The translations under genes and the position numbers were made by a program. Of a DNA stretch of 64,000 bases, positions 1 through 64,000 are shown piece by piece. Source of the DNA: Octopus vulgaris (taxonomy: Eukaryota); assembly GCA_951406725.2 (NCBI GenBank), contig OX597819.1, positions 53,382,001-53,446,000 on the forward strand, written 5' to 3'. The notes beneath the pieces are model-generated. The model made no database searches. It saw only the letters and a list, made by a program, of their open reading frames with translations, and had not been told where the DNA came from. Each line of letters opens with the position of its first letter. Position 1 is the first letter of the stretch.

Positions 1-584
1 AAGAGAGAAATTATTCTATTAAATTAATTTCAGATTCAACAGCTTGACTAACTACTAAGAAAAACAAGTGGAGCATAGGTTTGTAAGAGGGCTTTTATTG
101 CTGTTCTTTTATTAGTAGTAGTAGTATTAGAAGTAGTAGTATTGCGTGTCATGACCTGCGTAACCCAGGCAATCATCATCAGGACTATCATCATCGTCAT
201 CATCATCGATAAGGTAAGCTATATAGGCTTTTGAACTATGGAAGTAAAAAGCTTTCATAACGAAAAAGAATAGACCTTTGCCATATATCAAAGTCAGCTA
301 TAATTCCGAATTACAATCATTAAAAGAATTCAGCCATTTAATAATTAAAATATTCCGACAAAGAACATTTGGGGGAAAAAATAATAAATAAATGAATAAA
401 ATGTTCAAATGTTCATTAATTTAAAAGTGTCAACATAACTAAATCAAAATTAAAAATCTAATTTTCATTAGTTAACAAAAAGGAAAATTAAGCAACAGAA
501 AAAAGAAAACAGATAAAAATAATAATAATAAATAAATAAAATCCAATATCAACAATGAGAAACAAGCAAGCAAAAGTCAAATAC

Positions 585-661
585 ATAGCTATAGATTAGT
601 CTTGCGCAAGCAGCTCTGTTGCTAGAAAGTTCTTCACTATATTCAATATTTAAATCAACTT
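585..661 (-). CDS. Candidate small exon (77 bp): xVDLNIEYSEELSSNRAACARLIYSY
   Basis: Acceptor gtgatcaatttag| and open frame in unique sequence, but the donor (TAT|gtattt) is weak. Confidence 0.2.
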
Positions 662-694
662 CTAAATTGATCACAAGATAATGACAGGAATGAC

Positions 695-730
<36 letters not shown>

Positions 731-1016
731 TATATATACATACATATTATATACATATATATACATACATACATACATACACATATATACATACATACAT
801 ATATATACATATATATACATACATACATATATATACATACATACATACATATATATACATACATACATATATATACATATATATACATACATACATATAT
901 ATACATATATATACATACATACATATATATACATACATACATATATATACATATATATACATACATACATATATATACATATATATACATACATACATAT
1001 ATATACATATATATAC

Positions 1017-1050
<34 letters not shown>

Positions 1051-1390
1051 ATATACATGCATATACATGCACATACATACATATACATATACATGCACAT
1101 ACATACATACATATACATGCACATACATACACATATACATGCACATAGATACATATATATATATATATACAATGTATATATACACATACATATATATATA
1201 TACATATATGTATGTGTATACATATACACATACATGCATATATATATATATATATATATACACACCACATACATACATATACATATATACATATACACAC
1301 ACACATACATACATATATACACACACAAACATAGATATATATACACACACACATATATATATTCATAAATACATATGCACACACATACAA
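695..1390. repeat. Compound (TA)/(TACA)/(CA) microsatellite
   Basis: Seen directly; source of the Y/I/H/T/C/V/M-rich ORFs. Confidence 0.95.
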
Positions 1391-1760
1391 TACATCATGT
1401 GAGACAAGAGTTATTTTTAAAGTGAAACAAAGAAAAGTAACAATATTTAACCCTTTGCTTCACAAAGACGTGTGTATGTGTGTGTGCATGTATGTATGTA
1501 TGTATGTATGTATGTATGTATGTATTTATGTATGTAAATCTTAATAATCAATTTTTGCATCTAAGAATGAAGATCTATGATAAATGTTATATCTCAGATT
1601 AAATGTTATCTTCTAATAAGTTCTTTCATCTACAATTTCAACATCAAGCTGTTTACTTCTTCCCTCACACATATAGCAACCCCATGTAGGATAACCACAT
1701 GCTATACTCCTTTGGTCTAGAGAGAGAAACTTTTGTCAAATTCATGAAGGAGCTAGAAAC

Positions 1761-2257
1761 CCCTTCCAGTTTGGAACCCCTATCTTGCACAGAACATTGA
1801 CCTCCTGGAATCTGTCCAGAGACGTGCAACCAAACGCATACCCTCCATCAGACACCTACCATATTCTGAGCGCCTTGTTTCCCTGGGCATGGATTCACTG
1901 AAGCTCCGGCGTTTGGCGACGGACTTGGTAAACACCCACAAAGTTATCAACCACCTCACCAACAACAACACTGAACACCTTTTTGATCTCCATGTGTCTA
2001 ACACACGTGGACATGCCTACAAAGTCAGAAAACAATACAGCTCCCATGACTTTCGGAAACATTTTTTCACGCTCAGAGTTGCTGAAGCATGGAATAAACT
2101 GCCTGCGTCAGTTGTTGACTGCCATGACACTGCATCTTTTAAGGCCCTCATGCTTTCCGAAATCCGCCGAAACTTCACCTGATTATATATACACTTTAGA
2201 TGAGTTGTAGTGCACCTGAGCACTGTACACAATTATTATTATTATTATTATTATTAT
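1761..2257 (+). mobile_element. 5'-truncated CR1-clade LINE 3' end with uninterrupted ORF2 C-terminus and (TTA)n tail
   Basis: Translates ..PVWNPYLAQNIDLLESVQRRATKRIP..PYSERL..TRGHAYK..FFTLRVAEAWNKLP..*, typical of the CR1 ORF2 end. GAAAC direct repeat at 1756-60 and 2258-62. Confidence 0.9.
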
Positions 2258-2737
2258 GAAACAGCAGCCAGATTTGTCTTAAACCATATCTAATCATCTT
2301 CAAGACAAAAAAAGAGCATAATGAATAAGGCATTGCTTAGAGGTCTTGTCTGTCAGAAAAAAAATGAAAAAGATGAGATGGCCATGGCTGGCATGTGCTG
2401 ATCAGAGCCCAGTTTGATCAAGGCTGACTTGGGTCTAAACAACATGTAGTGGTATAGAGCAGAGTTCAACATATGAAATTTATATCATCTGTATAGATAT
2501 AATGTTCTAATGTTATATAAGTTATTCAATAGGCACTCTGGTCAAAGCTTGGAAATAAATCTAAATTTTACATATTCTTTTACTCATTTCAGCCACTGAG
2601 CTGCATCCACATTGGATGAACCACCTTATAGGGTGAGCCTGAAAAACAAAAAATTGTCTTCAGTACTTATTTTAAGTATGGTATATTTTCTATCAGTTTC
2701 TTCTGCCAAGGTGTTAAGTTATGAGAATTCTTTTATT

Positions 2738-3108
2738 TTTTTACTTACTTCAGTCGCTTGACTGTGGCCATGCTGGGGCACTACCTTAGAGGGTTTTATT
2801 AGTTGAAGAAACTGACCCCCAGGACATATTCTTTGTAAGCCTAGTACTTATTCTATCGGTCTCTTCTGCCAAACCACTAAACTGCGGGAATGTAAACACA
2901 CCAACATCGGTTGTCAAGCGGTGGTGGGAGGACAAACACACATAAATCGTAATTTATGTGTGTTTCTGTCAACCAAATCCACTCACAAAACTTTGGTTGG
3001 CCCAGGGCTATAGCAGATGACACTCACTCAAGGTGCCATGGAGTGGGACTGAACCCAGAACCATGTGGTTGAGAAGCAAGCTTCTTACCACACAGCCACA
3101 TGTGTGCC
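2738..3108 (-). mobile_element. SINE family A; older fragments flank it at about 2575-2725 and 3115-3340
   Basis: Homology to the 13212 copy. Confidence 0.8.
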
Positions 3109-5080
3109 TATATTGGATGTAAACAAACCAACACTAGTTGTCAAGTAGTGGAAGGGGGGAATAAACACAAACACACGATGGGTTTCCACACAGTTTCCTT
3201 CTACTAAATTTAATCACAAGGCATCAGTTGTTTGGAGATAAAGTAGAAGACACTTGCCCAAAGTCTCACACAACAGTACTGAACCTGAAACCACATGGTT
3301 GCAAATTGAATATCTTAACCACACAGCTATGCCTGTGCCTATCTATTTCTTCTGCAGCCACCTCTAACTTTCAGTTTTCAAAAGAATTTTGCACCTGTGT
3401 CCTACAGCACAAGACATTTTAAGCACAGTCACCCCCTCCTCATCACTCCAGCAATGTTGACACCCCTATAAGTCAAACCACCTGCCAGATTGTTACACAT
3501 CTATAAGTCAAACTGCCTACCACATTACTTCATTCCTTTCTGCCAGACACCACAAAGAAAAAAAAAAGCCAGGTTCTATACAAATACCTGCCTTCCTGTC
3601 ACAATATGTTGCAGTTTCAAAACATAAGTCACACAAGGAAGGACACTCCCACCCACTTAGATCTCTCTCTCTCTCTCTCTCTCCCTCCCTCAGCAATAAA
3701 AAACAAAGAAGGAATAATATGGGTGATAAATTTTTCAGAGCAGGAACAAAGCTTCAAAGATTATGGAAATATTGGCATTGAAATGCGAACAAACTGATTT
3801 AACCTGCAACATTCTTCAACATCAAGATGAATTTCAAGTTAGGAACTGATTTAAATCCTTTCCTTACACACAACACACACATCAAATGTGTGCACATGCG
3901 TAAACCACACATGCAAGCATCATACACATCACACATGCACTATACACACACACAAATGCACACATGCACAGAAACACACACCTACACACACACATCAAAT
4001 TCTCAGTGTTCAAATCCATCTTGAGCTCTAGGTTACTGAATAAAATCCCTCCTAACTGCATAAAAGTATTACTTTATTAATTGATTGATTGGTGGCACAC
4101 TTGCTTCAACCAGGTGATTCAACCAGTGACAAATTATAAAATGTAGATGAATCTCCTTTAGGTTTCCAGCATAGACCCACCAATCAAATAACTACAGACA
4201 CTTTGAGCCAAAAGAGGGACCTCTATGCAGTTAGTCAAGCAAATCTCTCTTTAAGTTACACCCAACCATCTTTAAAAACAAACAACACACTGGACATGGT
4301 CTGTGTACACCAAGCTGAATAAAAAGACAAGGATGGTCATGACTTGAATGTCTTTGTCCATAAAACTGTTCTTTTAGAGCATATTGCATATTTTGCATGA
4401 AGTGTAATGAACACCTCAGTTTTATCATCCAGATAAATGGTCTGCAATACATGACCATTCCATCCAGGATGTGGTAAATTCTATGTCCTCCACTTGAACT
4501 GGAGCTATTAAGCACATGTCTACACAAACTCCTAGAAACTACAAAAAAAATGCTTCTAATTTCTTACTCATGCATAAAGTACCCCAAAGCAATATACATA
4601 CAAGAGTAGAAATGAATTGAGAATACACTAAATTCCTATATAAAAAAAATGGATTGAAAATACTTTTTAATTTTGGCACTAGGCCAGCAGTTTTGAAGGG
4701 AGGAACAATTTGATTATATCACCCCAGTATTTGGCTAGAACTTTATTTTATCAACCTCAGAAGGATGAGAGGTAAAGTCAACCTCAGTGACATTTGAACG
4801 CAGAACAGGAAGTGAGAAGAAATGCCACTAAGTATTCTGTTTGAGATGCTAATGATACTGCCAGTTTGCCACCTTTCGAAAGACAAAGCTGTTAAATCAT
4901 ACTAGTTGAGGTAATGTTCATAGCTATTTTTTAAACCCCAAAGCCCTTGAGAAGTGGGTTAGCAAGACTGATGTGATTATTAATCAACTAGCCAGCATTT
5001 CCAAGAAAAACAAAGGCAGTGAGAGAATACAGCGCACTGCATCTCTGGAAAAGGATTTAGCATAGGATCTAGGTATCAGT

Positions 5081-5436
5081 ATCTTTTACTTGTTTCAGTC
5101 ATTAGACTGTGGCCATGCTGGGGCACTGCCTTGAAGAATTTTTACTTGAATGAATTGGCCCTACACATTTTTCTTTTTTTTTTTTTTTTTTACCTGGACT
5201 GGTACTTATCTTAGCAGTCTCTTTTGCTGAACTGCTAAGTTACAAGGATGTAAACATCAGTTGTCAAGTGGTGGTCGAGGAGAAATACACACACATGGCA
5301 GGCTTCTTTCAGTTTCTGAAAGGCTCTGATTAACCTTAGATTATAATGGGAAACACTTGCCCAAGGTGACACACAGTGGGACTGAACCTGGACCCATGTC
5401 GTTGGGAAGCAAACTTCTTACCACACAGCCATGCCT
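5081..5436 (-). mobile_element. SINE family A
   Basis: Homology to the 13212 copy. Confidence 0.8.
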
Positions 5437-6546
5437 ACTTACAGTATCTTTTTTAATTTTGCTAAAGTGAGAGGGCACCTTAGATATTATCATTGGTTTG
5501 TATCTGTTGGTTGTACTCTAAACTATTATCTTCAGACACCATTATCTTGGAGAAAAAAAATTCATAAAATTTCAAATAAATTTGTGGAATAATCTATCCT
5601 TAATCTTACATGTTCTGAGAGACCATTTGGAGAAGAATTATCAAAACGATAAAAAAAAAAAAAAAACACAGGATAAGATTGCTGCCCATTCATCTACATT
5701 AGCTACACTGTTGTGATTTATGGATCTTTTTACATGTGGTGGTTTTGTTCATCTTTAGCTTTCACAATACAATAAATCAATACCACATTCTTTATGCAGT
5801 GTTCAAAGCCATTTCTTTAATTCTTCTTCAATAAAACCTTTGAAGTCATACACCATGTTAAGATCATCAGACTTGATGATGATGATGAGTTTTTTATATT
5901 TTTTAAAATCAATAAACATGACAACAAGAGAAAGAACTTTATAACTGAAAGTAGCCTCTACTAAATACAGATATTTGCTTTTTGGTTTATTGAGCAATTT
6001 TGGTTGATTGTAAATTAAAAAGCTAAATGTACATATTGGCAAGATACAGCCATATTCATAACAGTGCCATACTTGCAAGGCTTAGCCAGTTTTATAATGA
6101 GATCAGACAGGCCAGGAAAGGACCAGCTTCATGATAAAGAAAAGAAAAATTGTGCAAGATTATATGATGACAGGAATCGACTACAACTTATCAATAACTG
6201 AAGGTATCTTTCAATTTCTTCTTTAGTCTTCCCTTTATTGTGTATGATCAGTAACATATTTATGAGATTTGTTCACAGCCTTCTTATCTCCTTTGTCTAC
6301 ATCACAATCATAGTTGTCCTTTGTGTAGATGACAGTTAATGCCTGCTATCACTAAAGTCTTGTCAGCTTATGCAACCCAAGATTATCTTACATATTACCA
6401 ATTATTTGTGTCAGTCAACAAATGTAACAGCTGGTAGGAAACCACAATATCCAATTTCTTTACAGATAACTTAACTGTTGAAACTGCTAAATAAAATTAG
6501 TTTTCAGAAAGAAGGAAATGTTGAAAGTTGGATTTCATTTTAGATA

Positions 6547-6620
6547 ATAAGCTCAAAACTAGAAGGCAAGATAAGCTCAAAACTAGCAGGCAGAATAAGC
6601 TCAAAATTAGAAGGCAAGAT
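6547..6620. repeat. 3 x 24-bp tandem repeat ATAAGCTCAAAACTAGAAGGCAAG
   Basis: Seen directly in the sequence. Confidence 0.85.
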
Positions 6621-7190
6621 TTAAAATGGGACAACTTAAGTCAAAAACAGCAACCTCCCCAAATCATCAAACTTTCTAGTAAAAGATACAAATCTTTCTT
6701 CATACGAATCCAGATCAGTTTCAAATTGATATTAGGACTTCTGTTCAAAGTCCTCATACACATTCAATATACAAGACTGTCATCAGTAGATAGCAAACTA
6801 AATGAAAACAATCAAGCCAATATAATATATACCAGATTTAAAATCTAAAACACTTGCTTAAGAATATAATGCACAATGCATAAGAATCAGGCTGTTGCTG
6901 TTTATCTTTAGGTCAGCCTTGGAATACACTGACCCACAATCAAAATTGTTCCAGCATCTTTCAGACACTGCATCATTAAGACTACAATGTGTCCCTCCTT
7001 TTCTAAGATGACTGAATGAAATTCAAGAGATATTAAACTGCTATTTCTACCAGGTCAACAACTATACAGAAGCTCACACAGTGGGTCTATCTATGTAGTG
7101 TTAAAATTAAGGGTACTACCATTCATATGATCAGCTGTTTCTTGCAAGCATTCACTTCGCTAATGAAAAATCCTTGCAGCCCAAATATAT

Positions 7191-7504
7191 GTGTGTGTGC
7201 ACGTGTGTGCGCACATGTGCACAATCAGACTGGAACCTAGTGCAACTCTTCTGCATGTCAGCTGTGGTCAAATGCTTAACCCATGCCAGCAGGGAAAACA
7301 GATGTTAAAGAATGATGATAGTGTGTGTGCATACATGTGTATGTGCGCACATGTGCACAATCAGACTGGAACCTAGTGCAGCTCTTTTGCATGTCAACTG
7401 TGGTCAAATGCTTAACCCATGCCAGCAGGGAAAACGGATGTTAAAGAATGATGATAGTGTGTGTGTGCGTGCGTGTGTGCGTGCACACACACACACACAA
7501 TCAG
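7191..7504. repeat. Tandem duplication of about 130-136 bp (microsatellite plus family D tail)
   Basis: acaatcagactggaacctagtgca..gttaaagaatgatgata occurs twice. Confidence 0.9.
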
Positions 7505-8804
7505 GATTCAGACAGTAAATTTCGAGTTATCATATTATCATATTTATTTAAATCTACATTCTCAGTAACAGCTACTTCAGTTATCAGAACACTGAAGAAT
7601 TACCAAAATTTCACTCATTTGACAGACAGATCTCATTTATCTACATTTTCAGATATTCAAAAAGAAAAGCTATATCTAGTAATCAAGCCAGATGTATCAG
7701 TGTAGATAGATAGACAGTGCCAAATGACACCAAAACATATCTGATGCAGGCAGCTGAGTCATAATGCATATGCTATGGTAATTTATTGGCTACATGTTCA
7801 TGATTTAAGTCTGTGCAAAACACCATTATCATCAGCAAAGTTAAGCTAATAATGAATTAGATTTTAAAATAAATGAGCAACTTCAATTGCAATTAACAAT
7901 TGAAATCTATTCATTCAACAGGTGCACATAAGCTAAACAGAATTTAATTAGTGGAAAACAGACGCAAATGTTTCTATCAAAGTGGCTTTAATAGGCCAAT
8001 CATGACAAATTTTCTGAAAAATTCACTTAAAAATGCATAAATGATTTAAGCACTAAAGCAAATAAATAAAACACTAAGTTTACAATTGTTTCCCTGCATT
8101 GTTGTGTTCTGTTTAAGGAGTTTAGGTCAGTTTAAATGTCTAGTTGAACAGGTATTGACTTTCTAAGCAAAGACAGAGAAAAACTATATTACACAAATTA
8201 GTTTATTACCATCTAAACAAAGTTTGTTATCTGGTTCACGACAAGTGACCTACACAAGTGATCAGTTAATTGGTAAGACTAGCAATCAATGCCAAACTAT
8301 AAATACAAATCGACTCTCTCGTCAACTTCCACTGGTTGAAGCCGTTGAGAGCAGATCTATGGCTATTCATTAGCTGCACTACCCAAGAGATAAATCAATA
8401 ACATACACTTCAGCAAATGGCTATTGCATGAATGGAGAATTTTATTGCTTGAGTCAGAAATAATTCTGAAATCGGACAGTTTCTGAATAAAAATCCATTT
8501 CGTAGAGAACAGCTTGGCACTGATTGAGTGAGTGGGGGGAGAGGTAAATTTCCTGTGAAAATTCTAATTTCAATTAGAGAGGAAGGCTGTTAATCACTGC
8601 CATCATATAGAAGAACAGTTTCTGCCATCAGATTTGAAATGGCATATTTCTGCAAGAAATTACATGGAATTGTTTTTTGAATTTTCTTTTTCTCCACTTT
8701 TTGTTATTTGTTTGACTTCAGTGAGTTTCTAACATTATATTCTTGTGGTAATAATAAAGTAAAGAGTACTATTATTGTTATTATTATTATTATTATTATT
8801 ATTA

Positions 8805-9540
8805 AGGGACTGAGGCAGCAGAATTGTTAGCATGTTAGACAAAATAGTGGAATTTCTTCTGGTTCTTCACATTCTAAGTTCAAATCCCACTCAGGTTAAC
8901 TTTGCCTTTCATCATAGGGGGTGGATAAAATAAGGTACCAGTTAAGTACCAACGTCCATGTATTCAAATGATGCCATCTGGGCTACATACCAAAAGTTTG
9001 AAACATTTTTATTTGAAGCCAGCAAGCTAGCAGAATCATCGGCATATCAGACAAAATGCTGGACAGCATTGCTTCCAGCTCTTTACTTTCTAAATTTCGA
9101 ATCTTGCTGAGGCCAACTTTACTCTCCATCCTTTCAGGGTTAATAAAATAAAGTACCAGTCAAGTAAGGAGGGGTGGGGGGTGGGGTGATGTAATTGACT
9201 AACGAGCTGGCAGAATAGTTACAACACCAGGTGAAATGCTTAGTGCTATTTCATTTGTCGCTATGTTCTGAGTTCAAATTCCACCGAGGTCGACTTTACC
9301 TTTCATCCTTTCGGGGTCAATAAATCAAGTACCAGTTGAGTACTGGGGTCAATGTAATCGACTACCCCTCTCTCCCAAATTTTAGGTCTTGTGCCTATGG
9401 TAGAAAGGATTATTAAGACTGCAAGCTAGCAGAACCATTAGAGCATCTTGTGACATTTGTTAGTTATTTACATTCTAATTCAAATCTTGCCATTCATCCT
9501 TTTGGTGATTGATAACAAAATACCAGTCAAGTACTAGTTT
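8805..9540 (+). mobile_element. Cluster of four family B SINEs; other copies at about 4670-4875, 13650-13870, 30985-31150, 44668-44880 and 49825-49965 (all -)
   Basis: Repeated gcaagctagcagaa..gttcaaat..ttcatcctt..aagtaccagt blocks. Confidence 0.8.
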
Positions 9541-9919
9541 GAACAAATATTAGTGTCACTATGACAGCTGGTTTGTCTACTAAATTTTACAAACAGCATA
9601 GTGCAAAACTGAAGCAGTTCTTGAAAACATTCCTAGAGTGTGATTTTTCAGTGAGCAGCAATATGTCTTCTCAGAAACCATGTTCTAAATTCGTATTTTG
9701 TCCAAGATGATGTATTATATTGATGTCCATTTTTCGCCCCTTCAAAAATGCCTTCTTTTCTTTGATGTGTTGATGATACAATGTCTCACAAAAAAAATAT
9801 GACTTAATCAATAATAACAACAAGTCCAAACAAGCAAAATACTCCAGATTAAAAAAAAAAAGCGCTGAATGTTTCAAGCAGTTAATAGGCAAACATCTAA
9901 TAAACTATCAGGATCAAAT

Positions 9920-10388
9920 AGGTATGGTTGTAGTTAAGAATCTCACTTTGTAACCACATGATTTCAGGTTCAGTCCCACTACATGGTACCTTGAGCAAGC
10001 ATCTTCTATTATAACCCCAAACCAACCAACACCTTGTGAGTGAAAATTCAGTATACAGAAACTGAGTGAAGGCCTATCATGTATATATCATTGACTTATT
10101 TCAGTCATTAGACTGTGGCCATGATGGGGAACCACCTTTACACAGATTGATATACACACATATTTATACATACATATTCATGTTTGTGCGTCTTTGAGTT
10201 TGTCACCACCATCATTTGACAACCAGCACTGGTTTGTTTACATCCCTATAACTTGGCAGTTCAGCAAAAGAGACAATTAAGATAAGTGCCAGATTGAAAA
10301 AAAAAAAAGTACTGAGATCAATTTGTTTGTTAAGGCAGTGCTCCAGCATGGTCGCAATTCAATGGCCAAAAGAAGTAAAAGATAAAAC
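9920..10388 (+). mobile_element. SINE family A (older); other old copies at about 19518-19782 (+), 21845-22255 (-), 50330-50700 (-) and 59490-59895 (+)
   Basis: Degenerate A and B boxes plus family body. Confidence 0.7.
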
Positions 10389-10688
10389 AATCAGCAGATA
10401 GGGAGAACAATGATCATTATATCGATTAAATAGTTCAGATAAGGTTGACCTTTAAAGAGCTGAAGGTTGGCAGGTCTCAGAATGGAAAGACAAAGAATGA
10501 TAGCTGAAACAAATCTGAAGTTTCATGTTTACTATAAACAGAAAGTCTATTCTGAAGAAACACACCACTGTAATTATCCTATACTCTGTAGATTAACGTG
10601 GTCGTCATGCATCTTATAGATGCTGCTGTGCATATGTGCATAATATAGTTTAGGAAACAAATTATGGTTTGTTACTTCCAGTGTCTCA

Positions 10689-10763
<75 letters not shown>

Positions 10764-11742
10764 AAATGTGTGTTCTGAATGGGTATATGTATTTCATAAA
10801 AGCATTATATATATATGCACACACACACACACATACATACATAAACAAGGGTACTGTGCAAGTTTAGACATACACACATTATACACATGCATACACATAC
10901 ACACGTTATTCAAACATACATTATCGTGAGGGTTGTGTAGCTATATGTAAATACAAATGTACATACATATACACACATAAATGTAGGTGGGTATATGTAC
11001 ATAAACACACACATATATCACACATGTGGGTGTGAGTATATATACACACATATATAGACAAACACTCATACTTACATTATATATACAGGAATATGTATGA
11101 CTCAGAATAAGATTAGAGGGAAAAGAAAGGAGGTTCTCACACAGAATCACCCCCTTCTTTCTGTCTCTCTCTGTCCATTTGTATAAGATTGTGTACAGAC
11201 TTGTTTATTATGTACATATGTAGACATTTGTTTACATATATGCACATTTGTTTGCAGGTACATGCATTTGTGTACATATCCATTTTTGCACTCACATTTC
11301 ATGTATTTCTGCCTAAGTGTCCATGCATGATTGTGTGTGTGTGTGTGTGTTAGTGTGCTTGTATATATTTGTGTGAGTATATGTCAATGCACAACTATGC
11401 ATATAGACTTACGGACACTTATGAAATTAACAAGATTATGGAAGAAAGCCTGTCCAATAGGCTCAGACAACAACATAATTCAGAAATCTTGGCATCTCAG
11501 ATAATTATCTTTGACAAACTTATAGTAAATATTTCTGTGTGTTTTCTGTTTTGTTTTGGAGATTTGTTTTGTTTTTTTATATTTTTCTACATTTTATGTC
11601 ATTTTTGTATTTATTTTTAATATTGTTCTGAAATGCTATCACCACCTCCATAACCATCACATATGTATTATAGATAGATAACTAGATAGATAGATAAATA
11701 TGTATGTACGTGTGTCTGTACATATGCATTAAGTGTGTATAT

Positions 11743-11787
<45 letters not shown>

Positions 11788-11912
11788 CACACACAAATAT
11801 ACATATATTTTATGCATCTACATATATAAATGGTAAGTACATGTATGTGTGTGAGTATATACATATATATAAATATAAATGGTATGTAAGTACATGTATT
11901 AGTGTGTGTCAA

Positions 11913-12002
<90 letters not shown>

Positions 12003-12096
12003 GTGTTTATGTGTAACCAGTATCTCACATCACTTGAAACATAATGATGCATGAGTAAAAATTTCAAAGTTTACTATTACTTAATATTTATTATCA

Positions 12097-12127
<31 letters not shown>

Positions 12128-13211
12128 AATTCAAATATTTTACTACTATTATTATTATTATTATTACAAATAAAATTACTAATATTATTTTTATGCTATT
12201 ATTGCTGTTGTTATCATAATCTATCCTATTCTATACAGTATAATGTGTGTGTGTGTGTGTGTGCACGTGTGTGTGTGTGCACGTGTGTGTGTGTGTGCAC
12301 GCGTGTGTGTTATATTCCCTTCCTTCATTCCTTTTCCAATTGACATTGAAAGTATTTGAACAGTTGGCAACTGGCCACGCAGCACTGTATGAACAACATT
12401 TTCTTCTGCCAGAAGACACCAGCCCTACATTCCTCAAATATTGAATAATTGGGCTCTGTCAGTTTGTTCAGTCAATCACAATGTACACACAGTAAGTGAG
12501 GGGTATTATATACATACACACCCACACAACATGAAAAACAATTGGTACATGAGCAAGGGAGACAGAGAGAGAAAATAGAATTAACAAGCTTATGTCAGCA
12601 TCTATCTATCTATATATAAGTAGGTATGTCTATGCATACATTTGTATATTTGTGCACACACACAAAGAAATATATATATATATATATACATTTATGCATA
12701 CAAAAATACATGCATGAATATGTATGCATGTATATACATACATACATATGGAGAGAGAGAGAGATAACCAGCAAAGATAAGCCAGAAATATGCTGAAGCT
12801 TCATCCAGCAGTGGATCAACAATAGCTGAAGAGAATAGGAAAACATAATTTATATACATATGTATACATATACATGCATCAACATGAATATATACACACA
12901 CACAGACACACATGTTCTACTTTATATATAGCCTACATTCCGTTCATAAGATGTCAACTGGAGACCACGACAATTTCAACAACTTGCCACAGTATCACTC
13001 CTTCCAGCAGTACCAAACAGCATTGATACTACCAGGGAATGTCCAGATTCTTTTGTTCTGCACTGTAGCATGTGTTTTCTCCAACCTCCATTACCCATGC
13101 AACCACCAAACCGAACACAGCTATCATCGCTCCAACCAGTATTTCTTCTTTGCTCTCAGCTTTGGCCTGTCTTTCACATGCTTCTATCACATTTATGGTG
13201 ACATATTTTCT

Positions 13212-13626
13212 GAGTGGCTGTGTGGTAAGTAGCTTGCTTACCAACCACATGGTTCCGGGTTCAGTGCCACGGCGTGGCATCTTGGGCAAGTGTCTTCTAC
13301 TATAGCCTCGGGCCAACCAAAGCCTTGTGAGTGGATTTGGTAGACGGAAACTGAAAGAAGCCCGTCGTATATATGTGTATATATATATATATATATATGT
13401 GCGTGTGTGTATATGTTTGTATGTCTGTGTTTGTCCCCCTAGCATTGCTTGACAACCGATGCTGGTGTGTTTACGTCGCAGTCACTTAGCAGTTCAGCAA
13501 AAGAGACCGATAGAATAAGTACTGGGTTTACAAAGAATAAGTCCTGGAGTCGATTTGCTCGACTAAAGGTGGTGCTCCAGCATGGCCGCAGTCAAATGAC
13601 TGAAACAAGTAAAAGAGTTAAAGAGT
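13212..13626 (+). mobile_element. tRNA-derived SINE, family A (well-preserved copy)
   Basis: A box GTGGCTGTGTGG, B box GGTTCAGTGCC, internal (TA)/(TG) tract and tail AAGTAAAAGAGT; many homologous copies in the window. Confidence 0.9.
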
Positions 13627-14010
13627 TCACCAATCACTAGTCTGTAATATTGGTTTCATATTTTGGTACAAGGCCAGCAATTTGGGGTGAGTAGCTAAGC
13701 TGATTACACCAACCCCAGTGCTCGGCTCGACTGGCACTTATATTATTGACCTCGAAAGGATGCAGGGCAAAGTCGACTTTGGTGGCATTTGAACTCAGTA
13801 CGTAAAGATGGACAAAATACTGCTAAGCATTAAGTCATGTGTGCTAATGATGCTGCCAACTTGCTGCCCTAGTCTAAATTATTTATTAAGTCCAGTACCA
13901 ACCAGAAATATAACCTAATAACCTAAAAGCCATATCATCCCACATTTACAAGACATCTCATGCCTTACACAAATCTCTACGTTCTTCATATTTTCGGTCC
14001 TTCTTTTCTA

Positions 14011-14234
14011 CACAAGGGAGTGCTGAAAAGTTCCTGGTTTTGGGTAAAAGAAAATAAAGGAGGATCAGTTAATTATGATTCTATTCAACATATTCCATTC
14101 TCAAATTCACACACTTATTGTAGAGGTCCTTCCATTTTTCTTAGCCCTGAAAAGAACTTGGAAGGATGAGCCTCCAACATGGATGGCCTTCTACAATACT
14201 CTTAAAGTCAGGAAATTTTCAGCACCCCTTTGTA
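14011..14234. mobile_element. Mariner-type MITE
   Basis: ~26-bp TIRs: CACAAGGGAGTGCTGAAAAGTTCCTG versus revcomp TACAAAGGGGTGCTGAAAATTTCCTG; TA at the right end. Confidence 0.75.
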
Positions 14235-14429
14235 TGTATTCCATAAGGCTTGTGAACTCAACAATCAGAATTTTTTTTTTTTTGTCTTTTTGTCAGGTCA
14301 AACTATACCATAAAGTCTGTTGCTCTGTCATTACAACATATTTTGGAAACACAATTACAACCTTCAAATCCACCTAAACCTATGTTAATTATTGTCCTTC
14401 TTGCATAAGACAAAGAAATGTAACGATGT

Positions 14430-15130
14430 TGATACATAATATATTAAACTGACACTGCTGCACCTCATGTTTTAGTGCATCAGTAGGAATATTCAAGACT
14501 GCAAGTGATGACTTGCATGCAGGACAGAACAGAACATGCTCCAATGATGTATAGCCTCCACATCAATGACAATCATTTGTATAACAGTAACATCACCATC
14601 CTAATTTTGACCTCGGATTGAAACATCCTACACATCACTCAAGAGTAGCTGCTTCCATTTTCCACAAAATGTTCCATGATAGCTTCCTTATTCAGCTGTC
14701 TTACATGCTACTCATGCACATTGTCTTCCTACACCACTACTTAAGTGATACACTCTTCCTACACTCTTTAACACAATAAGTTTCTTTGGTTACATTATCT
14801 CACTAGCCTTTGTAATTCTAACAATATAAATTCGTTCTACATCCATCCCACGCAGCCCTTACATTCTGCATCATACTTCTACCATTTCTTTCATTTTACA
14901 AGGTGATCTCTGCCATTTTAATAGCTTTATGTTCTACTTGCTTCTGGTCAATGTTGTTACCTAAACAATAGGAGCCCCGAATCTCATAGCATTATATATT
15001 AGCTGACTTTTGCTGCTTTCAACCTCTCCACCAGTTGTATTAAAGGGGACTGGAATTTTACAGTAGCACTACATGACCAACTTTGACCCTCGGCTTCATG
15101 TATTTTCTAATTCCACTCCCTACTCCTCAA
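14430..15130 (-). mobile_element. Highly decayed RTE-like LINE remnant
   Basis: Weak remnants such as YCLGNNID and GRVY..VV.RKTM in the expected order. Confidence 0.4.
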
Positions 15131-15139
15131 AGTCCAACC

Positions 15140-15470
15140 CTTGATCTCATCATTGGGAAGGTTAAGCAATTGAGTGTCAGAGCTATGCCATCAGAGACTT
15201 CAAGTCCCTGGTAGAGCCACCCAAGACAGACAGGTCTAACATCAGCAATGCTAGGCCTGCAACCCAGCTAACTAGAGGGCAAAGGTAAATTCCTGGCAGC
15301 ATCTGTTCCAAAATCTGGTGACTTCCTGGTGGCAGTGGATCACATCTGGGAATCCTGCGGTGAAAAGGCGTAACACAAGGACCACTGCCACCAGTCATGT
15401 ATGGTGGTTTATGAATACAGACAGGAATTGTTTTTGCAGACTCTGACCATCCCCTGAAATTCCTATGAAC
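15140..15470 (+). mobile_element. RTE-like LINE 5' UTR remnant
   Basis: gagctatgcc..ccctggtagagccaccca..caggtc resembles RTE/Expander 5' UTRs (from recall). Contains a perfect 13-bp stem at 15326-38/15382-94. Confidence 0.4.
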
Positions 15471-15573
15471 TCACAATAGGAACCGGTTTAAACCCTCCTG
15501 GGTGAATGCCATTACATGACAAGAAGAAAAGACATTCCCATGCAATAACATAAACCCATGTACACTAACATCT

Positions 15574-15790
15574 TTAACCCTTTTGATATCAAACCACCTG
15601 AAACTGCTCCAGATTCTACGATACAAATTCAATGTTTTAAACTGAAAACCTTTCATCAAAATGACTTGTTAGTTTATATATAAAACACTTGCTTAACAAT
15701 GATATTTTTATTTCTATAAATTCATTATTTTCAAATTAATTAAAACAAAGGCAGTGTAATTCAATAGTAATATGGTAACAAAACAGTTAA
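15574..15790. mobile_element. piggyBac-type MITE (TTAA-bounded); a partial inverted copy lies at about 16960-17078
   Basis: TTAACCCTTTTGATATCA ... TGGTAACAAAACAGTTAA. Confidence 0.7.
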
Positions 15791-15948
15791 AGTAGCATGT
15801 TAGCAATACATAAATCTGAAAGTGTGTGAATGTGCTGGAATACATGAATATTGACATGTGCATATGCACATGTGCGCAAATGCACAGACACAGTCGCTTC
15901 AAGAGTCATTTATTCCAAAACTTTGCTCAAATACATATTTATAACTTA

Positions 15949-16090
15949 CTAGCAGTATAACCCGGCTTTGTCCAGGATTAAGTTAGGATTATTAAGCTAA
16001 TCAAGTTCTTTATTTCAAACCAAACTAAGTAACACTGACGTCAAATATGGGCGAAATCCGTTAAAATTGGTTCTTATATATATATATATA
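15949..16090 (-). mobile_element. Short non-autonomous Helitron-like element
   Basis: Minus strand ends in hairpin CCTGG-acaaag-CCGGG, then 8 nt, then CTAG followed by T. The 5' end merges into (TA)n. Confidence 0.55.
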
Positions 16091-16104
16091 TGTTTATATA
16101 CCCT

Positions 16105-16422
16105 GGACTGGTGGTACGTAAAAAGCACTATCCGAATTGTGGCCGATGCCAGCACCGCCTCGACTGGTTTCCGTGCCGGTGGCACGTAAATTGCACCAAT
16201 CCGACCGTGGCCGTTGCCAGCCTCGTCTGGCACCTGTGCGGGTGGCACGTAAAAAGCACCCACTACACTCACGGAGTGGTTGGCGTTAGGAAGGGCATCC
16301 AGCTGTAGAAACATTGCCAGATAAGACTGGAGCCTGGTGCAGCCTTCTGGCTTCCCAGATCCCTGGTCGAACCGTCCAACCCATGCTAGCATGGAGAACG
16401 GACGTTAAACGATGATGATGAT
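16105..16422 (+). mobile_element. Retroposon family D ((GAT)n tail, GTTGGCGTTAGGAAGGGCATCCAGCTGTAGAAAC core, three internal ~58-bp units)
   Basis: Close copies at 38150-38455 (+), 47472-47670 (+), 60210-60380 (-) and 60558-60872 (-); older copies at 36165-36645, 32760-32930, 50750-51025, 26408-26590 and 46474-46642. Confidence 0.85.
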
Positions 16423-16599
16423 ATGGGGGGGGGGGCAACACACACACACGTTTGTACGTACACCTATTGCATACATGCTTTTTGTACACATACATGTTCA
16501 TGTGTGTGTGTTGCCCATATATTAACAAAACACTTATACCTGGGAAAGACCAGTGTGTAGAGTTTTCAGGCCTCTCCTCCAAAGAGTCTTATAAGAAGC

Positions 16600-16937
16600 A
16601 ACCATCATTAGACTTTCTGGCTAGATTCCCATGCATGACCAATTGAGACTATGGGTATTCTGACCATCTACCCTTAGGTCTCCTGTCAGTTGGCTAAACT
16701 TGAAGAATTTGTCTTGCAATCCTTTCCTGCCACAATCTAATCACGTCTGTGATCTCTCAATGTGGCACAATCTGGAGAGACTCCCTGATCTGAGCTATGC
16801 ACCCTGTTGAGTAATGTTACTTCAGAGACCCTTCAGATGAACCCTATTTTGGCAGCTTATATTTGTAATCATATATTTTTATCATGCCCTGATGTTCATG
16901 ACCATAAGTGAGGAAAGGCACATGAACCGAATTGAAG
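16600..16937 (-). mobile_element. Decayed RTE (Expander/Rex3-like) LINE 3' fragment
   Basis: FNSVHVPFLTYGHE..AAKIGF..RVSEVTLLNRVHSS..PTDRRPKGRWSEY. Confidence 0.75.
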
Positions 16938-17772
16938 AAATTTAAGGGGGTTTTTTTGTACAAACATAAATTAATAGGAAATTTGATTGGAAGGTTTTAA
17001 TTTAAATAATTTCAAAACTTGAAGTTCTTATCCATAGAACCAGGGTGTTCTTGAGTAGGTTGGTACCAAAACAGTTAATAAAGAGATGAGGTGATCAAGG
17101 GAAGAACATTTTCACTAATATATTTTGGTATGGCCTCATACTTCACAAGTTTGAAAACCGCAACTTTCAAGGATTTGAAACACAAAGCTCAAAGTTACTG
17201 ATCCAACACTTTATCCACAAGAGTAAAACAGAAGGAATCGTAATACTTGGAATTTACAAGAAAACAAATATAAAGAGAGAGAAAGAGGAAGATAGAGAAA
17301 ATTCTACCCAAGGCACAGAATTAAGAAGAATAGATTACCATTCCTCTGTTATTATTCGTTAACAATATCAAATCTTCATAAAAATATCAGCTGTAGAAGT
17401 GTAATCATCCAAACATTATCTTACTAGCAACTGTATTTCAGAACTTCATCACAAATGGTGGATTTTTTTCCCCCTCAGTAAGCAACAATAATGGAAATTG
17501 TGGTGGAGTGAGAGGAGAGGGCGAAAGAAAAAAAAAAAGAAGAATAACTTAAATTAAAATGTCAAAAAGAAGACATGTTGAAATGAATAAATGAATAAAT
17601 ATATATTTTTAAAAAAATCAATATGTATATGTATATGTGTGTGTGTGTGTGTGTGTGTTATTTTTTTTTTCATTTGGGGTTTTGAATTGAAATTAATGCT
17701 TGAATAAACCATTTTAATGAGTGCAAATACTATTACATCCCAACTTGAAGCAAAAATCATTGGCAGTAAAGA

Positions 17773-17804
<32 letters not shown>

Positions 17805-18347
17805 TCAATAAAACATAAATAAGTAGCAGTAGTAATGATGGTAGTGGTGGTGGTGATGTTTTTCGTGGTTGTATTGCTGCTGCTGTAGAGAAATGGATTA
17901 CTCTTGAAGCAAAGAATGGAGCAGAGGAAACGCACGGAGAAAGGGGGGACGGGGGAAAAGAAGTGGCAAACAGGACATGCAGCATGGATTCTTTCTAAAT
18001 GACCCTTAGCAAAGACAACTGTTGAAGTTGAAACCAATTGACAGCTGGTCATTAAGTTTCCAGCAGCATACCTCCAAATACAACCAATTACCAGTAAGGA
18101 GTGAGTTATAGAAAAGGGTAAGCAGAGACACTAACGCTTTGCCTTCTCCCCACTTTCCTCTTACCCCCTACCACCACCAACAACAACAACGCAGCCACCT
18201 ATTATTCCCTATTATTTTCTGAAAAATCTTTTCTCCCCTCATTGTTACCCCCATGCCACTTGTTCCAATAGAAAGGATTTCCACTTCAATCAGTACATCA
18301 GTATCTTTAGGAAAACATCATTTGTTGCTGTTATTGCTGCTGCTGTT

Positions 18348-18439
<92 letters not shown>
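18348..18439. repeat. (TAG)n microsatellite, about 30 units
   Basis: Seen directly in the sequence. Confidence 0.95.
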
Positions 18440-18440
<1 letters not shown>

Positions 18441-20201
18441 TGCAACATGCAACAAGACTAATTCGTATACTTTTGTAGAAATACACTGCTGAATCATAAA
18501 ATATCAGCATTTTTGTAACAAATTGCAAATACTAAGATATAAAAAAGAAAAGAAGAAAAAAATAAAGTAAATTACACTCGAAATATATTAATAACTAAAA
18601 ACACACTTGCTGTAAATCACCTGCAAAGAAAGGTTAGAAACACGTCAGTTGGGAATGAGAAACAAGTCTACTGTATTTATAAACATTGGGAATGAAACTA
18701 GATAAAAAAAAAAAAGAAAGAAAGAAAAATATAAGATGAAATATCATAGCTTTAAAAAAAAAAAAGGCTGAGGGACATCAGGAGACACTTTCAATGAAAT
18801 AACAGATTATCTATCAATCTATAAGTTTGTCTGACAAAGGTTTGAGATTGTAGAACACTAGAGTGATGTTTGCATGGTCTCAGGTTCTAATCTCTTATCT
18901 GGAGCCAATATATAATGTGCTGCTAGCAAGGTATGTTACTCTGCTTGCTCCAGTTCACCTGAATGACAAAACTTCCTTTTCCACTTCATGGCTGAGTGGT
19001 TAGTGATGGGAAGAGCATCCAGCTGTAAAACCAGTTTTCTAACAAAAAGAATGAAACATTGCATATGAAATTCAACAAGGAAAAACTGCTCTGCAGTCTT
19101 GTAAGAAACAGCAGCCAGATTTTTCTCAAATCACATCCTACTGTCTTAACAAAAGGAAAGACATTGGGTGTTTTGTTCTTATTACACTATGCTGAAAAAA
19201 AAAAAGAGGGGATGATTGGGGTTCAACAACAACCTATTTCATTTAATGCTATAAAGTTGCATGAAAATTATGGTATGCTCGTATGTGACACAGATTGGTC
19301 AGCTTCCTTAACAAGCAACACCAGCTTGTTTGTCACTTGAACCATTCAGCTGACCGATTACTGTGATGATCAATCCTATTCAGCACTCTAAAGAATGATA
19401 TGGGTTGCTCTACATGAAAGCAAAGTCCCTGAATTTCAAACCTTTAGATGTCTTCAGTAGGAAGGAAGCCCCAGATGAATACAATTAAGTATTTTGTTTG
19501 TGGTATCAGCCATACAGTAGCCATGACTGTGTGGTTAAGAAGCACATTTTGTAACCATGTGGTTTTGGTATCGGTCCCATTGCACAGCACCTTAGGGAAG
19601 CATTTTTTAACTTATAGCCTCAAACTGACAAATGCCTTGAGTGAATTTGGTTGAGAGAAACTGTGTGGAAGCCTGTCATAAACATGTGTGTGTATTTGTT
19701 CCCAACCCCTGCTTGACAGCTAGTGATGGTTTGCTTACAACCCCATAATGTTGCAGTCCAGTGACTGAAACAAGATAAAAGACAAAATCCACCAAACACA
19801 CACACACACACACACACACAAAGATTACCCATGGGGTGAGAGCAAATGCTACTACCTCTGACACTGCAATGTTATACTATTTAACAGAAGCAGTAGAATA
19901 CACTTCAAAATGAAACTAGAAACTAGATGCAATTCACCCAGGATGCAGCACAGAGTAGGCTGTACTCAGCTTAACAAAGAACCTAACACAGCCACTATAT
20001 TTACTGCAAATATCTGAACAAGGAACATGCCAATACATTTAAATAATAAAGAACAGCTATTTAAAAGTGTTGGCATCTTCCATCTTGTGGACAGATTAAT
20101 ATTTGAAGACGTTAACACTACCAAAAGTCAATTGAAATTCAAAGACGCTGCAAAACCAATAGCTTTTTCTACTAAATTGCTCTTTTCACTTCACTTCTTA
20201 C

Positions 20202-20310
20202 CATGAAATACTAAAAGGCCGTTTGCTATAGCTGTCTTTATCTGATCCAATGGTTGGTAACTCAAACACTTTGCCAATATTAATGACATTCATAAAATTG
20301 TTTTGCAGTT
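20202..20310 (-). CDS. Internal coding exon (109 bp, phase 1 to 2): xLQNNFMNVINIGKVFELPTIGSDKDSYSKRPFSIS(W/C), probably the same gene as the 46-kb exon
   Basis: Long polypyrimidine acceptor ctctcttttcctgctctttacccatttag| and donor TCATG|gtaaga. Only one of three frames is open across it. Confidence 0.65.
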
Positions 20311-20636
20311 CTAAATGGGTAAAGAGCAGGAAAAGAGAGTACATGTGTGTGTTTGTGTGTGTGCATGTGTATGGCGCATATACAGCAGAATAGATACTTA
20401 TAAGAAATATATAAAAAAAAAACATAAACAAAACAGTTTGGACTGGTTTTAATATACTGTATCATAAAACAACATGTCCAAAGCCATTAAAAGTAACATT
20501 TAAAAAATATGTATATAGAAAATGGTGTGGAGTTTCAGCGCAGCAGTTTGTAGCAACAGGAGTGGTACACTTGAAACTAGTCACTTTACAAATGTGGAAC
20601 ATTATATATATATATATACATACATACATACATATG

Positions 20637-20816
20637 TATGTTATGTCTGGAGAGCGTCATATTGTCTTAATGCCTTATTATCTAACACACTCATCGGTTC
20701 AATTTTCACTCATTTATATTTTTTCTTCCATATAAAAAAATGAGTGGAAATCGAACCAGTGTGTGTGTTAGATAATAAAGTATTAAGACAATATCATTCT
20801 CCCCAGACACAACATA
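20637..20816. mobile_element. Foldback MITE, ~79-bp arms, TA-bounded (copy 1)
   Basis: TATGTTATGTCTGG..CACTCATTT pairs with AAATGAGTG..CCAGACACAACATA at about 85-90%. Confidence 0.85.
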
Positions 20817-21261
20817 ATTTGCTTCAACACACTAGTTCACATAAAGAATCTTGCAAACCGGATACAAAAACAAAGTATATATATATATAATTTCTGAGCA
20901 TGCCATCACAGCATGTCCAATGCACATGTCAGCTTGCAATGGGTAAAGAGCAGGAAAAGAGAGTACATGTGTGTGTTTGTGTGTGTGCATGTGTATGGCG
21001 CATATACAGCAGAATAGATACTTATAAGAAATATATAAAAAAAACATAAACAAAACAGTTGGGACTGGTTTTAATATACTGTATCATAAAACAACATGTC
21101 CAAAGCCATTAAAAGTAACATTTTAAAAAATATGTATATAGAAAATGGTGTGGAGTTTCAGCGCAGCAGTTTGTAGCAACAGGAGTGGTACACTTGAAAC
21201 TAGTCACTTTACAAATGTGGAACATTATATATATATATACACACATACATACATACATATG

Positions 21262-21461
21262 TATGTTATGTCTGGGGAGCGTCATATTGTCTTAATGCCT
21301 TATTATCTAACACACTCATCGGTTCGATTTCCACTCATTTATATTTTTTCTTCCATATAAAAAAATGAAAAATATACAAAAAAAATGAGTGGAAATCGAA
21401 TCAGTGTGTGTGTTAGATAATAAAGTATTAAGACAATATCACTCTCCCCAGACACAACATA
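21262..21461. mobile_element. Foldback MITE (copy 2, inside the tandem duplication)
   Basis: Same arms as copy 1 with a spacer about 20 bp longer. Confidence 0.85.
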
Positions 21462-23267
21462 ATTTGCTTCAACACACTAGTTCACATAAAGAATCTTGCA
21501 AACCGGATACAAAAACAAAGTATATATATATATAATTTCTGAGCATGCCATCACAGCATGTCCAATGCACATGTCAGCTTGCAATGATGTTGTGCTCTGC
21601 ATGTTGACTTCATCAAACACGGAAGTAAACATCCTTGCAACAGTCATCTAATACTCAGAGAACAGTAAAGAACCTTAAAATAACAAAAGCCTTACTGTTA
21701 GAATAAACACCACAAATCAAAACTGTTTTGCTGACATTGACTACATTGAGACTACGAAAACAATATGGATACCATCAGATGCAAAAAGGCATTAACCATA
21801 ATTCTGACAACTGTTGACAGCTGAGGCTTCACCAAGAATATATCATCATCATCATCATTTACATGTCCACTCTTTCATGTTTGCATGGGTTGGACAGAAT
21901 CTGTTAAGGCAAATTTTCTATGGCCAGATGCCCTTCCTGTTATTAATCTTCACTTGCTTTGAAGAAAGGTAATATTTCCCCATGCTTTCATGAGAGGTTG
22001 GAAATAAAAGACATTTGTAGTATGATGGTGATACACATTTATAACTATTGAGCAATTTCAAGGCAAAGTGACACACCCATGCACATGCACACACACATAC
22101 ACACATACATACACACATTTATATACAATGGGCTTCTTTTTTAGTTTCTGTCAACCAAATCCAATTACAAGGCCTTAATCAGCCCAGTACTGTGGTAGGA
22201 GATACTTGCCCATGTGTGGTTGGTAAGCAAGGTTAACAACACAGCCACATCTGCACACATACACGCACACAAATTCACCACACTGAAGAGGAGGAGGAGG
22301 CTAACTGGGTATATTTTAATGTGCAAATCACTACTTGATTAAATAGAACTGATAATTATTTTCTAGAAAGGTAAATCAAACCCAAATCATTTTTAAAGTT
22401 ATTTCATTTCTAGCTGTCTCCACCACCACCACCACCATTTAATAAATGACAAAAGACATCCCTTTTACATGATCTGGGCAGTGGGAGAGTAAAGACTGTT
22501 GTAAATGTGTGTATGTGTAAATGAGCATTATCATCATATAAGCAAAGTTGCTCATTTCCAGTCTCCTCTGAAAGACATGTCTAGTTTAGGGCGAATATTA
22601 CTTTGTTTGGAAACAGGTGAGTGTTGGCAACAGGAAGGGCATCTGGCTATAGAAAATCTGCTCTGACTCATGCAAGCATGGAAAAGTGGACATTAAATGA
22701 TGATGATGGTGGTGATGATGTAACACAAAGCCATGTAGAGAACTCCTTGATCATATGAATGATGTCACTAATTAGGTTTAAGATATCTTAACTCATTAAC
22801 TTTCATAATAATCTCAGTGATCTGAATACAATGCATTTTGGACCAGATAACAATAATAAGATCAAATATACCAGGAAAAAGTTCATAAAAACAATAGTAA
22901 TGTTTTTTAGAGATTAATAAATTTAGCTTTGAGTAGGTTTTCTTACCATTAGCACAAAACATTTTGTACCACACTTGTTTATCTGTTATGATTGCATCTA
23001 GTTAAAAGCACTTCACTGTAACTACCCAAGCTTAAGTGAAAGCTTCTTTACACAACATCCCACATGAACAATAAAGGATATATCAAGATAGACAATCATC
23101 ATTTAGCATCGGTTTTTCTACATTGGTATGGATTAGACAGTTTAATTGGAACTGGTAAGCCAAAGAGCTGCAGCAGGTTCCAGTCTGTTTTAGCTTGGTT
23201 TCTACAGCTGGATGCTCTTCCCAAAGCCAACAGCTCCACAGACTGTCCCAGGTGCCTTTTGCATTTC

Positions 23268-23858
23268 ACCAGCACAGGTGCCTTTAACGCGTCACCGGCA
23301 CAGGTGCCCTTTAACGCGTCACCGGCACAAGTGCCCTTTAATGTGTCACCGGCACAAGTGCCTTTAACGCATCACTGGCACAGGTGCCTTTAACGTGTCA
23401 CCAACATAGATGCCCTTTACGTGCCACCGACACAGGTGCCCTTTACATGTCACCGACACAGGTGCCCTTTACGTGTCACCGACACAGGTGCCCTTTACGT
23501 GTCACCGACACAGGTGCCCTTTACATGTCACCGACACAGGTGCCCTTTACATGTCACCGACACAGGTGCCCTTTACATGTCACCGACACAGGTGCCCTTT
23601 ACATGTCACCGACACAGGTGCCTTTACATGTCACCCACACAGGTGCCTTTACATGTCACCGACACAGATGCCCTTTACATGTCACCAACACAGGTGCCCT
23701 TTACATGTCACCGGCACAGATGCCCTTTACATGTCACCAGCACAGGTGCCCTTAGTGTGTCACCGGCACAGGTGCCCTTTATGAGTCACCAGCACAGGTA
23801 CCCTTTACATGTCACCGGCATGGGAGCCCTTTACATGTCACCAGTACAGGTGCCTTTT
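23268..23858. repeat. Minisatellite of about 23 x 26 bp (TGTCACCGACACAGGTGCCCTTTACA), continuous with a family D element starting at about 23095
   Basis: Head-to-tail units without spacers. Confidence 0.95.
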
Positions 23859-26800
23859 AAAGCAAGCAAAATGACAAAGTAACAACTATTTTATGTATTA
23901 TAAACACATCCACCATTAAATGTCAATAACCATAATATGGGAAACACATAAACACAATACTAGTCTCTTGTAACTTATACATTTTATTGTATTAAGTCCT
24001 AGGACTTGTAGGGCTAGTTACCCAGTTCCCATGGTGTATAAGTGACATTCCCTCTGAACAGGACACCAGTTCAATGCAGGATTTGTTGATTTACAGCTGA
24101 GTGGACAGGAGCAATGTGAAATAAAGTGTTTTGCACAAAGAACATAAAGCACTGGTGAGTCTTGGAATTGAAACTTCAGTCGTACGATTGTAAATGCAAC
24201 ACCCTAAACACTAGGCCATGTGCCTTTGCAGTTTTTTAGCATAAATTCAACTTTCTGGGGCAAAGTAAAACAACTTCAAACAAATTTCAGTACCAATTAG
24301 TTTGTGGTGATTATTTTAATTAACACTGGACACCATAATGGAATTAAGTACACTGTCAACAAATCTATTTTGCTTTGCTTCAAGAAAACCCAAGCAAGAA
24401 ACCTGTTTATGAATAAATGTAACATCATAGTCATTACATACCAAACAACAATTCTGGTGACAGGTTACAAGTGCAATAGAAACACGCAATTATATATATA
24501 TACAACAATTATGTTTCAAAACTAGACTTTCATACATTTAATTATTTGCTAGAAGGAGGTGATGACAAAACAGGATGATGTGAAGTTATGTTTGTATTGT
24601 AATAAATATCAGAAAATGTAGCAAAGCAGGTGCAATGGATAGCATATTTCCTGGAGAAGTGAGAGAACGAGAGACAAGATTAATGAACAGTAAAAAATTT
24701 GAAAGCTATCAGAAAGGAATAGTAAAAAATTACTGGTTGTTTTATATTGAGTTGTAAAGTAATATAACTGGAGAGCTTTTTTTATAGAGTAGTAAAAGAA
24801 AAAACTTGTAGTGTAGGAATGTAGAAGATTAACTAGAAAGGGAAATGGGTTAGTTAGACTTTGTGAAATCTTGATCATCTCACAATTAAAATGCTTTGAT
24901 TTTAATGGAGTTCAAAATTGAAAATTTGAGTTTTGGTGATTCAGGGAAATGCAACCAGATTGGTAACAGCAAGTTTCACATTAACAATGACAACACAAAA
25001 ACTACTATTGTCACACTTCCAAGAAATGTGTTTTGATTCAAATTACTATCTATCTAATAACAGAAACATAGAAAAACCTACTGGGAGTTACATGCTAACA
25101 AGAAAAGTGTCAATCAAGTTAAGTCTGAACAAATAGTGGAAGGCTGATGATAGGTCATCAGTTTTCGATGGCTGTTGATGGAAGTGTGTGTAGATATTGC
25201 TTTCTATGTGTAAAAATCCAATCACAGAAAATTACAGCTTCAGCAACATTGATGTTCTTACATAATTAGTGGAAAATTGCTACATTTGATTTTTGAGAGA
25301 TAAATAGTCTAGCAGCAGTTAGAAACACAGCATAGCAGTAAAACAGGATGGGAAAAACAGTTGCTTATGATATGTAAAATGAAATCTGGGGAATAAATTT
25401 AGCATTAAAAAATAAAATATAAGATAAATTTTCCTGGAATCAATTAGTTTCATGACTTTTAAAGAAAAAAATATTTTTTTTTAAATGTAAAGAATTTTTT
25501 AAAACTTGTAAATGAAGCTGATATGATAGAATCCAGAAGTTCCTTAAAGGAGTTGATTATTAGAGTAGGAATATAAAACAAGAGAGGTTGTTGATGTGTG
25601 TGACTTAGAATTTAATTGTTCTAGCAGGAAATTAATGGAACCTGAACAAATAAATAGGATCTAATAAATCAATTAATTAAAACCTTTATAAGTTTAAATT
25701 TCAACTTGAATTTAACAGAAGACCTGCTGTATGGTGAACTGGTCTCTGGAAAGAGAGCATGACAATGACAACACCATCTTCATTTCAAAGATGCCTGAAA
25801 GAGAGACAGAAAAAGTCCCCTTGTATGAACATTGAATGATGGGAAGAAATTTCTGATGATTGATTGGTCAAAATAATCTTGGTGATACAAAAGTTCAGGA
25901 TGGTCATGGTTGGAATACTTCTGATCATAGAATTTTTGTTCAATGTTGACCCAGAACCAAAACAAAACCAACAAAATTGATACAAGTGCCATAACTAAAA
26001 GTGCTCAATGAAATATTTTCAACAAAGGAAACTGAGACAAAATCAGTTTGTTCATTCATTTGTTTGCTTCATGTCCACTGCTTCTATACTGGCATAGATT
26101 GTAGAAGTACATGTTATTGATACATTGTTTTACAGTAGGATGACCTTCCTTTTACTAACCCTTACAAGTTTCTCAAGTAAGAGGATCTTTATTCCAATTC
26201 TCTTTGAAAGTACAAAGCTACCAGACAATTTGTCAACAGATAAATATCAACAAATGTCCCCACCTGACGAAGCTCAGTGATTTTCATGCAAAATGCAGTG
26301 TAAACATTCAAATATGCATATCACATACCTATATCAACTCATAATATTTTGAAGGCATGGGCTTGAGCTACACTAATGATAAGAACTCAAAAACACTTAT
26401 CTGGCTTCATCATCATCGACATCCAATGTATGCTTTCCATGCTAGCATGGGTTGGACAGTTTGAGAAGAACTACCAAGTCCAAAGACTGCACCAAGCTCT
26501 ACTGCTTGCTTTGGCATGGTTTCTACAGCTGGATGCCCTACCTAACACCAACCACTTTGCAGAGTGTAATGGGTACTTTTTACATGGCACCATTTTTCTG
26601 TGATACTTTGAAAAAACAAGAAAACAGCCCCATGTCATGCAGATGTATACAATTCCTCTATTTTCAGCTCCAGCTCAAGAATGTCTTAGCAACATTTTGA
26701 AAAACTGAAAACATTGGTACATTAGCCAACTTTTTAAAAGACCAAAACTATGGATAATTTACTGTCTAGTACAGATTTATACCAAACTCAAGCAAAAAAC

Positions 26801-28949
26801 TTCATTAGATTGTTTCAACCAGTTTAGCTGCTGTAATTAGATAACACAATGGTTGTTGTTGAGAATTTTTCTCTACAATGTGACAGAATAATCAAATTGT
26901 CATGATCAGCAGTTTTTTGTCAGTTATTCATATGATGATGATAAACTGAGCAGAGAGCAATATTCAGTTTCAATAAATACTAAGGCAAGATATAACCAAA
27001 CATACATTACGTCTTCAATAAGCAGAGAAACGTGTTAAAGATAATACTGCATGGATAAAATATTAACATTATTGTCACAGTAACACACATTTCAATCATA
27101 ACTGAATTTCAATGTTTATGGCATGCATTACTTTGAATGGTAGTGATGACTAACATTACTTACCAGGAATGCCTTCTTCAGATTCAAAAAACAAAAAGGC
27201 CTAACTGAAAGAGAGGGTTCAACCCTTATCCATTTCCCAGTAAAGCAATATTTCCCCCCCTGGCCAGATACATTTCCACTGAATATTGGAAACGAATAGC
27301 ACTGCTTGTGTGACAGTGACACTCATTTACAACCATCACACACACACACATGGCATTGGTCAGCCCAGGAATATAGTAGAGGTGCCACACAGTGAGACTG
27401 AACCCCAAACCAAGTGATTAGGAAGCAAACACCTTAACCTGGCTTCCACAATGTGTAACTTATTGAAATTATAACACTCCCCGCTTGAATGGGACAACAA
27501 TCAGTCACAGGTTAACTCCCCAGGTATTATGAAACTCACAGATGAGTAAAATAAAATGATTTTTTTTCCTTCAGAAACACAATGCACCACCCAGTTCTGG
27601 AATTGAAACCATGATCTCACAATCCTGAGAGTAATAGCCTAACAACTAGGCCATGGAAATAAGAATGACATATTTTACAGACTTGGTTATACTTATAAAG
27701 ACAATGAGGATAATAATTTCTGAATACCATTTTGTAGTCCCCACTAAGCAAAATCCAGGGACAGGAAAACGGGGGTGGGGAGTATTAGAGGCAGCAAATA
27801 TTCTCAGTCCACAACCAGGACCTTTGCAACCTAAGCTCACTAAAAATATAAACTGTAAAGAACTTGGGACTTCCTCTCCGTACATAAAACAAGAAGTACA
27901 TAAGGAACGCCACTACCTAATAAAGTAACACTCTTTATCAAGAATGTGGCTATCCAAGAAAATAGCAGCTAATGTAGACTACAAAAAGCATACATCACTC
28001 AGACTGCAGAAAGATGATTCTAGACATTATAAACATCAATTTGAGATAGGAAAGAACAACAGGCCTATTGACGCGAGTTGAACTATGAACCTTTTGATTG
28101 ATGGCCAACCTTGTTACCAATAAACTACAGAAGGTTTGACAAACTCTATTTCTCAAATTAGGAATATAATATAAATATATTTCTGCAGCTATTTTTAACT
28201 GTATTATTGTATTGCAACAAGATAATGTCTAAATATCATTTTCATTCTATCTTAGTAGTCAGATCATGATTATCTTCAGATGTTGATGATAATGAGGAGA
28301 AGAAGCGAGAAGGAGAGAGATGGTGATGAGAGATCACAAAGTAATTAGAATAAGACCAGGAACTCTAAGACACTAAATTCTAAAAATAAAATTTAAGAAA
28401 AAAAGAAAGAAACATTTTCATCTATAATAAAGAACTATAACATGACATATCTATTCATGAACCATCTTAAAATTAAATCTTTCAAACCAAAATGATGTTC
28501 CTACATCCAAAATAATGTGCTATCTATATCAGCCCCCACTGTAATCTGACAACCACGAAAGATCAAACCAATGTGGGAAACCCAACACAGTTGCTCAAAC
28601 TGCTAAAAAAAGCAACCAAATTTTATTCAAAGTATGGCCAGAGGGAGAGAGAGAGGAAGGAAGGAAGGGAGGGAGGAAAGAAAGATGATCATGATTAGAA
28701 CATTTTTGATAAACACAGGTCTTCTGAATAAAACTTTTCTGATCTAGGGTTAAACCAAAATAACCTGCAGCAGTGTAGAATGGAAGAGCCATTGGTTAGA
28801 GACTGTCTGATGAGTTGAAGAAGTTACAGATACAGTTTCCAGTCACTCTAATTTTAATATGTCCCCCTGCTTTCTCCTAAATGCCCACTACAAATAACAG
28901 ATATTTTTTTTATAAGAAAATCAGTGACTGACCTCTCTATAAAGGTGTA

Positions 28950-30238
28950 CAGAGTGTGGCAAATAAATTATCATCTAAATTATGCAAAAATTAAAATAAC
29001 ACTGACATCTCATTTTAACAGATATATTTACCAAAATTACATAAAAATATCTTTAAATATTAAAGAGTAAATTTATTCAATAAAATTGCCATTGGCTTCA
29101 ACCATGCCCTCCAAATAACTTCAGAATCTCCTGCAACTCTTCTGAACGGTCTCCTTGTTTAAGTTGGTGAATGCTGCCATAATCCTTGCCTTCAGTTCAT
29201 CTTGGTGTTACAAGGAGTTCTGTTGGTCTCTCACTCAACTGCACTCCACACATAATAATCAAGAGGGTTGCAATCTGGGGAGTGAGGTGGCCAGATGTTA
29301 GGGGTGATGTGGTTGCAGAAATTATCTGACAGCTATGACTGGGTTCTCCTGGTTATGTGGCAAGGTGCAGAGTACTGTAGCCAGACATAGGGTCTTCCAG
29401 CAGCCACCCTCTTCCCCCAGGGCAGCACTACTTCCTCCAGGCACTTGTTATAGGCCTCCATGTTGAGTTTGAGGCTGTATGGGAAGATGAAGGCATAACA
29501 TTGCCATCACTAGTGATCACTCCAAACACCATGATGTTGACTAGATATTTAATTTTTATGACTCTTGATACATGTTTTGGGGACACAGCAAGCCAATAGT
29601 TGTTCTGTGCTCACCATTTGATCCTGACAGAAAATTTTCTCATCTCAGAAAAACCAAAGCATATTTGGTTGGAGGGGACACTTGAGTTTGTTCAAAAGCT
29701 TCATAGCACCGTCTTTCCTTTTGTCCTTGATGCCTTGGGATAAAAATTGGCCTTTTCTCATTTTGTATGAAGAATACTGCATGTTTTCATGCACAACCTG
29801 TCTAATATGAAACTCAGGCACTCCCATGTCCCTGGCAATGGGGCTGATTGACTTGGAGGGATCATTGTTAATCATGGCCTGGATCTCATCAACAAATTCA
29901 GTTCTTTTCTTATCCGAATGATCAGAGTGAGTTTTTCAAGCCGTCATACCTTCGTAATCACCATTAGACTGACTCATCCAACTCTTTCTGAATCCTCTGC
30001 CCTCTCCTCAGATTGACACCCAAACACTTTGAAAGGTTCATATTGGAGCTTCCAATGAAAATGCCAAGCAGTTGTTTCCAAATTTCTGGCAGAGTGAATT
30101 GCATCATGGTGCTGCTTTTCTCACAGATAGTGCCCAACAGACCTTACTATACTGTGTAGTCAACAAAATCAAGAATAAACAATGCACAAGTGCAAAATTA
30201 GAAATATAGAATGGTGACAATTTACCCAATGCACCCTG
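28950..30238 (-). mobile_element. Full-length (1289 bp) decayed Tc1/mariner-superfamily transposon, maT/DD37D type
   Basis: TA flanks at 28948-49 and 30239-40. Degenerate TIRs: CAGAGTGTGGCAAATAAATTATCATC versus revcomp CAGGGTGCATTGGGTAAATTGTCACC. Transposase motifs inside. Confidence 0.9.
29073..30107 (-). pseudogene. maT-type transposase pseudogene with stops and frameshifts
   Basis: Motifs WFFSDEK, YVWLQ(Y)SAPCH, IWPPHSPDCNPLDYYVW and terminal VEANGNFIE*. There are 37 residues between the second catalytic position (mutated D to Y) and the third D. Confidence 0.85.
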
Positions 30239-31489
30239 TATATATTCAGTGTAATAAAATCCAAAGCTGCCATGGAGAGATAATGAATCTGATTAAACAC
30301 CAAAAAATAACTGTCTCACAACAGTATCCATATGACATTAATAGTTACATATCACAGATTGTCAGTCACATGCAAAATATTTTTTTACAAAATTATTTAA
30401 GTTGGATGCTCTTCCTGTTGCTAACCCCGATCTGTTTATCAAAGAACTTCATTTCTTTTTTCCTCTCATTTTTAAAAGCACAGAGATTGAGGACCATTTA
30501 CTGACAGAGAATGTCAACAAACATTACCATTTTAAGCTCAACATTTTCAGATGAAGACACATAATGCATACATTCACACATGCACACACACAAACAAACA
30601 AACAAACACAATTATATTTTATGCACAAAACAGTGTCAATAAGAAGGACTGACAGAGATCTTTGAATATGAGGAAACAATTTGCAAGGATAGCAAACTGT
30701 AAGACTGTAAACACATTCCCCTTATGCTTTTGTTATGCAGAAAAGGGCATCTCTTGATAGACTTGCATACAGTTTCAGTCAACCAATTCCACTCACAATG
30801 CATTGGCTGACCTGAGGACTCAGTAGAAGACATATGTCCTAAGTAAGCATGCAGGGAAATAGAACTCAAGACCATATCCACACAGCCATGCCCATGTTAA
30901 TATTTATTCTATTCATTTATTCCATTATCAGTTTCAACCAGAGGCTGTGGCCATGCTAGAACAATGCCATAGCAAGCATTTTCCTATTACATCAACTCCA
31001 GTGTTCAACTGGTATGGAATTTATCAACCCTGAAAGGATAAAAGGCAAACTCAACCTCAGTGGAATTTCAACTCAGAACATAAAGAACTAGAAGAAATGC
31101 CACTAAACATTTTATTTTGACTAGTTAACAATCTTGCCAACTTGCCACCTTTTTTATATGAGTATTGAATCTAAACTTAGTATCAAAATCTTCCGATACA
31201 TCCAAAGTTAAATATCAATAATTAAAAGCAAATATATACCTGTATAGATATATAATGTACATTGACTTCGTTTGAACTGGAGCCTATGGCAATTTTCTTA
31301 GAAACAATTTGTTACTACTCTTAGACCAGTGCATGCTTAGCAGAGAATATAGATAATACAAGGTCATTACAGGGGAATGACTAATTTTTGCAGGTAGAGT
31401 AAAAAAGAAAAAGTTGGAAAAAGCTCTTATGCCCCTTAGGATCTCTGTACATTGTACTTCATATGAACGCCTATAAAACTGAATACTAC

Positions 31490-31539
<50 letters not shown>

Positions 31540-34500
31540 CAATTGAAAATTTTTTAACAGAATAACATGGAAAGATAAGGAAAGTAAAAAAACATATCAA
31601 AGCTTCAGGCTTTCCCAAGATTATCCAAGGATACTTTCAACAACTGTGAGAAAACGGTAAAAGGAGAAAGTTTTTTTCTTTTGTAACAATAAAGTTTAAC
31701 TTTGTCTCATATCTATCTATCTATCAATCTATCTATCTATCTGTGTATGTGAAGACATGTATATATTCATACAAACGTCTGTATACACACACATACACAA
31801 AAGAGGCTGGCTTCCAATAATCTTCACTGTGGAAGCAACTGTATGCAAATCTGTTTCAAATAGTTTAAAAGGTTTCTGAAGATATTATAAGGAAATATCA
31901 AAATCAAACCATCAGATAAATAAACCAAGATAGACTAGAAAATGGAGAGAGAAAGAGAGGGAGATTTCCTTTCAGATAACAAGTTTATTTACTATTAACA
32001 ACGTTAACCTAATATAAACTGGTTTTGAAATTAGCTTAATTACAAAAACTTGCAACAATACAAATGGAAAAATGAACATGAGAAGGACAACAATGGTTCT
32101 CAGAAAAAAAGTTGGAATAACAAGATGGAAGAAACATACAAATAATGAGAACTCCCCCACCCATGATAAAATATTTAAAACAATAATAACAATGCCTTAC
32201 TATACATCAGATATAAGATAGGATATATCTTAGCTGTAACATCTTATATTAGATAAGAAACATTGAAACCATAACAACAACAATGCTGATTCCTTGCATT
32301 GGGACAATGGAAGAAATCTGTAGAGAAGGGATATAATTGATCGAATTATAGCCCGAAAAATTACTGGTACTAATTTGTGAATTTGCGTAGCCTAGTGGTG
32401 AAAGTGTGGAACTAACAATCGTAAGGTCATGGTTTTGGTTCCCAGACAGGGCAGGGCATTGTGTCCGCAAGCAAAACACTTCATTCCACATTCCTTCAGT
32501 CTATTCAGTTAAAAGTGAATGCCAGCAGAGCTTAACCCAGTGAGGGACTGGTAACCCATTCAGGACTTATGCACCATGGAAAAATAAAGATAAGCTCAGG
32601 CCTAAGAAGTCTGCAGACTTTTGACAGACATAAGACTAAAGCAGGGCAGATTTGCTGTACTTGATAACACAAGTCAAGCTAAGTAGACTTGCTGTCTTCC
32701 ACACATACAGGTTTGTTCTTTCAGGTGCTGCTGCCACTTGAGAAGCATCCGTGTTGGAGCTGCATGTAAAATGCACCCGGCACACACTGTTAAGTGGTTG
32801 GCATTAGGAAGAGCATCCAGCCATACAAACTATGCCTCAACAGACAGCTGGAGTTTGGATAGCTCCCTACTAGCCAGCTCCATGTCAAACTGTCCAACCC
32901 ATGCAAATGTTAAATGATGATGATGATGATGGACAGGGGGTAACAGAAACAATCTGCCCTGGGTGGCACTTTTAATGGAAGTGGTAATTTCAGATCTGTA
33001 GTATAAGCCTGTATAGGGTTGGGAGAGTGAAGGCTAGCAAACTCAAGGGCTGCCCTTGGTGCCAAACTCTCTAGCTATGTCACTGGACAGAGACAAATTT
33101 ATCAATTCTCCCTAGTGGTATAAAAAGCAAAGTCAACCTTGGTGAGATTTGAACTCAGAATGTAGATGAACAGAACTAAATCCTCCAAAAAGTATTTACT
33201 CTAACACTCTACCACCTCGGCTGACTGCCCACAAATTACTATGATGTTAATGGCTATAAAAATAACATTTTTAATTATTGTTTTTGTTGCTTGGTGGTAG
33301 CCAGCATTTATTTCTATGTTTAACATTAACAGTAATTAATTAGACAGCATTTCAACTTTTTTTTTTTTTTTTAACAATAAACCAGAATAAATATATTGGC
33401 TTTCAAAGGCTGTAAAAGCTGTAGAATTACACACTTATTTCTGTTGGCTCAATCAACAGGAAACATGATCAAATGTTTGGCACATTCTTTTTAATACAAA
33501 ATCAAAAAACTATTTTTGCACCATAACACAACAGATGACCATGTCTGAAATCATTTTACAGTTGTTCATAGGGTGAAGGAAGAGAAACTTAGAGAATTTT
33601 CTATCTTTGCTTTAGTATTACACATAAAACAGAAACGTTTTCTATCAAAGCAGTCCTTTAATAATTGGAATTGTTGCTAGTGCTGTTGTTCATTCTAGTC
33701 ATGGCCATCCCTTCTTATTGTATATCTGGGACTAACTGTCCTGTGTCTTTTCATTTAAAAAAAAAAATTTTTTTTTTTTTTTTAAATTTTAATAAGTTGG
33801 TAGAATGTCTTTGTGAAAAGCTATGGCTTTTATCAAAGGTCCATTCAATCAGAGCAATTTTTTGGTGAAATAAAACAAGAACATGAAAGCTTGAATGCTG
33901 AAATTAAGCATTTAAACCAGTGATATCTATCTCAAATATGCTACCTGTCATATGTTTAATCTGATTAGATCCAGCTTCTCACACCTACCCAACAACGCTA
34001 CTCATATAAATAATCACATTATGAAAATCCTGAAGCTTCAAAATAATATATGATTAATTTAAAACAATGTGAATAAATAAGCATTACATTTGACAGAGTA
34101 ATCTGAATGCTAAAGTGTTAAACAATCATCATCATCAACACCACCACCAAAAACATCTTATTCGAAGTGTCTAACCCATGCCAACATGGAAAATAGATGC
34201 TAAACGTTGACAATGATGATGATGTATGATCAAGATAATATTCTATTACATAAGTGTAAGATGTATACTTCAGTTTAACTATGAAAATATTAGTCAAGCA
34301 AATCTGGAGTTCTTTTATTATAGCATGCCTGAAAAATACATCATTTTTGAAAAGGTAGTAATTATTATCAAACTGTTTACATAAGATATTATCTTTTTAT
34401 ATTCAAATCTTTTTTCCTCCCCCACACACAAAAATGTTAACAGCTGCCACATTTATCATCATTATCATTCCAAGTATGTTCTTCCATGTTGGCTGGCAAG

Positions 34501-35894
34501 GATATAAGATGAGTACACTAGATCAACTTTCCTATCTGATATCTTCCTGAATCTATTCTTCTGCATGTCCCATTTATTTTAGCTAAACCCAAACAACCTC
34601 ACTTCAAAATATGGCTCTCTGCTGTTTCAGTTATCAAACAACAACAATATTCCTACAACGATTACATTTAATCCTGCCTCCTACATCCCCACTTTTTGTC
34701 ATTTTATTCTCCCAACATGCCTAAATTATCTTCCTCGGCCATTTTCATTGAATGTAGCTTTGAGTAATTTTGTTAAAACCCAACCACCTCAATTGATATT
34801 TCAGCCCCACATTTATAAACACTACATGTAAATGTTAAACTTATTACATTACACATTGCTTCCATCATATGCAACACATAAGTTGCCTAACTCCTGCCAC
34901 TCATCAAGTTTTACTATTATGACACATAGTACTAAACACCCAGATAGAAAATATATCTAATCACACTCTGTGTAGTCTGACACAGTCGATTAAGATTTCT
35001 ACATTTTGCAATTTAAGTATTGTCATGCTTGTGACTTCATATTTTATGTACAAAGTGTACTGGCTCACACAAAGCAAATTAACTATACATTATATATACC
35101 CAATACATTCTACATCAAAACTAACCTCCATGTGGCTATTAGGTCTGCTAAAATTAGCAGCCAAACCTTTTCCAAATCACTCATTCCCATTTCCAACAAG
35201 AGGATATATTGCAAAACATAGCCCTACATACTTCTAAAAACATGAGCGGTCACATGTAGAATGCTTTTTGATCATAGTTTACTCTATCAGGATTGACATA
35301 CTGCTAAATAAGAATAAACAATACATTATTTATTATATATCCAAAAGTGACCTTCACTATTTATTAAAAATTACTATTCAGTTATTTCAAACACCAGAAA
35401 GGTTTATAGAATTCATACAAGCTTCTAATTGCAGAGTTATTAAATTGACCAGAGTCTCAGGAAGAAGGGTAGTCACTTAAAGGAGCAGAAGAATTATGGA
35501 TTAAAAAGGGATGGACAAATCCTCAGAATTGTAATCCTTTCTACTATAGGCACAAGGCCTGAAATTTTGGCAGGAAAGGGTTTATAAATTACATCAACCC
35601 CAGTACTCAACTGGTAATTATTTAATCAACCAAATTCCTACCAAATTTCACTCACAATGCATTGGCCAAACCAAAGCCACACCAGAAATCACTTGCTGAA
35701 TATTGAAGTTCAACCTCTAAAACCACATGATTATAAAGTGAACTTCTTAACTACCAGTCATTCCTGACCTATATATAACATCAAAAGTCTTCAAGTGATT
35801 CCTCTCAACTCAGTGGGTCACAGGACTCATTCAAATTTCAAATACAATATCTAACATTACTACAAAACTTATGCACTGGCTTCACCATCTCACA

Positions 35895-36087
35895 CAGGGC
35901 TGTGGAGTCAAAACAAAAAACTTCAACTCTGACTCCTCTTTATGTAATTAAGTGATTGTGTCATAAAACATATGTATATGCTTGTACTTTGAGTAGGCCT
36001 ATATGTTATAACTGGTTTATATTAAAATATAAAGACATTGTAAGTTGGAATCAGAGTCGGTATAGTTTTACCGACTCCACAGCCCTG
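35895..36087. mobile_element. hAT-type MITE (193 bp)
   Basis: Perfect 15-bp TIR CAGGGCTGTGGAGTC / GACTCCACAGCCCTG and perfect 8-bp TSD ATCTCACA. Confidence 0.9.
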
Positions 36088-36902
36088 ATCTCACATAACA
36101 CATTTACTCAATACAATTACACTGGCTACAACAATTAACATTTCCCTCACACTTATTATATAAACCATTGCAGGTGGCACATAAAAAAAAAAAATCAACC
36201 TTTGAACGTTGGGCCCCATGGAGGAAAAGTGGCTGAGTTCCTTTCATGCATTTGGCTTGACAGAGGCAAAGTGGCTGAGTTCCTTTCAAGCAATGAGCCT
36301 GATGGAGGTAAAGTGGCCGAGTTCTTTTCAAGTGTTGGGCCTCACGGAGGCAATGACCAAGACCTTTGACATTATGTCAAGCTTGAGAAGAAGACCCATC
36401 AAGCTAAGCAAAATTGCAGTAATGTCAGATACCAGTGTCATGCAAATGGCACCTATGCCAGTATCACATAAAAGCATGTATTACACTCTCAGAGTGGTTG
36501 GTATTAGGAAGGGAATCCAGCCATAGAAAACCATGCCAAATCAGACGAACCTGGCGTAGCCATCCAGCATGCCAGCCCAGTCAAACTGTCCAACCCATGC
36601 CAGTGTGAACAAAGGATATTAAATGATGATGGTGATGATGATGATTAGCTGCACAGGTTAGACCAGGGATTCCCACCCTTATTTTGCTTGTGGACCCCCT
36701 GAGAGCTATTTTACCTGTGTACCTTATATATGAACATGTAAATTTTTGAAATAAAATATTTGTTTGTAGGTTAGTAAAAACTAACAATGAAACAATTTCG
36801 TTATATTCATAACATAAATTCCAAATACAAATCTTGAGAATTTCAATAAATACAGGTACCTCTCCTAGTAAACAAAATTTATATGTGGACCCACAAATTA
36901 CC

Positions 36903-37235
36903 ATGTGGCTTAGTGGTTAGGGTATTTAGCTCACAATCTTAAGGGCATGAGTTTGATGCTTGCCAGCATGTTGTGTCCTTGAGCAATGCACCTTATTCTT
37001 CATTCCTCCAGTCCACTCAGCTGGTTAAAATTAGTTGTACCTGTAATTCAAAGAGCCAGCCTTGTCATATTCGCATTCGGTGTGTCACACTGAATGTCCC
37101 TGAGAACTATGTTAAGGATATGTGTGTCTAAGGGGTGCTCAGCCACTTGCACTTTAGTTTCCTGAGCAGGCTGTTTCTTTGGTCGAATCAAATGGAACAC
37201 TTGTCGTCGTAATTGACAGAGAGCCACCACAGCTA
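36903..37235 (+). mobile_element. tRNA-derived SINE, family C (Meta-domain-like GTGTCCTTGAGCAA..CTCCAGTCCACTCAGCTG); older copies at about 24000-24225 (-), 27480-27655 (-), 32390-32580 (+), 53720-54065 (+) and 63750-63990 (+)
   Basis: A box GTGGCTTAGTGG, B-box remnant and shared body between copies. Confidence 0.7.
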
Positions 37236-37251
37236 TTAGAAACTTTCTTTT

Positions 37252-37488
37252 GAGGCAGTGAGCTGGTAGAAACGTTAGCACGCCGGGTGAAATGCTTAGC
37301 AGTATTTCATCTATCTTTACGCTCAGAGTTCAAATTCCGCCAAGGTCAACTTTGCCTTTCATCCAATTGGGGTCGATAAATTAAGTACCAGTTATGCACT
37401 GGGGTTTATGTAATTGACTTAATCCCTTTGTCTGTCCTTGTTTGTCCCCTCTATGTTTAGCCCCTTGTGGGCAATAAAGAAATAAGAA
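37252..37488 (+). mobile_element. tRNA-derived SINE, family B (central TTTCATCCTTTCGGGGTCGATAAA..AGTACCAG, Nin/Deu-domain-like)
   Basis: A box AGCTGGTAGAAACG, B box GAGTTCAAATTCC; many copies in the window. Confidence 0.85.
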
Positions 37489-37740
37489 ACTTCCTTTTAA
37501 TACACCGATTGTTTCCTCAGTCATTCAAAAACCTGCTGCATAGCTCTCTGTCAAATCTAACTGCACAAACCCCTCAACTACAGCCTCAACTGACCAATGC
37601 CATATGAACAAATTTGATGAACAAAAATTGTGAGTAAATACATCACACATACATGTTTGTGTATGTGTAAGTGTCTTTGTGTTTCTCTCTTACTATTTGA
37701 CAACTGTTGTTCGTTTAAATGTCATGAGCAGTATCAGTAC

Positions 37741-38127
37741 CACAAGGCAATCTTCATATCCAACTTCATGTGGATATCTTGTTAGAACGCTAAATACTGT
37801 GTTATTAGCCTTCAGAAACCCTCTTGTGTAAGCCTACTGGCTAATTTGCAACATCGGTCTCTGAAAGATGCTAACATTTCATCATGGCAATTAGATTTGG
37901 CCAGTATGTGGTCACCAGATATCTCCCCCTGATGAGGGTCAGTAGACTGAAATCACGTGATATGGGAATTCTGGTATACATAACAGACAATTCTCATCTG
38001 CCACAATCTAAGTCTGTGCCTTCATACACCATGCACCTATATGAGAGAATCTCTCAATGCTAATACTGTAGTATATGGTGTTCTAACAAGGTATCCATTA
38101 TAAGCTGGATATAAATATTACCTGTTG
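37741..38127 (+). mobile_element. ~390-bp self-complementary unit carrying the hammerhead (retrozyme-like or Penelope-derived)
   Basis: 37741-37833 is about 70% identical by eye to the reverse complement of 38035-38127. Further pairing (ttagatttggc/gccacaatctaa; tatgtg/tacata) continues up to hammerhead stem I. Confidence 0.55.
37914..37975 (+). ncRNA. Type I hammerhead ribozyme motif, possibly decayed
   Basis: Core CTGATGA (37929-35); stem II GGTC-agta-GACT; GAAA (37949-52); palindromic stem III ATCACGTGAT (37952-61); NUH triplet AUA (37960-62); stem I TCCC/GGGA plus ACCAGA/TCTGGT. Confidence 0.75.
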
Positions 38128-38659
38128 TTTGTTTGTCTGTTCACATCCACACTGGCCTCGTGCCGGTGGCATGTAAAAAGTACCATCCGTTCATGGCCGT
38201 TGCCAGCCTCACCTGGCCCCCGTGCTGGTGGCACATAAAAAGCACCATCCGATCGTGGCCGTTTGCCAGACTCGTCTGGCACCTGTGCCTGTGGCACGTA
38301 AAAAGCACCCACTACACTCATGGAGTGGTTGGCATTAGGAAGGGCATCCAGCCGTAGAAACATTGCCAGATCAACTGGGCCTGGTGCAGCCTTCTGGCTT
38401 CCCAGACCCCAGTTGAACCGTCCAACCCATGCTAGCAATGATGATGATGATGATAACCTAGCAATTCAACAAAAAGAGACCCGTAAAATAAGAACATAAC
38501 TAAAAAAAGTACTGGGTGTCAACAAGATTGACTAACCTCTTCAAAGTTGTGCCCCAGCAAGGCCATAGTCCCAAAACTGACACTATTAAAGGAATAACCA
38601 TATATGGTTTCACTTTGATGAAATATGTGTACATACAAGCAAACAAAGTAGCCTCTACA

Positions 38660-38835
38660 TAATCAACCGACTTGCTAGAAACAGCAGCCAAATCTCCTTC
38701 AGACTACACCATATTTTCTTAAATTAAGGAAATGATTCACTAGATAATGTAGTCTTAAACAGCCTTAAAAAGAACAAATGACCATGGTCAGAATGCCTTT
38801 AAATCATAGGTCTACTCCATCAGGGTTGACATGTG
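38660..38835 (+). repeat. Dispersed repeat family E (GCTAGAAACAGCAGCCAAATCTCC...CAGGGCTGAC); other copies at about 2258-2445, 19095-19230, 42370-42530 and 45370-45560 (+), and 6890-7090, 25770-25960 and 62140-62330 (-)
   Basis: Recurrent homologous blocks; class not determined. Confidence 0.6.
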
Positions 38836-39311
38836 TACATATGAGTTGAAAGGAAAAGTATGTAATAAGGGGACTTCATAGAAATTCCTTAAAAATAGCA
38901 ATATTAAAGTTTGGCTTGTAAGTTTTTCAACAAGATGACGGCATAGATGTAAAAATTTGTTCAAATGGGAAATTTTACGCAATGGTCTTTTGACATTAAC
39001 GCAAATGTATCGAACTTCTTAAGCATGAGAGATAAACATGACATATTCTTTTCTTTTGCTTCTAATGGAAAAGAAAATTATGCAGCTTTCAATGAATAGA
39101 TTTATTCACAAAACTGTCAAGATATAAACTGCTTGTAATTTAAAATCAATAGAAAAATTCTTCAAGCTATAATCGTCAAGGGAAGTAACTCTCATTTTTT
39201 TCAATGATAATCTCCCTTACAACATAATACACTCTCTTGACTTACTCCATGTAACACCCCCCATCTCTATCTCGTTATCAACTGCGAAATGAACTCTGCG
39301 TTTATTTAAAC

Positions 39312-40068
39312 CAGTGGTTCTCAACCATTTTTTTTTTTTTTCATCTACAGAGACTTTTAATTACTATTCTGTTCTGGTGGGCTCCCAAAGCCATACGATG
39401 TTTAAAAGCTCGTGTGATACTCTTTTCAAAATTCTTATTTTGTTTATCACAAACTTGTGTTTGTTGAACTATTCTTTAATTCTTTTACTTGTTTCCATCA
39501 TCTGACTGCAACCAAGCTGGAGCACCGCCCTTAATCGAACAAATCAACCTCAGGACTTATTCTTTGTAAGCCGAATACTTATTCTATCGGTCTATTTTGC
39601 CGAACCACTAAGTTACAGGGACATAAACACGCCAACATCGGTTGGCAAGCGAAGGTGGGAGGACAAACAGAGATATAAACATTATATATCGTAAATTGAT
39701 CATATATATATATATATATATATATACACACGACGGGCTTCTTTCAGTTTCCATCAACCAAATCCACTCACAGGGCTCTGGTTGGCCTGACGCTATAGAA
39801 GGCACTTGCCCAAGGTGCCATGCAGTGGGACTGAACCAAGAACCCTGTGGTTGGGAAGCAAGCTTCTTACCACACAGCCATGCCGTATGTAAAACGTTTG
39901 CTAAAAAAGGCTAGCTGTTTCTTGCAATAAATACATCTAAAGCAAAACTTTTTCACGGATCCTTCAAACACTACTGTGGATTTCCAGTATACTATTTTGC
40001 ATGCACTGAGCCACAAAGGTCTTATACGGGCCCTCCTGGGTCATATAGACCCTGGGTGAGAACCACCA
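39312..40068. mobile_element. hAT (Charlie-like) MITE, interrupted by a SINE at about 39480-39884
   Basis: TIR CAGTGGTTCTCAACC / GGGTGAGAACCACCA and perfect 8-bp TSD ATTTAAAC (39304-11, 40069-76). Confidence 0.85.
39480..39884 (-). mobile_element. SINE family A nested in the hAT MITE
   Basis: Homologous to the 13212 and 40186 copies. Confidence 0.85.
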
Positions 40069-40185
40069 ATTTAAACAAAAATTACTTGCTTCGTCAGAAT
40101 TAAAACAGTAGAACGTAACAACATTAATGATGGTCTGTCTGCATCTTCAAATACTAAATACAAACAGTTCACAAACTGAAAATAT

Positions 40186-40372
40186 ACTCTTTTACTTGTT
40201 TCAGTCATTTGACTGCGGCCATGCTGGAGCACCGCCTTTTTAGTTGAGCAAATCGACCCCGGGACTTATTCTTTGTAAGCCCAGTACTTATTTTATTGGT
40301 CTCTTTTGCCGAACCGCTAAGTGATGGGGACGTAAACACACCAGCATCGGTTGTCAAGCAATGCTAGGGGGA

Positions 40373-40412
<40 letters not shown>

Positions 40413-40424
40413 TACATACATACA

Positions 40425-40462
<38 letters not shown>

Positions 40463-40638
40463 ACATACATATATACGACAGGCTTCTTTCAGTTTCCGTC
40501 TACCAAATCCACTCACAAGGCATTGGTTGGCCCGGAGCTAAAGTAGAAGACACTTGCCCAAGATGCCATGCAGTGGAACTGATCCCGGAACCATGTGGTT
40601 GGTTAGCAAGCTACTTACCACACAGCCACTCGTGCGCC
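40186..40638 (-). mobile_element. SINE family A, full length
   Basis: Reverse complement of the 13212 copy at high identity. Confidence 0.9.
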
Positions 40639-41457
40639 TATGTTTGTTTATTTGTGAGGAAGAGGAGAGGTGTGACATTACAAATAGGGCAGGCCCTTCG
40701 TAGGAAGGGGAGAAAGTGCACACATTTTTGTATATAACTTTATACTGCTTATTATTTTCTTACTCTGGAACAGTTTGACTTTACTCTTCCTCACAGCAAA
40801 CTAAGTCTCACTCTATGAATAGCTTGTATTCATTGTATGAAGAAAAGAAGGGTTAAAAAATTATGAATGGAATATCATAAAATTATTATGGCTGCTGTCA
40901 GTTGTCATAGTAATTTTGGCATGACTGTGGGCAGCAACAATAATGTAATATACCCATAAGATAATATTTGCAAGAATAATAATTATATGATATTATTCCA
41001 CCAATAGTTTATTAATCCTTTTTATCTTTTTAAAGAAAAAGTTCTTTCCAATTTTTTCTTTAAACCAGATGCTTTAAAAACTTTTATTTGAAGATTTAAG
41101 AAAAGAAAGCTTCGTTTCTTAAGCTTAATACAACACAATGAGAACTCTAGTGTAAAGAAGATAGACATTTTAACACATTAAGTACCAGAGTTTCCTTCTG
41201 CTCACTCACAAAACAAAAAGAAAAAAAATCCAACGAACAAGCCTAAGCTCAAAGAAATTTCAAATAATCATACATAATTACATCAAGGCATAGCCAAAGC
41301 TAACAATTAAAACACCTACAAGTACACTTACATTAAATATTTATAACCAAGTCAGTAAATATATATGCTTCTTTATTGGCTGACATACACAGTGTGCAAA
41401 TTTACTCTTCCACATTTTTAAAAATTAAAAATAAAGGTAAAAAATATATATAGCACG

Positions 41458-41521
<64 letters not shown>

Positions 41522-42740
41522 ACACTCTGAAGAGACCATTTGAAATAAATTTAAGTATGTAAGGAGGAAAGAATCTTGCTTTTACCAAGAGTGTCCTCCT
41601 AAGAGCACTTCTATTTTATCTATTACACCAAGTAGTTTTGTATACAATCTTAATTTAAGTCGTTCAAGACAAGTACACCTCTTCAGCTGGTTCCAAGTAC
41701 ATGTTTTAGTCTCTGAACTCACTGATAAGTACCTGATCTTCACAGAGGATTGTTGTCAAATGACAGCAAGGTTCAAGTGGTGATATGATGAACGAGAATA
41801 GCATGTTTACGTGGGTGCACGCTCTCACAAAGTGTTGCAAGAACAGATTGTTAGATGAAATAATCAAAACAATAAAGTTCATAATTTAGCACTATTTCAA
41901 AAGTCAAATTTTATTTGCATCAGAAAAATTTCGCAATGAAGATGCACTACAAGTTGATTGATTCACAAGGCCTTGTGAGTGGATTTGGTAGACAGAAACT
42001 TAAAAAGAAGCTCTTCATATATGTGTATTATATAAACATATAAGCATTTATGACTATATGTTTAAGTGTGGGTAGAGGTATGTACTTGTGAGTATATGTG
42101 TGTGCACATAATTGTACATGTGTGTTTCATGTCACTTTTGTCATGATATCATGTGTGACAGTTGTGAATAAGTATCGCCATCATACAAATGATGTCCCTT
42201 ATTTCCAATCTTCCATGGAAACATGTCGAGCTATGTAGAAATATTACTTGCTTAAAAAAACAGATGAGTGATGGGGATAGGAAAGGCATCTAACCATAGA
42301 AAATCTGCTGCAACAAATTCTGTCGGACCCAGACAGACGTAGAAATGATGATAGTACCATTCAAGAACCACTATGTGGTTACTCAATCTGCTAGAAATAG
42401 TAGACAAGCTTGCATCCAATCAAAAACAAAAAATGGTGAGGGTGCATTATATAATGTATCCTTAAAGACCTCAAAAGTGACAGCTGGAATGCCTTTGAAC
42501 TGCTAAGTTAAATTGGGACACTAAACAACAATCCTTAAATGGTAAAAATCAAGATCAACACCGGTATAAACTGAACTAAAAAATTTTCATGTGATACAAA
42601 GCAACAAATTTGACTAAAATAGCAAACAAACCAGACCTAGTTTTTAAACTATTTCCCCTCATTTTATTATCTAATTATCCATAAGTCATTATCTAAAGTA
42701 TTTTTTTACTAATCTTCTAATCTACAAACATTAATAAGAA

Positions 42741-42784
<44 letters not shown>

Positions 42785-43382
42785 ATAGTGTGTGTGTGTG
42801 TGACATCTACAATAAGTTCATTCATTCACTTAATGTCCATATTTTTCCATGCCAGTATGGATTGGATGGGGATATATCAGAGGTAAGATTTTAAGACCAG
42901 GTGTTCTTCCTAACACACACCCCAAAGTAAAGGATTTCATATTTCCACAGATTTCTAAAAGTGCAGAGCAGCCAGTCATAACATCAACAAAGAAGGTAAA
43001 CATCATTTACCATGTTGCTGAAGCAATGCTGCAGGATGTGCACATGTATACACAAACACTTCCTACAATTACCCCCTACCAAATTCACTCACAAGGTATT
43101 GATTAAATAATGAAAATAAAATTCTTTCCACTCCTATCATCTTCTTTATTTTTATGTCTGTTTTTTTCATGTTGGCATGGGTTAGACAGAATATTTTAGA
43201 CAGTGTTTTATGATCAGTCATTTTTCATGATGTATTCTTTTTAGTCACCTACTAGAGCATACAGTGTGATTATTCAGAAAATCTGGATACATGGCAACAG
43301 TGATTTTGAAAAATTGAAAATGTACACACACACACACAGAGCAGTCATGTTGTAACTAAACCATAAATAAATGGTTTCAAAT

Positions 43383-43696
43383 ATTCTTCCCTACTCTAGG
43401 AACAAGGCCCAAAATTTTGGGGGAAGGGGTGCAGTCGATTAGACTGATCCCAGTATGCAACTGGTACTTAATTTATCAACCCCCGAAAGGATGAAAGGCA
43501 AAGTCGACCTTGGCGGAATTTGAACTCAGAACGTAAAGACAAACAAAATACCACTAAGGATTTCGCCCGGAGTACTAACATTTCTGCCAGTTCACCGCCT
43601 TAATGGTTTCAAATATTGGCACAAGGTCATCAATTGAATATTACATCAGCTCCAATATTCAAGTGGTACTTATTTTACCCCACACACACACACACC

Positions 43697-43766
<70 letters not shown>

Positions 43767-44288
43767 AATGAAAGTCAAATTTGACCGAGTCAGAGTTTGA
43801 ATTCAGAACATAAAGAGCTGGAAGAAATGCCACCAAGCATCTTGACTGACTTGCTAATGATTCTTTTCTACTCTAGGCACAAGGTCCGAAATTTCTGGGG
43901 AGGGGGCCAGTCAATTAGATCGAACCAGTATGCAACTGGTACTTAATTTATCAACCCTGCAAGGATGAAAGGCAAAGTTGACCTCGGCAGAATTTGAACT
44001 CAGAACGTAAAGACAGAAGAAATATTGCCAAGCAATCCACCCAGCGTGCTAACATTTCGTATTTCTTTATTGCCCACAAGGGGCTAAACATAGAGGGGAC
44101 AAACAAGGACACACAAAGGGATTAAGTCGATTACATCGACCCCAGTGCATAACTGGTACTTAATTTATCAACCCCAAAAGGATGAAAGGCAAAGTCGACC
44201 TTGGCGGAATTTGAGAACGTAGCGGCAGACGAAATACTGCTAAGCATTCTGCCCAGCATGGTAACGTTTCTGCCAGCTCACCGCCTTT
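43383..44288 (-). mobile_element. Cluster of four head-to-tail family B SINEs
   Basis: Repeated ggatgaaaggcaaagtcgacc..gaatttgaactcagaacg blocks at about 43490, 43765, 43963 and 44180. Confidence 0.85.
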
Positions 44289-45923
44289 AAACCATAAATA
44301 AAAGAAGAAGAAAATGATATATTTTAAACTGAATATATTTCATAGTCACTCTTACCATCCATAATCTCATATATATACTTTATGTAAATCTGTAACACTA
44401 TCTAATGAAACAAGAAAATTACATCAATCAAATACAAACCATTAACTGTCCTTAAAAGAAATTTTATCTACAGACACCTATATTAAATGACAATAGTAAT
44501 TTTATTAATAATAGAAACTTAATTAGGAGAAAAATAATATTAGTTGCCATAGAGGCGTCGTATATAGTATAAATCTAAACATTATATGGTATTTGTTGTA
44601 GTAAGAGCAATATCTCTAAAAGTGAAATCATATATTATTTATTGAAAAACAATGTGAACAAGATATTGCTTTCTGATTTTGGCACAAGGCCAGCAATTTC
44701 GGAGGAGGGGATTAGTCAATTACAACAACCCCAGTGTTCAACTGGTACTTATTTTATCAACCCTGAAAGGATGAAAGCAAAGTCAACTTTAGCAGAATTT
44801 GAACTCAGAACATGAAGACGGATGGAATTCTGCAAAGCATTTTGCCTGCCGTGCTACCAATTCTGCTAGCTTGCCACCTTACTGTGAACAAGACATTGAG
44901 GTAATTAATGATGGGTCAGTAACTTTAGAAAAGAGAAAAAGATCTCATGGGGTTTTTTTTAACTACTACTACTACTACTACTCTCTCTCTCTCTCTCTTT
45001 CACATGTTAGTTAAGAAGGCCTGAGTGAGAGGAAAGATATCCTCAAACTGGAAACCTGAACCCAAGGCTTGCAACAAATTACATCTATCAACCAAAGCAG
45101 CATTTGAACTTAAGGCAATGAACTGGAATGAATACCACAAGGTATCTCTTCCAACAATCTCCCACCCCCGGTTGATTGTCTGAGACTGATATTTTATTGA
45201 CCCAAGAAGAGTGAAAGATAAAGTAGACAATGGTAAGATTTGAAGTGAGAATGCAAGGTACTGGAATATTTACCAAAATGTATTCTACCTAGCACACCTA
45301 TGACTCATCCAGTTCACTACCCTAATCTATCTTGACCATAACAAAAACCAATTCAAAGGATTCCATGTCCAAGAAAGATCTGTGGTCACTCTGCCTGCTA
45401 AAAATAGCTGTCAAGTTCCCTTTAAATCACACACAACTGTCTTAAAAAGAATATGTTAGATAAGGTAGTTTTAAGTACACTTTACCTGAAAAAGAAAAAG
45501 GTTAGTTACAGTTTCATAGGTGAGACACCTTTGATCATGCAGATGGCTTGCATTTGAACAACTAAAGGACATTGGTAATCATAAAATCCAGATTTAAGTC
45601 CTGTGTTTTACTTAAAAAAATAGGTGTTAGGTACCAGAACAATAGTAAAAGAACAAGGCTGAATCCTAGAAAATTCAATTGCCATAAAGCTAAAGCTAAG
45701 TCTTGTGAAGAGCCTTACAATTTTCCTTGATAGTGTTTAATGGCAAGCTTAAATGAATGATTTTACCAGAATAGTTAACATTTCATTGTTGCTCTTCTGT
45801 TATAATTGTATGAAAAGTTTTAAATAATTGGAAGAAGCAAGAGATGCCATGAGAGAAATGCCAGTGATAACAGCTAAACACAAACTGAATCAGTGAATAT
45901 ATAAAGTCCTTGTTTATACATAC

Positions 45924-46096
45924 CTCCTGCCTTTCATTTAATTTGAACTGCTTGTCGAAATTGACATTGGCGTGAAGCTCTGCCAAAGGCTGGAATAACT
46001 GCAGATTTATGTCTTCACGTAGAGGGTATATCTGTTTCCATGCTGGGTTTACAACATCTCTAACAACATAGCGAAGATTTTCCGGCCACAGCATCT
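45924..46096 (-). CDS. Internal coding exon (173 bp, phase 1 to 0) of an unidentified large-intron gene: (E)MLWPENLRYVVRDVVNPAWKQIYPLREDINLQLFQPLAELHANVNFDKQFKLNERQE
   Basis: Acceptor atattttcag|AG and donor CAGGAG|gtatgt on the minus strand. Open frame with normal amino-acid composition, higher GC than the flanks, non-repetitive. Product not recognised. Confidence 0.8.
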
Positions 46097-46939
46097 CTGA
46101 AAATATATTGCAAAATTTTTTTGCTTTTAAATGATTAAGTGAATAAATAAAAATAAAGGAGCAAAACAAAAAAAAGTTTTCCCGAAAGCCTCTAAGAACA
46201 AGCCAGTAGTAGGCTTCCATCAGATGCATAATGAAACATTCTGATATTATATAATATACAATACAATCAAGAAACAAAGGTGAATGTAATGGTATATGTT
46301 TTTTTTTTTTTAAATCATGATGTAAATTTTTTTTGGTGTGTGTACAGCTGTCCAATCCATGCCAGCATAGAATATGGATGCTAAATAATGATGATTATAC
46401 TTTTTAGGTCAATATTTTATTAGACTTTATATGAGTATGTATCAAAGTTCTAGAATTTGATTCATTCTGATGACATCATCATCATTTTATGTCCACTGTC
46501 CATGATGACATGGGTTGGACAGTTTGACCAAGGTTGGCAAGCTGGAAAGCTGTATCAGGCTCTAATCTGATTTGGCATGGTTTCAACAGCTAGATGCCCT
46601 TCCCAATGCCAACCACTCCAAGGGTGTAGTGGGTGCTTTTACAACATTTCTTGAATTTATTAAAACAACAAACAAGAAAAGAAAGATAATTCTTACAGTC
46701 AGCAAGAAGACCATAACTGCAAGCATCAGCTTCAGACGGCTAATATTTAAAATTTCCCAAGTGCAGGGAGACAGTTATAAGACGTTTTGGCACAATTTAT
46801 CTTTAGTGCCACTGATTCGACAGCACTGCTAATTCAACACGGAGTTATTTGACATGAAACTTTTCACTTTTTTATCTCGTTTTATCACAAACAAAATATT
46901 TGTGTCTATTTTTTTTTTTTCCATTTGGGTTTTGTGGAT

Positions 46940-47705
46940 TAGTTTCAAGACTAGGTTTTTCCACTCGTCATAGGTTTTGAGGCACTTAGCACCTTGAGAA
47001 ATGTCCTCATCACTTCTACCCACATCTTTGGACTACCACTTCTGCAAACTCTTATACACGTTATTACACACTTTTTCATCTATCTTTCTTCGCTCATATC
47101 ACATTAATAGCTCTGCAATTTTTCCTTGTACATTGCACTGAGATACCTGTGGCACCCAGTTTTTCTCTCAGCCTAATCATGTTCTTTTCATCCCTTGCAT
47201 ATCATCCACATTCAGCACTCATGTCTAGATACCATACAATATTACACTCCATGCAAGGCAGCAAGCTGGCAGAATTGTTACTGTGCCGAAAAATTGCTTG
47301 GCGACAGTTCTTCAGACTTTATGTTCTGAGTTCAAATACTGCCGGGGTCAACTTTACCTTTCATCCATTTGGGGTTGATAAAATAAGTACCAGTTGAGCA
47401 CTGGGGTCAATATAATCAACTTACCCTCTCTTCCAAAGTTGCCGGCCTTTATGCCAAAATTTGAAACCTATCCTCTGGCCCCTGTGCCAGTGGAACATAT
47501 AAAGCAGCCACTACACTCTCAGAGTGGTTAGCATTAGGAAGGGCATCCAGCTGTAGAAACACTGCCATATCAGATTGGGGCCTGGTGCAGCCTCCTGACT
47601 TCCCAGACCCCAGTCGAACCGTCCAACCCATGCCATCATGGAAAGCAGACATTAAATGATCATGATCATGATTACACTCGATACATAAACATAAAATAGT
47701 CTGCT

Positions 47706-47775
<70 letters not shown>

Positions 47776-48200
47776 TTGTTGTCAATATAGAGGTAATAGA
47801 TACTTGAACTTCATCCACTCCAGCCTTACTCTGGCTCCAAATTTTCGCAAGATCAGCCTTTGCTACAGATAGGTCCCTTGAATAACAAAATTAACTTATC
47901 ACCTACATCTAACAAGCGTTGTGCTATTTCTGCTTGCTACTTCTGTGCATCTATAAAATAATAAACTCCTGCTGCTCTATCAACCTATCCAATACACTTT
48001 TTGTGTACCTGTTATTTTCACTGGGTGCATAGTATAGAACTTTTACAATTTCCCTTCCTGCATATAAAGCAACTGCTACTAATTTCCAGTATGGAGCAGT
48101 AGTGTTATCATCTTTTCTGTTAAGACTTTTCAGTTTTGCTAAATTGACTTCAATCCTATCAATTCTAAACCCTGCTTTCTATTTAGGCATTTTTACTCTA
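46940..48200 (-). mobile_element. Decayed RTE-clade LINE fragment, interrupted by SINEs and (TC)n
   Basis: Remnants ARVRLEWMKFKYLLP..LTTK and GVILYG resemble the RTE ORF2 C-terminus. Confidence 0.7.
47255..47670 (+). mobile_element. Family B SINE fused to a family D 3' part inside one TSD pair
   Basis: ATTACACTCCATGC (47241-54) and ATTACACTCGATAC (47671-84) flank the composite. Confidence 0.65.
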
Positions 48201-51200
48201 ATTCTTAGAATGATTTGGCTATGGGAATTAAAACATTAGCATGAAGCAGTTCACACAAGCAACCAGAATTTCATTTTAATTTTTCTGAAGAACTACAATA
48301 AACAAGAAGAGACTGGGGAACCAGGTCCTGGCAGACAACTATTAACATGCTAAATTCCTCAATGCACTCATTACCTAACTCTTATGCACAAACACACTTT
48401 CTTCATTACTGCATTACATAAGGAACTCAAAGTTACTGCAACATCACTGACTTTATCAAAACATTGTTTCGTTCAATTATGGAACATTCTAACTTTCAGA
48501 TTCATATTCAGAATAGACTGGAGCCAAGACTAAGAAATATAAAAGTCCAGTTTGTCAATCAGATAAACAAATATACACCATTTTTAAGTACAATGGAAAC
48601 ATGCTTTATTATTTTTTTTTATGTAAATCAATAAACTTTTCTTTTATCTGAAGCTATAACAAGTTTCTGAAGTAAGATTAATAAAGTGAGGCAAGACAAG
48701 AAAGAGAATAAACTATAACTGATATAAAATCCTTCTATAAACATCAGTTAAATGGAATAGTTTCTTAATACATGCTAAATTAGAAAAGAAATTAAACCAG
48801 ACAGCAACAATAATAACAACAAGTCCAAAAATCCATTTCATGCAACAGAAGTAGTATTAGATTAAAATAGCCAATTATGTATCATACTTAAAGTAAATAC
48901 ATTGTGAGAGGCAATTTTACTGCTGTATTCGTCCTGAGATAACACCTCTAATGGACATGCTGTGTTTAAAAACACAATATATATTCAAGGGAGATGGAAA
49001 TTTCCCAACAGAGGCTAGTGATAATGCTAGATGCAATTCTACTTCATTTGGCATTGCAGAGTGTACTCACAGTCAATTGCATGCTTAGATGAAATTTGTC
49101 GCCACCAATATTATAGAAAACCAGTGAATAAACAATCACTGATGATGTAAATAGCTGCTCAATTGAATAAAAATTCATTATATGCAACATAAACAGTATT
49201 AGATTGAAATAGCAATCTACACATCATATTTAATATCAACACTGTGAAAGGCAAATTTATTGTGCTATTCATCCGAAGTAAATGCTGTTTTAAAAATACA
49301 ATATCTATCATAGAGAAAGGACAAAGAAATAATGAAAAATAAATAAGTCTTAAAGATCTACGTAGCTGGCTCTTGGCCACAGTTATTATTTACAGAAACT
49401 GCAGGGATTCCCAACAGCTACAAGATTATATCTTATGTTCTTTGAAAATGATAAAATGAAAGCAAAGAAGAACGATAATTCTACAGCTGTTACATGAGGG
49501 ATGAAATATCAGCTTTTGTTTAGTATGACAAGTATTGCAACTTTGAAATGCCATTCAATGAACTTAAATAAATGCAACATGACCTGCATCTTGAAATAAA
49601 TGCAACATGACCGGCAACATGAAGTAACTGCTTCGACACTGCAAATTAAGTTGACAAAGCATAACAAATATACTGCTTATTATAAAGATAACCATGTGTG
49701 GTACATGCACACAGCCTTTGTTATTCTTTAGGGAAGGAAGGGAAGGAGCGAGAGGGAGGGAGGAAGGGGAATGGAAAAGAAGGATGAAGGTGGCGGGGAG
49801 AGAAGAGAAGAAAGGAAGGAAAACTCTAGTACAGGATTGATACTTTATCAACCCAGAAAGGATAAAAGGTAGAGTTGACCATGGCAATATTTGAACTTAG
49901 CATGTTGAGAACCTGAAGGAATGCTGCAATGCAATGCACCTGACATTAACAACACTGCCAATCCAACCCTTCACTAATCCTTATGTGACCCAACTGCCAA
50001 ACACCACAAGTCTAAAGGGTGTACATGCATACAAACATGCATGCCTGTTTGTGAGCAAAGATGTATGACAGGTTCATAGCAGAAATCGTTGAAAAGTTTG
50101 CTTCAGTCACAAAGGTCTCAGGTTCAATACTACTATGCAGTGGTTTTGGGGGAAGGGTCCTCTGGCATAGCCTCCGATAGCCTTGCAAGTGAAAATGGGT
50201 AGAAACTAAATGGAAACCGTGAGGAAGCCAGTTGCATTGAGTGGACCTGTATTTCAAGAGCCTAGCTTTGTCACATGCACTATCACAGTGAGAATCATGT
50301 TGAGGTCGGAAGTAATTATCAACATCAACATCATTTTAACATCCACTTTTCTATTGTTGCATGGGTTGGATAGAATTCATTGAAGCAGGTTTTCTATGGC
50401 AAGTTGACCTTCCTGTTGCTAACCCTCACCCACTTTCAAGTAATGTAATATTTCCCCACTGCCATATGTTTCCACAGAAGATTGAAAATGAAGGACACAA
50501 CTTATATGATGGTGATGTCCATTTACAAATATCACATGATCTTGAGACGAGGAGACATTAAAAGCACACACAATGAGCTTCTTACAGTTTGCATCAAAAC
50601 CAGTCACAAGGCTATAGTAGAAGATACTTGCCCAAGGTGCTATACAATGGGACCAAACCCAACACAATGTGATTGGAAAGAAGACTTCTTAACCACAGTA
50701 TCTGTGGAATTCTCAATGAGTAGGTCTGCTGACTGATATCCTAAGATCACAGTGCCACACAAAAAGTGGTGGTGCCATGTAAAAAGTACTGGTGCTGGTG
50801 CCATGTAAAATGCACAGGTGATGGTGCCACATAAAAAACATTGGTGACACATAAAAGGTAACCAGTACATTCTGTAAAGAGGTTGGAAATAGGAAAGGCA
50901 TCCAGCTGTACAAAACCTTGCCAAAACAGACTATGAATCTGATACAGCCCCTGGCCTTACCAATTCCTGTCAAGGCATCTAATCCATGCCAACATGGAAA
51001 ACGGATGTGAAATGAAGATGATGATGGTAAACAACTGCAACAGATGTTCATCAAAAACTGACATGATATCTATTCATTTCATACAAGCATGGAACTGGAA
51101 AGGCATAGAATCCTGAATTGAACAAGCCTGCACACATGTATGTGCACATGTATGTGTGTATAATTGTATAAATGCACATGTTAAACATTCACAAACAAAA

Positions 51201-51718
51201 TGCATTAGCTTCTCTCTAAGAAAAAAAAAATGAAAAACATGCAAACACCAAGCAACCAACAAACATCAGTTATTTTTCAACTACAACTACTAGAACTGGA
51301 TATCATCACAATAACACCAAGCAAACACACACACACACACACACAAAACAGCTTAAAGTGCCTTTCAGGTTGTGTTGTAGTGGCATCCAGTCACCCCATA
51401 CATAATTCTACTCCTAACATTCCTACCTCCACCTCCCTTGTTCCTCCCTAATCATAATCACTTCACCACTTAACAGTCATAAAAAAAAAAAGAAATTTTT
51501 TTTTTTTTTAAATAAAAACAAGAAAACCTGTTGACATTTTGTTTGGGAATAAACTTTAAAAACTCATGTCTCAACATGGAAGCACAAGACAAGTTTCAGC
51601 AGAAACACATGCTTTGCAAACAAGCTTGATTTACTGTTGGCTGCTAAAGCAAACAAATGATGCACTGAAAAGTGAGTAGAGGTGAAAGGTGTGGGGAGAG
51701 GAGGAGGGGTGAGACAGA

Positions 51719-51774
<56 letters not shown>

Positions 51775-52313
51775 AGTGCAAGAAAGAGTTAGAGTAGGAG
51801 AAAGTGCCATATGCAAGAGACAGAGAAAGACTTGAGGGAAAGGAGAGAAAGGGAAAGAGAAATAGAGAGTTTAGTGTAAGAGAGAGTGGAAAGAGAGAGA
51901 GAGTTAAATTTATGAGGGAGGGAGAGAAAGAAAGCTAAGTGAGTGACAGAGACAGTGAAGTGAGCAACAGAGAGAGAGTGCTAAATGAGAAAGAGAGAGA
52001 CAGACAGACAGAGAGAGAGAGAGTTAAGTGACAGAAAAAGATACAGATAGATATTCAAAAGAGAGAAAGAGAGAGAGAGAGAGAGAGACAGTTGAAAGAA
52101 ACAGTAAGAGATGAAGAGGGAAAGTAAAATGAGAGAACAGGAAGAAAGTAGTGAGAGAGAGAGGGGGGGAGAGAATTTAATTAGACAGAAGGAGAACTGA
52201 GAGAGAGATAATTGGGGTATTCCAAAAGTTTTAGAGACCAACCTATGACAAATAAACAATAATTTGAGATTACTGGAAGGAATCAGCATCAGATACAAAA
52301 CTTTTGAAACATC

Positions 52314-52351
<38 letters not shown>

Positions 52352-55045
52352 GAGAGAAAGTGAGGGAGACAAGAAAGTGACAATCTAAAAGTGAGAGATA
52401 GAGGGAAATGAATTGGAGTACAAAGTATATGAAGGACAAGAGAGCTGAAGGTGAAAAGAAAGAATGGAAGAATTAATAGATAGGAAAGTAGGGGAGGGGG
52501 ATAAGTGAGAAAAGAATGAAAATAAAACTGGAAGAAGGAAAGAGATGTAGTAATCAAACAGTGATGGGGGTGTTCAAAAGTAGAGAGGGAGAGAAATATG
52601 AGAAAAATAGAGTGAGAAACAAAAAAAAAAAAAGATAGAAAGTAAACCAGATTCCTGTCCTTTTATTTTTTACAAAGAATTGAAATGGCAGTGTACTGCT
52701 GTGTCAAAGTATGAAAGTAGACATTTAGAAACAATGGACTTTGTGATAGTGGACAGTTGTGTGACAGGAGAGTGTAAGTAGACAGCGAGGATAGATCCAG
52801 ACAGGCCAGTGAACAGCTGTGTGGGAGGTCTAAGTGTCTATGGAAACCTGGCACTAGACATCCGTGTAGGAGGTGGATGCAAAGAGTTAGATTGTGTGGA
52901 CACATAGCAATAGACAGTAGTGTGAGGTAAAGTGTTTAAATTTGACAGTAGTAATCAGGTAGAGACAGGAACAGTTAAGTGCCAAATGTGGGGTTAATTG
53001 GTAACTAGGTGTCAGCAAGAAAGACAAGGGGCAATTTCACATTAGAGGAGTGTGTTAGCTGGCAATGGTAAAGAAGACATGGGTACCACTGATAGCTAGT
53101 TAGTGGGGTTCAGAGCTATCCTTGCAGGAGTCAGAAATGAGAAGGTCAATAGTGTAGCAAGATGGAGTCAAGACAAAAGGCCAACAGTTAGCATGGTGGG
53201 TGGGGTGGGGTTAGGTCAGGCAACATCAGTAAAAGAACAAAGATTGGTGACTAGTGTAGTGAGGTCAAAGCTATGCCAATAAGAGAGACAGAAATATTGA
53301 TACTTTCAGACTGAGAGTGTGAGGAGAAGCCATCAAAGAAAACATTGAGACAAGATGACAATTGGAAACCAACAGAACCCAAAGAAGACTGATATTAAAT
53401 ATCATGGTAACAATTAGATCGGGCAGAAGCAGGCCACAGGAGATGTGACTCATCAACAGATGGGTTACACTGCTTAAAAAAAAAGAAAACAAAAACCTCA
53501 AGGTAATGTTTCATTAGGCATATAATTCAGAAAGACCTGCAGGACACAGTCCGCTCAAGACTGAATTAGACTATAGGAAATTTTGGTAAGTTCTATGGTT
53601 GTGTAGAGTAAACCACAGACAGTTCAGGTCTTTGCCTTTAGTACAAGAGTGAAGCAAAAAGAAGGAAAAACAAAAAAGAAGTGGTGTTATCACCTGAGCT
53701 GTGGGCAAAATGTGAAAGCTCATGACCAAGTGGTTGTAGTGTTTGGCTAATTAGCATATGGTTTTGGGTTTGATTCCTAGACAGAAGTGCATTGTGTTCT
53801 TGGGCAAGAAACACCATTGCACACTGCTTCAATCTATTCAGCCAAGAACAGGTACAACCCTCTCTCCCGCCAACTATCATAGTATGGCAGTTCTAGTGAA
53901 GAGCCCTGATAGGGTATCTACGTCTGCTTGTGACTTCATAGGCACCTAAAACAATTAGTGAAAGTATGATGCAGGTTACCAAACCATACTTCCTTGTAAG
54001 TGATGGCTGGCTATAATCGTACTGAACTATGGATAAATAAACAAACCCACATGAAAGATGGGATTGCAAGAGTACCATGGAAGTTGACAGCTACAGGTGT
54101 GTGCATGCACATGTGTGCACACATGCATGCATTTATGTAATAGAGTTCAGAAAAGGATTCAGAAAAGAATGACAAAATGAAGAAAGGTCAAAGCTAGCCT
54201 TTTTCTTTAGGGTACTTTTTTTTGTTTTTGTCTTTTTTATGTTTGAGCCTAGAAATAAAATTGGTGGTAGTATTGAAATGGGAAATGTAGAATAGTGGGA
54301 GGGGATAAGTTATATAGAAGGAGGGATTTGGAAACACAATATAGAATAAATAGAGTATTTATAAATGAAATATTATGAATAAATAGGAAAGAGTAAGAGA
54401 GAGAGAAAGAGAGAGGGAAACGGTTGAGGACAAAGAATGGAATGAATGAGGAAGCTAAAAAAAGAAAGAAAATTAGAGAAAGAAAAGAGTAAAAAGGAAG
54501 GGAGAGGAAGAAAGAGAAATTAGGGAAGAGGAGAGAAAGAATGAAATTCATAATAGTAAAAAAAAAAAAAAGTAAGGTGAGTGTTTGAAAAGAGAAGGAA
54601 AGAAAAAAAAGAAGTGAGTATGAATGTGAAAAGAAGAAAAAAAATTTAAATTAGATTAACTAAAGAAGAAAGAAAGTTAATAGAGATGGCGTTCATCTCT
54701 CAGATGAAGAAATGAAAAAAAGAAAAAAACCTCGAACAGAAATACGAAGAAAATATTTTTTCCGTGATCTTATGGAGAAAAGAAAATGAGACACAAAAAT
54801 ACAAAAAAAAAAGAGAGAGAGAAAAAATAAAGACTGAAGAGAAAAGGAAAAAAAATTGGAAAAAAAAAACAAGGAAAAAAGAAAATTAAAAACTTGGAAA
54901 CCTAAATAACAAGAGAAGAAACATTGAAATTGGTTATGAAAAGAAAATCTATTAGGTTGATCTGAAAATAGATTTTCTAAGTTTGCCTATTTGATGGGAA
55001 TTATTTGGGAAAGAAGACACACACATTCAAAATTACATACATATT

Positions 55046-55078
<33 letters not shown>

Positions 55079-55602
55079 CACACACACACATACATACATA
55101 TTTGTGTACACATACACACACACACTCACAATACTAATAAATAGATAAATAAACAAGCGGGAGGAGGATGGCAGTGGAAGACAAAGGTGGGGGGTAGGGT
55201 ATGAAGACAGAACAGTTTGAGGAGGGAGAGGTTGTTGGCTTTCATAATATAGTGAGAGAGAGAAAGAGAGAGAGAGAGGGAGGGAAAGGTGTGTGAGAGG
55301 GGTAGGGGTGAATATGTGAAGAAGAGAAATTTGAAGAAATGAGAGACATAGAAAGATAGACAGAGAGAGAAGGGGGACGAAAAGGGTTTAAAAGAATGTC
55401 AAAAGGGAATATAGAGAGAATGGATTTCTTGTTTTTCCTTGTTTCCATCATCTTTTAAGTATGTGTGTGGTTATGTGTGCATTCTTGTTGTTGTGTGTAT
55501 GTGTTTGGTTACCTTGTGTTTCTGTGTGTATGTGTGTGTTTTGCATGTGCGTGTGTGTTTAAATGTAAATCAATGAATATCAACATTAAAATATGAAAAC
55601 TA

Positions 55603-55638
<36 letters not shown>

Positions 55639-56659
55639 TACAAAAAAAAAACAATAAAAATCTAGCATAAGAACAAAGAAACAAACAAATGAAAAAAAAA
55701 TATAGGAAAATTTTTGAAATCAGAATGAAAAATATTCAATGAGACTACTATAGGAAAAAGAATTATTGAATAGAGATTGATGAATTAAAAGAAAAAAAAA
55801 ATTTTAAATAAAATAAAATAAAAATTCAATAAAATTGAATAGCTTTAAAAAATATGTAAATAAATGAAATAAATAAATAAATAAATACTGTGAAAAGAAA
55901 GGAAAAAAGGAAGAGGATGGAAAAAAAGAAAAAGAGAAATGTAAGACAGAAAATGAAACAAATCTCAAAGAAAGCACAAGTAGGTGGAGAAGATCTGTAG
56001 AAGTTAATATGTAGAAGATGAATGTTTATAAATCTGTGTGTGTGTGTGTATGTGTGTGTATACAATGCTATCATGAAGATGTCATCCATTAAAAACATAA
56101 AAATAAATAAAAATAAAAAAAAATAAAAAATCAGTATACATATTAAGGTTTTAAATTGGAAAGCATATATACCAGTGCACTCACACACATAGAGGAACAC
56201 ACATAGAAATGCAAATGTTGATGAATTCCTTTCTGTGTAGTCGTGTATGCGTGCCTATGTAGTTACATGTATGTGCATGTGTCAAGAAGAGCGACAGTAT
56301 GCTATATTGCATACCTATTCAACATATGCCAGCAAGAATTTCTCCCAAAGAAAAAAAAAGGAAAAAAAAAAAATTGATGGGGGCGATGGTGGTAGCAGTG
56401 GTTGGTGGAAGGGGAAGATTGAGATGAGCGTAATTGGTGTATGTATCTTGGTGTACACATGCATGCATGTATCTGTACACATTTGTATATTCACAGGTGC
56501 ATTTCTTTATTTATATAAATATGCATACATGCACACACACATGTATGTATGCATAACATATAATTGTGTGTGTGTGTGTGTGTACAATGTACATATCCAT
56601 GAGGGTCTGTATTATGAATCTAAGTTTCAACAGATCCATGCATGCTTATGTATGTTTAC

Positions 56660-56670
56660 ATTTATGTATA

Positions 56671-56711
<41 letters not shown>

Positions 56712-57135
56712 TACACACACAAACACACGTATATACATATGTATATACATCCACATATACATATATATATACACCCACATATACATATGTATATACACCC
56801 ACATATACATATATATATACACCCACATATACATATGTATATACACCCACATATACATATGTATATACACCCACATATACATATATATATACACCCACAT
56901 ATACATATGTATATACACCCACATATACATATGTATATACACATACATATATATACACACATATATATATACACACATACATATATATACACACATATAT
57001 ATACATATGTATACACACATGCACATATACACGCACAGATATGAACATACACATACATGTGTATACACACAAATACGTGTGTCTATACATACACATGCAT
57101 GTATATAAACATGTATACACACACACACACATATA
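56660..57135. repeat. (TA)n plus 24-bp minisatellite CACATATACATATGTATATACACC (about 9 units) and compound microsatellite
   Basis: Seen directly in the sequence. Confidence 0.95.
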
Positions 57136-57566
57136 CAGAACAGAATGTGTGCTGTAATTATTAGAAGAAGCAGTGAACAGTTAGTTATCCAAAGGATGTT
57201 TCTCTAGCCAATTCTGATGTAATAAAGGACAATAAAACAAAGCAAACATCTTCAGCTAGAATAAACAAAGGAAAAAACATCTTAAATAACAATTTCACTT
57301 CCAGTGAACTTTTTTTTTTATTAAATGTATTTAACGTTTTCCTATTGTTTCTCTTTAGTTTACTTTAAGAGTGTATGCATGTGTATGTATGTGTGTGTGT
57401 ATAGAAGAGAGATAGAAAGAGAAAAGGAAAGACACTTTATTTTCTCAGTTTCTCTGTCTCCATGTTCTCTCTTTATCTCTCATCCCTTTTTATTCACAGC
57501 TTTAGCAGTCTTTCTTTCTTTTCCTACCAGTTTGTATCCCTTTCTGAACACCCTGCTCATATTATA

Positions 57567-57606
<40 letters not shown>

Positions 57607-57631
57607 CTGGCTTCATAACTCTCCCAAGACC

Positions 57632-57687
<56 letters not shown>

Positions 57688-58552
57688 TTTTGTATCTCTT
57701 TCTGACACCCTTTCTGTTATACACACACACACCTATCATTTTACCTCAATCTTCCCATCAATCTGCATCTCTTTGTATCCTTATGTATCTCTCTCAATCA
57801 AAGACCCTCTCCTTCAATCTATTCTTTCACTGTCCCTTATTTTCATTCCCTCCCTCTCGCCTTCTCTTTCTCTCTCTCTCTCTGCATGTGTATACTCATA
57901 TGTGTGTGTATGGAAAACTAACATTAAATGATGATGATGATGATAATGCATGCGCGCACACATACACAGAGAATTTGTAATGTATCTCTTTCTTTATCTA
58001 CACCCTTCTCTTCCACCTTATTTCTATATTGACCTCCCTCAACTTAAAATGAGGAGAAAGAAAAAAAAATAATCAACAAATAATAATAATAAACAATAAA
58101 AGGAAATAAATGGAGATGAGGAGGAAGGAGAGGAGGTGAGAAGAAGGGGAAATGAGAAAATAGTGAAGTGTTGTAAACAGTGATGGGTATTTAAAAACAT
58201 GATGTATATAACAATTAATGGAAGCTGGCAAGAATGGTGCAGAACAGCTGCTACAGGGTAGAAGTGGTGGTGGTGGTGGTGGTGGTGGTGGGGTAGAGAA
58301 GAAACAGTGCAGGAGGAAAAGGGTGGATGAACATAAGCAGAAGGGAAAAAGAGGGGAATGAGTAGGAAGAGGAAGAAAGAAGGACAATAGGAAGAGGGAA
58401 GGGAGAGACAGACAGTTTAAAGTAATCTAATAGAAATAAGGGAGGAAGAAGAGATGATAATAGAGAGAAGGGAAGCGGGGTGAAGGAAATTAGTAAAAGA
58501 GAGGAGATGAGGAGAGAGAAAAAGAGGGACAATGGAGTACAGAGGACACTAA

Positions 58553-58685
58553 AGAGAGAGAGAGAGAGAGTAGATGAGGAAGGAGTCAGGAAGAAAACAA
58601 GGAGTAGAAGAAAGCATGAGAGAGAGAGAGTAGATGAAGAAGGAGTCAGGAAGAAAACAAGGAGAAGAAAGCATAAAAGAGAGAG
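58553..58685. repeat. ~60-bp tandem duplication inside a polypurine tract
   Basis: gagagagtagatga(g/a)gaaggagtcaggaagaaaacaaggag occurs twice. Confidence 0.85.
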
Positions 58686-58958
58686 TGTGTGTGTGTGTGT
58701 GTAAGAAAAGGGAGAGAAGAGAGAAATGGGAAGAGAAAGAGTTAGGGAAGAATATAAAGTGAAAAGAGAGAGAGAGGAATAGGTGGATAAGAGTAGAAAA
58801 ATAAGAGGAGTATAAAGAGAAAGAAGAATAGAGAAGAGGGGAAATGGGAAATATTTCAATTGAAGCAGTGTAATTGAGTAGTTAAACTGCTACAATGTAA
58901 GACAAAAGTATCTGGGATTCAAAACCTGTCACCAGTTTTGATTTTGATTTGTCTAGAG

Positions 58959-59231
58959 CGGCAGTTCTCAACCACTTTTTTTTTTTTTTTTTTTTCACCT
59001 ATGGACCCCCTTTGATTCCTAATTTGCTTGGTAGGACCCTCGCAGTCATTTGGTCTTTAAAAAAAAGTTATATTTTTTATTACTGAATATGATTAGAAAT
59101 TGTATTTATAAAAAAAAAAAAAACTGTCAAAATACTTTGTTTATTGTAGAAGTATAACTGATTTTATTACACATAAACAGAATCTTATATGAACTCCCAA
59201 GGGTCATATGAACCCTGCTTGAGAACAGTTG
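58959..59231. mobile_element. hAT MITE related to the 39312 element
   Basis: Ends CGGCAGTTCTCAACC and TTGAGAACAGTTG; TSD GTCTAGAG/GTCAAGAG (7 of 8); shares the subterminal gggtcatat..accctg motif. Confidence 0.7.
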
Positions 59232-59645
59232 GTCAAGAGTTAAAAGAAACAAATTAATCTGCCATCTTCATTACATCCACAACCAAGGGCATGTGTAACA
59301 GACATGGTATCTATCATTCCAGTCATAAAGCAAACTGACTGATCTGGTCATGTATATAAATGTTTAAATTTACAGAATCATGTAATTCAGACTGGAACAA
59401 AGTGAAAATAACAAATCAATATGGAGTGACAAGCACAGTTACATCTGCTGGGCCCCTCTCTATGCAGGGTACATTATGAAAAATATTTGGCTTTGTGGTT
59501 AAGAAGTTTGCTCCCCAACGATATGGTTTCAAATTCAGTCCCACAATGTGGAAACTTGGGGCAGCTGTCTTCTACTACAGCCCTAGACTAACCAAGCCTT
59601 GTGAATGGATTTGGTTGACAGAAACTGAAAACAGTTGTGTATGGG

Positions 59646-59683
<38 letters not shown>

Positions 59684-62399
59684 TGTCATGGTATTGCATG
59701 ATAGTTGTAAATGAACATCACCCTCACATAAGCAGTATCATTCATTTCCAGTCTTTTATGAAAACAACCATCAAAGGCAGGGCATCATCTTAAATGTAAG
59801 CTGGTGACAAGAAGGATTTCCAGCCACAGAAAGCCTTTCCCAGCAAATTGTATATAACTCATACAAGCAAGAAAAAGTGGACATTAAAATATCGTAGTGG
59901 CAGTGGTTGAGGCAGCAAGGAGCTGACTTCAAAGGTGATATGAGCAGGGCTCTGCTGTCGTACTGTCTGTGCACCACCTAATAGGGCCCACAAGCATAAG
60001 CACATGACTGAATGGGTGCACTAGTAATTACCACAACACCATTTACTTGAAAATTCTTGTAATACAAATTCTGACTATGAAATTTTTTCAAACAATTTTT
60101 AACATATATGCCACCACAACTTTTAGCATGAGACTTGTTCTCTAACTGATCCTTCTTAACAATTCAGGATATACCAATTCTGATCACGGGTACTCTGCAT
60201 AATCCCTATTCATCATCATCAACGTCCGCTTTCCATGCTGGCATGGGTTGGACGGTTCAACTGGGGTCTGGGAAGCCAGAAGGCTGCACCAGGCCCAGTC
60301 TGATCTGGCAGTGTTTCTACAGCTGGATGCCCTTCCTAACGCCAACCATTCCCTGAGTGTAGTGGGTGTTTTTTACGTGTTCCTAAACAGGTAATTTATA
60401 TGCCTACTGCTTGCTTTCTTGGAATATAGTGGCTTGTTTGCATGGTCCTTCTCAAGAATCAGACTATGATTCCTTTTCAATAAATGAAATGGTGAACTCG
60501 TGGGAAACACACTGCATAGGAGGGTTGTTTGGGAGGGAGGGTCTTTTATGTATAAATATCATCATCATCATCATTTATTGTCAATTTTTCATTGCTAGCA
60601 TGGGTTGGACGGTTCAACTAGGGTCTGGGAAGCGAAGAGGCTGCACCAGGCTCCAGTCTGATCTGGCAGTGTTTCTACAGCTGGATGCCCTTCCTAATAC
60701 CAACCACCCCATGAGTGTAGTGGGTGCTTTTTACATGCCACTGGCACAGGGGCCAGAGGAGGCTGGCAACGGCCACGATCGGTTGGTGCTTTTTACGTGC
60801 CACCAGCACGGAAGCCAGCCAAGGTGGCGCTGGCATCAGTCACATTCGGATGGTGCTTTTTATGTGCCACCGATATATATATATATATATATAGAAAGGG
60901 CTTAGACAAACTGCTATAGTTAATAAAATCACAAACAGAAAACTTTTTGAAATCATAATTCTGAGAAATGAGGTGCCTGTAGAAAGAATTACATGCATGT
61001 AAACTATTTTGCCTTCTCAATTACTAAAAAGTGGGGAGGAGCCAAAATATTTTATTAATATGTTAGTGGAGAGCCCTGGTATTTGATCAATTTGAGAATC
61101 ACTAGGTTAGTTGATTGAAGCCAAGCAATGTACTTCTTGTTAACAAATGGGAAGAAAAGAAATGTTTTCTTTAGACATGTGTTCAGCATCTGAATGTATT
61201 TCATATACCTATAGCATCAACAGTATCTCAAAGAAACTGTGTTGCTATTGGTAACAGAATTTCTTTCATATACCAAAATGCGTCAGAACTATGTTCCAAC
61301 ACTGATGTGTGTGAATATATTTGAAATGCATTTTGTTTTTCATTTTGATGTAACTGATTTTATTTTGGAGGATGAATGGTGACATGTAGTGCAGAAAGAA
61401 ATTCACCCACTTGTGCAACAACAGCATAGCAAACATTAAAGTGATGACAGTGGTGTAAGCTAGAGGTATATATATGTATATATATATCTTGGCCTATTAC
61501 CCAATATATCCCCATTAAGTCTCCATCTACAGATCCGTGCCTATATTTGGACTTATTATCTAATGTACTCCTGTTAAACCTCCATTTGCTCCCTACCCAC
61601 CTCTGATACCTTCTCATCAGTAAATATCTCATACAAATGTATGGATTTTCTTTACTATCTAATTCATGCTAACATGAAAAAAAAATAATATAAGACATTA
61701 ATGAAGACTTAATAATCTCTCTCATCATCATTATCATCACTGTTGTTTTAAATGTCTACTTTGCCATGCTTGCATGGGTCAGACATTTTTACAGCTAGGT
61801 GCCTCTCTTATCACCAACCCCACTTATTTTACAAGCAAGGTAATAATTTCCCTAACAAAGAACAAACAGCTCATATGCTTTATGCAGAAAACTGAAAACA
61901 AATGGCACAGGTCAACATGCTTTTTCATTTACAAAGATCACATATATCATGATTAGATATCAAATCTTCTGAGTAAAATTCTAAGGATTTATGTCTACCT
62001 AGCAAAGGCAAAAGAAAACTTTTCCGGTATATTCCTAAAATACATGTAAAAATTATATCTGATGCAATGACAGTAAGGCCAAAGCCTGCAGATTGTTATT
62101 GGTGTGTAGTTACAATCAATGTTACTCATGCAAATTTGTTGTTGTTTAACCCCAAGCCAGAATGGAGCCGGAAGACCTCTGATGAAATGTGGTCCAGCCG
62201 TGACTATCAGGGCCTATACTGTCCAATGAATCCTTGTTTGCATTAAGCAATGTAGTCACTGAAATACAAATGATTACTGCTAGAATGTCATAGGTCAGCT
62301 GCATCAAGGTTCATCTGGACCTAAACAATAATAGAAACAGCTTGTTCAAACAGACCAATAAAAATACTTGTAATTTATAAAGGATGAAGTCTGTTTCAG

Positions 62400-63230
62400 G
62401 TTTATAGCAACTAATGTGCAAAATCTATGTCCTTACGGGTGGCTGTACACCCAGCAAAAACAAGTCTTTGTCTTCAGGTCCACAAAATACTTCACCTCCC
62501 AACAGTTGCTGACTCTCTCAGAAAAACTCAAGTAACACCCACAATGGAATACAGCTACAATAGAATGGCACCACTCTTACACATACAAACATTCTAGACC
62601 ATATATCATCATCAAAAAGAAACCTACCCATCTGATTGACATGGAATCACTCAACAACACACTCCAAACTCTAGCCAACAGAGATACTGTCTCTGCTTTT
62701 TCTGCTGATACAACTATAGCCCTTTGTCCTTCGAGCTGAGTGATCTTGTGCCACTCCCACTCAAACATAGTCAACTCACTAGTTCTCCTCCTCGTGTCAC
62801 TCAGATTGTATTTAACTCTAGCATTTAAACAGGCCATATCTCGCCCAAATAATTTATCAGTTTTATGTTTGAACTAACCAGATTGAGCCTCTCCAACCCA
62901 GCATACAATGTCATGCTAAAAATCAACAATCACATCATCAAAATCTCAAAGATAATGTGATTAAATCAAAACAAGGTGAATAAATAAGCATAACATTTGA
63001 CAGAGTAATCTGAATGTTAAAGGGTTAAAAGAATTCAGACTAGCCACTATACCCAATCCATCTTTCCAAAACATCAGTTCTTTGAATTTCCCTCTTTGTC
63101 CATGTCTTTCCTGTAGTTGTTGATTTGTTTTTGTTCAAGAAGAATATCAACTTCAGTACCCTCACCAGACTTGTAGGGCTTACAATAATCACAGGTATAG
63201 CCCTTTCTCCAGATAATGAGGTAAAGTTAT
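62400..63230 (+). mobile_element. Decayed CR1/L2-group LINE 3' fragment, split by the TTAA MITE
   Basis: Remnant peptides FRSTKYFTSQQLLTL, PTMEYSY, LQTLANRDTVS and, after the MITE, TSHYTQSIFPK. Confidence 0.7.
62812..63028. mobile_element. piggyBac-type MITE inserted in a LINE; a related copy lies at about 33903-34121
   Basis: TTAACTCTAGCATTT ... AATGTTAAAGGGTTAA. The right half (gtgaataaataagcat..tttgacagagtaatctgaatg) is shared with 34068-34121. Confidence 0.75.
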
Positions 63231-64000
63231 TTAAAAAGAAACAGTGGGACCAGGCTACAAAGTAGAGGGTAAGGCCTCAAGAAGTTAAGTTTCTATGTCC
63301 TCGTTTAAATTTCTAAGTGTAAATATTTTACTTTCATTACATTACTAATGACTTGCTCAAAATTAAGAAAGAAAAAAGGCATGAATGTCACAACCTGCAT
63401 TTTTTTTTTCAGATAGAGTTCCACAAGTAAATAGAATTAAATCACCTATTAACAAATATTTCTGATAAGAAAAAGTCAAGGAATCAATTGTATCTTATCA
63501 CACTTACATGGCATTAGATAAATCATTGAAAATGAAACAAAAAGAAAAATGAACTTAGTATGAGTGTAAAGATTAGGAAGAAGAAAAAAAAAAACTAACT
63601 TCTTTTTAAAACCTAGTGAATGCTTGAGGTATTTCCTATGAATTAAATTCAGTGGAACACAAACAAGATAAAATATATATCCCAAAGGGAAATGAAATCA
63701 TTTCTAACTTCTTTTTTTGTTCTCTTAATATAGAGAAGTAGATTCAGATACATGGTTAAGTTGCTGAAAAACTGATGAAAAGGTCATGAGTTCAAACCTA
63801 GCTACAGGCACTGTGTTATGTCTTATGTCCTTGCATCAAGAACATTACTTATTTCAGTCATTCTAGCTGAAAGCAGGTACTATTTCTACTTCTTAGTTGA
63901 GTTCTTAACATTAAGACAGGCATCCAGCTATAAAAAAAACACTTGCGTGGATAATTCATTTTAGAACCGACCAGACTACGTGTGCATGCATGAATGTATG

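Follow-up and report, generated by a model that had tools for sequence, protein, structure and literature searches.

The insertion and the repeat that it splits

The window examined here, a stretch of 64,000 nucleotides (64 kb) of the Octopus vulgaris genome, is AT-rich (36% GC) and dense in short repeat families, with 47 self-matching intervals that take up 13,000 bases. An insertion of 405 nt lies in it at 37717-38121. It is bordered on both sides by a 13-nt direct repeat (37704-37716 and 38122-38134, + strand), whose copies are identical at 12 of 13 positions. When 1500 random position pairs were drawn and low-complexity pairs were dropped, 10 of the 1289 pairs kept equalled this match, and the repeat is likely a target-site duplication (TSD). 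In addition, an older repeat family is interrupted exactly at the direct repeats: the left flank of the element aligns with six other window copies of the older repeat, the left half of which ends with the left TSD copy at 37716, and its motif is taken up again in the right flank, to about 38148. As the older repeat is split at the 13-nt direct repeat, the insert comprises 37717-38121. The original prediction had placed the ends of the unit at 37741 and 38127 and had seen no clear TSD; neither statement was confirmed, the left end being at 37717, with 30 nt outside the mirror.

The two parts of the split repeat occupy 37574-37716 and 38122-38148. This repeat, which we take to be SINE-like, has relatives near 2878-3185, 5235-5308, 10175-10255, 13408-13488, and 40318-40398. 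On the right it is curtailed by another repeat, of high copy number, which occupies 38152-38454 and contains three tandem units of 62-63 nt, and an array of roughly 26-nt tandem units at 23095-23860 is related to the latter.

The element starts with a one-sided 30-nt extension beyond the mirror (37717-37746, - strand), comparable to the "tail" of insertions made by Penelope-like elements (PLEs). In the arm alignment, the mirror partner of 38121 is 37747, and thus this extension lies outside the mirror and is present at the left end only; it measures 28 nt if two mirror pairs inside the right TSD copy are counted. A contig from another locus aligns gap-free over 37727-37824, which makes the extension, at least in part, the element's own. 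Over 37716-37739, run X1 has a depth of 436, compared with 26 in the locus contig. The left outer arm follows (37747-37824, - strand), which the arm alignment and the family letters identify as an inverted copy of the element's 3′ end. Next comes a linker without an assigned strand (37825-37885) that mirrors 38004-38043 weakly and with gaps, and in which 48 nt (37836-37883) have contig cover from this locus alone. The inner left arm and the 5′ strand of helix I, with an internal loop (37886-37928, + strand), mirror 37963-38003 by alignment and folding. They lead into the core of a type I hammerhead (37929-37962, + strand), located by descriptor, folding, and family letters. On the other side of the core, X1 and X9 contigs indicate that the 3′ strand of helix I and the inner right arm (37963-38043, + strand) are common to other loci. 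Finally, the arm alignment and the contig depth place the element's 3′ end in the right outer arm (38044-38121, + strand); past 38123, X1 depth drops from 2641 to 121.

The element appears to be non-coding. No ORF of note was found in the rod stretch, as had been proposed, and there was no RT or GIY-YIG Pfam match in 8 ORFs near the unit, out of the 59 listed for 32000-44000. Two coding candidates were rejected. A 43-aa frame whose ATG falls within the core, an arrangement also seen in Poseidon PAc, recovered five repetitive proteins with weak summed scores in a protein search. The other candidate was a remnant of coding sequence in the arm: one frame stays open across the left arm and the tail, and the right arm is stopped in all three. 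No second copy was detected in the window by blastn. The best nhmmer match outside the element (48878-49002, E 0.07) falls on a decayed direct repeat pair (48827-48984 and 49169-49308, about 342 nt apart) that weakly resembles the element's arm and tail. This pair may represent an incomplete tandem from a related family, of much greater age.

The hammerhead motif and its relatives in public contigs

The type I hammerhead motif is situated at the apex of the mirror, with C3 at 37929 and predicted cleavage after A37962. It is the sole descriptor match on either strand of the window and none was found in 100 shuffled 64-kb windows, which bears out the proposal of a hammerhead at this position; the descriptor found no minus-strand hammerhead in the whole window. 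Rfam gave no match at the gathering score in the window, and at E values up to 10 the segment 37500-38300 yielded eight chance matches and no ribozyme of any class. The motif consists of CUGAUGA (37929-35), GAAA (37949-52), and a cleavage triplet AUA that ends at 37962. Helix III (37952-61) is a palindrome of 10 nt. Helix II (37937-48) has 4 bp in a slipped register with an extra G37936 and opens with a G-U pair, while the first pair of helix I is broken (U-C) in the window copy. Consequently, little or no ribozyme activity is predicted for this copy. Pair probabilities of the hammerhead helices are 0.35-0.46 in an 81-nt fold and 0.03-0.14 in that of the full stretch.

The stretch was found, whole or in part, in 15 of 24 listed runs under four organism labels, and the contigs of four runs (X1, X4, X9, and X11) were aligned to it. 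The locus itself is seen in all four, with contigs that carry one or two differences (labels A, B, and D). Over the core, however, the summed contig depth in X1 is 3224-3362 versus 26 for the locus contig, and in X9 it is 238-244 versus 6.9; these ratios, about 125 and about 35, are not copy numbers. Together with the 22-24 distinct X1 contigs that carry variants of helix II, this excess indicates that there are many other loci. In effect, the contigs and the descriptor support the view that a non-coding, hammerhead-bearing mobile family of the PLE/retrozyme group is present at multiple loci in a cephalopod and is retro-inserted.

The letters of the related loci differ from those of the window copy at informative places. 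At 37928, A accounts for 847 of 930 depth in X1 (13 contigs) and for 73 of 91 in X9 (11 contigs), and it repairs the first pair of helix I. Likewise, with T at 37938 (1423/1992) and C at 37939 (1650/1992), the 4 bp of helix II fall into the standard register. These letters are unphased and come from the variants listed (40 of 107). Because they repair both helices, the family likely retains a plausible ribozyme, judging by its sequences, whereas the window copy is likely impaired.

The contigs also give some information about layout. In at least three X1 contigs, an arm of the left type runs into the core without a change of strand (37796>37930, 37816>37943, and 37823>37946), so the layout recurs in other copies. 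Among the joints listed (15 of 25), one arm-to-arm joint is shared by X1 and X9, another leads an X1 contig back into the right arm in direct orientation (38120>38077), and none corresponds to an empty site. Upstream of the core, the loose ends of 11 contigs yield a consensus with an agreement of 0.52, and by eye its letters resemble the mirror of the downstream letters. None of the listed runs that contain the stretch is labelled as RNA. Contigs of depth 2-3 cross the element ends in X4 (37500-37878 and 37878-38195) and X11 (37888-38131), two runs that are only guessed to be RNA, and no joint of either run is among the 15 of 25 listed; since contigs by their nature reveal neither circles, ends, nor strand, this is neutral with respect to expression.

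A pattern scan of viral contigs gave no matches. The 13 loci from a scan of metagenomes were rejected as chance matches: by eye, none has both helix I and helix II, and the alignments do not exceed 17 nt, with one exception of 34 nt (E 0.005).

Mirror arms and the origin of the rod

The outer arms, 37745-37824 and 38044-38123, are inverted copies of 80 nt with 74% complementarity, in keeping with the imperfect inverted repeats described in the original prediction. Because of them, the 387-nt stretch 37741-38127 folds into a strong rod. On the + strand its energy is -125.8 kcal/mol (z -7.6), which none of 100 shuffles matched, and in circular mode z is about -7 to -8 (-7.85). The minus strand folds better still (-138.3, z -8.4). 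Nevertheless, the signal disappears without the outer arms (37825-38043, z -0.01), and the half that bears the hammerhead (37884-38121) reaches only z -1.7 in linear and -1.3 in circular mode. Sub-stretches of 138, 218, 238, and 297 nt gave + strand values between -1.0 and -1.7, linear or circular, against 40 shuffles each. The proposed rod is thus there in both fold modes, although its signal arises from the outer mirror arms only.

The inner part of the mirror is weaker. When the left half is reverse-complemented, it can be aligned with the right half starting at helix I and moving outward; the inner match scores 37.5, a value reached by 4 of 1000 shuffles, and has gaps across 37825-37885. 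The inner mirror match of the original prediction therefore exists. The inner arms are, however, more diverged than the outer arms, with gaps and the 48 nt that are specific to this locus.

At the 21 mismatches of the outer arms, pairing would be G-U on the + strand in seven cases, G-U on the minus strand in six, and neither in eight. Consequently, the observation that about a third of the differences are compatible with G-U on the + strand is correct as a count and fails as a signal of strand, since wobble pairs favour neither strand. Among the variants listed, 11 of the 21 mismatches have a family variant and 10 do not. In 10 of these 11 cases, the variant restores pairing; the restoring letter is the majority in X1 at seven positions and is present at 41-49% at three. 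It should be taken into account that sequences of one arm may align to the other arm. Still, the contigs carry the letters of the mate arm instead of each arm's own, and hence both arms probably go back to a single sequence from which they have since drifted. The rod shape would then likely result from a mirror duplication of DNA and not from a viroid-like RNA circle.

Three further inverted pairs less than 1 kb apart, 74-80% alike, are found in the window (20637-20816 and 21262-21461, 21844-21976 and 22594-22711, and 46475-46639 and 47501-47666). They are probably inverted copies of common repeats and are possible sources of dsRNA.

A probable PLE-type stump and its rivals

The reading that we prefer, with a probability of roughly 0.7, is that the element is an old, worn copy of a repeated hammerhead element that was likely pasted in by PLE enzymes, that is, a PLE-type stump. 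Published PLE insertions have a 5′-truncated inverted copy beside their 5′ end, which leaves inverted repeats around the insert, and a tail of 30-40 bp at one end, a hammerhead in the pLTR, and TSDs of variable length (bioRxiv 2021.04.23.441226 = PMC8557442; PMC8969392). In Adineta copies, for instance, the pLTRs measure 193-218 bp, the tail 31 bp, and the TSDs 8-10 bp (PMC3846280). The octopus locus displays a hammerhead motif, an inverted arm, a one-sided extension, a TSD-like repeat, and a split host repeat. As in PLE insertions, the hammerhead is in the end unit (the half that bears it has about 220-240 nt, against about 200 bp for the Adineta pLTRs), the inverted copy is head to head at the 5′ side, and the 30-nt extension at one end is accompanied by a long target duplication, although at 13 nt the latter is longer than in the Adineta examples. 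Unlike PLE insertions, the octopus element has no ORF and none has so far been linked to its family, and its inner arms are unevenly diverged. This uneven divergence is the main point that a fresh mirror copy does not simply explain. PLEs are abundant in the host: they make up 6.83% of the O. vulgaris genome, in 190 families, according to the supplement of PMC13282606, which contains neither sequences nor any mention of hammerheads.

Following published PLE work, a PLE reverse transcriptase/GIY-YIG protein would have nicked the target and copied an RNA with a hammerhead-bearing end. Copying may have begun at two sites about 30 nt apart, producing the tail; in vitro, tail length equals the gap between two RT start sites (PMC11167929). 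It would then have halted near the ribozyme, and an inverted second copy would have been added; the self-complementary region of helix I could plausibly have served for fold-back priming. Palindromes are also present at the inverted junction of Adineta copies, where they were read by the authors as a sign of self-priming (PMC3846280). The mirror arm was thus likely made as DNA during or before insertion, which presumably duplicated 13 nt of the target, and the arms would afterwards have drifted to 74%. As for the ribozyme, that of the family is predicted to cleave after A37962, likely aided by dimer pairing through the palindromic helix III; PLE insertion itself does not need ribozyme cleavage in vitro (PMC11167929). 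Either an autonomous PLE, through its end, or a non-autonomous unit of the retrozyme or circle-making type could have supplied the donor RNA.

The geometry of the ribozyme weakens the PLE reading, as it is canonical and linked to retrozymes instead of being of the minimal PLE type. Minimal PLE hammerheads have a helix II of 7-8 bp and are mostly single dispersed motifs read as truncated PLEs (PMC4209133). The octopus motif shares with them its palindromic helix III and, in the window copy, an unpaired base between A9 and helix II; its helix II, in contrast, has 4 bp and a first pair that is G-U and not G-C. With a helix I of 6 bp and a helix II of 4 bp, the family is nearer to the canonical retrozyme type, such as the hammerheads of mussel and coral retrozymes of 220-390 nt (PMC7229834). 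Solo monomers of non-LTR retrozymes are known, and these elements have been proposed to be PLE derivatives (PMC7229834; bioRxiv 10.64898/2026.07.22.740005). In the latter work, which is mainly on vertebrates, PLE ends are argued to be the source of animal retrozymes, and monomers are counted in large numbers. The octopus element resembles non-LTR retrozymes in being non-coding, a few hundred nt long, and provided with a canonical type I hammerhead and a palindromic helix III. Nevertheless, retrozyme membership cannot be claimed, because there is no tandem at the locus, unlike in non-LTR retrozymes, and the monomer is not well folded: retrozyme monomers are highly self-paired, and the hammerhead-bearing half of this worn copy only reaches the values of -1.3 to -1.7 given above. 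Moreover, the mirror layout is outside the retrozyme definition.

Type I hammerheads are also on record in another cephalopod, the giant squid, with 235 Hammerhead_1 loci counted (PMC6962438); they are not described there as a mobile family, and the octopus copy, unlike those loci, does not match the Rfam model. No description of the octopus hammerhead family was found in search listings of the open-licence literature.

A more unusual possibility, which we consider unlikely, is that the family is an undescribed non-autonomous parasite of PLEs, inherited as a long hairpin that is tipped by a canonical hammerhead, and that its active copies, elsewhere, would self-cleave and make circular RNA or long dsRNA. 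If true, such a parasite would join the inverted-arm layout of PLEs to retrozyme biology and would supply ADAR substrates in a heavily editing animal. Under another reading, also improbable in our judgement, the whole 405-nt hairpin would be a fixed, heritable, non-autonomous retrozyme, transcribed as long dsRNA with a ribozyme tip and maybe a circular stage, and moved whole by PLE enzymes. The greater divergence of the inner arms, the recurrence in other contigs, as judged by eye, of an arm followed by the core and of mirror-like letters preceding the core, and the canonical hammerhead of the type found in the mussel and coral retrozymes are all in line with this idea. By contrast, the outer arms converge on one sequence, no covariation beyond drift is seen, and the hammerhead helices scarcely form in the full-length fold (0.03-0.14). 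In addition, the agreement of 0.52 among 11 contigs upstream of the core and the locus-unique 37836-37883 suggest that junctions vary between copies.

The original proposal, in which RNA-level selection would maintain the rod of a viroid-like or retrozyme circle of 390 nt and the locus would be its circularly permuted cDNA, is very unlikely. Metazoan retrozyme circles measure 170-400 nt (PMC7229834), which suits the size of the unit; folding in circular mode gives a strong signal; and the X1 contig that re-enters the right arm (38120>38077) could come from a tandem. However, the fold signal needs the 80-nt mirror arms and is as strong on one strand as on the other, the wobble pairs are evenly split, the arms converge on one sequence, and neither a tandem (dimeric) unit at the locus nor a minus-strand hammerhead was found. 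A tail of 30 nt on one side is not predicted by a permuted circle, and it is accompanied by the 13-nt TSD. Thus, of the original prediction, the mobile hammerhead family is supported and the circle monomer is not; the evidence comes close to the second outcome that had been named as refuting it, namely a Penelope pLTR.

Finally, it is highly doubtful that a transposase moves the element as a MITE or foldback DNA transposon, with long inverted repeats at the termini and a captured hammerhead, for although the family arms are near-identical and the summed arm depth in X1 is about 2.4 times the core depth, as for two arms per core, the left arm begins 30 nt inside the insertion, the extension is at least partly common to another locus, the 13-nt duplication exceeds the fixed TSDs of 2-11 nt of DNA transposon families, and the core is kept, with family letters that restore its pairing.

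As most likely read, then, the locus holds an ordinary decayed PLE-type stump that adds a cephalopod family to a known layout. It also illustrates that PLE stumps can mimic viroid-like rods in folding scans. Furthermore, of modest value, a canonical retrozyme-style hammerhead inside a PLE-style insertion would give direct locus-level support to the idea that animal retrozymes move by PLE enzymes (bioRxiv 10.64898/2026.07.22.740005), and since the mirror has helix I at its centre, many copies could serve to examine the self-priming suggested in PMC3846280.

Two coding traces lie elsewhere in the window. An open frame of 141 aa at 1757-2182 (+ strand), with no Pfam match and no RT or GIY-YIG, presumably resembles the C-terminal part of a CR1/L2-type LINE protein. 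In turn, a minus-strand exon at 45924-46139 gave, with a query of 58 aa, a 98% match to an Octopus sinensis protein that is SMG5-like, and covers residues 803-874 of that protein. No other SMG5 exons were found in the 64-kb window, so either the introns are very long, in which case the element may sit within a long intron, or the exon is a lone duplicate. A 111-aa Logan protein (P0006) continues beyond the end of this exon into similar flanking sequence.
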